Made by a program: the position numbers and the translations under genes. Source: a phage. From it: DNA of 64,000 nt. The notes below the pieces were generated by a model, which saw only the letters and a program-made list of their open reading frames with translations, was not told the origin of the DNA and ran no database searches. The DNA lies in assembly GCA_024683775.1 (NCBI GenBank), contig GCA_024683775.1_4106.1. The stretch is one strand, 5' to 3'. Positions 1-64,000 of this stretch are shown here, in pieces (within the stretch, counting starts at the first letter, position 1; every line of letters begins with the position of its first letter).

Positions 1-79
1 TATATTATGCCAGTACTTGATAATGCTGTCAATACTTTTTTTTTACTATTCAGTACTGAAAACTATTTTTAAAAAGTAC

Positions 80-107
80 TTGTAAACTATGTTTAAAGGC
101 GTATAAT
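80..107 (+). promoter_or_regulatory. sigma70-like promoter (TTGTAA-16-TATAAT)
   Basis: -35/-10 hexamers read directly; first of two tandem promoters upstream of CDS 258. Confidence 0.6.
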
Positions 108-197
108 GTTTTACATCAGGACGGGGAACGAAATAAGTAACTTCCCGTTAAGTAGCCCAGGAGTAAGGCACACGAAAAACTCCCCTGATAAAATAGT

Positions 198-225
198 TTG
201 ACAATAGAAAGTAAAAGCGTATAAT
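198..225 (+). promoter_or_regulatory. sigma70-like promoter (TTGACA-16-TATAAT)
   Basis: Consensus -35 and -10 hexamers; about 30 nt upstream of CDS 258. Confidence 0.65.
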
Positions 226-257
226 ACTTACATCAACTACTGAATGAGGGTTACAAA

Positions 258-869
258 ATGAAAACTATCACTACTACTACTTTTGTTATGGCTTTTTCTG
301 AACTGAACGCAGAACAAAAAACGGCGGCTATCGAACTGGTTCGGGATCGTGAGCGTTCATGTGAGGATAATTTCTTTGCTGAGGGCGTTATCGAGTACTA
401 TAAAGAAACAGTACTACCAGAATACGGCATAGATGAAGCTGAATTGCAATACAGTGGTTTTTGGTCGCAAGGTGACGGTGCATCAATCAGTACTGACCAC
501 GTTGACGCAGTGAAGTTTTTACGCAAGGTAAGAGCATTAACTAAGTATCGCTCAATCCGTCACTTGCTGAATGAAGATGATTTGGCGATGAGTGTAGAAC
601 GTTCACACTCTCGCTACGCACACGAAAACACGGTAAGCGGGTACATTGAATCGGCTTACACTGATTTAACCGCAAAACAAGAAACGTTAGTTAATGAGCT
701 TGAGGAACTACTCACTGAAACTATTCGTGAATTGTCCCGCAAGTTGTACCGTGATTTAGAGAATGCATATGAGGATCAATTCACTACTGAAAACATTACG
801 GCACTGATTGAGGGTAACGAATATCAATTCAATGTTATTGATGGCGTAGTGGAATCAATCGAATATTAA
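258..869 (+). CDS. hypothetical protein (203 aa)
   Basis: Long ORF; tandem promoters and structured leader upstream; SD-like GAGGG before ATG. Confidence 0.75.
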   Translation: MKTITTTTFVMAFSELNAEQKTAAIELVRDRERSCEDNFFAEGVIEYYKETVLPEYGIDEAELQYSGFWSQGDGASISTDHVDAVKFLRKVRALTKYRSIRHLLNEDDLAMSVERSHSRYAHENTVSGYIESAYTDLTAKQETLVNELEELLTETIRELSRKLYRDLENAYEDQFTTENITALIEGNEYQFNVIDGVVESIEY

Positions 870-881
870 TTTAAAAAGTAC

Positions 882-909
882 TTGCAAACTAAGTTTAAAA
901 GCGTATAAT
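882..909 (+). promoter_or_regulatory. sigma70-like promoter (TTGCAA-16-TATAAT)
   Basis: Hexamers read directly; followed by leader hairpin GGCGGGGAATGGTTCCCCGC and RBS. Confidence 0.6.
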
Positions 910-959
910 ACTTTATATCGAGGCGGGGAATGGTTCCCCGCTCAAACGAGGATTTAAAA

Positions 960-1199
960 ATGGCTAGTACTAAAACTTACAACGGACACAAAAACAAAAC
1001 TCATTGGAATGTAAGCCTTTGGATTAATAACGGTGAGTCATTGTATCGGCTTGCACAAAGTTGCATCGCACAAAGTAGAACTAAAGATATTGCTGCGGAA
1101 TGTATGTACCGCAGATTAAAAGCCAACGGTACTACTACAACGCCGGACGGCTTTAAGTATAGCACTACTGCGATCCGTGCTGCAATGGTTGGAATGTAA
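960..1199 (+). CDS. hypothetical protein (79 aa)
   Basis: ORF; promoter, leader hairpin and SD upstream; start trimmed from track ORF 930 to ATG after SD. Confidence 0.7.
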   Translation: MASTKTYNGHKNKTHWNVSLWINNGESLYRLAQSCIAQSRTKDIAAECMYRRLKANGTTTTPDGFKYSTTAIRAAMVGM

Positions 1200-1256
1200 T
1201 ATTCAGTACTGAGATAATGGCGGGTAATAGTTCCCGCCTTTACTGAGGGTTATCTA

Positions 1257-1517
1257 ATGAGTAAAGTAATTAGCTATACAGCACTAAGCAAGACATTATC
1301 TATTAGCCAGTGCACCGATGGTTATTGGCTATTTGATGAAACGCGTGGCATGAATTTAGCCATGCGTGCAAAAACTGCTGAGGCGGCGTATCTTGAAGCA
1401 TTGGAATACTACCAGGAACGTTTAAAGGAAGTAGAAGAAGATTATAAAAGCCTCAAAGCGAAAGTAGATCATTTCGTCGGTCAATTCATCGAGGAAGACG
1501 ACGACAAACAATATTGA
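1257..1517 (+). CDS. hypothetical protein (86 aa)
   Basis: ORF; leader hairpin GGCGGGTAATAGTTCCCGCC and SD GAGGG upstream. Confidence 0.65.
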   Translation: MSKVISYTALSKTLSISQCTDGYWLFDETRGMNLAMRAKTAEAAYLEALEYYQERLKEVEEDYKSLKAKVDHFVGQFIEEDDDKQY

Positions 1518-1525
1518 AAAAGTAC

Positions 1526-1553
1526 TTGCAATTAGTTTTCAGTACTGTATAAT
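1526..1553 (+). promoter_or_regulatory. sigma70-like promoter (TTGCAA-16-TATAAT)
   Basis: Hexamers read directly; followed by leader hairpin and RBS. Confidence 0.6.
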
Positions 1554-1603
1554 GGTTTACATCAAAGGGAGAAATGGTTCTCCCTGGTAATGAGGAAAAT
1601 AAA

Positions 1604-1825
1604 ATGGCTAATATCACTACTCTTTCCCAACTGGAAGCACTGGTTAAATCTATGCGGGAACATGCCGACAAAATCGGCGTACAAGATCCAGCCGTTTGCT
1701 TCTGCGACGAATTGAATGATGATACCCTGGTAATAGCAGAAGTCCAGGACGTTTCTAACTATTCCTCGCGTTACACTGGCGGCGTAGCAAATAAAGGCGA
1801 CTTCTGTTTATACCTTACAAAATAA
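1604..1825 (+). CDS. hypothetical protein (73 aa)
   Basis: ORF; promoter, hairpin, SD AATGAGGAAA upstream; trimmed from track ORF 1574. Confidence 0.7.
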   Translation: MANITTLSQLEALVKSMREHADKIGVQDPAVCFCDELNDDTLVIAEVQDVSNYSSRYTGGVANKGDFCLYLTK

Positions 1826-1993
1826 CAACGCGGGGAGATAATAACTCCCCGTTACTTTTTCAGTACTGAATCATTTAATAGACGGATCTCGGCACCCGGT
1901 GGGTTAGTGACTGTTTCGTCTTGATGTAGTAATTATGCCAGTACTGGATGCACTTGTCAACAACTATTTTTCAAATACTTTTTATTAAAATAC

Positions 1994-2021
1994 TTGCAAT
2001 TAGTTTTTAAACGCGTATAAT
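1994..2021 (+). promoter_or_regulatory. sigma70-like promoter (TTGCAA-16-TATAAT)
   Basis: Hexamers read directly; followed by hairpin GGGGGAGCGGTTCCCC. Confidence 0.6.
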
Positions 2022-2068
2022 GTTTTGCATAGGGGGAGCGGTTCCCCTGGTAACTAAGGAATAATAAA

Positions 2069-2305
2069 ATGCTTGAACAAATCAAATCAACGTCTGCGAA
2101 TGTAACGGGAACGGTAGTACACTTTACTAGTGATGAATCGCGGGGTGTACCCTATTGTGCTGTACATGTAAACACTGAGGGTAACTACTGGTTTACGGTT
2201 TACGGATCATATTCATTTGGACGACCAGGGCATCAAAAAATTCTGGATAAAGTACAGCCAACGGGTAAAAATATCACTGCTGAAATGTTTTATAAAAAAT
2301 CATAA
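2069..2305 (+). CDS. hypothetical protein (78 aa)
   Basis: ORF; promoter, leader hairpin and SD AAGGAA upstream. Confidence 0.7.
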   Translation: MLEQIKSTSANVTGTVVHFTSDESRGVPYCAVHVNTEGNYWFTVYGSYSFGRPGHQKILDKVQPTGKNITAEMFYKKS

Positions 2306-2389
2306 AGTACTTGATAATAGTTTTTAGTACTGTATAATATTTTACATCGCAAGGGGGAGCGGTTCCCCCTGGTAACTAAGGATAATCAA

Positions 2390-2689
2390 ATGAAAATTAC
2401 AATCATCGCCCTGGCTTTATCTGTTTCCTCTTTCGCTGTTAATGCGTCATTAGATGTAAGTAGTGAAAAATTCATTCAGTGCACTGTTGCAATGACCGAT
2501 GAAAGTACTGGCGAGATTGTATTAAAGGATCTGGAGATTCAGCCGGAAGCATTTAAAAACGGCCCGTTCCATGAAGAAGACGAAAACGGTAGCACGACAA
2601 TTTATTATGATGCCAGTACTAAACGCGGTTCGGTCACTGTAATGGATACCGAGAAAGTAACTCATACCGGCGTTATTAATTGCCGTTGA
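2390..2689 (+). CDS. small secreted or periplasmic protein (99 aa, N-terminal signal-peptide-like segment)
   Basis: ORF; N-terminus MKITIIALALSVSSFAVNA is hydrophobic with an AxA-like end; promoter, hairpin, SD upstream. Confidence 0.65.
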   Translation: MKITIIALALSVSSFAVNASLDVSSEKFIQCTVAMTDESTGEIVLKDLEIQPEAFKNGPFHEEDENGSTTIYYDASTKRGSVTVMDTEKVTHTGVINCR

Positions 2690-2710
2690 TAGATACTACG
2701 GGGTAACATC

Positions 2711-2941
2711 ATGACTAAGCGAATTGTTTTACTTAACGAAAGCAGTACTACACAACTACTTAACGCCGTGCATTATGATATTGAAACGAGCGTTAATCTT
2801 ATCAGTACTGTCGTACTGTTGGACACTGGAAAGGTCGCCAATGATAAAGCGATTGCAGGTATACTAACGGATCTTGAGCCTGGTAGCAGTGCACCAATAA
2901 CGTTAAATGGTAAAGTGTTTAATATTTTACTCACTGATTAA
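2711..2941 (+). CDS. hypothetical protein (76 aa)
   Basis: ORF; SD-like GGGG before ATG; intrinsic terminator immediately downstream. Confidence 0.6.
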   Translation: MTKRIVLLNESSTTQLLNAVHYDIETSVNLISTVVLLDTGKVANDKAIAGILTDLEPGSSAPITLNGKVFNILLTD

Positions 2942-2947
2942 GTACAT

Positions 2948-2970
2948 AGCCCACCTGGTGGGCTTTTTTG
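2948..2970 (+). terminator. rho-independent terminator
   Basis: GC-rich hairpin AGCCCACC/GGTGGGCT followed by a T-run. Confidence 0.7.
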
Positions 2971-3174
2971 TTTTTGTAGTATCGTAGTACTGAGATACTT
3001 TGAAAATAGTTTTAAGAAAGTAGTTGACATTACCGCAGAAAAGCGTAGAATGTATTACATCAAGACGGGGAGCACTAAGTAGACCGCCAGTAAGTCGAAC
3101 GAAAAACTGGACACGTCGAGAAAACTTTGATACACTAATAAACGTAAACTAAACTTTAATTGAGGATTTATAAA

Positions 3175-3657
3175 ATGGCTAATGTAAAATCATTCATCAA
3201 AGCACTGGTAGCAAATGAAACTAACGTCGCGGCTGAGATCCTGGCTGAACTGGATAACGATACCATGAAAGCGGTACGCAATAATTTTAACATCGCGTAC
3301 AGTACTGCGAAAGAACTACAAGCAAATAAAGCGGCAGAAATTGAAGCGGCAAAGGCGGCCCGTGAAGCAGAACTACAAGCAACAATCGAAAGTATTCAGG
3401 CGGCAGTAGTTGGATTGGATCTGGAAGTAGTTACAGAGATGGCACAAAAAGCCCTGGCGGTTAAGTATGGGGAAGACAAGCCAGAAGTAAAAGCCAAAAA
3501 ATGGATTCAGGAACGCGTAGCGGTAGTACTGGACAACGGGGAAGAATATCTGATTCCGGTGCGTGGTAACTGCATTGCGGTAGTACTGGATGCGATTAAC
3601 TCCAGTGGTATGACTCGCGAGGAATGGATCAAAGCTCATCGCAAAGTTGAAGCATAA
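3175..3657 (+). CDS. hypothetical protein (160 aa, Ala/Glu-rich helical N-terminal half)
   Basis: ORF; SD TGAGGA upstream of ATG; trimmed from track ORF 3160. Confidence 0.7.
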   Translation: MANVKSFIKALVANETNVAAEILAELDNDTMKAVRNNFNIAYSTAKELQANKAAEIEAAKAAREAELQATIESIQAAVVGLDLEVVTEMAQKALAVKYGEDKPEVKAKKWIQERVAVVLDNGEEYLIPVRGNCIAVVLDAINSSGMTREEWIKAHRKVEA

Positions 3658-3678
3658 CAATTAAAGTACTGAATCACT

Positions 3679-3706
3679 AGCCCACTGTATAAGTGGGCTT
3701 TTTTGT
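3679..3706 (+). terminator. rho-independent terminator
   Basis: Hairpin AGCCCACT-GTATAA-GTGGGCT followed by a T-run. Confidence 0.75.
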
Positions 3707-3785
3707 GTTTATCGTTTACCATGCCACCAGCACCGCCTAGAAACGATTCTAACGCATTAAACTGATTATCTGATGCATTGCCCTA

Positions 3786-3793
3786 GCTGGTGG
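3786..3793 (+). other. Chi octamer GCTGGTGG
   Basis: Exact match read in sequence; paired with an inverted copy at 3724-3731. Confidence 0.8.
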
Positions 3794-3941
3794 CGTTAAG
3801 GCTGTAAGAACGCGATTGAGAGCGTTTAAAGTATTTTGCAAAAAGTAATAAAAAGTACTTGCACGATTAAGAGATTAGCGTATAATGTTTTACATCGAGA
3901 GGGGGAAACGGTTCTCCTTCCAAATCAAAGGAATTAAAACA

Positions 3942-4169
3942 ATGGCTATCGTAATCACTCGCGTAACTGGTACTACTGGCAATTCTTCTACTGTTGCTGT
4001 AATTACTAATAAGAAAGGTGCGGAATTGCATTTTGCAATGGATAAATGGGCCGTTAATGAGTTCGGTCAGTGGGCAAGTGTAGCATACATTGAAACCTAT
4101 CAAGTGCCGTCGATTAGTTTAACTGATTTGGGCGTTGAGCGTATCCTTTGCCTGGATGAATTAAATTAA
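3942..4169 (+). CDS. hypothetical protein (75 aa)
   Basis: ORF; promoter, hairpin GGGGGAAACGGTTCTCC and SD upstream; track start 3885 lies in the -10 box. Confidence 0.7.
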   Translation: MAIVITRVTGTTGNSSTVAVITNKKGAELHFAMDKWAVNEFGQWASVAYIETYQVPSISLTDLGVERILCLDELN

Positions 4170-4255
4170 AAAAGTACTTGCAAAGTAAATCAGATAAAGT
4201 ATAATACATTACATCAAGGGGAGAAATGGTTCTCCCTGATAATGAGGAAACTAAT

Positions 4256-4399
4256 ATGAAAACTTGTCAATGTGGTAAAAAATCTATTACTGGTTTAAAG
4301 CGGGGCGTTGCACTTTGCCAGTACCATTATAATTTACAAGTATGGGGTAAAGAATGGGCCGACCAGGTGGAAGCAGCAAAGAAAGCAAAAAGTAAGTAA
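4256..4399 (+). CDS. hypothetical small Cys-containing protein (47 aa)
   Basis: Short ORF not in track; promoter, hairpin GGGGAGAAATGGTTCTCCCC and SD AATGAGGAAA upstream. Confidence 0.5.
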   Translation: MKTCQCGKKSITGLKRGVALCQYHYNLQVWGKEWADQVEAAKKAKSK

Positions 4400-4417
4400 A
4401 ATATTATCACAGTACTA

Positions 4418-4446
4418 TTGACATAGTTTGATAGTACTGGCATAAT
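4418..4446 (+). promoter_or_regulatory. sigma70-like promoter (TTGACA-17-CATAAT)
   Basis: Hexamers read directly; the same cassette recurs near 7260, 7520 and 15450. Confidence 0.6.
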
Positions 4447-4489
4447 AGATTTTATCAAGACGACACATATTAATTTAAGGAATACTAAA

Positions 4490-4813
4490 ATGGCTAAAAC
4501 TATCATTAACACCGTTTCCCTGGCTGCAATCCGTGCAATCAATGTTGACGGTAAACGTTGGACTGATTCATATGGCAATACTTATCATTCTTGTCATGTA
4601 AGCGTTGAACTGGATAACGGTTTGAATGATCTGGCGGTTGAATCATTTACTTATGGCTATGAAGATGCATATCAACAAACGGCGTTAGATCTCTTAAAGG
4701 AATCAGTAGACGGGCTTAATACTGATGACACCTCCCTTACTCGTTTGTGCAATGATCTTAATATCCCGTTGCATTGTACTGTACAGAATGTTAAACGCAA
4801 AAAAGATCTTTAA
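4490..4813 (+). CDS. hypothetical protein (107 aa), paralog of CDS 10978
   Basis: ORF; shares RWTDSxGNTYHSC and FTYGY motifs and C-terminal KRKKD with CDS 10978. Confidence 0.7.
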   Translation: MAKTIINTVSLAAIRAINVDGKRWTDSYGNTYHSCHVSVELDNGLNDLAVESFTYGYEDAYQQTALDLLKESVDGLNTDDTSLTRLCNDLNIPLHCTVQNVKRKKDL

Positions 4814-4893
4814 TTAGCTTTACTTTATGCAGATACTTTGATATAGTGTCTGCATAGGGGAAAGAAATTAAATTAACTTAAGAGGAACGTATA

Positions 4894-5163
4894 ATGAAAA
4901 ATATCAGTACTTTAATCGACGCAGGTACACATGTTCGGCGGTCTATGGTTGCAACCAGTACTACAAAACAAGTACCAAGCGGTTATCTTGTATTTGTGCA
5001 CGATGGTAAACTCCTGGAACGTTCAATCAATTTTGATGTTAAAAACAATTGCCGTTTTATTATCTTTAAGCGTGAGCAATATAAAATTGATTTACCAGCA
5101 AAGCCCATAAGCGGGGCGTACAACGTGCAATCATTGTTTGAACGTCAACCATACACCTATTAA
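4894..5163 (+). CDS. hypothetical protein (89 aa)
   Basis: ORF; SD AAGAGGAA upstream. Confidence 0.65.
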   Translation: MKNISTLIDAGTHVRRSMVATSTTKQVPSGYLVFVHDGKLLERSINFDVKNNCRFIIFKREQYKIDLPAKPISGAYNVQSLFERQPYTY

Positions 5164-5214
5164 TCAAAACATCGTTAGCGGTCGATTTAGGCCGCTTATA
5201 TTGGGGATTATACC

Positions 5215-5487
5215 ATGAACGTTAATCAAGTACTGAATGAGATCGAAAGCATCATTAAACCGATGAAGCGTACTGATGCTATGTTAACACCGGAAGAATG
5301 CCGCCTTTATGAGCGTTACAGCGTCGAACAAGTCCAGGCGATGGCTATGGCTACCCCAGCCGTTAAACCGCCTGAGAATGCGTTACAGGACGTTACAGGG
5401 GATTATATCATCAATCCAGTACTAGGGAAGATGGCTGCAATCACCGAAGATCAACAAGACTACTTAAGCCAGTACTTAAAAGGTTAA
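5215..5487 (+). CDS. hypothetical protein (90 aa)
   Basis: ORF; SD-like GGGG before ATG. Confidence 0.6.
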   Translation: MNVNQVLNEIESIIKPMKRTDAMLTPEECRLYERYSVEQVQAMAMATPAVKPPENALQDVTGDYIINPVLGKMAAITEDQQDYLSQYLKG

Positions 5488-5492
5488 TTAAT

Positions 5493-5702
5493 ATGCTTAC
5501 TGTACAGGATAAGATCGACATCTTAAAGGTTAATATGTATGTGATTGATGCAGTACCTGGTAAAGTATTTGCATACGATGACAGTACTGTAAGCGATTTC
5601 TACTATAGCCAGGCCGTGGGGGATCTTTCTGTACAGTCGGTTATTGAAAACGTAGTTAATGCAGCGTATGAGCATTTACTTTCAAATAGTACTTGCAATT
5701 AG
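5493..5702 (+). CDS. hypothetical protein (69 aa)
   Basis: ORF 5 nt after previous stop; likely co-translated. Confidence 0.55.
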   Translation: MLTVQDKIDILKVNMYVIDAVPGKVFAYDDSTVSDFYYSQAVGDLSVQSVIENVVNAAYEHLLSNSTCN

Positions 5703-5771
5703 TTTTTAAACGCGTATAATGTTTTACATGAAGGGGAGAAATGATTCTCCCCACTAATTAAGGAATATGAA

Positions 5772-5918
5772 ATGAAAGCATCAAAAAAGAGTACTAACAA
5801 GAAAGCACGTTCAACCTTAGATGGGGTATTCCCTTTACGTTTCGTTGATGAAGTAGTTTCCTACCCGCCGGGCCTTACTCCTGAGATGGTAGAAAGTTTG
5901 CGTAAATCTAAAAAATAG
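5772..5918 (+). CDS. hypothetical small basic protein (48 aa)
   Basis: Short ORF not in track; promoter, hairpin and SD AAGGAA upstream. Confidence 0.5.
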   Translation: MKASKKSTNKKARSTLDGVFPLRFVDEVVSYPPGLTPEMVESLRKSKK

Positions 5919-5999
5919 TACTTGCAATTAGTTTTTAGTACTGTATAATGTTTTACATGAAGGGGAGAAATGATTCTCCCCAATAACAGGAGAAACAAA

Positions 6000-6152
6000 A
6001 TGAAACAATACAACGCTCGGTTTGATGTTACTATCGGTAACGGCAAAGGTCAATTCTCTTTCAGTACTCGCAAAAGTTATACAGAAAACTTCCTGCGTAA
6101 TTGTGCACTGACCGCCGCTCAAATTAAACATTATTTTCAGGCTAAAAAATGA
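6000..6152 (+). CDS. hypothetical protein (50 aa)
   Basis: ORF; promoter, hairpin, SD AGGAGA upstream; trimmed from track ORF 5970. Confidence 0.6.
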   Translation: MKQYNARFDVTIGNGKGQFSFSTRKSYTENFLRNCALTAAQIKHYFQAKK

Positions 6153-6238
6153 GATCATTAGCTTATTACAGTTCGGCCCTGGTCGGTGCATTGATCGCGG
6201 CGTTGTTAGTAACCTATCTATTCTTTATGGTGATTTAA
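6149..6238 (+). CDS. possible hydrophobic peptide (29 aa)
   Basis: ATGA overlap with previous stop; single hydrophobic helix; very short, so speculative. Confidence 0.3.
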   Translation: MRSLAYYSSALVGALIAALLVTYLFFMVI

Positions 6239-6382
6239 ATGAATCCAACAGGTTTAAACTATAAAAGTTGTTCGGCGTTTACGAAAGCAAATAAAGCGAA
6301 TGCACGTAAAGCGAAAGTACAGGAATACATCAAGCAAGGCATGACGCGAAAGGCGGCGATTCTAAAAGCTAAAAATAAATGA
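6239..6382 (+). CDS. hypothetical small basic protein (47 aa)
   Basis: Short ORF directly after previous stop; Lys/Ala-rich; terminator downstream. Confidence 0.4.
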   Translation: MNPTGLNYKSCSAFTKANKANARKAKVQEYIKQGMTRKAAILKAKNK

Positions 6383-6384
6383 AA

Positions 6385-6478
6385 AAAGTGGTTGACTCCG
6401 GTCAGCCATTTTGCTATTATATATTCATTGAGAGATAGCTCACTAGCCCACAGGGTGCATAAGTGTATCTATTATATG
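6385..6478. repeat. composite intergenic repeat, copy 1
   Basis: Terminator hairpin (6389-6414) overlapping TTGACT-17-TATTAT, then conserved box CCCACAGGGTGCATAAGTGTATCT; similar copies at about 10025, 13310, 16082. Confidence 0.7.
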
Positions 6479-6593
6479 AGTATTGAGTACTGAAAACTAT
6501 TTGATAAAAAGTACTTGCAAACTATCTCAATAAGCGTATAATGTTTTACATCGAAAGGGGAAACGGTTTCCCCTGGTAATAAGGAAACGAATC

Positions 6594-6935
6594 ATGACTA
6601 TCTCAATTGCTCAATCTAACTTTGAAAATGAAATCATCGCCCAGGCACTGCGTTTAAATGATGGTCGGGCCGAAATTAATTACGGTTTCAATTCAGGCGG
6701 TTGCGAAAACTATCAGTACTTTGTAACGGCTGATGGCGGTGTCCTGGGTATCAATACAGTTATTGTAAACATCCAAAAAATTAATTTCAATGATCCAGAC
6801 GATAGCCAGTTTTACATCACTGGCGTAGACGTGAACTATGAGGATGACTCACTAACTGATGATTACACTGGCGAGCGGTTAGAAAGTGCATACGGTGAAG
6901 ATGATTATCAGTCCGGTCCAGAAGATTTCGAATAA
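6594..6935 (+). CDS. hypothetical acidic protein (113 aa)
   Basis: ORF; promoter, hairpin GGGGAAACGGTTTCCCC and SD upstream. Confidence 0.7.
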   Translation: MTISIAQSNFENEIIAQALRLNDGRAEINYGFNSGGCENYQYFVTADGGVLGINTVIVNIQKINFNDPDDSQFYITGVDVNYEDDSLTDDYTGERLESAYGEDDYQSGPEDFE

Positions 6936-7028
6936 TATAAAAAAATAGTTTGACAATAGATTATAGTACTGTATAATGTTTTACATGAAGGGGAGAATAG
7001 TTCTCCCCACTAACAGAGAGAAAACAAA

Positions 7029-7241
7029 ATGGCTAATATCTGCACTGTACTGAAAAATGCAAAACAAGTTTTATTTTCTGATCACGATCATTTAAACAAG
7101 GATATTACTGGCGTTCGGAATATCAAAGATGTAAAAAGTGTTATGGGTATCTATTGCAATATGAAACGTGTCGGCACGTTCGGCGATAAAGTACTATACC
7201 AGGCAGGGGATTACAATTTTACACTGACTATCATTAACTAA
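7029..7241 (+). CDS. hypothetical protein (70 aa)
   Basis: ORF; promoter TTGACA...TATAAT, hairpin and SD upstream. Confidence 0.7.
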   Translation: MANICTVLKNAKQVLFSDHDHLNKDITGVRNIKDVKSVMGIYCNMKRVGTFGDKVLYQAGDYNFTLTIIN

Positions 7242-7324
7242 AAATATTATCACAGTACTATTGACATAGTTTTATAGTACTGACATAATAACTTTTATCA
7301 ACTACACTACTAAGGAATTAAAAA

Positions 7325-7504
7325 ATGGCTATCATCGCAAAAACTGAAATCGTTGGTCTGGATTCTATCATCATGACGTTTGAAGATCAAAAAGGTATGT
7401 ATGTAGTTTCATATGGTGATTATGTTCGGGAGTATGAAACGGTAGACGAAGCCTTTGAAAGTTATATTCGCCAGGTGAATAAAGCATACGACGACTACCG
7501 CTAA
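7325..7504 (+). CDS. hypothetical protein (59 aa)
   Basis: ORF not in track; type-III promoter and SD AAGGAA upstream. Confidence 0.55.
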   Translation: MAIIAKTEIVGLDSIIMTFEDQKGMYVVSYGDYVREYETVDEAFESYIRQVNKAYDDYR

Positions 7505-7594
7505 AATATATTACCAGTACTATTGACATTGTTTGATAGTACTGTATAATAAGTTTTATAAACAGTAGTTAACTTAACCTAAGAGAGAAATAAA

Positions 7595-7738
7595 ATGATC
7601 GCACTGGATTCATTCATCGACGCAGTACTGGCAAAAACTGGCGAGGATCTGACCGCAGAACAATACGCGATGATCGAGCAATGTCAGCAAAACGGTAAAT
7701 CGGTGAAAGATACTGTTAAGATTATCCGCAAGATGTAA
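7595..7738 (+). CDS. hypothetical protein (47 aa)
   Basis: ORF not in track; promoter and SD AAGAGAGA upstream; hairpin downstream. Confidence 0.5.
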   Translation: MIALDSFIDAVLAKTGEDLTAEQYAMIEQCQQNGKSVKDTVKIIRKM

Positions 7739-7759
7739 TATTATAGCCCACTGGTTAAC

Positions 7760-7767
7760 GCTGGTGG
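7760..7767 (+). other. Chi octamer GCTGGTGG
   Basis: Exact match inside the hairpin after CDS 7595. Confidence 0.8.
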
Positions 7768-7837
7768 GCTATAATCATTTACCCTATACAATGCCAGTAC
7801 TCAACCGTTTATCTCGTTAGAATGCGTTACAGGACGT

Positions 7838-8041
7838 TTGACAATGATTAGCATGAAATCAGTACAAAAACAAATAGAAACATTATCAAAAATTAAACGT
7901 AAACAGTACTCGTTAGAATATACAATCAATGGTAACTATCATCTAATGAAAGAGAATAATTTCATTGTCATTGATGAATCATTGCAAGTTATTAGTATAG
8001 TACTGAAAGCATTAATCAATGACAGAAAAAAATTAAAATAA
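7838..8041 (+). CDS. hypothetical protein (67 aa)
   Basis: ORF only; no clear promoter cassette or SD. Confidence 0.35.
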   Translation: MTMISMKSVQKQIETLSKIKRKQYSLEYTINGNYHLMKENNFIVIDESLQVISIVLKALINDRKKLK

Positions 8042-8268
8042 TCTATTGACAATATCCTCCAGTACTGGCATAATACTTACATCAAGACGAGAACGTCACT
8101 AACCCATAGGGTGCACAAATGTAACTATATAATATCGATCAATAAATGATCAAAAAGTACTGGATCAATTTAGCATAAGGCGTATAATTCTGATCAATTC
8201 TTGATCAAAGGCAATATACGCAGTTGAATTTATATAGACAGTACAAAGGCGTTACTATCCGTGGTAAT

Positions 8269-8276
8269 GCTGGTGG
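8269..8276 (+). other. Chi octamer GCTGGTGG
   Basis: Exact match read in sequence. Confidence 0.8.
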
Positions 8277-8369
8277 ATATGTAGTATCATATGGTTTGAA
8301 TAAGATAAACACTAGTAGTATTATTGTAGCATTACAGTACTATAGTATTTTTATAATGAGGTTAAAATA

Positions 8370-8627
8370 ATGGCAGTAGGATACGCGAAAGACGGGGCCG
8401 AACAAGACGAGATTCACGCAGTGATTCAGGCAGCCGTTAACCACGCTAGAAAGCAAATTAACGCACAAAGAGAATCACTGGTACATTGCCTCGACTGCGG
8501 CGATAAAATCCCTGAGAATCGACGCCAGGCCGTTATAGGGTGCATGTATTGTATTACTTGCCAGGAGGATCATGATAGTACTTTTAAAAGAGATCCGCGT
8601 AATTGTTGGCATAGATCTATGAGATAA
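8370..8627 (+). CDS. TraR/DksA-family C4 zinc-finger protein (85 aa)
   Basis: CxxC-17-CxxC spacing (CLDCG...CMYCITC) near the C-terminus as in TraR/DksA proteins; SD TGAGG upstream. Confidence 0.7.
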   Translation: MAVGYAKDGAEQDEIHAVIQAAVNHARKQINAQRESLVHCLDCGDKIPENRRQAVIGCMYCITCQEDHDSTFKRDPRNCWHRSMR

Positions 8628-8690
8628 AAAGTATTGACAGTACTGAAAGATAGTGTATAATGTTTTATATCTTAACTGAGGATAGTAATC

Positions 8691-9047
8691 ATGGGAATAC
8701 AACATATCACGCGTACTACTGACAATGGCGAGATCACTGGTTATCAGGTACAGGGCAAAGTAGCACAATTGCAGTACTGGTTTGTTAAACGTGGAATCAT
8801 TGCACCGGATCTTGATTATGACCGTGTAGCGTTTATTGATTCTCTTTATGTTGATCCTGATAGTCGGGGCAATGGTGAAGGTAACGAATTAATGAATGCC
8901 TTTATTGATGCCGCCGATGATTCAGATTGTATCATCTTAGAATGCGATACGGGAGAAGATAACGCCTTTAATCTTAAAGAATGGTACGAAGGTTTCGGAT
9001 TCGAGGTACTGATCGATAGTGAATATCCTATCATGATTTTATCATAG
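8691..9047 (+). CDS. GNAT-family N-acetyltransferase-like protein (118 aa)
   Basis: Motif LYVDPDSRGNGEGNELMNAFI resembles the GNAT acetyl-CoA binding motif A; promoter and SD upstream. Confidence 0.6.
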   Translation: MGIQHITRTTDNGEITGYQVQGKVAQLQYWFVKRGIIAPDLDYDRVAFIDSLYVDPDSRGNGEGNELMNAFIDAADDSDCIILECDTGEDNAFNLKEWYEGFGFEVLIDSEYPIMILS

Positions 9048-9125
9048 TACTTGCATTTAGTTTTCAGTACTGTTATAGTACTTGCATCAAGGGGAAACAT
9101 CTTCCCCTACTAAGAGGAAATAAAA

Positions 9126-9314
9126 ATGGAAAACTTATCAAGTATTTTAGTACAAGATGATTTCGGTAATCCTGGAAGTGCTATCATTGTTCGGGGCAAT
9201 AAAGCAACGTTTGTTATTGCTGGTGGACCCGTACAGCGTAGCATTAAAAATAATGCTGTTACCATTAATAATGTACGCTATCGCTTAGATAAAGAATTAA
9301 TTCATAAACTGTAA
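9126..9314 (+). CDS. hypothetical protein (62 aa)
   Basis: ORF; hairpin GGGGAAACATCTTCCCC and SD AAGAGGAAA upstream; contains a Chi octamer. Confidence 0.65.
   Translation: MENLSSILVQDDFGNPGSAIIVRGNKATFVIAGGPVQRSIKNNAVTINNVRYRLDKELIHKL
9219..9226 (+). other. Chi octamer GCTGGTGG
   Basis: Exact match read in sequence. Confidence 0.8.
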
Positions 9315-9399
9315 AAAAGTACTGGACAATAGATTATAGTACTGTATAATAGTTTACATGAAGGGGAGAAATGATTCTCCCCACTAAGAGGAAAGAAAA

Positions 9400-9612
9400 A
9401 TGCAAGGTCAACTAATCGTTCGTAAATGGTCTGATACTAACGAAAAACCGTGGGATGTACAATACATCGCCCCAAATGGTGAATCCAGATATCAACCAGG
9501 TGTAACGCATAGTACTGAGCAATTCGCCGCCGCTCATCGCGAACGTCTGTTACAATCAATGCAGCACGGTTCCGGTGAAAAATTCATTCAGGATCATTGG
9601 CTGAAAGATTAA
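9400..9612 (+). CDS. hypothetical protein (70 aa)
   Basis: ORF; promoter, hairpin GGGGAGAAATGATTCTCCCC and SD upstream. Confidence 0.7.
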   Translation: MQGQLIVRKWSDTNEKPWDVQYIAPNGESRYQPGVTHSTEQFAAAHRERLLQSMQHGSGEKFIQDHWLKD

Positions 9613-9698
9613 AAAGTACTTGCACAGTACTGAATAAAGTGTATAATGTTTTATATCGGAAGGGGAATAGTTCCCCTCCTAACAAAGAGGAAAGTATA

Positions 9699-9872
9699 AT
9701 GGTCCAGGTAGAATTAACAGTACTGAAAGATCTGTTTTATCGGATTGGTACTACTGGCGAATATCCGAAGGGTGATAATGCAAAACTTTACGTATCACTC
9801 GACTTATGGCAACGCGAACAATTAGCAACGGCCTGGCGTAAAGGCAAAGCAGATAGCGAGGTGAAAGCATGA
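9699..9872 (+). CDS. hypothetical protein (57 aa)
   Basis: ORF; promoter, hairpin and SD AAGAGGAAA upstream; trimmed from track ORF 9597. Confidence 0.6.
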   Translation: MVQVELTVLKDLFYRIGTTGEYPKGDNAKLYVSLDLWQREQLATAWRKGKADSEVKA

Positions 9873-10018
9873 AAGAATTCTTATTTGAAGTAGTGTTTCA
9901 AGGTGTCGGTAATAACCAACTGATTCGATCAAGTGGTTATAATGTTAACCAGGCATGGAATAACATTAAACAAATGTACCCGAACGCTATCACATATCGC
10001 AACCCGAAAGAAGTTTAA
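9869..10018 (+). CDS. hypothetical protein (49 aa)
   Basis: ORF not in track; ATGA overlap with previous stop. Confidence 0.45.
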   Translation: MKEFLFEVVFQGVGNNQLIRSSGYNVNQAWNNIKQMYPNAITYRNPKEV

Positions 10019-10024
10019 AAATAA

Positions 10025-10112
10025 TTGAAAAAGGGATTGACTCCGGTCAGTCCCTTTGCTATTATATACGCATAGAAACAAATTAGCCCACCGGGTGCAT
10101 AAATGTATCTAT
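10025..10112. repeat. composite intergenic repeat, copy 2
   Basis: Terminator hairpin AAAGGGATTGAC-TCCG-GTCAGTCCCTTT overlapping TTGACT-17-TATTAT, then conserved box CCCACCGGGTGCATAAATGTATCT. Confidence 0.7.
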
Positions 10113-10117
10113 TGTTT

Positions 10118-10125
10118 GCTGGTGG
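10118..10125 (+). other. Chi octamer GCTGGTGG
   Basis: Exact match just downstream of repeat copy 2. Confidence 0.8.
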
Positions 10126-10166
10126 CTAGTACTATCAAGTACTGAAAACTATTTTTAAAAAAGTAC

Positions 10167-10194
10167 TTGCAAAGTATCACGATAAGCGTATAAT
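10167..10194 (+). promoter_or_regulatory. sigma70-like promoter (TTGCAA-16-TATAAT)
   Basis: Hexamers read directly; upstream promoter of a duplicated double-promoter leader. Confidence 0.6.
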
Positions 10195-10282
10195 GTTTTA
10201 CATCAGGACGGGGAACGAAATAAGTAACCCCGTTAAGTAGTCCAGGAGTAAGACATACGAAAAACTCCCCTGATAAAATAGT

Positions 10283-10310
10283 TTGACAATAGAAAGTAAA
10301 CGAGTATAAT
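10283..10310 (+). promoter_or_regulatory. sigma70-like promoter (TTGACA-16-TATAAT)
   Basis: Consensus hexamers; about 30 nt upstream of CDS 10344. Confidence 0.65.
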
Positions 10311-10343
10311 ACTTACATCAACCACTGATAAGGAAACATTAAA

Positions 10344-10619
10344 ATGCGGACTTTACTTACAGCTAACGAAATCGAGCAAGTACTGACTACTAATCTGGAA
10401 CAATGGAAACGTGAAGCAGATATCCAGGCGGTTCAATGCCTTAACGATAAGTTAACGCCAGATGACTTAAGCACGATTGTTGATCCACAATTTTATGAAG
10501 ATATTCACGACACGTCTTTAAGCGTCGAGGATGTACTTGATAAGCACTACATTGATACTGATTTACATGTTTACGGTCGTAAAAACTTTATCACTATTCA
10601 CGACATTTACAATACTTAA
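10344..10619 (+). CDS. hypothetical acidic protein (91 aa)
   Basis: ORF; double-promoter leader and SD AAGGAA upstream. Confidence 0.7.
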   Translation: MRTLLTANEIEQVLTTNLEQWKREADIQAVQCLNDKLTPDDLSTIVDPQFYEDIHDTSLSVEDVLDKHYIDTDLHVYGRKNFITIHDIYNT

Positions 10620-10707
10620 GTATTGACAAAGTATCTTAGTACTGTATAATAGTTTACATCAAGTGAGGGGAAACGGTTCCCCTCCTAACAAAGAGAGAGA
10701 AATTAAA

Positions 10708-10890
10708 ATGGCTAAGTGCACTATCTGTAAGAAAGAAATCGTATTAGTTCCAAGTGCCCGTGAACGTGCCGCTCGGTTCGGTGGCAAAGCGTCAGACTAT
10801 ACAAAAATGTTTACTGCCCATGCAGCTTGTCAAGTAGCAAAACGTTCACAAGAAAGCGTAGAATTAATGCGTAAACTTTCCAAAAAATAA
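10708..10890 (+). CDS. hypothetical protein (60 aa, CxxC plus HxxC)
   Basis: ORF; promoter, hairpin and SD upstream; trimmed from track ORF 10663. Confidence 0.65.
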   Translation: MAKCTICKKEIVLVPSARERAARFGGKASDYTKMFTAHAACQVAKRSQESVELMRKLSKK

Positions 10891-10977
10891 GTATTGACAA
10901 AGTATCTTAGTACTGTATAATAGTTTACATCAAGCGAGGGGAATGGTTCCCCTCCTAACAAAGAGAGAGAAATAAAA

Positions 10978-11301
10978 ATGGCTATGATCCTTACCCAGAA
11001 AGTAGAACTGAAAATTGTAACCTCCTTTGACATTAAAGTTAATCGGTGGACTGATAGCCACGGCAATACTTACCACTCCTGCTACGTGTCCGCATTGATT
11101 GGTGATCGCTGGGAAGACCTGGGACACGAAACCTTTACATACGGTTACGGCACACAAGGTGAGTACACGGGTTTAGAAATCATTAAGGAAACTGTAATAG
11201 GTTTCAACCCGAAAGAGAAAGTACTACACAGAATTGAGAAAGAGATCAACAAAGAAATTACAGTTCGCTACTACGATGTAAAACGTAAGAAAGACATGTA
11301 A
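10978..11301 (+). CDS. hypothetical protein (107 aa), paralog of CDS 4490
   Basis: ORF; upstream cassette almost identical to that of CDS 10708; shares motifs with CDS 4490. Confidence 0.7.
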   Translation: MAMILTQKVELKIVTSFDIKVNRWTDSHGNTYHSCYVSALIGDRWEDLGHETFTYGYGTQGEYTGLEIIKETVIGFNPKEKVLHRIEKEINKEITVRYYDVKRKKDM

Positions 11302-11400
11302 TAGAATCCATTTAAAGTACTATTTGACATTGCCCAGATAGTACTTTATAATAGACTCTAACTTGTAGTACTAATTAACTTAACTAATAGGATGTACACC

Positions 11401-11796
11401 ATGATTACTAAATTCTTCGCTACCCGTGAACAAGCTCGCATCGTTGCCCGTGAGGAAGGTGAAACATTTAAAGACATGGGTAAAGATTCTCCTACTGGTA
11501 AACGCTGGGCGGTACAGTTCAAAGAGATCTCTGATATTGTGAATTCACCTGAGCCTGTACTTACAGCAGCAGAACTAAAGCAAGCTCAAGAACTGGCTGA
11601 AGTACTGAACGCTCAAGATGACTTCTTGAAAGGTTCTGATATTGAAGTTACAGTTAACGCAAATGCATGGACTCACGCGGATCACCTGGCAAACCTTAAG
11701 CGTCCAAGTGAACTGATTCGCAACCAGAAAGAGATCCGACACGACCGTAAGGGTAATCGTGTAACAGTATACAGTAAACGCCGCCAGGTTATCTAA
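11401..11796 (+). CDS. hypothetical protein (131 aa)
   Basis: ORF; promoter TTGACA...TATAAT upstream; start chosen at second ATG after AGGA. Confidence 0.65.
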   Translation: MITKFFATREQARIVAREEGETFKDMGKDSPTGKRWAVQFKEISDIVNSPEPVLTAAELKQAQELAEVLNAQDDFLKGSDIEVTVNANAWTHADHLANLKRPSELIRNQKEIRHDRKGNRVTVYSKRRQVI

Positions 11797-11818
11797 TAAC
11801 TTGCAGTACTAACAACAC

Positions 11819-11843
11819 GGCGGGATCAGTTCCCGCCTTTTTT
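11819..11843 (+). terminator. rho-independent terminator
   Basis: Hairpin GGCGGGA-TCAG-TTCCCGCC followed by TTTTTT. Confidence 0.75.
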
Positions 11844-11857
11844 ATAGGACAAACAAA

Positions 11858-12112
11858 ATGATTAAGGTTCAACTATATAAAGATAACATCTTACGGGTAC
11901 ACTATAAAGCACCTCAGAGAATCATCACAAAGGCCGTACAGCTTGCTAATGAGTTTATTAATGGTAACCTATTACCTAGGAAGTTAAGCAACGGGAAACT
12001 GCGTGTAATCGACGTGGACACTAACAACAGGATAGTAATCGAGAACACAGGAAAGATAAACCTTTATGAGCATCAACAATACAATAAGAAAATAAAACTA
12101 ATATCACGTTGA
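11858..12112 (+). CDS. hypothetical protein (84 aa)
   Basis: ORF; SD-like sequence upstream. Confidence 0.6.
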   Translation: MIKVQLYKDNILRVHYKAPQRIITKAVQLANEFINGNLLPRKLSNGKLRVIDVDTNNRIVIENTGKINLYEHQQYNKKIKLISR

Positions 12113-12165
12113 CAGTACTCAATTGTTTTAGTACTATGTACACATACCAACACGGGAGAAACAAA

Positions 12166-12384
12166 ATGAAATTATCTAAAATCGAAAAGAAAACTATTGA
12201 TGAAGCAGTTAAGCACGGTTATACCTTTCGTAATGATTCACATTTTACCAATTTTCAACAAGGGTATCGTACTATTAAAAAACTAATTGACAAAGGTTTA
12301 TTAGTTGAAGTCAATAACGGTAACGGTATCGAGTATCAACCAACACAAGACGCATTTTATTTTAAGAAATATAATATTATCTAA
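12166..12384 (+). CDS. hypothetical protein (72 aa)
   Basis: ORF; promoter and SD GGGAGAAA upstream; trimmed from track ORF 12109. Confidence 0.65.
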   Translation: MKLSKIEKKTIDEAVKHGYTFRNDSHFTNFQQGYRTIKKLIDKGLLVEVNNGNGIEYQPTQDAFYFKKYNII

Positions 12385-12442
12385 TTGACAGTACTCAATT
12401 GTTTTAGTATTATGTACACATACCAACACGGGGGGAAACAAA

Positions 12443-12685
12443 ATGATTACTTTAGAAAAACGTATCAAAGAAACTACATCGCTGGTGGAACTGTTAACAG
12501 TACTCAAATGTAAAACAACACCATTCAGCACGCCGGACTTTATTAATATGGTTGATGTTAATGGTCGCTATCGTATCACGGTCGAACAAGGAGCGGCGAA
12601 AGTATTCAGTACTAAAAACACTAAGGAAGTGATCCACGCCGTTAATGTTAAAAAAGTAGTTGCCATTGATAGTAAAGTACTGTAA
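12443..12685 (+). CDS. hypothetical protein (80 aa)
   Basis: ORF; upstream about 60 bp is a near-identical copy of the region upstream of CDS 12166. Confidence 0.65.
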   Translation: MITLEKRIKETTSLVELLTVLKCKTTPFSTPDFINMVDVNGRYRITVEQGAAKVFSTKNTKEVIHAVNVKKVVAIDSKVL

Positions 12686-12716
12686 TATAGTTTCATTAAC
12701 TCAAGGAGAACATGCA

Positions 12717-13301
12717 ATGCGTAAATATACTAAATTCATCCGTACACTGTCAGAAATGGAAACCAACAAAGAGATCCTTTCAGCTTGTCGGTTAGCTGGC
12801 CTGGAGATCATCGGTGCTGGTTCTTCCCGTATAGTATTCGCTTTAAATGATCGGTTAGTGATTAAGGTCGCGAATTGTGATGCGGGTGTCGAACAAAATG
12901 AAACTGAATGTAAGGTATGGAATTTTTTAGACTATGACCGCCCTCAGTTGAAACAGTACTTTGCAAAGGTGCATATGCATTTATGCGATCCTGATAATAT
13001 GTTTATCGTTATGGATCGGTTGAGTACTGCAAGCAAAGGCAGTGTGAAGCACGTAAACGCGTGCAATGAATTAAAGTACAATATTAAACGTAATGCAATC
13101 GAACGCCAGCACCGCTTTGCTGATGCACTACAACACGTTGATGATACATTATCAACACTAACGATAAGAGATATCAGAAAACAGAATATCGGCCAGGATC
13201 GTAATGGACTTATTAAAGTACTTGATTACGGTTTAACCAGCAATATCTGGAATCAGTACTATAAAAAGCGTGATGTGGCAGCAAGTAAGGTAACACGATA
13301 A
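12717..13301 (+). CDS. protein-kinase-like protein (194 aa)
   Basis: Gly-rich loop IGAGSSRIVF, VIKVA lysine, catalytic-loop-like RDIRKQNIG and DFG-like VLDYG in the expected order; SD AAGGAGAA upstream; trimmed from TTG-start track ORF 12660. Confidence 0.6.
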   Translation: MRKYTKFIRTLSEMETNKEILSACRLAGLEIIGAGSSRIVFALNDRLVIKVANCDAGVEQNETECKVWNFLDYDRPQLKQYFAKVHMHLCDPDNMFIVMDRLSTASKGSVKHVNACNELKYNIKRNAIERQHRFADALQHVDDTLSTLTIRDIRKQNIGQDRNGLIKVLDYGLTSNIWNQYYKKRDVAASKVTR

Positions 13302-13309
13302 AAAAGATT

Positions 13310-13400
13310 AAAAAAGGGATTGACTCCGGTCAGTCCCTTTGCTATTATATATCCATTGAGAGATAACTCACTGACCCATAGGGTGCGGAAGTGTATCTAT
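13310..13400. repeat. composite intergenic repeat, copy 3
   Basis: Terminator hairpin overlapping TTGACT-17-TATTAT, then box CCCATAGGGTGCGGAAGTGTATCT. Confidence 0.7.
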
Positions 13401-13525
13401 TATATAAGTATTCAGTACTGAAAACTATTTGATAAAAAGTACTTGCAAACTATCTCAATGAGCGTATAATGTTTTATATCGAGAGGGGGAAATGGTTCTC
13501 CCTGGTACTAAAAGGAATCAAGACG

Positions 13526-13747
13526 ATGACTACTATGACCTGCGTTCACGCTTCAAATCTTCTGAATGATGCAGCATTTAAAGCAGGTGAAGAATATCAA
13601 TGCTATCGGGATGAAAATAAAAAAGTTTTCGTCGTTGATGCTAACGGTTTCCATATTGAATTGCAATCCGGCTTCACTGGTTTAAATGGTAAATCAGTAT
13701 GGGGCGTTAATGATGATAATGGTCTTTATCACTTTATCCGTAATTAA
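13526..13747 (+). CDS. hypothetical protein (73 aa)
   Basis: ORF; promoter, hairpin and SD AAAGGAA upstream; trimmed from track ORF 13469. Confidence 0.65.
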   Translation: MTTMTCVHASNLLNDAAFKAGEEYQCYRDENKKVFVVDANGFHIELQSGFTGLNGKSVWGVNDDNGLYHFIRN

Positions 13748-13831
13748 GTATTTGACAAAGTATATCAGTACTGTATAATAGTTTACATCAAGGGGAGAAT
13801 AGTTCTCCCCGATACTAAAAGGAATAAAATC

Positions 13832-14239
13832 ATGACTACTACCAATCAAGCTCGGAACATCACCAACGATAAAAATCATGCTGCAATGGTCGCTGGATAC
13901 ATTGAAGCTATGCAATTCAGTACTGTATACAATGAGAACGGCGATTACCTGGAAGATTATGAATTATCAGAGCAAGCCCATCAAGCGGCAGTGATTGCAT
14001 GTTCACGTTTCCTTGCTGTACATGGTGAAGATATGGAAACAGTACAAAAACACCATAATCCTGATTATACTTATAGTCATGCAGGTCATGATCTCTTTCT
14101 TACTCGCGAAGGTCACGGCACTGGTTTTTGGGATCGTGGTTTAGGTCACTATGGCGATGTATTCACGAAGTACTGCGAAGAAATCAACGTTTGCGATCCC
14201 TATGTAGGCGATGATAACTTAATCTATATGGGCGAATAA
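13832..14239 (+). CDS. hypothetical protein (135 aa)
   Basis: ORF; promoter TTGACA...TATAAT, hairpin GGGGAGAATAGTTCTCCCC, SD upstream. Confidence 0.7.
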   Translation: MTTTNQARNITNDKNHAAMVAGYIEAMQFSTVYNENGDYLEDYELSEQAHQAAVIACSRFLAVHGEDMETVQKHHNPDYTYSHAGHDLFLTREGHGTGFWDRGLGHYGDVFTKYCEEINVCDPYVGDDNLIYMGE

Positions 14240-14328
14240 AAGTATTTGACAAAGTATATCAGTACTGTATAATAGTTTACATCAAGGGGAGAATAGTTCT
14301 CCCCACACCAATAAAAGGAAACAAAATT

Positions 14329-14601
14329 ATGTCCAGCTACTCCGCTACTATGATCATTAAAGATATGAACGGTAATCCTACTTCTGCTGGTGGATCATTT
14401 GGAAATATTAACTTAGATGGGCGGTTATCCATGCAATCAGCCATCGATGCAGCGAAAGAAGTTTTTAAGAATGAATGTACTGTTAGTAAGCTGGATTATA
14501 TGGGTTTCGCTATCGAGAAAACTACTCGTTTTGTGAACTACAAAAATCCACTGATGATTGATACTAACCTGAAAGCTAACGAAGTGGGGTACTTATTATG
14601 A
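14329..14601 (+). CDS. hypothetical protein (90 aa)
   Basis: ORF; upstream cassette duplicates the one upstream of CDS 13832; contains a Chi octamer. Confidence 0.7.
   Translation: MSSYSATMIIKDMNGNPTSAGGSFGNINLDGRLSMQSAIDAAKEVFKNECTVSKLDYMGFAIEKTTRFVNYKNPLMIDTNLKANEVGYLL
14385..14392 (+). other. Chi octamer GCTGGTGG
   Basis: Exact match read in sequence. Confidence 0.8.
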
Positions 14602-14789
14602 CAGTAGAAGAAGTAAAAAAAGTACTGGCAGTACTACGATATCATAATCATTGCAAGGTGAAGAATGATCCTGATTATCTTGATTCATCCCTGGAGGAAG
14701 ACACCTTGAACGCTATAAGCCATATGCAGACATTAGCAAAGCGTATGACTGAAAAGAACATGCCGGACTATATCGGAAATAAAATTTAA
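14598..14789 (+). CDS. hypothetical protein (63 aa)
   Basis: ORF; ATGA overlap with previous stop. Confidence 0.6.
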   Translation: MTVEEVKKVLAVLRYHNHCKVKNDPDYLDSSLEEDTLNAISHMQTLAKRMTEKNMPDYIGNKI

Positions 14790-14876
14790 AAAGTACTTGC
14801 ATTGTAGTTAGATTAACGTATAATGTTTTATATCGAGAGGGGGAAATGGTTTCCCCTCAAGTCCAGGAGATACACC

Positions 14877-15140
14877 ATGAACACTATCGAAATCACTATC
14901 AATGCACACGTATACGACAACGTAGTACTGCAAACTACTATGACCGCCAATGATACCAGTACTTTGCGGAATACTGTTATTAGTGCCGTATGTGCCGCTA
15001 TCGGTGATGTCGCCCTGGAAAATGCAAAACACGTAAACGATGGTTTCACTATGTGCAAACGTGATAACGCAAAACATATCATCGTGGAAGGTTACGGCGG
15101 TGTAGAATTTAATGTTTATATGAAAAAAGTACTTGCATAA
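14877..15140 (+). CDS. hypothetical protein (87 aa)
   Basis: ORF; promoter, hairpin, SD CAGGAGA upstream; trimmed from track ORF 14823. Confidence 0.7.
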   Translation: MNTIEITINAHVYDNVVLQTTMTANDTSTLRNTVISAVCAAIGDVALENAKHVNDGFTMCKRDNAKHIIVEGYGGVEFNVYMKKVLA

Positions 15141-15207
15141 TAACTAAAACAAAGTATAATGTTTTGCATAGGGGGAGATATCCTCCCCCACTAAAAGGAG
15201 TAATAAA

Positions 15208-15432
15208 ATGGCTAACTTTGATGAACTGATGCGGGAAGTAGCTAACCTGGCAGAAGAGAAGAAATCATTCGATTCTATCTATAACACCGCTCACCGTGAT
15301 TCAGTACTGGCATGTAACCAGGATCAAAAAGATGAACTAATCGCCACCTATCATGAAGCATGGAAGTACTACCGACAATGGGAGAAAGAAGAAAGTGAGT
15401 CTACCATTGACGGCCTCAATAATCTAATCTAA
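15208..15432 (+). CDS. hypothetical protein (74 aa)
   Basis: ORF; promoter, hairpin GGGGGAGATATCCTCCCCC and SD upstream. Confidence 0.7.
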   Translation: MANFDELMREVANLAEEKKSFDSIYNTAHRDSVLACNQDQKDELIATYHEAWKYYRQWEKEESESTIDGLNNLI

Positions 15433-15508
15433 AAGTTTTATTTCAGTACTATTGACATAGCTTGATAGTACTGATGTAATAACTTTACTAACTACAAGGG
15501 GAAACATA

Positions 15509-15766
15509 ATGGATCAGTTCACACAATATCGGGTAAATCCTCAAGCTATGGCCTACGTAGAAGACCATAAAACGTTACCAGTACTGCAACCAGTTAAAGG
15601 CCATATCTATCGTGCAATGTCGTGGTGTACGGCCCAGGATGGCTATAAAACCGTAGCCGTGGGTATGTATTGCGGTGATGGTGAATGGTTTGATCCAAAT
15701 AATCCGGTATCCATTGACAGTACTGAAAAAATGAAATGGGCCGACTACATCGAAGATATTTCATAA
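15509..15766 (+). CDS. hypothetical protein (85 aa)
   Basis: ORF; type-III promoter and SD upstream. Confidence 0.65.
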   Translation: MDQFTQYRVNPQAMAYVEDHKTLPVLQPVKGHIYRAMSWCTAQDGYKTVAVGMYCGDGEWFDPNNPVSIDSTEKMKWADYIEDIS

Positions 15767-15856
15767 AAACTATTTGACAGTACTAACCAGTAATGTATAA
15801 TGTTTTACATAGAGCGGGGGAATAGTTCTCCCGCCAATAGTTTGGAGTAAAACATT

Positions 15857-16057
15857 ATGTCTATCGCTATCGCCCTGGTTGAAGTACTGAAAGAAGCTAA
15901 AGCCAACCAGATCGACGTAAAGATCCAGGAACTACAAAACGGCTTAATCGGCTGTACTTGTACCGCTGGTGGAGCGGCAGACTATCGAGAACACGAATCA
16001 CTCGAATCACTGGTTCGGTATCTTACCATGATCGTTGATGATTGGAGAATCATCTAA
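15857..16057 (+). CDS. hypothetical protein (66 aa)
   Basis: ORF; promoter, hairpin and SD upstream; contains a Chi octamer. Confidence 0.65.
   Translation: MSIAIALVEVLKEAKANQIDVKIQELQNGLIGCTCTAGGAADYREHESLESLVRYLTMIVDDWRII
15965..15972 (+). other. Chi octamer GCTGGTGG
   Basis: Exact match read in sequence. Confidence 0.8.
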
Positions 16058-16081
16058 CAAAAAAGAATAAAAAAAGGGATT

Positions 16082-16154
16082 GACTCCGGTCAGTCCTTTT
16101 GCTATTATATACGCATAGACAAAAACTAGCCCACAGGGTGCATAGGTGTATCCA
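16082..16154. repeat. composite intergenic repeat, copy 4
   Basis: Terminator hairpin overlapping TTGACT-17-TATTAT, then box CCCACAGGGTGCATAGGTGTATCC. Confidence 0.7.
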
Positions 16155-16187
16155 AAATATATAGTTAATAACGGTGAGTAACTATCT

Positions 16188-16195
16188 GCTGGTGG
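16188..16195 (+). other. Chi octamer GCTGGTGG
   Basis: Exact match just downstream of repeat copy 4. Confidence 0.8.
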
Positions 16196-16302
16196 AACTA
16201 AAACTATTAATAAAAAAGTATTGACAAAGTATATCAGTACTGCAATAATGTATCTCGTAGGGCGGCAATGGTGCGACGGCCCACAAAGTTAGGAGATTCA
16301 AA

Positions 16303-16638
16303 ATGACTACTTCAATCGCTATCGTTAAAGCTTTCATCCGTACTAATGTTTCCTCTGTATTCATCGACGGCCTCGACCGTAACGTAGAATACTCAATCAT
16401 TATCGCACAAACGGCAAACGGTTCTCGGTACATCCTGAATGATAGTGAAGCAAATCACTACTACTTCACTAAAGCCACTGGCTTTAAACGCATCGATGCT
16501 GATGTAGTATACGCTAAGATGAATAAGCTGGTAGACAAGATTAACGCGAAAGGTACTATCGATTTACAGTACTGGACCGAAACCGATCCAGAGTATGGAT
16601 CTCACCGCTACCTGAATCCAGGTATTAAAATGAAATAG
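16303..16638 (+). CDS. hypothetical protein (111 aa)
   Basis: ORF; promoter TTGACA...(C)AATAAT and SD TAGGAGA upstream. Confidence 0.7.
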   Translation: MTTSIAIVKAFIRTNVSSVFIDGLDRNVEYSIIIAQTANGSRYILNDSEANHYYFTKATGFKRIDADVVYAKMNKLVDKINAKGTIDLQYWTETDPEYGSHRYLNPGIKMK

Positions 16639-16723
16639 TACTTGCATAGTACTTAGATTCATGTATAATGTTTTACATAGAGAGGGGGAAATGGTTCTCC
16701 CTCCTAAATTAAGGAGTTTTATC

Positions 16724-17125
16724 ATGACCTTCTCAATCACTTCCTTCGCTGACGTTTTAGTACTGGCCCGGACTTTTGGTAAAGCTGGCCTTGAACACGC
16801 TGTAAGTAATGGTCATATGCACCCTGAATATTGCCGCATCATTGGAAGCTGCAAACGTTGGGCAGTGTCCCGTAATATTGAGATTGAAAACTTCAATGAC
16901 GGCAACAACGAATATACAGTTGATGCAGTATTCGAAGCCGTTGATCTCGGCGGTATCTATAACACTAACCTGAATGATGTGCGTATCGTTCGCACGGGGT
17001 TCGGTGCTTATGATGTATCTATCCGTGAAGCTATGGACAAGGGATACATTAGCAAGGACCAGTTAGCTTACATCATGCAGCAAACTAAGGAGCGTAATGA
17101 AGCACGTACTATCTTAGGGCTGTAA
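16724..17125 (+). CDS. hypothetical protein (133 aa)
   Basis: ORF; promoter, hairpin and SD TAAGGAG upstream; trimmed from track ORF 16661. Confidence 0.7.
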   Translation: MTFSITSFADVLVLARTFGKAGLEHAVSNGHMHPEYCRIIGSCKRWAVSRNIEIENFNDGNNEYTVDAVFEAVDLGGIYNTNLNDVRIVRTGFGAYDVSIREAMDKGYISKDQLAYIMQQTKERNEARTILGL

Positions 17126-17193
17126 GCAATACACATCACCAAACATCATAGGCCGCTCTCTAGCGGCCTTAACTATATCAGGAGTACATACAC

Positions 17194-17403
17194 ATGATCT
17201 ATACAGTATATAGCGTTCTAGGCACTATTGCAGGCGTACATGATAACGTCGATGGTGCTATGCGTACAGTACTGCAACAGGTTCCACTAAAGCCTAAGAC
17301 CATTAAGCAGATGACAGCACGACTAACCAGGGCGACGGCTGGCGTGGAAGTATGGCAGGACTATGGGGATACACAGATAATCGTAAGCGTAACGAAGGAT
17401 TAA
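17194..17403 (+). CDS. hypothetical protein (69 aa)
   Basis: ORF; hairpin AGGCCGCT-CTCT-AGCGGCCT then SD CAGGAG upstream. Confidence 0.65.
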   Translation: MIYTVYSVLGTIAGVHDNVDGAMRTVLQQVPLKPKTIKQMTARLTRATAGVEVWQDYGDTQIIVSVTKD

Positions 17404-17594
17404 TGCGTAAAAGGATTTAGTACTGAATCATAAAAAAGTCAAGGCATTTTTAAACTTCAGCGTTAAAAAAATGCATAGGTAATCCCTTGACTTTTATGAA
17501 TAAAAAGGGATTGGACTATGGCAAAATGCGTAGGGGGCTAAAGGGCGGGTAACCTTAGCGACTTCGATAAAGGGGTATTACTTATAAAATGTTA

Positions 17595-17622
17595 TTGACT
17601 TTTTATATGAATCGTATATTAT
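17595..17622 (+). promoter_or_regulatory. candidate promoter of the family A operon (TTGACT ... TATTAT)
   Basis: Only sigma70-like hexamer pair between the zone-1 end and the first family A gene. Confidence 0.5.
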
Positions 17623-17652
17623 TGGATTGATATTATTTTTAATGGAGTCCCT

Positions 17653-17850
17653 ATGCGTATTTTAACTCAAGAAGAGCACAACCACACACTCATATCCAAC
17701 ATGGCATATATCCTACATATGTCACATATCCGTGGTATTGCATATAAGCGTGAATTGGTTATGAAACTTTTCATAGGAACTAACTATCAAGAAAAGTATA
17801 TCGAACTATACTTACAAGAATTACGAAGGGACATAAAAGGTAGACTATGA
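17653..17850 (+). CDS. family A small protein (65 aa)
   Basis: ORF; SD AATGGAG upstream; C-terminal motif GTNYQEKYIELYL. Confidence 0.7.
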   Translation: MRILTQEEHNHTLISNMAYILHMSHIRGIAYKRELVMKLFIGTNYQEKYIELYLQELRRDIKGRL

Positions 17851-18047
17851 AAATGCGTATTTTAAATAAAGAAGATTATCAAGAACTGTTACGTAAAAAC
17901 ATGGTAAAGATTTATAACACAGACACAAACTTAGAACGAATTGAGTTATACCTTTTGATTACATTGGGAACAAGCTATCAGGGAAGATGGGTGATTCAAT
18001 ATATGGATGCATTGAAAAATGAAATATTATCCACGAGGAAACAATGA
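17847..18047 (+). CDS. family A small protein (66 aa)
   Basis: Family A motif LGTSYQ; ATGA overlap with neighbour. Confidence 0.7.
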   Translation: MKMRILNKEDYQELLRKNMVKIYNTDTNLERIELYLLITLGTSYQGRWVIQYMDALKNEILSTRKQ

Positions 18048-18253
18048 AAACTATAACACGAACCCAATCATACGGTCTTATCTTGAGATACATGGACTTA
18101 ATGTTGGATATCAGAAAAGACCTTCCTAAAACTGCAATTGAAGTTGCAAGAGCAGAGATCCGCATGTTGGCTGTACTGAACACAAACCATCAGGAAGAGT
18201 ATGTTGACGATTGGATTCGATTTTTAATAGAAGATATTAAGAGGAAACTATGA
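18044..18253 (+). CDS. family A small protein (69 aa)
   Basis: Family A motif LNTNHQEEY; ATGA overlap. Confidence 0.7.
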   Translation: MKTITRTQSYGLILRYMDLMLDIRKDLPKTAIEVARAEIRMLAVLNTNHQEEYVDDWIRFLIEDIKRKL

Positions 18254-18462
18254 TTTTTTTAACACCAGAAGAATATAAGATACGTTTTGTTTCTGTCCAG
18301 AATAAAATCTTAATTATATACAATTCAAATGCAGACCTTAACTTATCAAGGGTATTAGAAAAAGATTTACTTATGGGTGCATTTTTGGATACAGACTTTC
18401 AGGTGTATTATGTAGGGGAATACTTAATTGCACTCCAGAATTACATTAAGAGTAAACTATGA
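18250..18462 (+). CDS. family A small protein (70 aa)
   Basis: Family A motif LDTDFQ; ATGA overlap. Confidence 0.7.
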   Translation: MIFLTPEEYKIRFVSVQNKILIIYNSNADLNLSRVLEKDLLMGAFLDTDFQVYYVGEYLIALQNYIKSKL

Positions 18463-18671
18463 ATAGCATTAACTCAAATCTATATACCGAACGCGTCGCT
18501 GCAAGACAACTTGAAATTCTCATAGTATATGAAGAGACTGATGATTTGAACTTAGCATTAGTATTGGAAAATGATATACTATTGGGTGCATTCCTCGGCA
18601 CAGATTATCAGGAGCACTTCTTGAATGAGTATATAATTGCACTCCAGAAATACATTAAGAGCAAACTATGA
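18459..18671 (+). CDS. family A small protein (70 aa)
   Basis: Family A motif LGTDYQEHF; ATGA overlap; close paralog of 18250. Confidence 0.7.
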   Translation: MNSINSNLYTERVAARQLEILIVYEETDDLNLALVLENDILLGAFLGTDYQEHFLNEYIIALQKYIKSKL

Positions 18672-18886
18672 AACATTTAAGTAATTCCGAGAAGAATAAA
18701 ATTATCATTGCTGCAATAAACAAATATTTTACACTTCCTCACACAGAAGGTTTATGTGTAAGGGAACACAGGATAAACACCACCGATATACGCATGATGG
18801 CTGTACTGGGGACGAACTTTCAGGAAGAGTATGTTGTTGCACACATAGTTGCCCTCACTGATCTAATAAGGGACAAATGTAAATGA
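18668..18886 (+). CDS. family A small protein (72 aa)
   Basis: Family A motif LGTNFQEEY; ATGA overlap. Confidence 0.7.
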   Translation: MKHLSNSEKNKIIIAAINKYFTLPHTEGLCVREHRINTTDIRMMAVLGTNFQEEYVVAHIVALTDLIRDKCK

Positions 18887-19140
18887 AACACTTAACACTA
18901 GATGAATATGAAACTATAGTCCGTAAACTAACCCCTATAGCAAGGATAGTCTACGATGACCCCAGCCTTACATGGAACCAAATGCGAGCTAAAGTTAATG
19001 AGCTATGGTTGCTGTACTTTATGGGGACTCAATATCAAGATAAGTTTTGCACAGAATATGTCGAACAATTAATGAATGTTATACAGGATAAACTAGATGA
19101 TTATTGGCTCACAAAACATGAAGACTTTATCAGGAGTTGA
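18883..19140 (+). CDS. family A small protein (85 aa)
   Basis: Family A motif MGTQYQDKF; ATGA overlap; C-terminal extension overlaps next gene. Confidence 0.65.
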   Translation: MKHLTLDEYETIVRKLTPIARIVYDDPSLTWNQMRAKVNELWLLYFMGTQYQDKFCTEYVEQLMNVIQDKLDDYWLTKHEDFIRS

Positions 19141-19369
19141 GTATCAAACTGCCCTATTCTCTTTAATCCATACCCTTAGAAAAAACAATGCCTTACATGG
19201 TGCACCTGAAGTGGATGTTATCAACGGTGAACTTTATCTTATGAAATTCATTGGAACAAACTATCAAGATCTGTTCATTCAACGATACTTATCAGCATTA
19301 AGAAACCAAATCCAATATAAAACCATCAAGGCCAAAAAAGAATGGAATAAACAATGCGACACAGACTAA
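19118..19369 (+). CDS. family A small protein (83 aa)
   Basis: Family A motif IGTNYQDLF; start trimmed to MKTLSGVEY. Confidence 0.65.
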   Translation: MKTLSGVEYQTALFSLIHTLRKNNALHGAPEVDVINGELYLMKFIGTNYQDLFIQRYLSALRNQIQYKTIKAKKEWNKQCDTD

Positions 19370-19605
19370 ATCACAAAATGTATTGTAAACTATTACAGAC
19401 ACTGGCACAGAAACACTATGACACGGTATCTGGAATATTACCCTATGATATCATGCGTTTACTTCACTGTGAGGCCGAGATGCTTGTACTGATGACAGGC
19501 ACTGATAAAAAAGCAATTGTCAAATCAATAGATATGTTCATCGAAGCACAATGTCAACACATTAGAACCGAGATATGGAGGCGAGAGAATGATAACCCTA
19601 AATGA
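19354..19605 (+). CDS. family A-like small protein, divergent (83 aa)
   Basis: Same size and position in the array; motif degraded to MTGTDKK. Confidence 0.6.
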   Translation: MRHRLNHKMYCKLLQTLAQKHYDTVSGILPYDIMRLLHCEAEMLVLMTGTDKKAIVKSIDMFIEAQCQHIRTEIWRRENDNPK

Positions 19606-19804
19606 GTTTCAGTATCATTGGAGATTACAAGCTATAAGAAGGAAAGTTGTTAGTATTTCTTTAGACAAGTCTATTGCACAAGAGGACAAATGTGTTATAA
19701 TAGCTGAAATGAAGTTGGGTGCTTTCGTAGGGACAAACTATCAAAACATCTACACTGACGTATTGTTAAGTGCCTTACGTAACAAGGTGATATCAAAAGA
19801 ATGA
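19589..19804 (+). CDS. family A small protein (71 aa)
   Basis: Family A motif VGTNYQNIY; overlap with neighbours. Confidence 0.7.
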   Translation: MITLNEFQYHWRLQAIRRKVVSISLDKSIAQEDKCVIIAEMKLGAFVGTNYQNIYTDVLLSALRNKVISKE

Positions 19805-20019
19805 GAAAATTACAAGGCTTTGAATACATCAGACTCCTGAAAACATGCACCAGCAGAAGGAAAATCTTATCAAGCAACAAGAGCATCCCTGCCAACCTAA
19901 AACATGCAATGATAGCTGAACTCTATGTAGAAGCACTCATAGGGACAAACTATCAACAAATGTATATAGACATGTGGGTTGATGCATTAGTCAAGGAGAT
20001 CAAAAGTAAATGCAAATGA
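19801..20019 (+). CDS. family A small protein (72 aa)
   Basis: Family A motif IGTNYQQMY; ATGA overlap. Confidence 0.7.
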   Translation: MRKLQGFEYIRLLKTCTSRRKILSSNKSIPANLKHAMIAELYVEALIGTNYQQMYIDMWVDALVKEIKSKCK

Positions 20020-20228
20020 TTAATTTAAGTAAAGATGAATATTATGATCGTCTTGCAAAAACTTATCCAGCACGTAACGCCGTTTATAATAGTAACATTA
20101 TTGAACGCTCAAAGAAGTTGATTGTAGTAAATGAGATTAAGATGCTTTCAGTCTTAGGAACAAACTATCAAGAGAATGCTGTACTGTTGTTAATTGATGC
20201 CCTCAAGAGAGAGATACAAAGTAAATGA
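20010..20228 (+). CDS. family A small protein (72 aa)
   Basis: Family A motif LGTNYQENA; overlap. Confidence 0.7.
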   Translation: MQMINLSKDEYYDRLAKTYPARNAVYNSNIIERSKKLIVVNEIKMLSVLGTNYQENAVLLLIDALKREIQSK

Positions 20229-20461
20229 TTCATTTATCTTACCATGATTATCAAAAACGTTTAAATGCATCAAGGGATATAAGGATTCAAATCTTCAATA
20301 ACAAAAAATTGAAACCTGATAACAGAAGAATCAAAATGATAGAAGCAGAGTTATGCAACTTCCTGGGGACGAACTATCAGGCAGGTAAGGTAAAAAACTA
20401 TCTTAGAGAACTAATGAATTGTATCGAAAATAAATGCGATGCTTTGGAGAATAAAAAATGA
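20225..20461 (+). CDS. family A small protein (78 aa)
   Basis: Family A motif LGTNYQAGK; ATGA overlap. Confidence 0.7.
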   Translation: MIHLSYHDYQKRLNASRDIRIQIFNNKKLKPDNRRIKMIEAELCNFLGTNYQAGKVKNYLRELMNCIENKCDALENKK

Positions 20462-20715
20462 TCAATTTAAGTAAAGATGAATATACCGAGCGTATGACAA
20501 AAATTACACACAAACGTAATACAATCTATCACAACCAAAAAATTCAACACAGTAAGAAAATGATTATGATGCGTGAGTTAAAGATGGGTGTATTCTTGGG
20601 AACAAACTATCAAGAGCCAGAAGTAAATCGATTAATTGATGAGTTACTATTGGAAATCAAAGGTAAGCTGTACTTTTATCAAATGACCCGTCCACTAAGG
20701 TGTACTGATCGATGA
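20458..20715 (+). CDS. family A small protein (85 aa)
   Basis: Family A motif LGTNYQEPE; ATGA overlap. Confidence 0.7.
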   Translation: MINLSKDEYTERMTKITHKRNTIYHNQKIQHSKKMIMMRELKMGVFLGTNYQEPEVNRLIDELLLEIKGKLYFYQMTRPLRCTDR

Positions 20716-20954
20716 ATATTGTGAATAACATCAGATTAGCAGAAAGATTTGATAGAATTGGGGAAGCTATGAGAAGATACGATAAAGAATATGGTCATTT
20801 AAGCTTTACGATAGAAAAGAGATATGAACTTGAAGCAGAGTTTAAAATGCAGTTCCTTTTAGGTACACAGTATCAAAACCAATATGTAGAAAAATGGATT
20901 TCACTTTTAATCCAGACAATTTACGTAAGGAACATTAAATGCAAAATGAAATGA
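20712..20954 (+). CDS. family A small protein (80 aa)
   Basis: Family A motif LGTQYQNQY; ATGA overlap. Confidence 0.7.
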   Translation: MNIVNNIRLAERFDRIGEAMRRYDKEYGHLSFTIEKRYELEAEFKMQFLLGTQYQNQYVEKWISLLIQTIYVRNIKCKMK

Positions 20955-21175
20955 TATACTTAACACATGATGAGTTAACAGAAAGACTAGATAAATCCAA
21001 AAAACTTACAAAATATCTTCCACACAACCCAAACCAAACCCCAGCAGAAAGGAGTGCAGAAGTTTTATTCCAAACATTACCATACCTTCTTGGAACTGAT
21101 AGGCAAGAGTATCATATTGAACGTATAATTAAATATCTCAAAATTACTATTATGGAAAAAGTAAATGCAAAGTGA
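20939..21175 (+). CDS. family A small protein (78 aa)
   Basis: Family A motif LGTDRQEYH; subgroup with N-terminus MQNEMIYLT. Confidence 0.7.
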   Translation: MQNEMIYLTHDELTERLDKSKKLTKYLPHNPNQTPAERSAEVLFQTLPYLLGTDRQEYHIERIIKYLKITIMEKVNAK

Positions 21176-21395
21176 AATGATATACTTAACGAATGAAGAA
21201 TTTCAAGAGAAGATGTTAAAAGCCAATAACATTACTCTTAAGTTCGTTCCAAATCAATCAATATATGAAATGTCTGCGAATGTATTGTTTCAGAAGCTAC
21301 CATACGTTCTTGGAACTGATAAACAAGAATTTATGGTTCAAAATATGATTGAACATCTTGTAATGAGTATTAAGGAAAAAGTAAATGCAAAATGA
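21165..21395 (+). CDS. family A small protein (76 aa)
   Basis: Family A motif LGTDKQEFM; close paralog of 20939. Confidence 0.7.
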   Translation: MQSEMIYLTNEEFQEKMLKANNITLKFVPNQSIYEMSANVLFQKLPYVLGTDKQEFMVQNMIEHLVMSIKEKVNAK

Positions 21396-21642
21396 AATGA
21401 AATACTTAACAGACGATGAGTTAAAAGAACGATTAATTAAATCCAGAAAACTTACAAATCAACTTCCAAACGACACAAACAAGTCACCTGCCGAAAGGAG
21501 TGCAGAAGTTTTATACATTCAACTCATGTACTTTCTTGGAACTGACAGACAAGAGTATTACATTGAAAGTATGCTTCGATATCTTAAATTCTCTATAAAG
21601 GAAAAGATACATGCTCAAGAATTTAAAAATCCTAACAGTTAA
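21385..21642 (+). CDS. family A small protein (85 aa)
   Basis: Family A motif LGTDRQEYY; close paralog of 20939. Confidence 0.7.
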   Translation: MQNEMKYLTDDELKERLIKSRKLTNQLPNDTNKSPAERSAEVLYIQLMYFLGTDRQEYYIESMLRYLKFSIKEKIHAQEFKNPNS

Positions 21643-21868
21643 TGAATATCATAAGATTGTAATGAAAACTAATAGTGCAATTTCTAAAAAATCAAACCCA
21701 AAGTACATACTGGAACACACATTTGAAGAACGTCAATTAGCTTTAGTTGAAGCAAAACTTCTTGCACTCCTAGGAACAAACTATCAGGAAGAATACATCA
21801 GAAAACTAATATACCTTTTAACTAAACACATCAGGAAAAGAAAAAAGCATGAAGCACTTGACAGATGA
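21611..21868 (+). CDS. family A small protein (85 aa)
   Basis: Family A motif LGTNYQEEY. Confidence 0.7.
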   Translation: MLKNLKILTVNEYHKIVMKTNSAISKKSNPKYILEHTFEERQLALVEAKLLALLGTNYQEEYIRKLIYLLTKHIRKRKKHEALDR

Positions 21869-22079
21869 TGAACATGGGCTTATAGTAATGGATGTAATCA
21901 ACATCGAATACAAAAAGTTGATACGCTACCGTTGTTATGAAGATAAGCAACTCGTTCTAGCAGAACAGAAGTTGTTTCGACTCTTAAACACAAACTTCCA
22001 AGCACAATACGAAGAATCGTATATGTACCTTTTGGCGAGGAAAGCAAAAAGAGATTATGAAAATTTTAAGCCACAGTGA
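21849..22079 (+). CDS. family A small protein (76 aa)
   Basis: Family A motif LNTNFQAQY. Confidence 0.7.
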   Translation: MKHLTDDEHGLIVMDVINIEYKKLIRYRCYEDKQLVLAEQKLFRLLNTNFQAQYEESYMYLLARKAKRDYENFKPQ

Positions 22080-22272
22080 ACAAACAGAATTGTTAATCTT
22101 TAATACAAGTAAATTCTTAAACATAACATTGTCTGATATAGATGAGGATGAAAAAGAGTTACTTAGAGCAGATTTAAGAGTTCTTTTATATATTGGAACT
22201 AACTTCCAAGAGCAATTCGTTGAGGACTACATCGATGAACTTAAAGAATCTGTACTGAGAACATGCAAATGA
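22057..22272 (+). CDS. family A small protein (71 aa)
   Basis: Family A motif IGTNFQEQF. Confidence 0.7.
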   Translation: MKILSHSEQTELLIFNTSKFLNITLSDIDEDEKELLRADLRVLLYIGTNFQEQFVEDYIDELKESVLRTCK

Positions 22273-22505
22273 AAATCCTTTCACCAAGTGAATACCACGA
22301 ACTATTAAGTAGTTTAATTCTAAAATTGTATATAGCAAAGACCACAGATTTACCTGATGAAGAAAAAAATATTCTAATGAGTGAAATCTATGTTAATTCT
22401 ACCCTAGGGACTAACTATCAAGAATGTAATATTAATGATTACATCAAAGAACTAAAAAGGTTTATCCAATGCAAATGCGAATCATTACTGAAACAGAATA
22501 CCTAA
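22263..22505 (+). CDS. family A small protein (80 aa)
   Basis: Family A motif LGTNYQECN. Confidence 0.7.
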   Translation: MQMKILSPSEYHELLSSLILKLYIAKTTDLPDEEKNILMSEIYVNSTLGTNYQECNINDYIKELKRFIQCKCESLLKQNT

Positions 22506-22711
22506 CAATCTTAAATGGACTGTTTTTGAAGTTATTTGCCATTAACACATCAAAACTACCAGATACTGATAAAATTATTAAGTTAAATGAAATCTATGTT
22601 CAAGCTACACTGGGAACTAACTATCAAGAAGCCAATGTGTATAATTACATTAATACACTCAAAAGGGTAATAAAATTAAAATGCACAAACAGCCAATACA
22701 CAAACCCCTAG
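22469..22711 (+). CDS. family A small protein (80 aa)
   Basis: Family A motif LGTNYQEAN; close paralog of 22263. Confidence 0.7.
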   Translation: MQMRIITETEYLTILNGLFLKLFAINTSKLPDTDKIIKLNEIYVQATLGTNYQEANVYNYINTLKRVIKLKCTNSQYTNP

Positions 22712-22911
22712 GAACAGCAGAATACATTGAACTAATGGCTGCAAACTTCTCATCCTTTAAGAAACTGATGCAAGAATCAAATAATGATTTAGAATATCAC
22801 ATCAAAAGTTCAGATTTAAGATTGCTACTCACTCTAGGAACAGATTCCCAAGAGCGATTTGTCAATGAGCATATTAGAGCACTTTTAAATGGCATCAGGA
22901 ATAAACTATGA
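22681..22911 (+). CDS. family A small protein (76 aa)
   Basis: Family A motif LGTDSQERF; start overlaps previous gene by 31 nt. Confidence 0.65.
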   Translation: MHKQPIHKPLGTAEYIELMAANFSSFKKLMQESNNDLEYHIKSSDLRLLLTLGTDSQERFVNEHIRALLNGIRNKL

Positions 22912-23123
22912 AGGAAATATCAAATCAAGAGTACTTGGCACTATTCAGGAAGAATAATCACAAATATATGGCACTTGATTCAAGAACTGATATAAGTGAA
23001 CTTCAGAAAAATCTTTTGCGTTCAGAGATGATAGTACTGACACTCTTAGGAACACAGCATCAAGAGAGAACTGTTAATTCACACATAGAGATTCTTATGC
23101 AGATAGTACAGGAAAAGATATGA
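22908..23123 (+). CDS. family A small protein (71 aa)
   Basis: Family A motif LGTQHQERT; ATGA overlap. Confidence 0.7.
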   Translation: MKEISNQEYLALFRKNNHKYMALDSRTDISELQKNLLRSEMIVLTLLGTQHQERTVNSHIEILMQIVQEKI

Positions 23124-23341
23124 GAATCATAACACAACAAGATATTCTTAAGTTCACAAGGGTTCATGCATCTGAATTTGATGCTATATTATCAAAAAGT
23201 TACAACAACCCTTATACAGAAGATGTACATTACAGTGAATTATGGATGTATATACTTTTAGGTACAAATAAGCAAGAGCAAGCAGTACAGAAGTATTTGA
23301 CAGCTTTACGTGATGCTACAGCTAATGGAGTACGTGTTTAA
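23120..23341 (+). CDS. family A small protein (73 aa)
   Basis: Family A motif LGTNKQEQA; ATGA overlap. Confidence 0.7.
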   Translation: MRIITQQDILKFTRVHASEFDAILSKSYNNPYTEDVHYSELWMYILLGTNKQEQAVQKYLTALRDATANGVRV

Positions 23342-23342
23342 T

Positions 23343-23594
23343 ATGAAAGTACTGACAGAACTAGAAATGTATCATAGATTTAATAAGTACTATCATTTAC
23401 TTAAGCCTATACAGAGGATTAAATGTCCATTTGAAGAGAAACAGGTTTTAATCTATGAGCACAAGTTCTTTGTATCATTAGGTACAGATCAACAAGAGTA
23501 CTATTTGACGTTGTACTTGATTACATTAATAGATTTCATTCACTATAAAACCACACAATCTAAACAAGCTAATAAAGAGAAATATGAAAACTAA
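23343..23594 (+). CDS. family A small protein (83 aa)
   Basis: Family A motif LGTDQQEYY; start trimmed to MKVLTELEMY right after previous stop. Confidence 0.65.
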   Translation: MKVLTELEMYHRFNKYYHLLKPIQRIKCPFEEKQVLIYEHKFFVSLGTDQQEYYLTLYLITLIDFIHYKTTQSKQANKEKYEN

Positions 23595-23922
23595 TATAAA
23601 ACTCAAGGTATATAAATCATTTGCAAGTACATACATCAAATGCCATACATGTAACTCTGTAATGGACTACAAAGGTAAGCCATTTGCACTTACTTATGAT
23701 AATACAAGAGGTTTTTATATATCTTTTGCTGATTACAAATATAACATGTACGAACACATTGACATTGAAGATTTAAGTACTTTATCTGAAGAGGAATACT
23801 TTCAAGAATCATTAGTATGGGATTTGGAGTTTCCTATGCCATTAGTACATAAAATGATAGTACTAATAAAAGAAACTAAACCTGTACCTAATGGTTATGA
23901 AGAACACATTATTGAGTATTAA
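23584..23922 (+). CDS. family B protein (112 aa)
   Basis: Motif EEEYFQESLVWD; near-identical tandem duplicate of CDS 23937. Confidence 0.7.
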   Translation: MKTNIKLKVYKSFASTYIKCHTCNSVMDYKGKPFALTYDNTRGFYISFADYKYNMYEHIDIEDLSTLSEEEYFQESLVWDLEFPMPLVHKMIVLIKETKPVPNGYEEHIIEY

Positions 23923-23936
23923 TATATAAGGTAACT

Positions 23937-24278
23937 ATGAAAACTAATATACAACTCAATGTATACAGTTCAGAAGAACATACATATATCAAATGCAGTC
24001 TATGTAAAGATGTAATGGACTACAAAGGTAAGCCATTCACAATTACTTATGATTCTGATGTTAATGATTTATATATATCATTTCTTAATTACGAAAAGAA
24101 AATATACAAGCACGTTGATATTAAAGATTTAAGTACTTTATCAGCAGAGGAATACTTTCAAGAATCATTAGTATGGGATTTAGAATTTCCTATGCCATTA
24201 GTACATAAAATGGTAGTCCTAATGAAAGAAGCTAAACCGGAGTTTAATGGTTATGAAGAACACATCGTTGAGTACTGA
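23937..24278 (+). CDS. family B protein (113 aa)
   Basis: Motif AEEYFQESLVWD; SD AAGGTAA upstream. Confidence 0.7.
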   Translation: MKTNIQLNVYSSEEHTYIKCSLCKDVMDYKGKPFTITYDSDVNDLYISFLNYEKKIYKHVDIKDLSTLSAEEYFQESLVWDLEFPMPLVHKMVVLMKEAKPEFNGYEEHIVEY

Positions 24279-24281
24279 ACA

Positions 24282-24497
24282 ATGAAAATATTATCATACG
24301 AAGATTACCGCAAGCTTCGCGGTATTTTGCGACCAGAAATTCAAAGAATTAATTCTCTTCCTATATCTAATGCAGAATGTTCAGTACTGAAAGATGAGTT
24401 AATATTAAAACACACAGTAGGAACTAACTATCAAGCTGATAGTGTTCGATATCTAATTTGGGGATTAATATGCATAGTAAAGGAAAAACAAGCTTGA
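24282..24497 (+). CDS. family A small protein (71 aa)
   Basis: Family A motif VGTNYQADS. Confidence 0.7.
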   Translation: MKILSYEDYRKLRGILRPEIQRINSLPISNAECSVLKDELILKHTVGTNYQADSVRYLIWGLICIVKEKQA

Positions 24498-24522
24498 CAG
24501 TACTTTTCATTACTGATATAGT
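24494..24522 (+). promoter_or_regulatory. candidate sigma70-like promoter (TTGACA-17-TATAGT)
   Basis: Hexamers read directly upstream of CDS 24554. Confidence 0.5.
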
Positions 24523-24553
24523 ACCTGTACGTTAATCATTAGGGTAGAAAATT

Positions 24554-24799
24554 ATGTTGAATTTTTTAAATTTCCTTATCGTCTTGTGTATTGTTCTTGG
24601 GATTGCACCATTTGTATTGTATTTCATGGATTCCGATGAAATGCAAAAGATGAATTGCACAAGGACAGGACAGAGTAGAGAAGAGACGATTCTTATGCCT
24701 GTTACCGTTATTGTTAATAATATGCCCATTACAAACATGGTCCCTACCCTAACGACAACGTACCAGTACTCTTGTACAGACGGAGAGAGGTGGAGATAA
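24554..24799 (+). CDS. small membrane protein (81 aa)
   Basis: ORF; SD AGGGTAGAAA upstream; hydrophobic N-terminal helix FLNFLIVLCIVLGIAPFVLYF. Confidence 0.6.
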   Translation: MLNFLNFLIVLCIVLGIAPFVLYFMDSDEMQKMNCTRTGQSREETILMPVTVIVNNMPITNMVPTLTTTYQYSCTDGERWR

Positions 24800-25122
24800 T
24801 GCGTAAGTTCAATTGTATTGTACGTAAGAATTCATGTTACATTGTAGTAGCTGATTTTAATACAGGTTCTGGGTTGAAGATATTTGAGTACAGAAAATGC
24901 AATAATTCTTTTCATTGGAAATTGGGTGCAAGAAAAGCAAAAACAATTTCAGTACCGAATTTATGTTCTATCTCTGAAGAAGAAGAGTTTCAGTACTTGT
25001 TAGTACATGATGATTCTTTAGGATTTACATTCGAAGATATGAAGGAAGTACAAAAGCAGATGATTGCACATTGTCATCTTCCACCGAATTTTGTTCAACG
25101 CGTATGTGAATTCTACATATAA
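24799..25122 (+). CDS. family B protein (107 aa)
   Basis: Motif EEEEFQYLLVHD; SD GGAGAGAGG upstream; trimmed from track ORF 24772. Confidence 0.65.
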   Translation: MRKFNCIVRKNSCYIVVADFNTGSGLKIFEYRKCNNSFHWKLGARKAKTISVPNLCSISEEEEFQYLLVHDDSLGFTFEDMKEVQKQMIAHCHLPPNFVQRVCEFYI

Positions 25123-25131
25123 GAGAAGAAT

Positions 25132-25443
25132 ATGAAATTTAATATAGCAAAAACATCGAGTATATGTATTTTTGGTTATGCAGAAGAGTTAGGTGATATT
25201 GACATTCTTTTGTACAAAAAGGATGGTGTTATGCATTTCAAGTACCAGGATGAAGAGGCAGACAATTATCTTTTACCTAATTTAGTACAAATGCAGGAAG
25301 AGGAATTATTCCAGTACAGCTTAATATACGACATTGATATTTGCACGATGCCAGTATTAATTAGTATTCAAAAAGTGATGCTCGATATGTATGATAATTT
25401 AATACAAGGTACAGCAGGGATAACCAAACATGTCAATATATAA
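25132..25443 (+). CDS. family B protein (103 aa)
   Basis: Motif EEELFQYSLIYD. Confidence 0.7.
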   Translation: MKFNIAKTSSICIFGYAEELGDIDILLYKKDGVMHFKYQDEEADNYLLPNLVQMQEEELFQYSLIYDIDICTMPVLISIQKVMLDMYDNLIQGTAGITKHVNI

Positions 25444-25636
25444 GGATTTACCTAATGCATATATGTTGAAGTATAAAGAGTTTATTAAAGATGTATATGT
25501 AGATCCGTTCAATATAAAATTATCAGAGTTCGATGTATCATTTTATCTAGGGACAATAGTACAGGAACAATACGTTGATAAGCTCATAAGGTGCATGAAA
25601 AATGAGATTCGATGGAGATTAGATGCAAATGTATAA
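25430..25636 (+). CDS. family A-like small protein (68 aa)
   Basis: Motif LGTIVQEQYVDKLI; located inside array B. Confidence 0.65.
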   Translation: MSIYKDLPNAYMLKYKEFIKDVYVDPFNIKLSEFDVSFYLGTIVQEQYVDKLIRCMKNEIRWRLDANV

Positions 25637-25880
25637 AAAGATAGATGCTTATTTGTATGCTTCAAAGTACAGGGATTTTTGTTTACGAGGGGGAGAGGAA
25701 GATTTCGCTCTGAGATTATCTGAATTTAATATGTTATTTTATCTTGGTACAAAAGAACAAGAAGATACAGTACAGAAATTTCTCAATCATCTTGTACAAA
25801 AAATTAATATGCAAATTTTGATGCTTAAGTTACAGAATGAGATAAATGAATATGAATCCAGAAATAGTTCAGGATCTTAA
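25623..25880 (+). CDS. family A-like small protein (85 aa)
   Basis: Motif LGTKEQEDTVQKFL; located inside array B. Confidence 0.65.
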   Translation: MQMYKKIDAYLYASKYRDFCLRGGEEDFALRLSEFNMLFYLGTKEQEDTVQKFLNHLVQKINMQILMLKLQNEINEYESRNSSGS

Positions 25881-26256
25881 AAAAGTAATATTTCTTTTGA
25901 ATACAAGAAGCTCTTTATATAAGGAGTTCAAGGATATTAAAACATCGTGTAATATAGATTTTTTTGAAACCATACATGCGGAGTTTCGTGATTTAATTGC
26001 AGATGCATTGTTTGAATTTTCCGAGAAATATCAAGGTACAGTCTTCGGTGTTAAGAATGTTCTTCGTCCAAGTACAGGTACAAGGAAGATTGAGTTATCA
26101 CATTTTACAATTGGTAACAACGATTTATTCAGTTATAACCCCAGTACATCTTTATATTTTATTCCTGTTTCAGACAAAAATCATCCTATTCATTACGGAT
26201 GGATTATATCTTATACAATAAATGGAACGGAGTATCCTATCAAATGGCACGATTAG
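25846..26256 (+). CDS. hypothetical protein (136 aa)
   Basis: ORF; no family motif recognised. Confidence 0.55.
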   Translation: MNMNPEIVQDLKKVIFLLNTRSSLYKEFKDIKTSCNIDFFETIHAEFRDLIADALFEFSEKYQGTVFGVKNVLRPSTGTRKIELSHFTIGNNDLFSYNPSTSLYFIPVSDKNHPIHYGWIISYTINGTEYPIKWHD

Positions 26257-26396
26257 GGTGTGAAGATTATAATATGAATATATTATTAAGAAATATTAAT
26301 GCAGATTATTGTGTATGGGTTAAGAATAGAGATATGATGTATTATGATTTTTATTTAGATTGTGCCATTAAGCGTTATTTGAGGGAAGAATTTTAA
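26244..26396 (+). CDS. hypothetical protein (50 aa)
   Basis: ORF overlapping previous stop; start uncertain (track ORF 26199). Confidence 0.4.
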   Translation: MARLGCEDYNMNILLRNINADYCVWVKNRDMMYYDFYLDCAIKRYLREEF

Positions 26397-26578
26397 TGAA
26401 ATCATATGAAGCAAGAACATTTGATGATTTAAATAATTCATTGATTACAAGCATTAAGATGTATTACAATATACATTTAAAGGGTGGAATTAATGATTTT
26501 AGTTATTATCTTAGTGCAATATTACAAGAGCATTTAAATTATCAAGATCGTTTATTACATCCAAATCCACCAAATTAA
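26396..26578 (+). CDS. hypothetical protein (60 aa)
   Basis: ORF; start abuts previous stop. Confidence 0.5.
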   Translation: MKSYEARTFDDLNNSLITSIKMYYNIHLKGGINDFSYYLSAILQEHLNYQDRLLHPNPPN

Positions 26579-26589
26579 GGAATACCAAT

Positions 26590-27150
26590 ATGAATGATAT
26601 TGAGTTATTGGTACATAAGATTTGCACAATATCGTTAGTGCTGAACAATGCGAATACAGTACAGAGTTCCCTTTTAAGAATTAATAAAGTTGGGAGTAGT
26701 TTATATTTGGAAGTAAAAGCTGGTTTTGCAGGACAGTACAATGATAAAATCAAAGAAGAAGTTAAGGGAAATGAAGATGCTTTCATTGAGGTTTGTGCAA
26801 CAGTTGGTTCAAATCCAATTTCAGTATCACCTTTAATGCGAAATGAAAATTCAGAATTTGATTCCAGTTTTGAAGGTTATTTGTGGTACAATTATGGTGA
26901 TGATTATTTTATATATCAAAATTCCAAAACGGATTATAGTGAAGAAGGTATAAAATTCATTGATCCTTACAATGAAGCAGAAGTATTTCAGACATCCCTA
27001 ATATACAATACAAATCAAATGAAGTATCTTATGTTGTTTAGTACAATGCATTTGAATCCATTGAAAGATAATTTAAAATTTTTCATTCGTTTAGAATTAG
27101 TTGATATTGCTTATGATCTTTTAATGCAAGGATATAGTTATGAAGTATAA
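26590..27150 (+). CDS. family B protein (186 aa)
   Basis: Motif EAEVFQTSLIYN. Confidence 0.7.
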   Translation: MNDIELLVHKICTISLVLNNANTVQSSLLRINKVGSSLYLEVKAGFAGQYNDKIKEEVKGNEDAFIEVCATVGSNPISVSPLMRNENSEFDSSFEGYLWYNYGDDYFIYQNSKTDYSEEGIKFIDPYNEAEVFQTSLIYNTNQMKYLMLFSTMHLNPLKDNLKFFIRLELVDIAYDLLMQGYSYEV

Positions 27151-27451
27151 AATGCTGTATACATTAACATTAATATATGTAGAATTAGAATCCGATTCAG
27201 ATGCATGGAATTTGGTTAAAGAGGTCGATACCAATCAATGGTACATGGCAAATTTAGACGAACATGTTGTTACGGATTATTTTATAGATTTTAATACATT
27301 ATCTGAAGAAGAATTTTTCCAAATGCAATTGGTGGTTGACATGTACGGACATGACATGGTAACATTAAGAAATATACAGAAAGTCGTTAATGAATTCCAA
27401 AGCAAGAAAGATTATGAGGTAGGAGCGTATTATGACATCGACGTACAGTGA
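27140..27451 (+). CDS. family B protein (103 aa)
   Basis: Motif EEEFFQMQLVVD; tandem duplicate of next gene. Confidence 0.7.
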   Translation: MKYKMLYTLTLIYVELESDSDAWNLVKEVDTNQWYMANLDEHVVTDYFIDFNTLSEEEFFQMQLVVDMYGHDMVTLRNIQKVVNEFQSKKDYEVGAYYDIDVQ

Positions 27452-27798
27452 AAGCAATGAGTACAATAGTTATGATATATAAAATGCTTTATACAGTATC
27501 GGGGATATATGTAGAATTAGAACCCGATTATCCAGATGGATGGAATTTTATTAAACGCTCCGAAAGAAATACATGGCACATGGCACATTTGGATAATGAC
27601 GTAATATTAGACAATTTTGTGGATTTTAATACATTATCAGAAGAAGAATTCTTCCAAATGCAATGTGTGCTTGACACAAAAGGATTTGATGTGCTATTAT
27701 TAAAGAATATACAGAAAGCTGTTAACGAATTAATATCCAATGACGAGTTAGGCAAAGTGAGGCTGTTCCATGATCTCGAAGTACCGTACCAGCAATGA
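27448..27798 (+). CDS. family B protein (116 aa)
   Basis: Motif EEEFFQMQCVLD; true start may be the internal Met at 27472. Confidence 0.65.
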   Translation: MKAMSTIVMIYKMLYTVSGIYVELEPDYPDGWNFIKRSERNTWHMAHLDNDVILDNFVDFNTLSEEEFFQMQCVLDTKGFDVLLLKNIQKAVNELISNDELGKVRLFHDLEVPYQQ

Positions 27799-28339
27799 AA
27801 TTCAGTACACCTACGCTAATGCAATCCTAATGGGACAAAAGTTAGCTTGTATTGTTGCAGCCTTATATAATGTACAAAAAGCAGCACATAATAAAAAACC
27901 ATATACAAGAATCATTAACGCATTCATGGGGTTTAAACCATCTGATTTTGATTCACATATTGCGTGCACAAGTTATTTTGACAAACGATTCAATACACCT
28001 GATACCCCAAATGCCCGTAGTGTTATTAGTCTTTTACAGTTTAATCCAACACCAGTTATATCAAAGAATGATTTGGATTACACATGGTACAATTCAAATC
28101 AAGATTCATTTTATTCTAATGATCAATCGATTGAATATAATAAAATTAAATCAGAGGAAGCATTTTTTCAGGAATCATTATTTACACATGAACGTTCTTT
28201 GTTTTATAGTGTTATGTTGAGTACAGTATACAATAGTCCATTACACAAGAATAACAAAATTAATTTCAGTTTTTGTGCTTATGCGATTGATGGTGTTTAT
28301 GAGTGCTTAATGGAGGTATTGAGTTATGAAGCTGAATAA
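27770..28339 (+). CDS. family B protein (189 aa)
   Basis: Motif EEAFFQESLFTH. Confidence 0.65.
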   Translation: MISKYRTSNEIQYTYANAILMGQKLACIVAALYNVQKAAHNKKPYTRIINAFMGFKPSDFDSHIACTSYFDKRFNTPDTPNARSVISLLQFNPTPVISKNDLDYTWYNSNQDSFYSNDQSIEYNKIKSEEAFFQESLFTHERSLFYSVMLSTVYNSPLHKNNKINFSFCAYAIDGVYECLMEVLSYEAE

Positions 28340-28667
28340 TACATTTGATATTAAGAAGTTAAGAGAATGGTTTTATAGTATTGAAATTGAAGCCATTCCT
28401 TATCATAGATATGAACAAAGTGATTTACAAAGTATTGATATCAGAGAGTTGTACAAATATTATCAGAGTGCATTAGAGATGCATAAGTTATTTTTGAGTA
28501 CAAATTTCATTCTAAATTACAATTTTGAGGAATTTAATAATTATAATTTAGTACAGAAATATGTAGTAGCAAAGTACATGTACAATCAAGGTATCAAAGG
28601 TTGCCTCGAATTCAATACCGTTCTTATTTTAGTTGAGGTAATTTTATGCACCGCATGTCTGATTTAG
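28326..28667 (+). CDS. hypothetical protein (113 aa)
   Basis: ORF in array; no family motif recognised. Confidence 0.55.
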   Translation: MKLNNTFDIKKLREWFYSIEIEAIPYHRYEQSDLQSIDIRELYKYYQSALEMHKLFLSTNFILNYNFEEFNNYNLVQKYVVAKYMYNQGIKGCLEFNTVLILVEVILCTACLI

Positions 28668-29143
28668 AGTTCAGTTTAGATGCAGCCTTTAAATTTGTTC
28701 ACAAAATTGAAACAATATATCGTACATTATGTGCAATAACATCAGTATCAAAAGAGTTTGATGTTGGTGAAAGGTATCAGGTGTGGAATAATTCATTTTA
28801 TAATAAAGAACATTCTGCGACGGCATTTTATATTTTAGCATTTAATCCCAGCAATTGTTACCCAGAGAAGCATGAACGTTATCCAAATGACGACATGTGG
28901 TTTGAGTACAAAGAAGATGCTGATATGTCGTCAATTGTAGTTCCTGATGATTTTAATGCACAAGATTTAACAGAAGAGTGGTGGTTCCAGCAGAATTTAG
29001 TACATGATGATATTGATTTATTTTTCTATATTGCATTTAAAATGCTTTATCACAACAATATAGTTAAAGAAAGTTTATCGTTTTCATGTCTATATATTGA
29101 TGATTTGTACAATGAAATTCAAATAAACATGCCTGTATCGTAA
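28646..29143 (+). CDS. family B protein (165 aa)
   Basis: Motif EEWWFQQNLVHD. Confidence 0.7.
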   Translation: MHRMSDLEFSLDAAFKFVHKIETIYRTLCAITSVSKEFDVGERYQVWNNSFYNKEHSATAFYILAFNPSNCYPEKHERYPNDDMWFEYKEDADMSSIVVPDDFNAQDLTEEWWFQQNLVHDDIDLFFYIAFKMLYHNNIVKESLSFSCLYIDDLYNEIQINMPVS

Positions 29144-29161
29144 GATATGGGCTTTTTTTGT

Positions 29162-29190
29162 TTGACACGAGTACAAATGCATGGTACAAT
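29162..29190 (+). promoter_or_regulatory. sigma70-like promoter (TTGACA-17-TACAAT)
   Basis: Hexamers read directly; internal promoter within array B. Confidence 0.6.
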
Positions 29191-29215
29191 GTGTAATCAT
29201 TTTAAGGAGATACCT

Positions 29216-29791
29216 ATGGAAAATTTTAAAATACCAGATGATTTCAATTCAGTACAAGAGATTGTACACAAGGTTCATTATATTTTTAATGAATTAATTA
29301 TTGCCAATTCATCCGGTATGCAAATTGAGTTAAAGGATATTGATAGAGAAGAAGTTTTTTTGGGTTCCCCAAATTCAATCATTCCTTTTTATGGACAAGA
29401 TCGTTTATGGTTCATGAGAGATACCCCAATTGACAAATACAAAATACAAACAAAATCAGAGTTTTATTCTATTTTTGAATATCTTAATATTACATTACAA
29501 ACACAAGATATAAATGCAATAAGTGCCATGAGTGCTGAGGAATATTTTCAGTACAGTACATTGCATAGTCCAGAAGAAATCTTTGTTGTTATGCTCGTTG
29601 CAAAATTAAGTACAGTTGATTTTGGGACGTACCCAAATAAATCATTCAAGATTATTATTCCTGCATTCGTTGATCTTTATGATTTCATTGTGCACAAGAA
29701 AGAAAGTACAGTGTACGATATGTATCGTTCAAATATCAGTTTATTTGCATCAAGTGCAGTAAATGCAGTGATTACAGGGGAATTAAAATGA
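29216..29791 (+). CDS. family B protein (191 aa)
   Basis: Motif AEEYFQYSTLHS; SD TAAGGAGA upstream; trimmed from track ORF 29147. Confidence 0.7.
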   Translation: MENFKIPDDFNSVQEIVHKVHYIFNELIIANSSGMQIELKDIDREEVFLGSPNSIIPFYGQDRLWFMRDTPIDKYKIQTKSEFYSIFEYLNITLQTQDINAISAMSAEEYFQYSTLHSPEEIFVVMLVAKLSTVDFGTYPNKSFKIIIPAFVDLYDFIVHKKESTVYDMYRSNISLFASSAVNAVITGELK

Positions 29792-30396
29792 ACATAGACC
29801 AATTAATGAAGTACAGTACAAGTGCAATCACAGTGCTAAGTAAAGCATTAGATTCATTCAATGCTAAGTACCCTGAAGGTTCAGAGTTAAATATTCCTTT
29901 TACCACAGAGGGGATTGTTGATACGTACATTGTAAACATCAGTAGTACAGGTATTGTTTTGAAGCAAAAGTACGGCGAAAGTGAATATTATGGATTGAAG
30001 CTGGATAATATTTCAGGAGAGAAGACACCTTATGAGTTTTGGGTTCCGAATAACATTGAGTCATGGAAAACAAATATTAATAAGAGAGACGAAAGAAATT
30101 TACCTCTTGTACAAAATAATGAAAAAAGAATTGATGTATTTTATTATTACAGTACAGCCCAGTTTCCAGAAGAGATTTATTTAAATTCAGAGGTGCATGA
30201 AGATATTGAATCATTTTTCTTTCAGTTATCATTGGTACAGGATATCATGCCTGTGCAAATGTTCAGGGATGAAATAAATTTAGCGAAAGAGATTTCGGAT
30301 ATGTTACCTGAATTTAGTGTTCTTTATGGTAGTAGAGCTTTACCTGAAAATGTTTACAAAGAATTTATTTCCATTGTTAAAGGGTTGAATATATAA
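29788..30396 (+). CDS. family B protein (202 aa)
   Basis: Motif ESFFFQLSLVQD; ATGA overlap. Confidence 0.7.
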   Translation: MNIDQLMKYSTSAITVLSKALDSFNAKYPEGSELNIPFTTEGIVDTYIVNISSTGIVLKQKYGESEYYGLKLDNISGEKTPYEFWVPNNIESWKTNINKRDERNLPLVQNNEKRIDVFYYYSTAQFPEEIYLNSEVHEDIESFFFQLSLVQDIMPVQMFRDEINLAKEISDMLPEFSVLYGSRALPENVYKEFISIVKGLNI

Positions 30397-30397
30397 T

Positions 30398-30592
30398 ATG
30401 ACCGCCTATGATATCAAACAAAGGCATACGAAGTTTGATTTGTTCACATACCAATTCCACAATGATATAGTGAATTTTAACATCAATGCGTCATTGCATC
30501 CTACATCACAAGATGATTTTGACAACAGAGTGCTTAACATCGTGGTGCTTTTGTGTTATAATCATTTCAGTGAATATTTTAACACAAGATAA
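30398..30592 (+). CDS. hypothetical protein (64 aa)
   Basis: ORF between family B genes; no motif. Confidence 0.5.
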   Translation: MTAYDIKQRHTKFDLFTYQFHNDIVNFNINASLHPTSQDDFDNRVLNIVVLLCYNHFSEYFNTR

Positions 30593-30605
30593 GGTTGAGG
30601 CACAC

Positions 30606-31124
30606 ATGTATCAGGCCAAGTACAATACATCATATGCATTTGCACACAACATTTTGAAGATCATCAAAGCGTTAGAGGGTGGATTGCTTAGTCATAAGTA
30701 CACCAAAGTAGGTGACAATTGGTTCAGAAATGATGATGAGTTCAGAAGTCATAAGATTGTTTACAGCAATAATTACAGTGCTAATTACCTTCAGGATGTT
30801 GCTATGTGCTTCGAATACGTGTTACAGTTCAGGGGTTCCATCAGTCCTGAGCTAAGAGAACACATGTACATTCGATACCTACCAATGCTTAAGGATGAGA
30901 AAACAATATTCAATTCAGTACACCACAGAGTACGAGAGAGAACATTCAGGGATATTTTAGAAGATGAAGCTGCATATTTCCAGCAATCATTGATTGATGC
31001 TCCTGATGTGTTACAGATGCAGAATTTGTATAATGTATTAGATGCGAACATCGATACGGATATCTTTTTTTCCTTAAGTGATTATGAAACATTTTTGGAA
31101 GATTTAAAGGAAATAGGATTATGA
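30606..31124 (+). CDS. family B protein (172 aa)
   Basis: Motif EAAYFQQSLIDA; SD AAGGTTGAGG upstream; trimmed from track ORF 30486. Confidence 0.7.
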   Translation: MYQAKYNTSYAFAHNILKIIKALEGGLLSHKYTKVGDNWFRNDDEFRSHKIVYSNNYSANYLQDVAMCFEYVLQFRGSISPELREHMYIRYLPMLKDEKTIFNSVHHRVRERTFRDILEDEAAYFQQSLIDAPDVLQMQNLYNVLDANIDTDIFFSLSDYETFLEDLKEIGL

Positions 31125-31465
31125 GTAGATTTTCAGTTTATATAGTAAACGTCAGTAAAGATGGTAGTTTAATTGAATTTGATGTAGTTGATGACAATGA
31201 TAATTCATATGGTATTAAGGTACAGGACAATGATGTACAGTTCAGTACAAGGACAAATTTTGAGAATCCAGTCCAAGTTCCGAATTTCATAGAAGATGAA
31301 GCTGCACGATTCCAATACGAAACGGCCTTTGATAATTTAGCGATGCATATTATTATGCAACAAAGTTTAGTTCAATTGCTTCAGGTATTCAGACAAAATA
31401 TATATGTACATGAAGTGTCGATTAATGGCATTCAAAGTTCCGTTTTGTTCGGTACAAATATGTAA
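31121..31465 (+). CDS. family B protein (114 aa)
   Basis: Motif EAARFQYETAFD; ATGA overlap. Confidence 0.65.
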   Translation: MSRFSVYIVNVSKDGSLIEFDVVDDNDNSYGIKVQDNDVQFSTRTNFENPVQVPNFIEDEAARFQYETAFDNLAMHIIMQQSLVQLLQVFRQNIYVHEVSINGIQSSVLFGTNM

Positions 31466-31475
31466 GGAAAGTACA

Positions 31476-32030
31476 ATGAGTTCAATGAGTTTATTAGATA
31501 CATTAGAAAAAGACAGAAGTGCCATTAAGAGATTAAAAAATCTTGTCCAGAGCATTGCGAACAACGCTGAGAAGTTCAGTGACAATCTTAGTATAGGTGA
31601 TATAACCAGTACAGGAATAAAATCCCTGAAGTCAGATTTATTAATTCATAAGGAAGATAAATTATTATTTGTATTGAGTTCAGATTTAATGGTTGCAAGT
31701 AATGGTTTCAATTCGATATCAACACAAGATGGTAGCACAGGATTATATCTATCACAGGGTGTCCAGACGAACGAACAAAAGTGTTTTAGTTCAGGAGTAC
31801 AGAATCCCTTTAAGTTCAGTACAGAACAAGCCACAGAGCTTTTAGAGGCTTCAGAAGAGATGTTATTTCAGTACAAAACGGTTCATACAGATTTTGAATT
31901 ACGATGCATGTACGCTGTTAAGCATTATGTTCAGGAGTTCGAGAATTTAAGTTATCTTTTAGTTCGAACGAATACAAAGAACATTGGTGCATTAGAAGAT
32001 TACATTTCAAAAGTTGTTAAAGGGTGCTAA
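31476..32030 (+). CDS. family B protein (184 aa)
   Basis: Motif EEMLFQYKTVHT; SD TAAGGAAAG upstream; trimmed from track ORF 31404. Confidence 0.7.
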   Translation: MSSMSLLDTLEKDRSAIKRLKNLVQSIANNAEKFSDNLSIGDITSTGIKSLKSDLLIHKEDKLLFVLSSDLMVASNGFNSISTQDGSTGLYLSQGVQTNEQKCFSSGVQNPFKFSTEQATELLEASEEMLFQYKTVHTDFELRCMYAVKHYVQEFENLSYLLVRTNTKNIGALEDYISKVVKGC

Positions 32031-32193
32031 AGGGTGCTGATGAAAGAGTTATTTGAAGAACAGTTCGATACATATGTGGATAATATTCTTTATTCTAGCC
32101 GTGCTAGTCAACGAGGAAATCGTGCTTACAACATAGATTACCTATTAACGGTGCTGAGTTCACAGTACACCTACGCTGTGCAGAGGACATATT

Positions 32194-32397
32194 ATGGATA
32201 ATTTTAGAGATGTTGCAAAGGAGAAGTTCAAGTGCAGTTTAGATTACGGTTTAAATGATTTTCTTACATGCACAATGTACAGGAATGATGATTATGAGCA
32301 ATCCGTAATTTCGTTGCACAGATATTTCGAAATAATTTACGCAAGATATCTTAGAAGGTTAGATGGGATAGGGGATTGGAATTATGATTACGTTTGA
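32194..32397 (+). CDS. hypothetical protein (67 aa)
   Basis: ORF; no family motif. Confidence 0.5.
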   Translation: MDNFRDVAKEKFKCSLDYGLNDFLTCTMYRNDDYEQSVISLHRYFEIIYARYLRRLDGIGDWNYDYV

Positions 32398-32599
32398 AGA
32401 GCCGGAAGTGGTATATTGCTTTAGTGTGAAAGGTTTTGAATACATGATGGATTCGATTTTGAAGGATACATATTTGGTTCAGATTGCAGATGCAGATAAT
32501 GCAGTACAACGAGTATTGAATATATACGAGAAGACGAGTCGAAGGCTTTGTGCGATGAAAAGGATTGAAGAAATCAAGCTTTCTAGGCTGAATAAATAG
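32384..32599 (+). CDS. hypothetical protein (71 aa)
   Basis: ORF overlapping previous; no family motif. Confidence 0.5.
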   Translation: MITFEEPEVVYCFSVKGFEYMMDSILKDTYLVQIADADNAVQRVLNIYEKTSRRLCAMKRIEEIKLSRLNK

Positions 32600-32758
32600 A
32601 GACGTTTAGTTTTCACAGGCCGCAGGGGGGGTCAAAAAAATTTTCGCTGAAAAACATGTTAAGGTATATGTTTAATATAAAGTTTTAAAATGTGTTTTCA
32701 GAGTACAGTTCATGTTTCCTGAAACAAAAAATACCCCGCCGCAAACGTTCTCCTTATA

Positions 32759-33172
32759 TTGGAGTTTACCTTATTAATTACAGTAGAGATTATTATGGAA
32801 ATAAAATATAAAGAATTTTGTATAGGGACATGGATGTACACGGGTGAGTTGATTACGTGTTGTAATTTGTACAAAGGTGATTTAAACTACACAAGGGGCA
32901 AGGTTATAAAGTTCTGGAATTCACAATTTTATTTAATGGATCTTGGTACTGGATTTAGTTGTAAAGCAACCGATATGCTGGACTATACCTTAATGGATGA
33001 TGCTGCACTATTTCAGGAGTCATTAGTATTTGACAAGAAGTACATCTGTACATTAGAAGAGATTGTTGAAATCCAGCGTAGAATTAAATGCATTCACAGG
33101 GAATGTATAGATAAATGGTGTAAAACTGGTGAAACTAATTTTAGTAATCATTTCAATCTAGGGGAAGAGTGA
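32759..33172 (+). CDS. family B protein (about 137 aa)
   Basis: Motif DAALFQESLVFD; track start is TTG, first ATG at 32795; N-terminus aligns with paralog 33169 from the TTG. Confidence 0.6.
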   Translation: MEFTLLITVEIIMEIKYKEFCIGTWMYTGELITCCNLYKGDLNYTRGKVIKFWNSQFYLMDLGTGFSCKATDMLDYTLMDDAALFQESLVFDKKYICTLEEIVEIQRRIKCIHRECIDKWCKTGETNFSNHFNLGEE

Positions 33173-33525
33173 TGGAATTTGATTTTGTAATATCAGTACA
33201 TTCTTTTAAGAACAGTTTTCAGTACTTTTGTAATTTAAACAAAGGTGATTTGATGCACAGTGCAAATGAGTATATTCATTTCACTCAGGGTAAATTTACA
33301 TTCATTGATTACAATTCATTACAGTATCCGCATCAGGATATGCCGGATTATACAGTAATGGATGCCGCTGAACTATTTCAGGAGTCATTAGTATTTGATA
33401 AGAAGTACTTGTGTACATTTGAAGAAGTTATTGCAATACAAAATGAAATGAAAGAGTATGCTTCTTTGAATAAAGGCAATGTCAGTATTAATCAAGAATA
33501 CAAATTCAATATAGGAATTACATAA
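33169..33525 (+). CDS. family B protein (118 aa)
   Basis: Motif AAELFQESLVFD; ATGA overlap. Confidence 0.7.
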   Translation: MMEFDFVISVHSFKNSFQYFCNLNKGDLMHSANEYIHFTQGKFTFIDYNSLQYPHQDMPDYTVMDAAELFQESLVFDKKYLCTFEEVIAIQNEMKEYASLNKGNVSINQEYKFNIGIT

Positions 33526-33890
33526 TGACATATGATTATTCAATGTACGTTTGCAAGTCCAGAACGGGGTGGGATTTGTGCTGTAATCTTGTCAAGGGTG
33601 ATTCGGAACATGAGTTGAGTTTATATATTCAGTACTCGGATTTGTGTTTTAATTTCATTGATGTATTGCATGATGACTTCGACTATAACTCTGAAAGTAT
33701 TACAGATTATACAGTACTGGATGATGTTGAACTATTTCAAGCTTCTTTGGTGTTTGACAAGAATAAGTACTCATGTACAATAGAAGATATGATTTTTATA
33801 CAAAATGAAATGAAGAGATATGTTAAAGAAAACACCTTTGATACATCTACCACAACAACAAGTAACTATTATTTCAATGCAGGTAAGTAA
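33525..33890 (+). CDS. family B protein (121 aa)
   Basis: Motif DVELFQASLVFD. Confidence 0.7.
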   Translation: MTYDYSMYVCKSRTGWDLCCNLVKGDSEHELSLYIQYSDLCFNFIDVLHDDFDYNSESITDYTVLDDVELFQASLVFDKNKYSCTIEDMIFIQNEMKRYVKENTFDTSTTTTSNYYFNAGK

Positions 33891-33891
33891 T

Positions 33892-34236
33892 ATGGAATAT
33901 GATTTTTCTATGTTTATACCTAAGATTAGTACTTCACTGGAAGTGTATTGCAATCTTAACAAAGGTGATTATGAACACAAAATGGATCAGTACATTAAAT
34001 TTAATGGTTCTTACTTTAGCTTCATTGATTATCAGGCCAAAGGAACAGTTGTAGAAAATATGAAAGACTATACAACTGTACAGGGTGAGGCTGAAATATT
34101 TCAAGAGTCATTAATATTTGACAAGAAGTACTTGTGTACACTAGAGGAAGTCATTGAACTCCAACAGAAGATGAAAGAATATAGAAGAATCTGTATAGAG
34201 ACTGATTCCAAAGATAGGTATCGTTTTAAGATATGA
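33892..34236 (+). CDS. family B protein (114 aa)
   Basis: Motif EAEIFQESLIFD; trimmed from track ORF 33820. Confidence 0.7.
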   Translation: MEYDFSMFIPKISTSLEVYCNLNKGDYEHKMDQYIKFNGSYFSFIDYQAKGTVVENMKDYTTVQGEAEIFQESLIFDKKYLCTLEEVIELQQKMKEYRRICIETDSKDRYRFKI

Positions 34237-34418
34237 ATAAAAAAGAACAAATGGAATCATTCATGAATACAATACTTCGACGATTCGTAATTGATATTAG
34301 ACATAACAACAGCATTAGGAATGACATGTACTTCGGTACATATGATATTAGTGAATTGTATATAGCTAATATTCACATGGTTTACCGAGATTATATCAAG
34401 ACACAACACAGGAGTTGA
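34233..34418 (+). CDS. hypothetical protein (61 aa)
   Basis: ORF with ATGA overlap; possibly a divergent family A relative (MYFGTYD). Confidence 0.5.
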   Translation: MNKKEQMESFMNTILRRFVIDIRHNNSIRNDMYFGTYDISELYIANIHMVYRDYIKTQHRS

Positions 34419-34419
34419 T

Positions 34420-34890
34420 ATGAGTTTTGCAAGAGCATTAGAAATTGCTAAGTTAATTGATTTATGTAAAAAGGAAATAGTACTCAATCAACTCAATGGG
34501 TATCTATTCAAGGAAGGTAAAGCTTATTGTCGAATGATATACGATGACAGTAGTGAGTACATTCACATGTACGAAGAAAACTTAGATTCTTCTGAAACAA
34601 CACTCAATGGGTGTGATGTTAATCTGGAAGATAATTACATGTACTTCTGTCGTGATGCTGATATTTTAATACAAGATTCTGACATTATAACTGGTGCAGC
34701 AGAGCAACATCTCCCGTATTCAGTACTGGATAATGACTGGGGAAGTGAAGAGTTCTACTTCCAGCAGAATACTATCTACGAGGAATATGTGCTTGACAAG
34801 CTTGTCATTCTGTGGTACTTTAATAATACCGATTGTCCTAGCTTCTATCTGGACTTGGATCTACTACGAGTTATTAAAGAGGATATATGA
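34420..34890 (+). CDS. family B protein, MSxxSAL subgroup (156 aa)
   Basis: Motif SEEFYFQQNTIY followed by LVILWYFNN. Confidence 0.7.
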   Translation: MSFARALEIAKLIDLCKKEIVLNQLNGYLFKEGKAYCRMIYDDSSEYIHMYEENLDSSETTLNGCDVNLEDNYMYFCRDADILIQDSDIITGAAEQHLPYSVLDNDWGSEEFYFQQNTIYEEYVLDKLVILWYFNNTDCPSFYLDLDLLRVIKEDI

Positions 34891-35327
34891 GTTTAGCAAG
34901 TGCACTTAAACTGGCACACAAAATACATCACTTCCACGATAACATAAAAAGTGGTTTCTATGGTGATAAAGTAAGTGCATTTGGTAATGAGTATTATCTA
35001 TCAGGTATAAAGACATACTCTGATGATATTTTACTTATGGGCCATGATAAAGACAATACTATACAGTACTCTTCATGTAGTCAATATACTAGTTTTTTTG
35101 TATATATTCCAGGTACTAAGATTACTTTTGACACATCAAATACACCTGTTGACTTCGGGGTACTTGATGGGCCGTGGGGTACTGAAGAGTATTACTTCCA
35201 ACAGAGTCTTATTTTTAACCAAGAAATGCTTGATTCCTTGGTTGTTTTGTGGTACTTTAAGGAATTGAATTTTGAACCCTTCTTCCTTGACTGGGGAGCA
35301 TGTGAATATTTAAGTACAGGGGATTAG
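34887..35327 (+). CDS. family B protein, MSxxSAL subgroup (146 aa)
   Basis: Motif TEEYYFQQSLIF followed by LVVLWYFKE. Confidence 0.7.
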   Translation: MSLASALKLAHKIHHFHDNIKSGFYGDKVSAFGNEYYLSGIKTYSDDILLMGHDKDNTIQYSSCSQYTSFFVYIPGTKITFDTSNTPVDFGVLDGPWGTEEYYFQQSLIFNQEMLDSLVVLWYFKELNFEPFFLDWGACEYLSTGD

Positions 35328-35329
35328 TA

Positions 35330-35821
35330 ATGTCATTAGAAAGTGCATTGAAAGAAGCAAAGAAGATTCATGAGTACATGATTATGGTACAAGAAGGTTC
35401 AGTGCCTGGTGTGTATAAAACATCTGATACTGAATTTTTTGTAAAAGACCGCGACGATTATGATGAGTCAGAGATATGTGCAGAAACGTTAGTACTACAC
35501 ACTGATACGGGTGATACTGATGACTGTGAATATCATATGTACAATCAGTACATTAGTTATTGTAGAGATGAAGATATTATAATTTACAGCCCTGATTACG
35601 ATGATGATGACACAATCATTCCGTATTCAGTACTAGAAGGTCCGTGGGATAGTGAAGAATATTACTTCCAGAACAGTACTGTGTACAATGAAGAAGAATT
35701 AGATGTTATTGTAATTATGTGGTACTTTAAAAGTATTGGTTCTGATAGTTTCTATTTCGATTATGAATACGTAGAGAATACTGTAGGGGAAGATAATGTC
35801 ATTACAAAGTGCACTGGATAA
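35330..35821 (+). CDS. family B protein, MSxxSAL subgroup (163 aa)
   Basis: Motif SEEYYFQNSTVY followed by IVIMWYFKS. Confidence 0.7.
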   Translation: MSLESALKEAKKIHEYMIMVQEGSVPGVYKTSDTEFFVKDRDDYDESEICAETLVLHTDTGDTDDCEYHMYNQYISYCRDEDIIIYSPDYDDDDTIIPYSVLEGPWDSEEYYFQNSTVYNEEELDVIVIMWYFKSIGSDSFYFDYEYVENTVGEDNVITKCTG

Positions 35822-36239
35822 AGCAAAAGAACTACAGGTATATATTGAAGATATCAAGGCTGGGAAGTTCGAAGAAGTATACAAAGCCGAGAATGGTAAC
35901 TACTACAAGGATAGTGATTTTACCACAACTACAGTTATTCTTGGGCTGAATTCCAAAAGTCCCGCAGATTTTTCACAATACAATCCAGATGCAGAATTTA
36001 TCAGTTATGCTTATGGTGGTGAAATCCGTTTTTATAATCGCAGCAGACCTTTAAAATTGAACTTTGAAGTACTGAAAGGTCCGTGGGATAGTGAAGAGTA
36101 TTACTTTCAGAATAGTACTTTGTATGATGATGAAGTACTAGATACTTTAGTTATTATGTGGTACTTTAAAAGTATTGATAGTACAAGATTTTATTTGGAT
36201 TATGAATATGTACGTGAAGCATATAAGGGCAAACGATGA
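35796..36239 (+). CDS. family B protein, MSxxSAL subgroup (147 aa)
   Basis: Motif SEEYYFQNSTLY followed by LVIMWYFKS. Confidence 0.7.
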   Translation: MSLQSALDKAKELQVYIEDIKAGKFEEVYKAENGNYYKDSDFTTTTVILGLNSKSPADFSQYNPDAEFISYAYGGEIRFYNRSRPLKLNFEVLKGPWDSEEYYFQNSTLYDDEVLDTLVIMWYFKSIDSTRFYLDYEYVREAYKGKR

Positions 36240-36550
36240 AATTCTTATACAGTATTCAGTACATTCCTGGTACAATTAGTTTAATGTATTTCTTCGATCA
36301 TGATAATTTCCAGCACCTTGCCGTTAGAAGATGTAATGAATCTTTAATGATTGAATATCTTCACGATTGTGATTATATTCCTGACTTCCTTGAATGTGAT
36401 TATAGAGATGATCATGAAACATTTCTTTTTCAGGAATCACTTGTATGGGATAAGAGAATTAATTTTCATGCCTTAATTGAGATACAAAAACAAGTGAAGT
36501 ACTACTGGGATTACTTAATTACCCAAGAATATATAGAGATTGAAATATAA
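36236..36550 (+). CDS. family B protein (104 aa)
   Basis: Motif ETFLFQESLVWD; ATGA overlap. Confidence 0.7.
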   Translation: MKFLYSIQYIPGTISLMYFFDHDNFQHLAVRRCNESLMIEYLHDCDYIPDFLECDYRDDHETFLFQESLVWDKRINFHALIEIQKQVKYYWDYLITQEYIEIEI

Positions 36551-37023
36551 TGTACGAAAGTGATCTTAAGCACGCTGAAGAATTAGTTAATATAGTAAAG
36601 TTCTTTCAAAATAATGTAAAGTACTTAGACTATAAAGGGGCATATATTAGTACTATAAGTGTTGGAACAGATATACTAGGATTAGGTAATGAATATAAGT
36701 ACGAGTCCCATGATTATGATTTGGAATTCAAGTACTTCGTATGGGATTCTGGAACTTTCTATTATATAGAGGAAGGTGGAAAATATTTTGAATTCACAGA
36801 AGAAGAAGTACTATTTTTAAATTCAGAAGATGCTTACTTCCAGTACAGTACTATATACCCAAATAGTGCATTAAGAGCTTTGGTAGTTTTTAATGCATTC
36901 CTGAAAGAGAACTTTAATAATTCTATATTCATTGATTTAGATTATGTATATGAACTAAATCAGGTGATATATATGGAGTCCAGAAAAAATGAGTTACGAA
37001 AGTGCAATCAAGAAAGCAAATGA
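36550..37023 (+). CDS. family B protein (157 aa)
   Basis: Motif EDAYFQYSTIYP. Confidence 0.7.
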   Translation: MYESDLKHAEELVNIVKFFQNNVKYLDYKGAYISTISVGTDILGLGNEYKYESHDYDLEFKYFVWDSGTFYYIEEGGKYFEFTEEEVLFLNSEDAYFQYSTIYPNSALRALVVFNAFLKENFNNSIFIDLDYVYELNQVIYMESRKNELRKCNQESK

Positions 37024-37435
37024 TATTCTAAAAGTTGTTAAGTTCTTCAAAGAAAATCCTGAATACGTAGATGATGAACGCAGAGAAGTTTCTAATGGTA
37101 CGAAGATTACAATTGATTCTTTATTTGACACTAGCAACAACAACTGTAGTACTATTGAATTAGCATACGATTATATTTCATTGAACAGAAAATATGATGA
37201 AGTTACGATAGAGCGTCATGAGAATGAAGAATCTTTTAAAATTTCTGATATTTTATCTCTGAGTACAGAAGAAGGGTACTTCCAGGGAAGTACTGTTTTT
37301 AATGAAGGAACACTAGACAATCTATGTACATTTAGTGTACTATATCAGAAGTCAGTACTGGATATATTTTATCTAGACACTGAAAAACTTGATAGGTTAG
37401 TTGATTTCGTTACTATAGAAGAGGCATCCGTTTGA
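36989..37435 (+). CDS. family B protein (148 aa)
   Basis: Motif EEGYFQGSTVFN; overlaps previous gene by 35 nt. Confidence 0.65.
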   Translation: MSYESAIKKANDILKVVKFFKENPEYVDDERREVSNGTKITIDSLFDTSNNNCSTIELAYDYISLNRKYDEVTIERHENEESFKISDILSLSTEEGYFQGSTVFNEGTLDNLCTFSVLYQKSVLDIFYLDTEKLDRLVDFVTIEEASV

Positions 37436-37968
37436 GAAAAATTAACATTAATGATTACAATGCATTACAAGATTTATCAAAAAAGATTCGCACTATCGTA
37501 CCAGTACTGAAAAAATGCAGTACTGGATTAATTGATCCTAGTACTGTTGTTAATGAGAAGTACAATTTTCATTATGTATTACAGGGTACTGGGGCATTCC
37601 AGAAGTGTGAGGTGCGTGAGAAACACGTAATTGATACATCATTGTTTTCTATTGGTGCACCTATGTCGAATAATACTATTTTCCTGGATGACGCAGGAAA
37701 TATTCAACAATTAACATTTAAGAAAAGGAAAAAGAACAATAACATTGGTGTGTACGCGATGAAGTGGGGTCAACCTGATTTGAAGCGTGAAATTCACATC
37801 CCTAAGTACAATTACAATTCATTTGAAGAACAGTGCTTTCAACTATCTTGTACTGACCCTGACTATGCTATCATTCAGTTCTATATGGAATTGCAGATTG
37901 CATTTAACAGTAATTTGTATATTAACTTATTGGCGATGAACATCGATGAAGTATTCAAAAACATTTAA
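37432..37968 (+). CDS. family B protein (178 aa)
   Basis: Motif EEQCFQLSCTDP; ATGA-type overlap. Confidence 0.65.
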   Translation: MRKININDYNALQDLSKKIRTIVPVLKKCSTGLIDPSTVVNEKYNFHYVLQGTGAFQKCEVREKHVIDTSLFSIGAPMSNNTIFLDDAGNIQQLTFKKRKKNNNIGVYAMKWGQPDLKREIHIPKYNYNSFEEQCFQLSCTDPDYAIIQFYMELQIAFNSNLYINLLAMNIDEVFKNI

Positions 37969-38164
37969 TCGAATTGAATACATGAGAACTGTGAGTGCAG
38001 TGTGGGACATATGGTTCACTACTAAACCAAAAATGGATTACCATGACTTTAAGCTATTGTTCTTCGTTGGCTCTAACAAACAGGATGTTGCAATGAAGGG
38101 TTATATTCAGCACTTACAGGAACTAATCCAGAAGAGAATATATGAAAATAATAGACCAAGATGA
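37946..38164 (+). CDS. family A-like small protein (72 aa)
   Basis: Motif VGSNKQDVAMKGYI; inside array B. Confidence 0.65.
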   Translation: MKYSKTFNRIEYMRTVSAVWDIWFTTKPKMDYHDFKLLFFVGSNKQDVAMKGYIQHLQELIQKRIYENNRPR

Positions 38165-38333
38165 TATTGCTAAACTATTCAATATATATTCTTCTAAAAT
38201 GATGCAAACCGACTCATATAGTACTGAATTCAAAGAATTAAAAGTACTGATGTATTTGGGCACACAGTATCAGGAACAAGTTGTTAAAGAATATATTGAT
38301 TCTTTACAGAAGGATATCCGTTATGTACAATGA
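38142..38333 (+). CDS. family A small protein (63 aa)
   Basis: Motif LGTQYQEQVVKEYI; inside array B. Confidence 0.7.
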   Translation: MKIIDQDDIAKLFNIYSSKMMQTDSYSTEFKELKVLMYLGTQYQEQVVKEYIDSLQKDIRYVQ

Positions 38334-38877
38334 ACTTGACTTGGCATTTGAGCGTGTAAAAATCTTCATTGAAACTTATATTATGCATGAAACTATACTG
38401 AAAACAAAAGGAATATGGTTCACTGATAAATTTCTTACTATGGCTATGAGAGGTGGAATGAAACATCTGTACTGCACAGATAATTCAAGAATTTCAGTAC
38501 TGAATTATGATGAAAGTGTAGCATCCAGTACCAGTTTAATTTCTACATACAATGATAATGTTATTAGTATTATGTGCAATATGAATGTCCCATCTATTTC
38601 TGTATATAAAAACTGTGATAGTTCATTGGAGTACAAGATTGAGCAGTACTTATATCCTAACACAGAAGAAAACATCTTTCAAAATAGTCTTATGTGGGAT
38701 GATACATCTACTAAGTGCATATATCTTTATAATAAATTAAAAGAGTACATTGTTGATAGTTCAATTAGTACTGCTGTATTCAGTGTTACTGTTTTTAATG
38801 ATAATCGTGAAGATATGAGTTATTACAGAGACATTGTAAGAATACATGCAATGTATAAGGATCTACTATGTTATTAA
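38323..38877 (+). CDS. family B protein (184 aa)
   Basis: Motif EENIFQNSLMWD; trimmed from TTG-start track ORF 38281. Confidence 0.65.
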   Translation: MYNELDLAFERVKIFIETYIMHETILKTKGIWFTDKFLTMAMRGGMKHLYCTDNSRISVLNYDESVASSTSLISTYNDNVISIMCNMNVPSISVYKNCDSSLEYKIEQYLYPNTEENIFQNSLMWDDTSTKCIYLYNKLKEYIVDSSISTAVFSVTVFNDNREDMSYYRDIVRIHAMYKDLLCY

Positions 38878-39470
38878 ATGCAAATAAATGTTGTAGTACT
38901 GAGGTTCATTTGTATTTTAAGAAATTAGTAAATGATATTATCTATATGCAAGAAATCATTTATCACAAAAGAATGGACTTAGAAAAAGCATTAGTTCAGT
39001 TCTCTTTTAATCTCGATGGTGATATATCGTTAGATGGTGATGGATTGCGTATAGCATTTGACGGTAATACAAATAGGGTTTTCTTTTGGATAGATAATAA
39101 ATTATGTTCATCAATATGTCGTACTTTTTATAACCCTATTTCGGACTTATATCAATTGGTGTATTCTAAAGGTGCAGTAGAAGCATCATACGGTGATAGC
39201 TTTGCACTAGGAAAGAGTATCCCATATATGCAATCATTTGATATTGAATTAGTCAGTACTGATGAAGATGCGATGTTCACAAATGATATAACAATGCAGC
39301 GTGAATCTGCAATGAGATATATTACAAATTCTATGCATACATTCTTCGAAAGAACAGAATTTGATAATGTGTATATAGCAAATGTAAATATTTTTACTGA
39401 CCTTTGTCAGTTCTTGAGAAGTATTTTTGATTTCGATGAAAGCTATTGTAAGCTTTATACTGAGGTTTAA
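38868..39470 (+). CDS. hypothetical protein (200 aa), possibly divergent family B
   Basis: ORF in array; motif weak. Confidence 0.55.
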   Translation: MLLNANKCCSTEVHLYFKKLVNDIIYMQEIIYHKRMDLEKALVQFSFNLDGDISLDGDGLRIAFDGNTNRVFFWIDNKLCSSICRTFYNPISDLYQLVYSKGAVEASYGDSFALGKSIPYMQSFDIELVSTDEDAMFTNDITMQRESAMRYITNSMHTFFERTEFDNVYIANVNIFTDLCQFLRSIFDFDESYCKLYTEV

Positions 39471-39475
39471 ATGCC

Positions 39476-39835
39476 ATGAATACCATTAGTATTACGTACT
39501 ACACAACGAAAAAATACGTTTGTTGTTTACTTTCGTTAAAGACAAATGATGATATGTTTGAAATGGCGGCATATACATTAGAATTATCAGAAGATGGTTT
39601 TCAATGTCATGAAGCGTACTCAAATACACGTGAAGATACAATTGATACTACGCTAATGCAAGAAGATGAGTTATTTCAAGAAAGTTTAGTATGGGATAAA
39701 AAATACTATTGTGATTTTGATTTTCTTTGTTTAATCCAGAAAGAAATGAAAAGGATCTTCGACAATTATCCGGTGAAGAGATTGAGTACTAAGCCGGAGC
39801 AGTACAGGAGAATTTTATTCCGTTATGAAGACTGA
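39476..39835 (+). CDS. family B protein (119 aa)
   Basis: Motif EDELFQESLVWD. Confidence 0.7.
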   Translation: MNTISITYYTTKKYVCCLLSLKTNDDMFEMAAYTLELSEDGFQCHEAYSNTREDTIDTTLMQEDELFQESLVWDKKYYCDFDFLCLIQKEMKRIFDNYPVKRLSTKPEQYRRILFRYED

Positions 39836-40163
39836 ATTAGTAAAAATAATGTACGCAACTCACACTAAGTTATTATTGGTTAAAATGAATTATAACAGAA
39901 AACATAATGAATTCTGTACATTAATCCGAAATGAGGAATCATTTACATTGCGTACCAATGATAAGCCAATGCTAACTATAAATGATTTTTCATGTTTAGA
40001 TACAGGTGAATTGTTCCAGGAGTCATTAGTACTGGATAGTAGTATACATTTGGAAATTGAAGTACTACAACAGTACCAGATACTTTTGAATCGTATTATG
40101 GAAAATTATCCATGTGAAGTTGGTGGACCAATGCAATTCAAATCAAAGATGTATGAACTATGA
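39825..40163 (+). CDS. family B protein (112 aa)
   Basis: Motif TGELFQESLVLD. Confidence 0.7.
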   Translation: MKTELVKIMYATHTKLLLVKMNYNRKHNEFCTLIRNEESFTLRTNDKPMLTINDFSCLDTGELFQESLVLDSSIHLEIEVLQQYQILLNRIMENYPCEVGGPMQFKSKMYEL

Positions 40164-40170
40164 GGTTAGT

Positions 40171-40704
40171 ATGTTAGATAAAATAAAGAACGAGGGAACT
40201 CTATACAATCATCTTAAGTTGGATACGTTCGAGGCAGCAATCAGTACTGCACAAGATATAATTGATATTATCAAGTACATTAAAGAAAATAAGTTAAAAT
40301 GTGTGAAAACGCCAGAACGTACAATATACAAAGATGACGACCTTCACGTATCAGTTGTTAAGCCAAAAGATAAGGATGGTAATAGAGATTTCTATAATAA
40401 CAGTGGACAGTATGAATGTGAATATGATCCCGAATTTAGAGGTGGATTCATGTGCTTCAGTAAAACAGATACTTCACATGTTGAGATACGTACATTAAAA
40501 GGTCTAGGTAGATTTGAGTTCATGGATATAGAACTAAATGAAGAAAACTACTTCCAACAATCATTACTTAACACTGAATACAATTTAGGTGTACTATTCA
40601 TGTACAAGTACTTATATGAGCACTTAAATGAAGACTTCTATCTGGACTTAGAAGATTACCATTTAGTATGGAAAGAAATGGTAGAACTTCGTGAGAACTA
40701 TTGA
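40171..40704 (+). CDS. family B protein (177 aa)
   Basis: Motif EENYFQQSLLNT; trimmed from track ORF 40114. Confidence 0.65.
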   Translation: MLDKIKNEGTLYNHLKLDTFEAAISTAQDIIDIIKYIKENKLKCVKTPERTIYKDDDLHVSVVKPKDKDGNRDFYNNSGQYECEYDPEFRGGFMCFSKTDTSHVEIRTLKGLGRFEFMDIELNEENYFQQSLLNTEYNLGVLFMYKYLYEHLNEDFYLDLEDYHLVWKEMVELRENY

Positions 40705-40730
40705 CACCCTCCAAATCTTTGTGATATAAT
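40701..40730 (+). promoter_or_regulatory. sigma70-like promoter (TTGACA-18-TATAAT)
   Basis: Hexamers read directly upstream of CDS 40764. Confidence 0.55.
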
Positions 40731-40763
40731 CTCTTTATATTAATTGTAAAGGGTTATATCACT

Positions 40764-41243
40764 ATGTCCAAAGACCTATCATTTAGCAATGCACAAAAAA
40801 TCGCACAAAATATCATTAAACTTCATAAGTTCTTTGTAACAGTTAAAGAGAATATAATTCTCCCACGATGCACACTTTATGCGTACAAAAATTATTTGTC
40901 AATGAATAGCAATTTGTTGCATACTACAGATGAGAATTTCTGTGGTATTCGTGTACTTGACGATGCACCATCAGGGGATTTTATCTCATATTGTTTCCAT
41001 ACATCTGATAGTTTTAAGTACTATCATCCTAGATCTAATGATGATGATGAATATGACACATTTAATGTTAGATCAGAAGAAGAATTCTTCCAGTACAGTA
41101 CTTTGTACAATGAGAGAATCGTGTTTAGTTCTACAATTTTTACAGTACTTAAAGATGAACTCAATGACGCAAATGATAGATTCTATATGGATTTAAACTT
41201 CGTAGATGAAATCATTGAGTACATGGAGAAAAATGGTCTATGA
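40764..41243 (+). CDS. family B protein, MSxxSAL-like subgroup (159 aa)
   Basis: Motif EEEFFQYSTLYN. Confidence 0.7.
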   Translation: MSKDLSFSNAQKIAQNIIKLHKFFVTVKENIILPRCTLYAYKNYLSMNSNLLHTTDENFCGIRVLDDAPSGDFISYCFHTSDSFKYYHPRSNDDDEYDTFNVRSEEEFFQYSTLYNERIVFSSTIFTVLKDELNDANDRFYMDLNFVDEIIEYMEKNGL

Positions 41244-41722
41244 TTACAACAGAATATGATTACGATGGTGTTTTAGAATTTGCATCTAACATTCATCGCA
41301 TTGCAAAGGAGTTCAGAAGTCCCCAACCTTTCGGTGGAATGCCTTTTGGTGGAATGTTCCAATATGACCAATTCAGTTCAACCAAAGGAAGACTTGCCTT
41401 TAAAAATAATAAGGGCAATCAAGTATATGCTGAGTTCTTTGACGATAATGACTTTCACTACAGAGCTGAATATATTTCATATTGCCAAGGGTCTGATTTG
41501 AAGATTAACATTGATACATTTAGAGATTCAGTGTTTATCCCTTATAGTGAGTTAGTTTTCATGACAGAAGAAATGTACTTCCAAGGGTCTTGTATTCATG
41601 ATGCAAAAGTACTTAATGCTATATTACTTTATGGTGCACTACTTCATCATTACAAATACAAACAACGATTCTTTATAGATTTAGTTGTATACCATCAATG
41701 CGTGGATTATTTGAATGCATAA
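41240..41722 (+). CDS. family B protein (160 aa)
   Basis: Motif EEMYFQGSCIHD; ATGA overlap. Confidence 0.7.
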   Translation: MITTEYDYDGVLEFASNIHRIAKEFRSPQPFGGMPFGGMFQYDQFSSTKGRLAFKNNKGNQVYAEFFDDNDFHYRAEYISYCQGSDLKINIDTFRDSVFIPYSELVFMTEEMYFQGSCIHDAKVLNAILLYGALLHHYKYKQRFFIDLVVYHQCVDYLNA

Positions 41723-42077
41723 TACAACAACAATTCAGTACATGACGGATGGCAATGATTGCTTTGCTTCAAGATATGAATTCATCAAGAACCATTTCGT
41801 AACCTATATCCCTGAATATAATCAGTTTTATCTACAGATTTACCAAAATGATTCATATATGAATGAGATATATTCTGAAATAAAAATCCCTGATTATAGT
41901 ACTTTATCAGAAGAGGAATTGTTTCAGGAGAGCACTGTCAATACTGAAGATGTGTACGAACTAATGGAATACCAGAAGGTACTTAAATATTTCCATGAAG
42001 TTCAGGATATACAAATGGATAGTGTTAAAACGTGGAATTATAACACATACGAGGTAAATTATGTTCGAAATGATTAA
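41715..42077 (+). CDS. family B protein (120 aa)
   Basis: Motif EEELFQESTVNT. Confidence 0.7.
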   Translation: MHNTTTIQYMTDGNDCFASRYEFIKNHFVTYIPEYNQFYLQIYQNDSYMNEIYSEIKIPDYSTLSEEELFQESTVNTEDVYELMEYQKVLKYFHEVQDIQMDSVKTWNYNTYEVNYVRND

Positions 42078-42474
42078 AATTATGCAACGATGCATTGTTG
42101 ACCAACATGGAATATATGGATATAGTTTAAGTGCAGCTATTGACAAAAACAAAACAACATATGTAAGCTATAATGCAGTACTTGGATTTGATATATTCAT
42201 TAATGCCAACAATAAAATCAAACAAGCCAAGGATGTATCTATAATGACCCCTGATGAGCTATTTCAGTACAGCTTAGTTCTGCCGGGCTGTATTGATTTA
42301 CAACGTCTAGGAGCTATACAGAAGGTTTTACGCGAACATAAAGTACAACCAAATAAAATCACACACATTCCAGAAACATTCTACAAACCCATAGAAGTAG
42401 AAACACCTGATTATATGTTAAGTGATGATGAGTTCTACGAGAAACACTTCCCTGGTAAAGTTTGGAGAGACTAA
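42061..42474 (+). CDS. family B protein (137 aa)
   Basis: Motif PDELFQYSLVLP. Confidence 0.7.
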   Translation: MFEMIKIMQRCIVDQHGIYGYSLSAAIDKNKTTYVSYNAVLGFDIFINANNKIKQAKDVSIMTPDELFQYSLVLPGCIDLQRLGAIQKVLREHKVQPNKITHIPETFYKPIEVETPDYMLSDDEFYEKHFPGKVWRD

Positions 42475-42956
42475 TGAACCGAAAGTACAGAGAAACTATG
42501 AAGTTCGCTAAGGAGTGTTTAGAGACAATTGATTTCATTTTCGATAACAAAGACTCATTGGGCCGTCACTTCGTAATTACAAAGAAAGAAGATAAGAGAT
42601 ACAAGTGTCAACGATTAGGATACAGTATTGAGTTCTCCTTAATGATTGATGGCATGATAAACTCCTTATATGAATGTGGTAAGACTTATTACATTTCATT
42701 TAGATCTTGGAGTGAACGTGTCATGTTCTTGACTCCAAATGGAGTTGTATATCCTTTTCTTGATGATTTATCAGAAGAAAGTTACTTTCAAAATAGTTTA
42801 ATTTACACAGAAAAAGAACTCAAAATGCTATTCATTATGTCGTACTTTAAAAAGTACTGCAAATTTAAATCATTAGCTTTTGAGATTTCTGCAATGAAAG
42901 TATTCATTAAAAATGTAAAAGAATTAAAGAGGATTTACGATGTACATAGAAAATGA
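42462..42956 (+). CDS. family B protein (164 aa)
   Basis: Motif EESYFQNSLIYT followed by LFIMSYFKK. Confidence 0.7.
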   Translation: MERLMNRKYRETMKFAKECLETIDFIFDNKDSLGRHFVITKKEDKRYKCQRLGYSIEFSLMIDGMINSLYECGKTYYISFRSWSERVMFLTPNGVVYPFLDDLSEESYFQNSLIYTEKELKMLFIMSYFKKYCKFKSLAFEISAMKVFIKNVKELKRIYDVHRK

Positions 42957-43482
42957 TAATGTAAAATGCATTTCCGACATTTGTATAAAATTAATGAAAA
43001 TTTTCATTAACCCAAAATACAAGACTCGTTCATTACGTCATGACATTGATGAACATTGTGTAATTACTATTCTAGGTAATATGCTTGATGTAAAGTACGA
43101 TGGTAAATTGTTATTCGGTGTCCGAGAAGAGAAGATAGATGATGTCTTCTTTTCTCCTAAAGATAAGTTTGAACCTTCTGATTATAAAGTAATTATTCGT
43201 GATGATAGTATCTACATTAGCAGTGATCATTCAAATTACGTCGAACAGATATACACTGAAAATGTTGACTACAACCATGAACTACTAGATTTACCAACAT
43301 CAGACATAGATATGGAGAGAATCAAATTTTCATTATCAAATAATGAGTACTTAGGTATACAAACATATTATGCACTTCAGGGAAAGATTCCACCTGCGAT
43401 GTATATAAGAATTGAGATTGGTAATGTATTCAATGACAAGGTTATATCAATTGCTGATAAAATATTGAAGGTACAATTATGA
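42940..43482 (+). CDS. hypothetical protein (180 aa)
   Basis: ORF in array; no family motif recognised. Confidence 0.55.
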   Translation: MYIENDNVKCISDICIKLMKIFINPKYKTRSLRHDIDEHCVITILGNMLDVKYDGKLLFGVREEKIDDVFFSPKDKFEPSDYKVIIRDDSIYISSDHSNYVEQIYTENVDYNHELLDLPTSDIDMERIKFSLSNNEYLGIQTYYALQGKIPPAMYIRIEIGNVFNDKVISIADKILKVQL

Positions 43483-44036
43483 ATTTTACTAATTATAATT
43501 TACATAGACTTGAATTACGTCATTGTATTGCATTTGCAAAAACATTAATGTGCATCATTGATACACTATCATCTAAAACTTTTCGAAAGGATAATGATTT
43601 ATGCCTTAAAAAAGGTAAAGTACAAAAATACGATTATACAGATGAAACGTATTTTGATATCTTTTTGGGAACAAATGATAGTACAAGAGTAGGATGTTTG
43701 GGAACAGTTGGAACACATTGCTTTACATGGAATCCAAATTCAAGTACAGTACGAATTGACACCAACGATACATGTTATGCTGACCTTAGTACTGAATCTG
43801 ATTTAGAATCAGTTATGTTCCAACACATGTTAATTCATAAACCAAATGAAATTCTTTATCTTGTTGCTTTTAGTTATCTCTTACAAAATTATAAATCAGG
43901 TTTTACTATTGAAACTGATATCGATGAGATTATGGATGAGATTCCTAGTTTAAAAGATATTCTTGAAGAAAAAGATTTCTATCAGGACTTTAGAGATTTA
44001 TACAACATGCACAGGGAGTTATCTGATAATGAATAA
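43479..44036 (+). CDS. family B protein (185 aa)
   Basis: Motif ESVMFQHMLIHK; ATGA overlap. Confidence 0.65.
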   Translation: MNFTNYNLHRLELRHCIAFAKTLMCIIDTLSSKTFRKDNDLCLKKGKVQKYDYTDETYFDIFLGTNDSTRVGCLGTVGTHCFTWNPNSSTVRIDTNDTCYADLSTESDLESVMFQHMLIHKPNEILYLVAFSYLLQNYKSGFTIETDIDEIMDEIPSLKDILEEKDFYQDFRDLYNMHRELSDNE

Positions 44037-44547
44037 AGATGATATTCTAATCAGACTAATCAACAGTCTGTTAAAATTCGTGAATAGTGATAGCGATACA
44101 CACAATGTAGGTGACATTGAATTCAAATCATTTGGAATGTACGGTGAGGACAAAACATATTATGCATCAATGAAATTCCAAGATTATTATGAAATGTTAA
44201 TTGCGTTAACATACGAAGATGTGGACCCAAGATGGAGTTCCAGTATTTCTCTGTCGAGAATGGTAATTCGTAGTAAACATCGTTACATTTCGTCAAAGAA
44301 TACTCCTAATTTGTTTGATATTGTTTTGAATGAAAATACCAACCCCCCATCTAAACATGATATCGTACCTTTAACTGATGAAGTACAGTTTCAATTGAGT
44401 ACCATTTGTGATGAAGATGTGATATCATGTATGAAAATTTACGAGAAGATTGGTAGTGATATCCCTAAGAACTATTACATAACAATAGATGGAACGTACC
44501 TCCGAGATGAGGCTCTAGCGTACATTGACAGCGTTTTACCAAAATAA
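44029..44547 (+). CDS. family B protein (172 aa)
   Basis: Motif DEVQFQLSTICD; trimmed from track ORF 43963. Confidence 0.65.
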   Translation: MNKDDILIRLINSLLKFVNSDSDTHNVGDIEFKSFGMYGEDKTYYASMKFQDYYEMLIALTYEDVDPRWSSSISLSRMVIRSKHRYISSKNTPNLFDIVLNENTNPPSKHDIVPLTDEVQFQLSTICDEDVISCMKIYEKIGSDIPKNYYITIDGTYLRDEALAYIDSVLPK

Positions 44548-44568
44548 AGACCCTTATGGGTCTTTTTG
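44548..44568 (+). terminator. rho-independent terminator
   Basis: Hairpin AGACCC-TTAT-GGGTCT followed by TTTTT. Confidence 0.75.
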
Positions 44569-44578
44569 TGTTTAGTGC

Positions 44579-44607
44579 TTTACATGAGCATTCAGGTGTG
44601 TTATAAT
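44579..44607 (+). promoter_or_regulatory. sigma70-like promoter (TTTACA-17-TATAAT)
   Basis: Hexamers read directly; SD ACAGGAGAAG follows before CDS 44635. Confidence 0.6.
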
Positions 44608-44634
44608 CGCTTTTAACAGAGTACAGGAGAAGAT

Positions 44635-45198
44635 ATGAGTACTGAATTAATTAAAGAAATCACATTGTTGGTAAAGCATTGTTTTAAGTTCATTGATGAT
44701 AATGGTTCACGCCAGTACATTAAAGTTAATGAGAAATATAACATTAACGTCCTAAAGAATGAAACCGTTAACAGTTATGCAAACATTGAGTTAGATGTTG
44801 AGGACAAATACACAGCATTACACATCATTTCGTCCGGCGATAGAAAACAAGATTATCGTTCTACATTTTATGATGATAGTGTTACTGTTGGTTATAAATT
44901 TCATAAAAATAAAATTGCTTATAAGAATACATACACACATGAAGTAATTGAAGAGTACAATTATAAAATTAAAAAAGACGAGTACGATGTACTTTTATTC
45001 AATGCGAATCTCATACACAACGCTGGTACTGTTCGCAATCTTATGTTAGCATATGAAATTCCAAAGATTATAGAAAGAAATGAATTGATAATCTTTAAAA
45101 CTATATTAAAATTCAGTACAGAAGAATTAGAAGATCTAGTACTGGCTCTTAAGACGTTCATCAATGAACATGTACCTGTTAAATTAGAGGACTTATAA
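44635..45198 (+). CDS. hypothetical protein (187 aa)
   Basis: ORF with promoter and SD; no family motif recognised. Confidence 0.65.
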   Translation: MSTELIKEITLLVKHCFKFIDDNGSRQYIKVNEKYNINVLKNETVNSYANIELDVEDKYTALHIISSGDRKQDYRSTFYDDSVTVGYKFHKNKIAYKNTYTHEVIEEYNYKIKKDEYDVLLFNANLIHNAGTVRNLMLAYEIPKIIERNELIIFKTILKFSTEELEDLVLALKTFINEHVPVKLEDL

Positions 45199-45782
45199 TG
45201 CAAGCTGAACACATTCAAATTATGAAATTGATGCATGACATTGCAGAACTATCTGAAAAGCACAACATTACTGAACATGAGCCTATTGGAAATTATCGTC
45301 TTAAAGTTGAATGCAAATCACCATATCGTTTTGGTTCAGTAGTACTGGAGTCTTATAAAGTTTACGATTATGGAACGACAAAAAAAGGTTCATGGGATAC
45401 TATGGCAATGTATATCCGTACATCAAGGCATAGTGAGCGAATTGGTTCCATTACTCCAAACATGATATTTGTCAATGCTTTACACGAAGATATTAATCGA
45501 ATTGTTGAATCTAATTTTGATGACGTAGAGAATGATACATATTTGGAAATTCCACCAGAACTAGATCAAAGTGAAGACATTCGTGAAGCATACATTTTCC
45601 AGAGATCAGTACTTGACAACTTCAAGGAGTTTGAGTACATGATGCTTTGCTATGAAACTGCAAAAGCTATTGACACTGGTGAATTGGTAATGTATAGTAA
45701 GTTCATTAACTGTGAATCCGATACATTAAAAGAGCTACACACGGCAATCAAAAACATCAAGGATACATATGAACGCTTATAG
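45198..45782 (+). CDS. family B protein (194 aa)
   Basis: Motif EAYIFQRSVLDN. Confidence 0.65.
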   Translation: MQAEHIQIMKLMHDIAELSEKHNITEHEPIGNYRLKVECKSPYRFGSVVLESYKVYDYGTTKKGSWDTMAMYIRTSRHSERIGSITPNMIFVNALHEDINRIVESNFDDVENDTYLEIPPELDQSEDIREAYIFQRSVLDNFKEFEYMMLCYETAKAIDTGELVMYSKFINCESDTLKELHTAIKNIKDTYERL

Positions 45783-46347
45783 TTATATGACAGCCCGACA
45801 CCAACAGCTATATGATATCAGTACAAAGATGCTACACATTGTTGGTAGTGCCAAAGAAATTAACAAACATTACCTCATTCGTGATGTGTCATTTTCATCT
45901 AAATGTTTGTCCAAAGAATATTACGATCACGGTATTCTTACTATTTCTGGTGCCAGGAATATTTGTATTGTAAAAAATAATAGTAAAAGTAATGAAGAGT
46001 GCGAGATTAGATCCGATATCCAAATTAATGATGATGGAAGTTTTTCACACCATCCATTTCATATTAGTACTGTTGGTGTTTTATATAATATTAAAGTACT
46101 ATTCGGTGATAAAGAGTATGAGTTAAAAGCTATCAATCCAGAATCAAGTACAGTTGATGAAGAACTGTTTCAGATGAGCACCGTTATACCTGAAGAGGTT
46201 CTTAGTACTGTTGTTTTTTGTAGTTTAATTTATCACACATACAAAAAGAACCAGTTCGATTTCCACATTTTAGGAACGTACATCTTCAATACTTTGAATG
46301 TTGATCGTTTAAAAGCATTAAATGCAGCAATGGATAAGGTGCTATAA
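45769..46347 (+). CDS. family B protein (192 aa)
   Basis: Motif DEELFQMSTVIP. Confidence 0.7.
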   Translation: MNAYSYMTARHQQLYDISTKMLHIVGSAKEINKHYLIRDVSFSSKCLSKEYYDHGILTISGARNICIVKNNSKSNEECEIRSDIQINDDGSFSHHPFHISTVGVLYNIKVLFGDKEYELKAINPESSTVDEELFQMSTVIPEEVLSTVVFCSLIYHTYKKNQFDFHILGTYIFNTLNVDRLKALNAAMDKVL

Positions 46348-46775
46348 TGACAAGAGATGAATGCTTATACATATGGGATATAATTGAAACTACACTTTCA
46401 AATCCAGAAAATTATAAAACAAAAAAAAGACAACGACACAAAATATGGATAGATTTGTTCGTTGAGGGCATACACGCAGTGACTATTTGGGATTCACCGA
46501 GGGCATCATCATCTACTCTGTTGGACAATGAATGCATTGATTGCATTAATTCCAATTTTCATCTCCACGGTACTACATATTTCGGCACATTTCTGGATAT
46601 TGAAAGTAAAGATGATATTGATTCACTTGCTTTACAATACGGAGTACTGTATGATACTAAATTAATTTACGATTTAGTACTAGCTTCTTATGTGTATAAA
46701 TTAATGATGAAATACAATCACATTTCTGTATCAGTTTATACTAAGGATATTCTTTCATTAAGAGACAAAACATGA
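46347..46775 (+). CDS. hypothetical protein (142 aa), possibly divergent family B
   Basis: ORF; weak motif DSLALQYGVLYD. Confidence 0.55.
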   Translation: MTRDECLYIWDIIETTLSNPENYKTKKRQRHKIWIDLFVEGIHAVTIWDSPRASSSTLLDNECIDCINSNFHLHGTTYFGTFLDIESKDDIDSLALQYGVLYDTKLIYDLVLASYVYKLMMKYNHISVSVYTKDILSLRDKT

Positions 46776-47278
46776 GTTTATTAAATGCACGAGAATTAGT
46801 TGAGATGTATGAGATCTTATCTTCATATAAAAATTCCCCAAAAGATGTAATTCTAAACAAAAAGTTCCATGTCAGTGTTGAACATATAACAAATATAGAT
46901 ATGATTTCTTTGGTGGAAAGTAATAAGTCAGGTCTGGAGCGTGATATCATGCGTTTGATTTATATTCCTAAACCATCATATACTAATGATAGTACTATTA
47001 GCAATGAGACATTCATGTATAGTCCTGGTACGGATTCTACTATAGTATCGCTGTCAAATAAATCAATGGATACTTTCCAATTCATCTATACCAGTACTGA
47101 TAACATTGAAGAAAATGAATTCCAAAACAATACATTAAGTTCATGTAGTAGTGTTATAACCTTTATGTCATATCTGTGGTCAATCAAATCAAATGCAATT
47201 GTATATAGTTCTAATTACACACAAGATAGTATTGTTGAATCATTTAAAGTTCTAAAGGAATACTATGAAAATAACTAA
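46772..47278 (+). CDS. family B protein (168 aa)
   Basis: Motif EENEFQNNTLSS; ATGA overlap. Confidence 0.65.
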   Translation: MSLLNARELVEMYEILSSYKNSPKDVILNKKFHVSVEHITNIDMISLVESNKSGLERDIMRLIYIPKPSYTNDSTISNETFMYSPGTDSTIVSLSNKSMDTFQFIYTSTDNIEENEFQNNTLSSCSSVITFMSYLWSIKSNAIVYSSNYTQDSIVESFKVLKEYYENN

Positions 47279-47846
47279 TGATTTTATTAGAAGCTTAGTG
47301 CACCCTATGCTTGGTGTTATGAAAAAATTACAAACTCTACCTGAAGACAACGATTACAAGTTTAATCGTTTTGATTCAGATGTGTTTTGTATTGAAATGG
47401 AAATTAATAACAATCGTTATTTTCATTTAAAATTCAAAGAATCGTCGAGTTCGCACTACAACTTTGACATGAATTTTAAAATAAGCAATGATATTGAAGA
47501 AAACGCAATATCAAATCATATTAGCAGAAATGGTTTCATGCATAGAACTAATATGTTCAATAATAAAAACAGTATTATATCTAAATGGAATCATCAATTC
47601 ACTAAAATTTGTGATATTGATTGCAGTACATTTGGTGAAGAACAATACTTTCAGTTAAGTACAATACATGAACTTCCACCATATGATTGTGTAAAAACAT
47701 GGTTTGATATTCATAATATAATTGATGATGCAATCGTACTTCCATTTGGGTTGTCAATATCATATACTGCACCTAAAACGTTTGTTTTTACTGAAGATAT
47801 GATTATGAAAAAGATATGGGCGATGATGCCACTTATGCTTGATTAA
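47265..47846 (+). CDS. family B protein (193 aa)
   Basis: Motif EEQYFQLSTIHE; paralog of 47858. Confidence 0.7.
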   Translation: MKITNDFIRSLVHPMLGVMKKLQTLPEDNDYKFNRFDSDVFCIEMEINNNRYFHLKFKESSSSHYNFDMNFKISNDIEENAISNHISRNGFMHRTNMFNNKNSIISKWNHQFTKICDIDCSTFGEEQYFQLSTIHELPPYDCVKTWFDIHNIIDDAIVLPFGLSISYTAPKTFVFTEDMIMKKIWAMMPLMLD

Positions 47847-47857
47847 CGGAGAACTAC

Positions 47858-48409
47858 ATGAATCAAAGTCATGATCTTTTTAAATTATGTGCATCCAAAG
47901 ATGTGGAAGGATGGGCAGATAAAATCAATACAATTATTAACCGTTATCTTGGCTTCTGTGCACGTTCACGAAGTGAAGGTTCAATGCGTTTCCAAATAAC
48001 CATGACAATCGATGGTGTTACGATTTATGTCAACGAAGAGCGTCTTGGTATTATTCTCTATGATAGTTGTGTCTTTGCTATTCACCAGAAAATGGGGGCA
48101 GGTTGGGGTTGTAATAATATGAACACCAATGCTTTTTTCTGGGTAGGTCATAGCAACACAGTACTTGATCCTTCAAAGAAATCAAACCTTTTAGATGATA
48201 ATTTGGTATATGATTTAGCTTACTCTGAAGAACAACATTTCCAGTTAAGTACAATACATAGCTTAGTTCAATATGAAGATTGTATCAAAGCATTAGAATT
48301 ATGTCATTCACTTGAACTTAAAGAAAAATTGATACAAATTTACCCGTTGTTCTTCCATGAAGAAGTACAATGCACACTAGATCATATTTTATATGGGTAC
48401 GACAAATGA
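47858..48409 (+). CDS. family B protein (183 aa)
   Basis: Motif EEQHFQLSTIHS. Confidence 0.7.
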   Translation: MNQSHDLFKLCASKDVEGWADKINTIINRYLGFCARSRSEGSMRFQITMTIDGVTIYVNEERLGIILYDSCVFAIHQKMGAGWGCNNMNTNAFFWVGHSNTVLDPSKKSNLLDDNLVYDLAYSEEQHFQLSTIHSLVQYEDCIKALELCHSLELKEKLIQIYPLFFHEEVQCTLDHILYGYDK

Positions 48410-49008
48410 GAAAAAGTTATCAAGAAGCTATTGACCTAGTTCGAGAAGTTATTAAGGTGGCTCCAGGTGCGATAGCATTCAAGAAGTCCCTATATAAAAA
48501 GTATGGTCCCATGTCAAGTATGTGCTGTCAAAAGAAACGTAGTAAATTCACTACGCAGTACTGGCATGATTCTATTATCCTGAGTAATGAACATCAGCGT
48601 ATTTTAACAATCGAATCAGTAGATAATCAATATGGTGAAGGAATGATTTGTGTTCCTGACTATGATGAAATTAATTTCAATTGTGGAGATTATGAGACTA
48701 CATTATTATTACACGAGGGTTACCCTGAAGGTGATGTAATGGCAGAGTATAACCCAAAAACCAAAATACTGAAACGTGGTATGCAGTTCAAAATCAATAA
48801 CAAAGATGATGTGGAAGCAGCACTAATGCAACTTAGTACTAGTGAACCTATCACTATTGATGTAGAAGAGTTATGGGGAATCATTTCAGTACTTAATGAG
48901 TGTTATAAAATTAAATCATTACACAAGTACGCTATCATTTTACATACTAATTGTGCAATGATAAAATGCAAGAACATACAAGAGATGGCGGTTCCAGATG
49001 AACTTTAA
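48406..49008 (+). CDS. hypothetical protein (200 aa), possibly divergent family B
   Basis: ATGA overlap; weak motif VEAALMQLSTSE; trimmed from track ORF 48370. Confidence 0.55.
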   Translation: MRKSYQEAIDLVREVIKVAPGAIAFKKSLYKKYGPMSSMCCQKKRSKFTTQYWHDSIILSNEHQRILTIESVDNQYGEGMICVPDYDEINFNCGDYETTLLLHEGYPEGDVMAEYNPKTKILKRGMQFKINNKDDVEAALMQLSTSEPITIDVEELWGIISVLNECYKIKSLHKYAIILHTNCAMIKCKNIQEMAVPDEL

Positions 49009-49582
49009 AGAAATAGAAAGTAAAATTAAGTACTTTAAAGATATTAAAAAACTTTGGGAAAAGTATAAAATTGATTATCAATTCCAAGATGATGATACTG
49101 TTCAAAACATTGATATTAATATTCGTGTAAAGTTCAAGAATGGCAATTATGGCGAAGTTAAATTGAATGCTATTGGTATATTCCTTAAGGATTATGATGG
49201 TTCTTCACTCGCTCAATTCGATTTCACACCTGATCCTGATGATATGTTATTGAGTGAAGTCAATGCATATGACCTTGAGATGTTTAATGGTAAACCTTTA
49301 CTATTCCGCTTATCAGATGAATGGGATGAGATTTACTACACATACAAAGATGGTGTGATTCGAGACGCAAATGATGAAGTAGTAAATGATATGGAAGAAC
49401 GTCTATTTCAAGAATCATGTGTGTCATCGGAGTCATATACATATCAATATCTACTTGACATGTTCGATTTGTATAGTAAAATAGATTCAGAAATGAGTAC
49501 ATTGGGTATTCATTATCTTACAATCAACGACTTTGCACAACTTGAAACAGCGGTTAAAGCCCTTGTCAAAGTACTGAAATAG
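48998..49582 (+). CDS. family B protein (194 aa)
   Basis: Motif EERLFQESCVSS. Confidence 0.65.
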   Translation: MNFKEIESKIKYFKDIKKLWEKYKIDYQFQDDDTVQNIDINIRVKFKNGNYGEVKLNAIGIFLKDYDGSSLAQFDFTPDPDDMLLSEVNAYDLEMFNGKPLLFRLSDEWDEIYYTYKDGVIRDANDEVVNDMEERLFQESCVSSESYTYQYLLDMFDLYSKIDSEMSTLGIHYLTINDFAQLETAVKALVKVLK

Positions 49583-49591
49583 GAATGAATA

Positions 49592-50005
49592 ATGAAACTG
49601 TATCATGCGAGTACTGTAAAAATTGATAACTTTTATATCCCGTATGGTGGCCTTCATATGGGTGGCAAACACAGTGCTTTAGAAGCTGCATTACGCAAGC
49701 TGAGAAGCCCACTGAACGTTGTTGACGCTGATACAGTATACTTACATACCTTAGAAGTTGATGTTGATAACGTGCTTCTGTGGACGGATATGGGCAGTGA
49801 CGACGAATGGCGTGGAGTGATTGAGTACTGCGAAATTAACGGCTATGATGCAGTTCAGTACAAAAACGATTACGAACCAGATACAGTTCCTAGCTATATG
49901 ATTTGGGATACGTCTAAGGTTCGCATTGTTGAAGTTGATGCTATGCACATGGATGACGCAGAAATGATCATCGAAGATTTCCTTGATGAATATGAAGGTG
50001 TATAA
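49592..50005 (+). CDS. hypothetical acidic protein (137 aa), compositionally distinct
   Basis: ORF; SD TAGGAATGAATA upstream; visibly higher GC than neighbours; no family motif. Confidence 0.65.
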   Translation: MKLYHASTVKIDNFYIPYGGLHMGGKHSALEAALRKLRSPLNVVDADTVYLHTLEVDVDNVLLWTDMGSDDEWRGVIEYCEINGYDAVQYKNDYEPDTVPSYMIWDTSKVRIVEVDAMHMDDAEMIIEDFLDEYEGV

Positions 50006-50523
50006 TGATTGAACCTATGACAGTACTAGCACGTACTAAATTATTATTGAAGATTGCTGAAATATTCACTGTTCTTATGTACAATAATAAAGACATAAAT
50101 GACTTAGATATTAAGCAACCGTGGCAAATTACAAAGTTCACGGCGTTCCACCGATTGTCATATAATGGTGAAACTGTTCTTGATTTTAATCCAAAAGCCA
50201 AGTTCGTGAATTACGCTGCATTATATGGATGTAATGGTGGATTAACAAATGACTTCACTAAAATAAAAGTACAATCAGAATCATTAGAATTTAATGACTT
50301 ACTATATCCAGAATTTAAGTTAACTGAAGAATCACTATTTCAGTACTCACTAATTATAAAAGATGTATATGATCTTGAGTACTACAAAGAGTTAGTAGAT
50401 ATTTTTAAGAATACTCGACTTTCAAAAGATATTGTGATATTCTGGTATGTTGAGTATGTTACAGAGGAATTGCTTGAAGAATTTCTTCTAAATATGACAG
50501 CAATCAAGGAGAAGTTATGTTAG
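50005..50523 (+). CDS. family B protein (172 aa)
   Basis: Motif EESLFQYSLIIK. Confidence 0.7.
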   Translation: MIEPMTVLARTKLLLKIAEIFTVLMYNNKDINDLDIKQPWQITKFTAFHRLSYNGETVLDFNPKAKFVNYAALYGCNGGLTNDFTKIKVQSESLEFNDLLYPEFKLTEESLFQYSLIIKDVYDLEYYKELVDIFKNTRLSKDIVIFWYVEYVTEELLEEFLLNMTAIKEKLC

Positions 50524-50990
50524 ACATTTTAGGAAACATCGATACAGCAAATTATTTTATTCAAGATGCACTGTTCAATACAGTACAGAAAGGGTTGGAT
50601 GTACGATGTAATATCCATCAGGGAGATGGGTATTTTGTTGATATCACTGAAACACGCAAGAACGTGTTCAATTTAAACATTACCACATTAGCACGTCAGA
50701 ACATTGCACGCATTCTGGTCAATAAAGATGAAATAGTTCTTCGTTATAATTCCAAATTCTTGTTCACATACAAGAAGAAGACTGACATGTTCAGTACTAA
50801 TTTGTTTGATGAACCCTTCAATCTGGAAGACTTAGAAGCAACTTTCTTTACACAGAACACTATGCTGAAATTCAATGATGTTGAATTTTCATCAGAAGTA
50901 ATGTCTGAAACACTACAAATGGTTAAGGTAGTATTCTATGCTTTTCAACAGTTTAACGAAGAACGAAACAAGGTTAACAACAACAGATGA
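50517..50990 (+). CDS. hypothetical protein (157 aa), possibly divergent family B
   Basis: Weak motif LEATFFTQNTML. Confidence 0.55.
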   Translation: MLDILGNIDTANYFIQDALFNTVQKGLDVRCNIHQGDGYFVDITETRKNVFNLNITTLARQNIARILVNKDEIVLRYNSKFLFTYKKKTDMFSTNLFDEPFNLEDLEATFFTQNTMLKFNDVEFSSEVMSETLQMVKVVFYAFQQFNEERNKVNNNR

Positions 50991-51351
50991 ACTAATCGCG
51001 GCGATGGGAGCCAATGAGAAATACTTCAATGGGATTCATTTTTTTAAAACAGATCTTAGTGAAAGTAAAGTACTATATGTGTATGGTTCCCAGTACTGCA
51101 TTGTTACAAAGCACCCCGATGCGATTTCACTAAAATTTAATACTTATTCAAAAAACTTCTTGACGATTAATAAAAGCAATGTTACTATGTCTGGTATAGG
51201 GAATCAGGTTGTTGAGATTCCTTTGGACTCAATTGATTCTATTGAGTTCTTTCAATACGAGTGCTTAGGTGTTGATTTTGGTACTGTCAGTACTGAATCT
51301 ATGCGAACATTAATTAATTTACTTAAAGGTAAAGTTCATGCTTTTAACTAA
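50938..51351 (+). CDS. family B protein (137 aa)
   Basis: Motif SIEFFQYECLGV; start overlaps previous gene by 53 nt, alternative ATG at 51004. Confidence 0.55.
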   Translation: MLFNSLTKNETRLTTTDELIAAMGANEKYFNGIHFFKTDLSESKVLYVYGSQYCIVTKHPDAISLKFNTYSKNFLTINKSNVTMSGIGNQVVEIPLDSIDSIEFFQYECLGVDFGTVSTESMRTLINLLKGKVHAFN

Positions 51352-51838
51352 TTCGATGAAGTATTCATTTAAAATTATCAAAGAAATACTAAATGGATCT
51401 AAAAATCATAGTGGGTCTTCCTTTACTAGTGACCAGATCCAACACAGTACAAAGGATTGTACTGTAATCTTTGGGTTACATAGTCTGCGTTTGACAATAG
51501 TAAATAATATTGATAACACAGCAATTGTAATCACCCCATGTCATATTCAGAATGATACTGGTGTATACTTACACCACATGGGGACTGTATTCTACATCTT
51601 CAATACTGAAGAAAACATTGTTAAAGAATACAACACACTCAATGTTGATGCAGGTGAGTTATTCCAATTGAGTACTGTCAATGATTGTAACTTCAGTGAC
51701 AATGCAGAAGTACTTCCATTGTTTCTAAGTCTTCTCAATAACATGGAAAAACTAACCACTGCATACAACAAAAGTGACGTACCGCAAGCAGTATTGAATA
51801 TCACCGAAGCAATGGAGAAATACAAAGCTGTGACCTAA
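51338..51838 (+). CDS. family B protein (166 aa)
   Basis: Motif AGELFQLSTVND. Confidence 0.7.
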   Translation: MLLTNSMKYSFKIIKEILNGSKNHSGSSFTSDQIQHSTKDCTVIFGLHSLRLTIVNNIDNTAIVITPCHIQNDTGVYLHHMGTVFYIFNTEENIVKEYNTLNVDAGELFQLSTVNDCNFSDNAEVLPLFLSLLNNMEKLTTAYNKSDVPQAVLNITEAMEKYKAVT

Positions 51839-51880
51839 TATATGTGCACATGGAGTGCCTTTGAAGATCAAGGATAGATC

Positions 51881-52354
51881 ATGGAGATTAAAACTGTTGA
51901 GAATGGAAAGATAGATGACATTTTAGAGTTGGACGCATTCAAAGTTCATGATATAATGTTCAATGTAAAGGACATAATTCAGTGCTTGTTTTTATGCAGT
52001 AAAACTATGCACGACTTCTTTCACAATCCAAATACTAATGTTTTCATACTAACAATCAGTACTAGTAATTCGTTTATCATGGGTATGCCTATGAGTACAA
52101 ATGACGAGTACATTGATTGTGTTATTCGTAACAATGATAATATTACCCCACAATCTGAAGTACGTAAGAAAAAGAATACATACACCATCAAAGATGATAA
52201 AATCATGATGTGTTGTAGTAAAGGGTTTATTTTGGATAATTTTAAAGTGAAAGATAGTTATCATGATTTTAAAGTATCAGAGACACAAACTAATGTAGTT
52301 CTTTACGCAAGTGATATTGAAAGCCTAACAGTTAAAGATCCCGATTTGGAGTAA
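51881..52354 (+). CDS. hypothetical protein (157 aa)
   Basis: ORF; no family motif. Confidence 0.55.
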   Translation: MEIKTVENGKIDDILELDAFKVHDIMFNVKDIIQCLFLCSKTMHDFFHNPNTNVFILTISTSNSFIMGMPMSTNDEYIDCVIRNNDNITPQSEVRKKKNTYTIKDDKIMMCCSKGFILDNFKVKDSYHDFKVSETQTNVVLYASDIESLTVKDPDLE

Positions 52355-52356
52355 GT

Positions 52357-52488
52357 ATGGCTAAAAATGTAAACAACTTTGTACAAAAGCATATGAATGA
52401 GTTTAATAAACCTCAAACACATGTGGACCGTAAAAAAGCAATGAAGAATGGTAAAGTAAAACACAAGTCGAGATTTATTCTCGACTAA
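52357..52488 (+). CDS. hypothetical Lys-rich small protein (43 aa)
   Basis: ORF not in track; starts 3 nt after previous stop. Confidence 0.4.
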   Translation: MAKNVNNFVQKHMNEFNKPQTHVDRKKAMKNGKVKHKSRFILD

Positions 52489-52521
52489 TTTTTTGTCCGA
52501 AATTTAGGAGATTGTATTACG

Positions 52522-53370
52522 ATGGATATCGCAGATTTTCGTAATTTCAAAAAGTATTCAGTACTTGAGCATATAAATGAATTTCTGAATTCCCCAACAC
52601 CGTTTGGTATCAGTTCATCAGATGCATACGATGGGTATACAATCTTCCCATGCAATGACTTTCAAATTTCTGTCAAAAAAGGTACTTCAAAAGAAGTTGC
52701 AATTCGTGATGTTGTACTGTATAGCGATTCTTCTATTTCTTACTGTCATGATGTGAACAATTTTGAATCTCTTTCAACACCTAATTGTTCATACTACAAA
52801 TCCAATGACACAATGATGTACAAAGAAGAACACGTCAATGGGGTTTCGTTTTATAAAACCGCCAGTGATAAATCTTATACATCTAGAGATGATTTTGGAA
52901 AATATACATGCACTATGTATACGGATGATGAAACATCAAATCGTATTCATTCATTCGAATCCAAATTCAAAGAGAGTGAAGTTTCAAATATCACTATACA
53001 AGAAAAGGTTACCGAAGATGGTGTTGTGTATCGTAGTACTGCATTCTTCCGAATGAAAGATATTGCATCTGGTCGCCCAATGATGTATAATATTGACATA
53101 TCCATGAAAGGTGAATCATCGGAAGTAGTGATTAGTACTGGTTATCGTGCCAACTACACATTTACAATGGAATCACCTGATGCATCGTTGGTACATCTAT
53201 TCAACAATTTATATACTTTCCAATTCGAACTTGGTTTCGAAACAAATGAATATCAAATATTTGAGATATTAAAAAGTAATATTATTAATAAATTGGAATA
53301 TTACTTCAAGTTAGGCGGGAAGATGAACATAGTTAATACTATGTTACGCAACATAAAAGAAACAATGTAA
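52522..53370 (+). CDS. hypothetical protein (282 aa)
   Basis: Long ORF; SD TAGGAGA upstream. Confidence 0.7.
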   Translation: MDIADFRNFKKYSVLEHINEFLNSPTPFGISSSDAYDGYTIFPCNDFQISVKKGTSKEVAIRDVVLYSDSSISYCHDVNNFESLSTPNCSYYKSNDTMMYKEEHVNGVSFYKTASDKSYTSRDDFGKYTCTMYTDDETSNRIHSFESKFKESEVSNITIQEKVTEDGVVYRSTAFFRMKDIASGRPMMYNIDISMKGESSEVVISTGYRANYTFTMESPDASLVHLFNNLYTFQFELGFETNEYQIFEILKSNIINKLEYYFKLGGKMNIVNTMLRNIKETM

Positions 53371-53386
53371 TTATGGAGGATTTGGT

Positions 53387-53680
53387 ATGGATACTAAATT
53401 CAAACTTATTTTCAAAACAGAGCCGTATATCCCTTATACTGGTGAACGTTTTATTCCACCTGGTGCAGTGGAGATTGAGCATCCTGATGGAACAAAATTG
53501 TATCTCAGCCCATGTTCGTATGAACGTGCAGTTGAAATGCTAATTATGAATAGCAAACACTGTAGTAATAAGTACATTAGCTACTTATACAATGAACATA
53601 TTCTAGAATTTAATGATGAGAATATGTTTATGCTGGCTATTAACGATTTCAATAACTGGCACGAAAGTTTGACTATTTGA
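53387..53680 (+). CDS. hypothetical protein (97 aa)
   Basis: ORF; SD TGGAGGA upstream. Confidence 0.65.
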   Translation: MDTKFKLIFKTEPYIPYTGERFIPPGAVEIEHPDGTKLYLSPCSYERAVEMLIMNSKHCSNKYISYLYNEHILEFNDENMFMLAINDFNNWHESLTI

Positions 53681-53751
53681 TAAAATATTGTGGACATGAC
53701 AATTCCTTGTGATATAATGTTCACATCTTTTTTTGATAAATGGAGATATAG

Positions 53752-54138
53752 ATGAATACAAGTTCTGTTCTAAAAGCTATTGGTGGTGTACTTCTGATTG
53801 AAGTCCAGGGTGAACCTAAGCTATGTTGCTTAGAAGACATGAAGAATACTAAACACTTCAGTACTGGACAGATTTTCAATGCTATTCGTGTTCTTAACGA
53901 CAAATCAGTACAAGACTATGGAAAGGTATGGCCTTCGTATGTAAATCCTGAAGGTGAAATTAGTGCTGATTGGAAAACAATTGAAGCAGTACGTGTGAGT
54001 TGTGAGAGCGATTGGGATTTCATCGTTGAAGTATGTGACCAACTGCAAGAAGATGTGCCAGAGATTGTCGAACGTAAAGAAGTTCTTGCACAACTTGATA
54101 AATTCCGTCACGGTACTCTACCGTATGACGTAATCTAA
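53752..54138 (+). CDS. hypothetical protein (128 aa)
   Basis: ORF; extended -10 promoter (TGATATAAT) and SD AAATGGAGA upstream. Confidence 0.65.
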   Translation: MNTSSVLKAIGGVLLIEVQGEPKLCCLEDMKNTKHFSTGQIFNAIRVLNDKSVQDYGKVWPSYVNPEGEISADWKTIEAVRVSCESDWDFIVEVCDQLQEDVPEIVERKEVLAQLDKFRHGTLPYDVI

Positions 54139-54189
54139 TCTGATTTATTAAAAACTATCTAACTAACATTATATAAAAAGGAATTTAAA

Positions 54190-54495
54190 ATGGAAGACAA
54201 CGGAATGAAATTTGATATGTTTGAAGGTGTACCAGAGTTCGATTTCAATAAACTTGAAAATGGTGAAGAATCAGAACTAGTAAGTGTTACACTAAAATCA
54301 GATACCAAAAAGAAATATTCCCCATCAGTTCGTTCACGTTCTCAAGAAGAATATGAAACCTTCATTGAGAGTATTCATTACGAAACGTTCCATCATGCAG
54401 ATGGTACTCCGTATGAAGTTCGTGTTACAGTACTGAAGCCTGAAGTAAACCCAATGGAAAATCTACGTCCTGTTTACTGCTGGGCAAGCCACTAA
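54190..54495 (+). CDS. hypothetical protein (101 aa)
   Basis: ORF; SD AAAGGAA upstream; terminator downstream. Confidence 0.65.
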   Translation: MEDNGMKFDMFEGVPEFDFNKLENGEESELVSVTLKSDTKKKYSPSVRSRSQEEYETFIESIHYETFHHADGTPYEVRVTVLKPEVNPMENLRPVYCWASH

Positions 54496-54504
54496 TAAAC
54501 CAAA

Positions 54505-54535
54505 GGACGGGATATAATATCTCGTCCTTTTTTTG
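54505..54535 (+). terminator. rho-independent terminator
   Basis: Hairpin GGACGGG...CTCGTCC followed by TTTTTTT. Confidence 0.7.
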
Positions 54536-54546
54536 TCTGGAGATAT

Positions 54547-55395
54547 ATGAAACTTTATCTAATCGTTGACTACAGTAAGGGTTATTATGACTACGCAGAA
54601 GAATCTGAAGGGTATTGCTCGTCTACTAATGTCAATGTACGCACCAGTAGTACACATGAGCATGAATCTATTACAAACCTAAAAGATTTCATCGCATATC
54701 GAGCATTTGAAAAGAATTTCTGTCGTAGTAGATATTCGAAGTTTGAGTACCCGTTAATTGATGTTCCTGATGAATTGATGTTCCAGTTAATGCTAACTGG
54801 AGTTCAAGATTATGATTACATCGCGTACAATCACATTACTAAGAAAATTTATATCGGTACGTCAACACATGACATTTCTATGTATGCATCATGCCCGGAT
54901 GATCGAATGAATGATAGAAAATCATACTATAGTGGATCAGTTGGTTCAAATGATTCATTAAATGAAAATTTATTCTTTGAGTACGAGTTTGATAATCATC
55001 GAGGGAAAAAAGACCGAGAAGATTATTGTACTGAAATTGATAGTACCAATGGATATGAAGAAGTGAAAGAAGCGATAATGCCATATATCCTTGACAAGTA
55101 CTACAAAGATTTTCAGTACTGTAGTAATTTTCTAATCCGAAATTCTATCATAATCGGTCGTCAAAGTACTGCATTCTCTAAGTACTACAATGATTCCCCT
55201 GTTGCTGAAAATGAAAACTGTAATATTCTCTCAATCCCACGTGAAGATATGGTATTCATGTTCACATCTTTCATTGAAGATGATGAGTTGTATGTAAAAA
55301 ACAAGCACAGGTTCATGCCAAGTAAGATTGAGGTTATGAGAAGCTTAAGTGCAGATATCTTAACGAATTTCACTGAAAAAACAGAATACAACTGA
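54547..55395 (+). CDS. hypothetical protein (282 aa)
   Basis: Long ORF; SD CTGGAGATA upstream; contains a family B-like motif DELMFQLMLTGV. Confidence 0.65.
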   Translation: MKLYLIVDYSKGYYDYAEESEGYCSSTNVNVRTSSTHEHESITNLKDFIAYRAFEKNFCRSRYSKFEYPLIDVPDELMFQLMLTGVQDYDYIAYNHITKKIYIGTSTHDISMYASCPDDRMNDRKSYYSGSVGSNDSLNENLFFEYEFDNHRGKKDREDYCTEIDSTNGYEEVKEAIMPYILDKYYKDFQYCSNFLIRNSIIIGRQSTAFSKYYNDSPVAENENCNILSIPREDMVFMFTSFIEDDELYVKNKHRFMPSKIEVMRSLSADILTNFTEKTEYN

Positions 55396-55425
55396 GACAT
55401 ACCATAAGTTTATGATATAATGTAA

Positions 55426-55456
55426 GGTGACAGCAGAATATGTTGTCACCTTTTTT
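55426..55456 (+). terminator. rho-independent terminator
   Basis: Hairpin GGTGACA...TGTCACC followed by TTTTTT. Confidence 0.7.
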
Positions 55457-55986
55457 AATCCTGAAAGGTTCCATATGGAAATGATTAAAGCCTAATCCAC
55501 TCGAAAAGTAGAGGGTAGATGAGTAGTCCTTTCAGTACGAACAGCAAATGAAACCCGTTAGATGATGGCATAGTTTGAACCACTCACGGCAATGCGGCTG
55601 TATAAAGAACTCCAATAGGATAAAGAGAGTTCCTCGATAGACATATAAGGATCGCACCTTACCAATTATCTAAGGGAGATTTCATGAGAAATTTGCGGTC
55701 GTAATTTATACAATATAGTTGCGTCCAAAATTCGTGAAATCAAATACAAGTACTGGTCATATGGTATTTGTATTATGTGTCGGGATGTTTAAGACCGACG
55801 ACCGTTGCTACAAGAACCGCGATAGAGAGAAACAGAGCAACCCGCTTTCGCCTCGTAAGAGAATTCGTGATATGAACTATGTGAAGGCCACCAGCGTCAA
55901 ACTTTTTGTTCTTTCCCCTGCGGGGGGATGAAATATGCTCAAGCAAACCCCGTCAATATTAATTAAAACAAATCATAGTACTTTCG

Positions 55987-56015
55987 TTGAATTAGACATG
56001 CGAAGCGTGTATAAT
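55987..56015 (+). promoter_or_regulatory. sigma70-like promoter (TTGAAT-17-TATAAT)
   Basis: Hexamers read directly upstream of CDS 56074. Confidence 0.55.
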
Positions 56016-56073
56016 TCGACTGGTGTTGATGAAGTCAACGCCATGTACAGTCATTGATGTTTCCATAGGAATA

Positions 56074-56619
56074 ATGATGTCATTTATTAAAAAATCTAAA
56101 AGCGTCACTTATAAAACACTAGAATTTGTTGATTCAGACAATCAGAACCAAGACCAAGAGAATTTTACTGGTTTTGTTGTGATTAAAGAAAAGGGATGTA
56201 TTTCGTACATCAAAGAGTTGCAGTGCGGTTTTGAATTAACTTCCATTAAGTTATTTCCAACCAAGAAGCCTACAATTCTTAAAGCTCGTTATGGGAACTA
56301 CTACGAAGAGCGTTATAGTAATAATCTAATCAGTGCGAAAGCACATATCGTCAATGGAGAACTAGAAGGAGAATATAGAAAATTCAACCCACAAGGAAAA
56401 TGTGTTTGGGTTAAATACTTCAATTCAGGAAATGATGTAACATCAGAAATTATTGAGTTTTTAGGTTTAACATGTACCCTTGAAACTCTTCATGATTACA
56501 AATTTAATACTGAAGAAGAGTTTAATCTGATGATGCGTTATGGATCACATTTTAAATTTTTATATGAATACAACATTGACAGTAGTACTTTTGATGACAT
56601 AGTACTTAACTGTCTATAA
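56074..56619 (+). CDS. hypothetical protein (181 aa)
   Basis: ORF; SD ATAGGAATA upstream; trimmed from track ORF 56023. Confidence 0.6.
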   Translation: MMSFIKKSKSVTYKTLEFVDSDNQNQDQENFTGFVVIKEKGCISYIKELQCGFELTSIKLFPTKKPTILKARYGNYYEERYSNNLISAKAHIVNGELEGEYRKFNPQGKCVWVKYFNSGNDVTSEIIEFLGLTCTLETLHDYKFNTEEEFNLMMRYGSHFKFLYEYNIDSSTFDDIVLNCL

Positions 56620-56635
56620 TCAAAGGAAATTATGT

Positions 56636-57160
56636 ATGTCGAAGAAGGATGCTTCGAAGAAAAAACAATCAGTACATTTCAGTACTGGAAAAGATAACTG
56701 GACTACTCCAAAGGATTTCTTTGAAGATTTGGATGAACTCTGGGAATTTACACTAGATGCAGCGTGTGTCAAAGAAACTGCATTGTGTGATAAGTTCTTT
56801 ACACCAGAAGACAATTCACTTGAACAGGACTGGGGAAACAATATCGTGTGGCTCAACCCACCGTACAGTGATTTGAAAACGTGGTTATCTAAGGCAGTTG
56901 ATGCATATAACAAAGGTGCTACAGTACTGATTCTCGTACCATCAAGAACTGATACTATAGCCTTTCAGGATTATGCTGCGAAAGTTTGTGATTGTATTTG
57001 TTTTATAAAAGGTCGCTTAAAGTTCGGTATCCCTGAAGAACCAGATAAAAAGACGGACAGTGCACCATTCCCTAGTTGTTTAATAGTACTGGATAAGTAT
57101 TTGACTCCAGCTAAAATCAACTATCTTAAATCTATTGGTCAGGTGATGAAGAACATATGA
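56636..57160 (+). CDS. DNA N6-adenine methyltransferase, phage Dam family (174 aa)
   Basis: Motifs WTTPKDFF, FTLDAAC and NPPY in the arrangement typical of the small phage Dam family; SD AAAGGAAA upstream. Confidence 0.75.
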   Translation: MSKKDASKKKQSVHFSTGKDNWTTPKDFFEDLDELWEFTLDAACVKETALCDKFFTPEDNSLEQDWGNNIVWLNPPYSDLKTWLSKAVDAYNKGATVLILVPSRTDTIAFQDYAAKVCDCICFIKGRLKFGIPEEPDKKTDSAPFPSCLIVLDKYLTPAKINYLKSIGQVMKNI

Positions 57161-57690
57161 AAGAAACATGTATACTATCATTCATGAGATGTAACCCAAT
57201 ACATCACGGACATGGCTTAGTGTTTGAAAAAGCTCAAGCACTACAAGAACAGTACAATGCTGATTTGAAAATATTCCTTAGTACCAGTACTGATGCCGTA
57301 AAAAATCCATTACCTCCTGAACTGAAAATGTACTATACAGAAGGATTTTACCCATCTGTACAAGAAAATATCTATACAGAAGATAATCTGTTTGATATAA
57401 TGAGAGAACTGGATGGAAAGTACTTAGATGTTCTTTTCATATGTGGTTCAGACAGACTTGAACCATTCCAAAAAACGCTTGACACGTACAATGGGAAGTT
57501 ATATAATTTTTGTTCAATCAAGGCAGTTCAAGCTGGAATTGACCGAAATGTAAGTCGCTACAGTTCCACACAGATGCGTGAGTTTGCCAAGAATGAAGAT
57601 TTTAATAGCTTCAGTACTTTTCTACCTGGTAATGATGATGCACTGAAAACTAAACTATTTGAAGATGTAATAAAATACATGAGGAAATAA
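57157..57690 (+). CDS. HxGH-motif nucleotidyltransferase, NMN/NaMN adenylyltransferase-like (177 aa)
   Basis: N-terminal CNPIHHGH (nucleotidyltransferase HxGH) and C-terminal SSTQMR (ISSTxxR-like); ATGA overlap with the methyltransferase gene. Confidence 0.55.
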   Translation: MKETCILSFMRCNPIHHGHGLVFEKAQALQEQYNADLKIFLSTSTDAVKNPLPPELKMYYTEGFYPSVQENIYTEDNLFDIMRELDGKYLDVLFICGSDRLEPFQKTLDTYNGKLYNFCSIKAVQAGIDRNVSRYSSTQMREFAKNEDFNSFSTFLPGNDDALKTKLFEDVIKYMRK

Positions 57691-57692
57691 CT

Positions 57693-57986
57693 ATGTCAGT
57701 ACTGTTTAAAACTAACCCAGTACTTTGGGATCAGAATGAGGATTCGGGTTTCCGTTCAATCCATGTTGAATTCAAAGGTAATACGGTGGTTGCAATCATT
57801 GCAAACAAAACTTTAGGAAACTGGACTGCACAAGTTGTTCCTATGGGATATTCTTATACATCTGATGAAGTTGCGTTTCTGGCTGAATTATATAGTCAAA
57901 CACCATTCATCATCAATGTTCTAGAGCGTAGTGATAAGTTAACACATGACGAAGTAATTGACTTCCTGGCGAACTTACATGTCTGA
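57693..57986 (+). CDS. hypothetical protein (97 aa)
   Basis: ORF 3 nt after previous stop. Confidence 0.6.
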   Translation: MSVLFKTNPVLWDQNEDSGFRSIHVEFKGNTVVAIIANKTLGNWTAQVVPMGYSYTSDEVAFLAELYSQTPFIINVLERSDKLTHDEVIDFLANLHV

Positions 57987-58266
57987 TGATTCGAATCTAA
58001 CAGGTTATTTTTTGCAAGAATCAATGATCAAATTCAGTGAACATTTTCCAGTACTAGATGGTGTGGAGATGTGGCATGTAAAACCACTCTTCCACACTTT
58101 CAGTAAAGAGCACAAAATGTTATTGACTGAGGCTTGTAAATCGAATAAAATATGCCAAATCAAGATTGGTGTAAATGTCTACAAAGGATTAGTCATCTTT
58201 TTTGACAACAACAGCAACTACTTTTATATTGTTAAGGAGCATTACGTTGACAAATACAAATACTAA
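57979..58266 (+). CDS. hypothetical protein (95 aa)
   Basis: ORF overlapping previous stop; trimmed from TTG-start track ORF 57958. Confidence 0.55.
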   Translation: MSDDSNLTGYFLQESMIKFSEHFPVLDGVEMWHVKPLFHTFSKEHKMLLTEACKSNKICQIKIGVNVYKGLVIFFDNNSNYFYIVKEHYVDKYKY

Positions 58267-58861
58267 TACATACTTTCGTTATCTTCGCCTAGGGCTTTCC
58301 CTACGCCCAATCCGTGGTAAGTGTGATTCACTTGCTGATTTGGATTATGCATATGCATTACATTGTGATGGTGTTCAATATGTATTAGGTGACTATGGCA
58401 CATTCGAAGAATCCAATGACAGTTCAGAAATTATTGCTGGTGTTGCTAACCTTAACAACATTGCCAATAGTTCTCGTCATGAAATCGTTCTTGAAATTCA
58501 GAACTTCATTGAGAAAAATACTGGCAAGCGTACATGGTCATATGTCGGTACTGATGCACAAATGTCAATCGCATTTGGTAACGAAGATGGTTATGTAGCA
58601 CAACTTATTATGGATTTTGAATCAGAAGAGAAGTTCCAAGAATACAAAGAAAAAATCATCCAATCCTTATTGCAAATGGGTATTCCTGAAGATCGTATGC
58701 CTGAAATTCAAAGCATTGATGAGTTTGTTCTTATCCCATCTGATGAAAAATATGATGCGATGTTCACAGCACTGAACATTCCTGGTGTAGTGGTTGAGTA
58801 CTTCGATGATGGTGATAGTGACATTTACCTAGATCTCGACGACGATGATGACGATGAATAA
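58202..58861 (+). CDS. hypothetical acidic protein (up to 219 aa; start uncertain)
   Basis: Long ORF with poly-Asp C-terminus; track start is TTG 65 nt inside previous gene; no in-frame ATG until far downstream. Confidence 0.5.
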   Translation: MTTTATTFILLRSITLTNTNTNTYFRYLRLGLSLRPIRGKCDSLADLDYAYALHCDGVQYVLGDYGTFEESNDSSEIIAGVANLNNIANSSRHEIVLEIQNFIEKNTGKRTWSYVGTDAQMSIAFGNEDGYVAQLIMDFESEEKFQEYKEKIIQSLLQMGIPEDRMPEIQSIDEFVLIPSDEKYDAMFTALNIPGVVVEYFDDGDSDIYLDLDDDDDDE

Positions 58862-58867
58862 TACATA

Positions 58868-58896
58868 TAGCCCGACATAAGTTCGGGCTATTTTTG
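58868..58896 (+). terminator. rho-independent terminator
   Basis: Hairpin TAGCCCGAC-ATAAG-TTCGGGCTA followed by TTTTT. Confidence 0.75.
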
Positions 58897-58907
58897 TAAG
58901 GGGAAAT

Positions 58908-59177
58908 ATGAATTACAAACATATACAATTCACTTATATGGAATTATTTAAATTACACCACAATCACCGAAGTACTAACACAATTAATAAAAATGCGTTT
59001 ACCCATAAAATATGGTCAAATTATCTAGAAGAATTACGTGAGTATTTTGTTAATACTGAAATTGTCATTAATGGAAAAAAACGAAAGATACTTAGAGTAG
59101 ATAGTTTCGGTGGTAGATTAGTACTTTCATATAAATTTGATAACGACCTATTCTCTGTGGATTTGGTGAATATATGA
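58908..59177 (+). CDS. family C protein (89 aa)
   Basis: N-terminal motif HIQFTYMELF; SD AAGGGGAAAT upstream. Confidence 0.65.
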   Translation: MNYKHIQFTYMELFKLHHNHRSTNTINKNAFTHKIWSNYLEELREYFVNTEIVINGKKRKILRVDSFGGRLVLSYKFDNDLFSVDLVNI

Positions 59178-59434
59178 ATTATAAAGATTTCCAATTAACA
59201 TTCAAGTGCATTCGTGACCTAGCAAATAAAAATAATAGTATATTTTTAGAAGATACATGTAATGAAATGATTAATACTGTGCGTGAGAGGATTAAAGAAA
59301 AATTCAGTACTGTAATTATTAATAACGATCATGCAGAATTTTCAGATATAATCATTAAGCTCGATGGTAAAGTAGAGGTACAGTTCTACACTGATTTTGG
59401 ATTTACGAGTGTTCCTCTGGAGATATTCCCTTGA
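59174..59434 (+). CDS. family C protein (86 aa)
   Basis: N-terminal motif DFQLTFK; ATGA overlap. Confidence 0.65.
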   Translation: MNYKDFQLTFKCIRDLANKNNSIFLEDTCNEMINTVRERIKEKFSTVIINNDHAEFSDIIIKLDGKVEVQFYTDFGFTSVPLEIFP

Positions 59435-59742
59435 AATTAAATTTGAATGATGTTCAATTCACATATAAAAATATATACGGTTTGTATGACATGTATCTTT
59501 TTAGTGGGAAGATTGGTGAACATGTAGAATCAAAAGAATCACCATTTATTCATAATTACTATGATTACTTAGATTCTATTGCTGAATATATAAAAAAGAA
59601 TTACAGTACTTACACTGATGGCGATGATATATTCGAATATTCAGGTGTCAAATCTTATCAAGGTATTATCCATGTAGAATTTCTTGAAAAAACTGATAGG
59701 GAATTTATGGAGATCAAAGTTTTGAAGTTGACAGACCTATAA
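59431..59742 (+). CDS. family C protein (103 aa)
   Basis: N-terminal motif DVQFTYKNIY; overlap. Confidence 0.65.
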   Translation: MKLNLNDVQFTYKNIYGLYDMYLFSGKIGEHVESKESPFIHNYYDYLDSIAEYIKKNYSTYTDGDDIFEYSGVKSYQGIIHVEFLEKTDREFMEIKVLKLTDL

Positions 59743-59752
59743 GGATTGACAT

Positions 59753-60064
59753 ATGAATCTTAATGATATACAATTCACATACAAATTTTTGTATATCCAA
59801 TACGCTACGGTTGATGCTGGAGAATATCTCTACGGTGAAATCTATCGTTCGGTATGGATAAAGTTTTTGGATGAATTACATGAATATTACCATGATTTGT
59901 GTATAGTTCGTGATAATAAAATATACAAATTCCGCGATATTGTTAGTCATAGCGGTAAGCTACGATTGGAATTAAGTACTGATAGTGATGTTGATTGGAT
60001 TGGTGTAAATTTACTGGAGTTGGAGAATGAAAAACAACTTAAAGGAAATACAAGTATTTTATAA
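59753..60064 (+). CDS. family C protein (103 aa)
   Basis: N-terminal motif DIQFTYKFLY; SD AAGGATTGA upstream. Confidence 0.65.
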   Translation: MNLNDIQFTYKFLYIQYATVDAGEYLYGEIYRSVWIKFLDELHEYYHDLCIVRDNKIYKFRDIVSHSGKLRLELSTDSDVDWIGVNLLELENEKQLKGNTSIL

Positions 60065-60311
60065 ATTCTTATACTTGTCATATGTAAAAGATGAGTACTA
60101 TGAAAGTGTGTATTATTTTTTATGGCAACATTACCGTACTATAGTAAGAGATTTATATATAGGAAAATCTATCATATCCAATGGTGAAAAATGTATATGT
60201 ACTGATGTTGTTAGTTTTAATGGTTCTTTAACACTGTGTTTCAGATGCGATAATAATAGTGGGTCATTTTCATTAAACGTATATCAGTTAGAAGGAATAA
60301 ATTTTGAATAA
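60027..60311 (+). CDS. family C protein (94 aa)
   Basis: N-terminal motif EIQVFYKFLY; SD GGAGTTGGAGA upstream; overlaps previous gene. Confidence 0.6.
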   Translation: MKNNLKEIQVFYKFLYLSYVKDEYYESVYYFLWQHYRTIVRDLYIGKSIISNGEKCICTDVVSFNGSLTLCFRCDNNSGSFSLNVYQLEGINFE

Positions 60312-60504
60312 ATGTCCATATTGCAACAGTACTCAATTAGCTCGTTTCCGTTTAGATTCAGACTGGGCCACTGGTGCTGGTGATTTCTTTCCCATCAATG
60401 ATGATTCGGAATACACTGAAGAACAGCACAAAGATTTCGATAAATCATGGCGACCTGACATTGAGTGCATTTATTGCCTTAATTGTGAGCGTATCCATGA
60501 CTAA
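60304..60504 (+). CDS. zinc-ribbon protein (66 aa)
   Basis: Two CxxC pairs (CPYC ... CLNC) about 45 residues apart. Confidence 0.6.
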   Translation: MNKCPYCNSTQLARFRLDSDWATGAGDFFPINDDSEYTEEQHKDFDKSWRPDIECIYCLNCERIHD

Positions 60505-60760
60505 AGCTGAACTGATCGTGCAAACACTGCGTTTATTGAGGGATTTAGATATCCCACGCATGGATGTGAAACTTGAAGATATCTACATTGAATCTCTTAG
60601 TGAAGATTACACCGATACCGTAATGATGCTGAATGACGTGCTTTATCGTATAGATAGCATCAGTCGTCTTGGAAGTACTTTAAAAGTGAATATGGAAAGA
60701 GTTGATAAACTTTACGTACATATATATAGTCTACCCATTTCAATATTAAACTATAGATGA
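60497..60760 (+). CDS. hypothetical protein (87 aa)
   Basis: ORF overlapping previous stop; trimmed from track ORF 60374. Confidence 0.5.
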   Translation: MTKAELIVQTLRLLRDLDIPRMDVKLEDIYIESLSEDYTDTVMMLNDVLYRIDSISRLGSTLKVNMERVDKLYVHIYSLPISILNYR

Positions 60761-61047
60761 ATATTATATTGATACAAAAAACATATGCTATACTGATGAA
60801 AGAATATGATAAAATTTATGATGAAAAGTGTAGTGCAAGTCATAATATGTATAAATTCATTACTCAAGAGTACAGGGATTATATATATGCTGTGTTAGTG
60901 GGTAGATATTTCAGTACTAGAAAATACCCAAAACTTCAAATAGTTGATGTTTCTTTTTATTTCAATGGTCATATTACTATTCATAGTTTAGACCAAGATT
61001 CAACAACGTACTTAAACTTTTCATTTGATGAGGTAACATTTTTATGA
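60757..61047 (+). CDS. hypothetical protein (96 aa)
   Basis: ORF; ATGA overlap. Confidence 0.6.
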   Translation: MNIILIQKTYAILMKEYDKIYDEKCSASHNMYKFITQEYRDYIYAVLVGRYFSTRKYPKLQIVDVSFYFNGHITIHSLDQDSTTYLNFSFDEVTFL

Positions 61048-61217
61048 GAACAGTATTTTTTATCTGGAGTCTTTTTTCATTGGCAGTACTGACAGCTTCA
61101 GGTGCTTATTCCTTTTTAACAATGAACACATGGTATGTTAATTTACTATTCCCAATTGTTGGTGTTGGTTTAGGATTTACTTTACATAGTGTTTGTAAGG
61201 ATTTTAATGGCAAATAA
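61044..61217 (+). CDS. small membrane protein (57 aa, two hydrophobic segments)
   Basis: ORF not in track; ATGA overlap with previous stop. Confidence 0.45.
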   Translation: MRTVFFIWSLFSLAVLTASGAYSFLTMNTWYVNLLFPIVGVGLGFTLHSVCKDFNGK

Positions 61218-61491
61218 ATCGAATGAAGTACTTGTTGCTGAAACAATGAAGATGGTTTATGCCATAACAACTAGTAATGATTTGTCTTACCCAATTAAGT
61301 CCAAGTTGAGGGATATAACTCTTCAGGTTATACAGCAGTACTACAAATCTAAACACAAAAGTATTATTAGTGTTTATCGTGATTATGAAAGGATTCGTAT
61401 TCTGTTCTGGAACAAGAACCGAGTTCGTGAGGAATGTGATATAGAGAACTTTAAATTTGAGAATCTTTATTGTTACAAAGCGGGACAATAG
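61207..61491 (+). CDS. hypothetical protein (94 aa)
   Basis: ORF; SD TAAGGA upstream; trimmed from track ORF 61189. Confidence 0.55.
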   Translation: MANKSNEVLVAETMKMVYAITTSNDLSYPIKSKLRDITLQVIQQYYKSKHKSIISVYRDYERIRILFWNKNRVREECDIENFKFENLYCYKAGQ

Positions 61492-61549
61492 CTCAAGTAG
61501 TGATATAATATTGGATGAGGAACAATAACTAACACAAGGAGTGTGTAAA

Positions 61550-62278
61550 GTGCTTGACCGTATCCGTTTCGCTACAGAGATGGCGAATGAATTAAACATG
61601 GCAAATTTTCAAATGTTAACATCAGTGATGGCTGAACATGCATGTGCTTATTCTGTAAGTGGTGTGCAGTGCGGTCAGGAGAATATGTTAGCAGATGTAT
61701 ATAGCGAAGTTCAAAGTAAACAATACAGTGTAAAGACGTACAAGGATAAGTTCGTTAGTCTTTATATGAATGAAGACATTGCAGAAGACCGCAAATATAC
61801 TGATTTTATTATTGAACGAAGAGTATCAGGTGTATCCAACCCAAATGCTGACAGTACTACAGTATTTGAAGAAGTACTTCAAGATATATATGAAAATGAA
61901 TTGAAAAGTAAGAATCATTACAATGTACGTGAAACTAACACAGTGCTCTTGGGATATGATGAAGACGATCAATATTATTATTTCCGTATGACTGAAGTTC
62001 CTTTTGAATATAAATCACCAAGTACTACTGCTGTAAAAGAATTTACCGAGAAAAGCAAGAACTACAAGAAACATGAAGGCAACCGTTGTAGTATAAATGG
62101 TTATAATGAAGATGGTGTTCATATATATGAATGGGTTCATCCTAATTGCCAGACATATACCCGTTGCTTGAAGAAACGTTATAATTTAGAAGACAATGAA
62201 TCCTTCTACTTTAAAGTTAAGAAACAAGGCTATACTCGCCCTGAAGATTCAGAATTGATGGGTATGGTATATTTCTAA
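61550..62278 (+). CDS. hypothetical protein (242 aa; probable GTG start)
   Basis: Long ORF; SD AAGGAG 8 nt before GTG at 61550; first in-frame ATG only at 61583. Confidence 0.6.
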   Translation: MLDRIRFATEMANELNMANFQMLTSVMAEHACAYSVSGVQCGQENMLADVYSEVQSKQYSVKTYKDKFVSLYMNEDIAEDRKYTDFIIERRVSGVSNPNADSTTVFEEVLQDIYENELKSKNHYNVRETNTVLLGYDEDDQYYYFRMTEVPFEYKSPSTTAVKEFTEKSKNYKKHEGNRCSINGYNEDGVHIYEWVHPNCQTYTRCLKKRYNLEDNESFYFKVKKQGYTRPEDSELMGMVYF

Positions 62279-62287
62279 GGAACTGTT

Positions 62288-62569
62288 ATGGATTTTTACC
62301 TACACACATGGTCATACGAACAATACATTACATTATATCTTGAGATTATTAATACTGATCCCAGATATGGTTGTGATTTTGCTGATATTATAAAAGAGTA
62401 TGCAGATGAGTTTGAGTTTGTATATCTTGGCTCTGACCTATTCGTGAAGAGTGTAGGTAAAACCGGACGCATCACTGAGATTGATTATGATACTGTTAGT
62501 GTGAATTTCTATGTTGATTTTCCTTGTGATGGCGTTGATGGTGTATATTGTCTATATGAAATAATTTAA
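62288..62569 (+). CDS. hypothetical protein (93 aa)
   Basis: ORF; SD TAAGGAA upstream; terminator downstream. Confidence 0.65.
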   Translation: MDFYLHTWSYEQYITLYLEIINTDPRYGCDFADIIKEYADEFEFVYLGSDLFVKSVGKTGRITEIDYDTVSVNFYVDFPCDGVDGVYCLYEII

Positions 62570-62576
62570 ATTTTGA

Positions 62577-62600
62577 GGCCAGCGTTTGCTGGTCTTTTTT
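62577..62600 (+). terminator. rho-independent terminator
   Basis: Hairpin GGCCAGC-GTTT-GCTGGTC followed by TTTTTT. Confidence 0.7.
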
Positions 62601-62613
62601 CGCAGGTACAAAG

Positions 62614-62916
62614 ATGATTAGTATAGATTTAATTAACAGTACTATAAAGTTGTTGGCTGATGTAGTGAGAGAATCCAATGGAACTGTATACACATCAATG
62701 TATAAAATCTTTGAACGATACATCAAGGATTGTAATATATCCTTATATGGACTGGCTGTTGATATAGACGACCACTATGAAATTAATACTTCATATAAAA
62801 CTGGAATGTTAATTGGTATTAATATAAAGATGGGATATTTTCCTTATTACTGTATAGGATTACCAGATAGTACTATGGTAGATTACCCAGCCAGTACTAT
62901 TAAACTAAGAGGATAG
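62614..62916 (+). CDS. hypothetical protein (100 aa)
   Basis: ORF after terminator; SD-like CAGG upstream. Confidence 0.55.
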   Translation: MISIDLINSTIKLLADVVRESNGTVYTSMYKIFERYIKDCNISLYGLAVDIDDHYEINTSYKTGMLIGINIKMGYFPYYCIGLPDSTMVDYPASTIKLRG

Positions 62917-62920
62917 AATT

Positions 62921-63610
62921 TTGATTAAAGATTTAGATAGAATTTTATATGTACTGAGGGGTGTAATTACATTACAACCACAGGTTAATCGTATGGAGAG
63001 AGCCTTTGAATTAAAATCAAGAGAAACTCCATATTCACATATATCAAATGTAGTTGGATCATTCAGTGCTGAAGACTCGCCTTATGATATTTGTGTATGT
63101 GAAGTACAGCCAAGTTCGGATCTTGGATTTGCTATTTTTGATAAAAATCAAAATCTAATTAGTATGTTTCAGTGCAATAATCCTTTTTGGAAAACATGCC
63201 TGTATCCAGAGTGGGCTATGCTTGATCCAACCAAGAGTTCCATTAAAGTATATGACTCTAAAAATGATGAAGTCGTTATTGATTTGGATGAGTCAATGTC
63301 AGAGGAAGAACACTTTCAGCTAATGATGATGCGTGCTATGCCTGAATACAATGCAATGATTAACACTGTGCAATACATTAAGGATACCATGCCATCGTTG
63401 CGTACACATGAGTTTTGTCATCCGGTATTGTATGAACATTTGGATTTAGATTTCAGTACTATTAAATTTAAAGATAATGTTATTAATTACATTCAAGAGA
63501 ATGTTAAATTTGATTTTATTAGTACAATGACAAATAATCCAAATACTAATTTCAGGCATCAGTACAATGAATCTTTGTCTGGTGGTCGTGATACAACTTG
63601 GTGGAAATAA
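62921..63610 (+). CDS. hypothetical protein (229 aa) with family B-like motif
   Basis: Long ORF; motif EEEHFQLMMMRA resembles the family B core. Confidence 0.6.
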   Translation: MIKDLDRILYVLRGVITLQPQVNRMERAFELKSRETPYSHISNVVGSFSAEDSPYDICVCEVQPSSDLGFAIFDKNQNLISMFQCNNPFWKTCLYPEWAMLDPTKSSIKVYDSKNDEVVIDLDESMSEEEHFQLMMMRAMPEYNAMINTVQYIKDTMPSLRTHEFCHPVLYEHLDLDFSTIKFKDNVINYIQENVKFDFISTMTNNPNTNFRHQYNESLSGGRDTTWWK

Positions 63611-63611
63611 T

Positions 63612-63875
63612 ATGAATATCCAAGATAGATTGCAATTGTTGCACACACTTGAAGAAGCTGCTTTTGAACTTGTTAATAAAATTGCACAAGAACTCCCAAA
63701 AGGAACCAAAGTTCGTGTTCGTGAAATGGATTATTTAACGGGAAAAATTGATGAAAAAGTTCTAACAGTGATCAAAGTAACATACTATGAATCAGAGTTA
63801 TCAATTCAATGTAATTCAGATAATGGTTACGTTTCCTACTATGGCACAGATGTAGATATAGAGGTAATAAAATGA
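63612..63875 (+). CDS. hypothetical protein (87 aa)
   Basis: ORF 1 nt after previous stop; SD TGGTGGAAATA upstream; trimmed from track ORF 63567. Confidence 0.6.
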   Translation: MNIQDRLQLLHTLEEAAFELVNKIAQELPKGTKVRVREMDYLTGKIDEKVLTVIKVTYYESELSIQCNSDNGYVSYYGTDVDIEVIK

Positions 63876-64000
63876 CCCTTTTACAAATATATGAAGATTT
63901 AATGCACTTATGTAATACTCGTGAGGCTTTCTTTTATGTGGATCATAAAAGTCCTGCTGGTGGAACATATCGTGTATTCAGTTATCGTCTAGCATCATAT
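63872..64000 (+). CDS. rnlA: RNA ligase 1, T4 RnlA-like, N-terminal fragment (continues past window end)
   Basis: Translation MTLLQIYEDLMHLCNTREAFFYVDHKSPAGGTYRVFSYRLASY matches the T4 RnlA N-terminus as recalled (..NLMELC...FFYSDD...GRTYRIFSYNYASY); ATGA overlap. Confidence 0.8.
   Translation, partial: MTLLQIYEDLMHLCNTREAFFYVDHKSPAGGTYRVFSYRLASY
63956..63963 (+). other. Chi octamer GCTGGTGG
   Basis: Exact match inside the RNA ligase gene. Confidence 0.8.

Follow-up and report, generated by a model that had tools for sequence, protein, structure and literature searches.

In bacteriophage T4 the product of gene 63, RNA ligase 1 (Rnl1, RnlA), is known to fulfill two functions, acting both as an RNA ligase and in the attachment of tail fibres. 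Within this enzyme Arg54 and Lys75 are essential, and the C-terminal domain confers specificity for tRNA (PMC6379707). In Klebsiella phage RaK2, an RNA ligase (gp464) and a polynucleotide kinase (gp470) have been described as RNA repair proteins belonging to a tRNA repair pathway (PMC3622015). An rnlA-pseT tRNA repair pair, probably countering Prr-type anticodon nucleases, has been both annotated and proposed in print for the phage group considered here; the rnlA gene is likewise discussed in the literature, and neither the gene nor its probable role is new.

The sequence analysed here is a 64,000-nucleotide stretch of phage DNA (the window), the last open reading frame of which was described in the initial annotation as resembling the N-terminus of T4 RnlA and as anchoring the window in a T4-like genome. 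Our analysis suggests, with a probability of roughly 0.9, that positions 63872-64000 represent the 5' end of rnlA from an Asteriusvirus (121Q/PBECO4-type) jumbo coliphage, and that the full gene, as read from relatives, would encode a protein of 380 aa, an ATP-dependent RNA ligase belonging to the T4 Rnl1 family.

Identity of the truncated reading frame

The reading frame begins with an ATG at 63872-63874 on the plus strand and is free of stop codons through base 64000, providing 43 codons of an ORF that continues beyond the window. Its translation, MTLLQIYEDLMHLCNTREAFFYVDHKSPAGGTYRVFSYRLASY, corresponds to the beginning of an Rnl1-type N-terminal sub-domain and is without any catalytic motif. 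This sub-domain (T4 residues ~1-70), which lies ahead of the nucleotidyltransferase core, is the only family feature that can be checked on the window's own sequence, and it is present, as judged from alignment to T4 residues 3-43 and to positions 2-41 of the TIGR02308 profile.

When the 43 residues were compared with 177,635 PDB sequences using phmmer, the sole matches were three T4 Rnl1 entries (2C5U, 5TT6, and 9DO4), with E-values ranging from 2.8e-6 (2C5U) to 3.5e-6 and query residues 4-43 aligned to T4 residues 3-43. Similarly, the fragment is matched by PHROG 562, named 'RNA ligase and tail fiber protein attachment catalyst' (E=4.6e-8), and by TIGR02308, 'T4 RnlA family RNA ligase' (E=6.5e-7), the latter with 28.8 bits, 43 aa alone being too short to reach the cut-off of that model. 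A tblastn comparison with the complete T4 genome returned rnlA as the sole match (46.5% identity over 43 aa, E=1e-9). A Pfam search of the 43-aa fragment gave zero matches, a silence on residues 1-43 that arises because the RNA_lig_T4_1 match on the full-length protein starts only at residue 55. The resemblance to the T4 RnlA N-terminus is thus borne out by the PDB, PHROG, TIGR02308, and T4 comparisons, and all matches obtained in asking whether the fragment resembles RNA ligases point to the T4 Rnl1 family. T4 RNA ligase 2 (Rnl2, RnlB) was ruled out as an alternative identity, as both the fragment and the full protein match rnlA alone in T4 and never rnlB.

Full-length RnlA in related phages

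Nine records of Asteriusvirus jumbo coliphages encode exactly these 43 residues (100% identity), and about 24 more match them at ~95% identity; in Ecwhy_1, fEgEco12, and ph0011 the CDS is annotated as starting at the position that corresponds to window 63872. Residues beyond the first 43 are taken from relatives rather than from the window genome, specifically from Ecwhy_1 and fEgEco12, to which the last 6 kb of the window are 98.4% identical and the last 401 nt fully identical. In Ecwhy_1 the rnlA ORF extends to 380 aa, and its product scores 291.3 bits on TIGR02308, as compared with an equivalog cut-off of 242.25. The same protein contains the Pfam domains RNA_lig_T4_1 (PF09511, E=6e-14, from residue 55) and T4_Rnl1_C (PF20819, E=1.7e-16, residues 268-379), the latter being the Rnl1-specific all-helical C-domain, and matches PDB entry 2C5U with E=7e-57.

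Conservation of motifs I, III, IV, and V and of the ATP contacts was scored on these relatives, outside the window. The KxDG motif, which the initial annotation proposed to recover by extending the window, was found as K104-L-D-G in Ecwhy_1 and fEgEco12, the relatives identical over the last 401 nt; this motif I aligns with T4 K99-E-D-G and lies ~61 codons past base 64000. All of the T4 residues R54, K75, F76, F77, K99, D101, G102, E159, E227, G228, K240, and K242 are kept in Ecwhy_1, ph0011, and K64-1, comprising the ATP contacts of the N-terminal sub-domain (R54, K75, F76/F77) together with motif III (E159), motif IV (E227-G228, within EGFV), and motif V (K240 and K242, within KIKTDWY). Judged from sequence, the ORF is a genuine homologue of RnlA within the Rnl1 family.

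Linkage to pseT and proposed role in RNA repair

In the relatives, pseT is located ~0.8 kb 3' of rnlA and in the same orientation, with three small ORFs between the two genes. The pseT product is a 310-aa polynucleotide kinase/phosphatase with a P-loop kinase domain and a Pfam HAD_PNKP domain (E=6e-43), and is 33% identical to that of T4 (E=5e-41). In T4 the order in the direction of transcription is rnlA, alc, pseT.3, pseT.2, pseT.1, pseT, and an arrangement of rnlA, small ORFs, and pseT is also observed in a Gelderlandvirus, a Schizotequatrovirus, and Alcyoneusvirus K64-1. The three small ORFs belong to PHROGs without an assigned function, no Pfam family was found for them, and comparison with T4 alc and pseT.1-3 yielded no homology (best E=0.6). 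The linkage of rnlA to pseT is therefore conserved, and the intervening ORFs are not.

Given this T4-like placement of pseT downstream, the most likely role of RnlA would be the healing and sealing of tRNA broken by host anticodon nucleases, and the T4 healing-and-sealing pathway appears to be the best-supported mechanism. In such a scheme, the phage Pnkp encoded ~0.8 kb downstream would heal the ends of the break to 3'-OH and 5'-phosphate. The motif I lysine of RnlA (K104 of KLDG) would then be auto-adenylylated to give a lysyl-AMP intermediate, the AMP would be passed to the 5'-phosphate, and the 3'-OH would attack, sealing the break, with the Rnl1-specific C-terminal domain presumably steering the enzyme to tRNA. 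Homology, domain architecture, active-site residues, and pseT linkage are features of the sequences themselves, from which enzymatic activity, a tRNA substrate, and an anti-Prr role would be predicted.

The sole mildly unusual point is found in motif Ia, where T4 Lys119 is replaced by His (residue 125) in Asteriusvirus and in Alcyoneusvirus K64-1, while Lys is kept in three Straboviridae; the motif Ia Ser118 and the adjoining T4 K117 are both retained. Lys119 of T4 Rnl1 is said, in work from 2003 by Wang and colleagues, to be essential. In addition, RnlA of the jumbo-phage clade carries a ~17-19-residue insertion between motifs III and IV, and its C-terminus is 8-12 residues shorter than that of T4-like homologues. 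All three features count against the T4-type reading. At a stretch, they might mark the RnlA of RaK2/121Q-type jumbo phages as a distinct Rnl1 sub-clade, differing from T4 Rnl1 in substrate range or cofactor handling and acting, for example, on damage by anticodon nucleases other than PrrC or in the upkeep of the phage's own tRNAs. A related and likewise improbable explanation is that specificity in this clade has diverged toward other RNA damage, whether inflicted by RloC-type or other anticodon nucleases or affecting the phage's own tRNAs, or toward a non-tRNA substrate. Consistent with divergence, the His, the insertion, and the shorter C-terminus are common to Asteriusvirus and Alcyoneusvirus, and such phages encode tRNAs of their own, including eight in UE-S1 (PMC12805682) as well as those of RaK2 (PMC3622015). 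However, T4_Rnl1_C, the domain responsible for tRNA specificity in T4 (PMC6379707), is retained at E=1.7e-16, and the protein clears the equivalog-level model TIGR02308, both of which speak against such divergence.

Less probable still is the notion that RnlA serves mainly not in tRNA repair but in the second, non-enzymatic activity of T4 gp63, which promotes the joining of long tail fibres to the baseplate. PHROG 562 and many GenBank records are indeed labelled 'RNA ligase and tail fiber protein attachment catalyst', and the dual function of gp63 is stated in a note to the T4 record; yet the attachment-catalyst name represents a transfer by homology, and the tail fibres of RaK2, a phage of the sister genus, are described as consisting mainly of podovirus-like proteins, unlike the long tail fibres of T4 (PMC3622015). 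Moreover, every ligase active-site residue tested is kept, which argues for selection on catalysis, and the kept linkage to pseT points to RNA repair. Although ligase and attachment roles of RnlA are not separable by sequence analysis here, tRNA healing and sealing thus remains the favored role.

Genome identity and relationship to T4

Jumbo phages of Escherichia and Salmonella, with genomes of 310-386 kb, account for the records in which the 43 residues are matched; 121Q, PBECO4, phAPEC6, slurp01, Ecwhy_1, and fEgEco12 are among them. The closest relatives of the window share 95-98% nucleotide identity and have genomes of 348-386 kb, and every record with at least 84% nucleotide identity comes from a jumbo phage of 310-386 kb that is placed in Asteriusvirus. 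Of the five records whose taxonomy line was examined, ph0011, Ecwhy_1, vB_Ec-M-J, and TH47 are classified as 'Caudoviricetes; Asteriusvirus', with no family and not as Straboviridae; the fEgEco12 record gives no genus. Over its full length the window has no identical counterpart in the phage collection, the best records showing 95-98% identity with indels, and the window therefore represents one more isolate or variant of Asteriusvirus.

Relationship to T4 was assessed both within the window and in a complete relative. Aside from the rnlA fragment, none of the 273 window ORFs of at least 50 aa matches the whole T4 genome beyond chance, the two chance-level matches (E=0.003 and 0.009) including one on a shadow ORF. 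A search of the complete TH47 genome with T4 ORFs identified homologues of 39 T4 genes (E<=1e-5; 24-63% aa identity), which fall into replication and recombination (43, 41, 44, 46, 47, uvsX, uvsW, dda, rnh, topoisomerase 39/52/60, and DNA ligase 30), nucleotide metabolism (nrdA, nrdB, nrdD, nrdG, td, frd, cd, and tk), and morphogenesis (4, 5, 17, 18, 20, 21, and 23), in addition to a Seg-type endonuclease locus. Among the genes found, 17, 18, 20, 21, 23, 41, 43, 44, 46, 47, uvsX, and uvsW count as T4 core genes. The same search gave no matches in TH47 for 3, 8, 14, 16, 19, 22, 25, 33-36, 53, and 62, all of which are listed as missing in the description of RaK2, where 15 of the 38 genes of the T4 core genome, as defined by Petrov et al. 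(2010), are absent (PMC3622015). The 39 shared genes amount to ~1/7 of the genes of T4 and to a small fraction of a jumbo genome of 580-670 genes.

RnlA homologues were found in 1672 phage records, 1626 of them at <60% identity, a band that includes the Straboviridae matches. Outside Straboviridae, RnlA occurs in Alcyoneusvirus, in Streptomyces phages, and in Xanthomonas phages, and because of this distribution it cannot on its own anchor a genome as T4-like, contrary to what the initial annotation had claimed. The description of the genome as T4-like holds only loosely, in the sense of a distant superfamily relative that shares 39 genes in the case of TH47; it fails in the strict sense, the window belonging to an Asteriusvirus phage with relatives of 348-386 kb, as against roughly 160-250 kb in Straboviridae, and containing 273 ORFs without a T4 match.

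An origin in a true T4-like (Straboviridae) phage, with the rnlA fragment at the border of a canonical T4 core module, would accord with the preponderance of RnlA in Straboviridae (1626 of the 1672 records lying in the <60% band that holds them), with an rnlA...pseT order as in T4, and with the 39 T4 genes of a close relative, among them those for gp23, gp20, gp17, gp18, gp43, and gp41. Such an origin is nevertheless highly implausible, in that the records of at least 84% nucleotide identity are all 310-386 kb Asteriusvirus jumbo phages, T4 RnlA is just ~35% identical, and the remaining window ORFs lack a T4 match; at the level of family and genus it is refuted by the Asteriusvirus relatives and the lack of T4 matches among window ORFs. 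The least credible explanation, a chance match of a short AT-rich ORF fragment with no RNA ligase gene present, could appeal to the mere 43 codons available and to the silence of Pfam, but is ruled out by four independent and concordant searches (E 1e-9 to 3e-6) that converge on one family at matching N-terminal positions, by a Pfam silence that is expected with RNA_lig_T4_1 starting at residue 55, and by identical DNA in relatives that runs on into a full-length ligase. The sequence is accordingly best read as rnlA of an Asteriusvirus jumbo phage, and the genome label should be corrected from T4-like to the latter.

Genes upstream of rnlA and layout of the window

The features discussed in this section are collected in Table 1.

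Table 1. Features at and upstream of rnlA in the 64,000-nt window
Feature	Position	Strand	Remarks
rnlA 5' end (T4 RNA ligase 1 family), 43 codons	63872-64000	+	cut by window end
GAGG Shine-Dalgarno	63861-63864	+	7 nt 5' of rnlA ATG; read from sequence
Small gene, 87 aa, PHROG 28139, function unassigned	63612-63875	+	annotated g181 in fEgEco12; no Pfam family found
229-aa gene, PHROG 32531, function unassigned	62921-63610	+	paralog of 47265-47846 and 47858-48409
Tandem array, 4 paralogs, 89-103 aa	58908-60311	+	paralog array nearest upstream of rnlA
Tandem array, 30 paralogs, 63-94 aa	17653-25880 (plus 38142-38333)	+	head to tail, stop/start codons often overlapping
12-member paralog family, 103-138 aa	23584-42077	+	interleaved with 34420-42956 family
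6-member paralog family, 146-164 aa	34420-42956	+	interleaved with 23584-42077 family

The rnlA ATG shares the sequence ATGA with the TGA stop (63873-63875) of the gene upstream, for which the mechanical ORF spans 63567-63875 and the annotation in relatives begins at 63612. Overlaps of this kind between stop and start codons are typical of co-transcribed, translationally coupled genes, and the arrangement suggests co-transcription and translational coupling of the 87-aa gene with rnlA. More broadly, rnlA belongs to a long plus-strand run of closely spaced genes, and its translation is probably coupled to that of the preceding ORF. A promoter scan of 58000-64000 detected 28 sites, compared with 37.9 expected in shuffled sequences, and thus no sign of a dedicated rnlA promoter. 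No tRNA genes were found in the window, and rnlA is not situated beside a tRNA cluster here.

The five genes upstream of rnlA (61541-63875) all belong to PHROGs that are specific to the phage group and without an assigned function. Further upstream the plus strand is rich in paralogs: an all-against-all blastp comparison with a threshold of E<=1e-4 placed 65 of the 188 plus-strand ORFs in 10 families, the 30-member array being by far the largest in the window. The family member nearest rnlA, two genes before it, is the 229-aa gene, which belongs to a three-member family. Directly before the array at 58908-60311, positions 58867-58891 of the plus strand hold a GC-rich hairpin with a perfect 9-bp stem (ATAGCCCGA...TCGGGCTAT) and, after it, a T-run, an arrangement that resembles a terminator.

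The window is colinear with TH47 from 102728 to 39823, and its alignments with relatives consist of many pieces and contain indels, as befits a variable stretch. In TH47 no T4 homologue is encountered in the ~82 kb between rnlA (39.9 kb) and 122 kb, and the 33 kb that flank rnlA on its opposite side include pseT, a Seg endonuclease, DNA ligase, cd, nrdD, nrdG, vs.6, and nrdA.1; rnlA is the first T4-type gene after ~82 kb without a T4 homologue. At the opposite end, window positions 1 to ~21190 correspond to 2444-25175 of vB_Ec-M-J, a record in which 1-21525 is annotated as 'Direct Terminal Repeats'. The window probably starts, then, within the terminal repeat at the left end of the genome, and by the layout of the vB_Ec-M-J record it constitutes the left ~64 kb.

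These data agree with the earlier placement of paralog arrays upstream of a conserved T4-type gene, both in the 65 of 188 ORFs assigned to the 10 families and in the position of rnlA as the first such gene. The accompanying view of a hyperplastic region between conserved modules is upheld with respect to a plastic, paralog-rich stretch that ends at rnlA; the word 'between' is doubtful, however, because the other side of the stretch enters the 21.5-kb terminal repeat, which is the physical left end in vB_Ec-M-J. As such, rnlA serves chiefly as an orientation mark. It places the window in an Asteriusvirus jumbo coliphage, as the left ~64 kb of the genome, composed of the terminal-repeat region and a long block of ORFans and paralogs, and it marks the start of the first gene for which a counterpart in T4 can be recognised; the paralog arrays can be read in this context. 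By the same token, T4 gene order, promoters, and regulation should not be transferred to this genome as if it were T4-like.

Several local differences among relatives were observed in addition. Just upstream of rnlA, ~61500-62920 is a hot spot of variation, in which ph0011 contains an extra 1.5-kb gene and a 579-bp gene, TH47 shows 85% identity and ~0.96 kb of extra DNA at the junction of window positions 61553/61567, and Ecwhy_1 has the homologue of 61541-62278 marked as a misc_feature, not a CDS. Outside the window and just 3' of pseT, TH47 (MT446416) encodes at 36600-37028 a GIY-YIG Seg-like homing endonuclease with up to 67% identity to T4 SegD over 88 aa, carried on a ~770 bp insertion that is absent from the matching place in Ecwhy_1, fEgEco12, and ph0011. 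Lastly, short segments far from rnlA (~870-1201, ~7235, ~10966, and 14595-14789) resemble, at 75-92% nucleotide identity, small genes listed as hypothetical in coliphages that are unrelated and have genomes of ~130-150 kb, including Phapecoctavirus, Justusliebigvirus, and others, and also records labelled Campylobacter phage, which suggests that they are horizontally exchanged small early genes.

Comparison with known systems

T4 RNA ligase 2 resembles RnlA in being a T4-encoded, ATP-dependent RNA ligase of the same nucleotidyltransferase superfamily. It nevertheless shows no detectable similarity to either the fragment or the full protein, and is without the Rnl1 N-terminal sub-domain found in the window fragment.

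T4 RNA ligase 1 (gp63, RnlA; 2C5U, 5TT6) shares with the Asteriusvirus protein the N-terminal sub-domain, motifs I, III, IV, and V of the nucleotidyltransferase core, and the Rnl1 C-domain, as well as a co-oriented linkage to pseT. Differences between the two are also evident. Firstly, Asteriusvirus RnlA is only ~35% identical to that of T4 (127 of 354 aligned positions), with His in place of Lys119, ~17-19 additional residues before motif IV, and a shorter C-terminus. Secondly, the T4 genes alc and pseT.1-3 have no relatives among the ORFs that separate rnlA from pseT here. Additionally, the gene resides here in a 350-kb jumbo phage, as opposed to a 169-kb phage of the Tevenvirinae.

A closer counterpart is found in Alcyoneusvirus K64-1, whose RnlA is 64% identical over its full length and has the clade-specific His and insertion in common with the Asteriusvirus protein, and whose pseT, located 1.2 kb downstream of rnlA, is 65% identical; the Klebsiella phages RaK2 and K64-1 differ from the Asteriusvirus coliphages in both genus and host. 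Closest of all are the RnlA records of Asteriusvirus itself, namely QAY00613.1 (Ecwhy_1), WAE77034.1 ('RnlA family RNA ligase', ph0011), gene 438 of 121Q, and the 'RNA ligase 1 and tail fiber attachment catalyst' of phAPEC6, in which the start codon, the upstream overlap, and the gene order are as in the window, and which represent the same gene.
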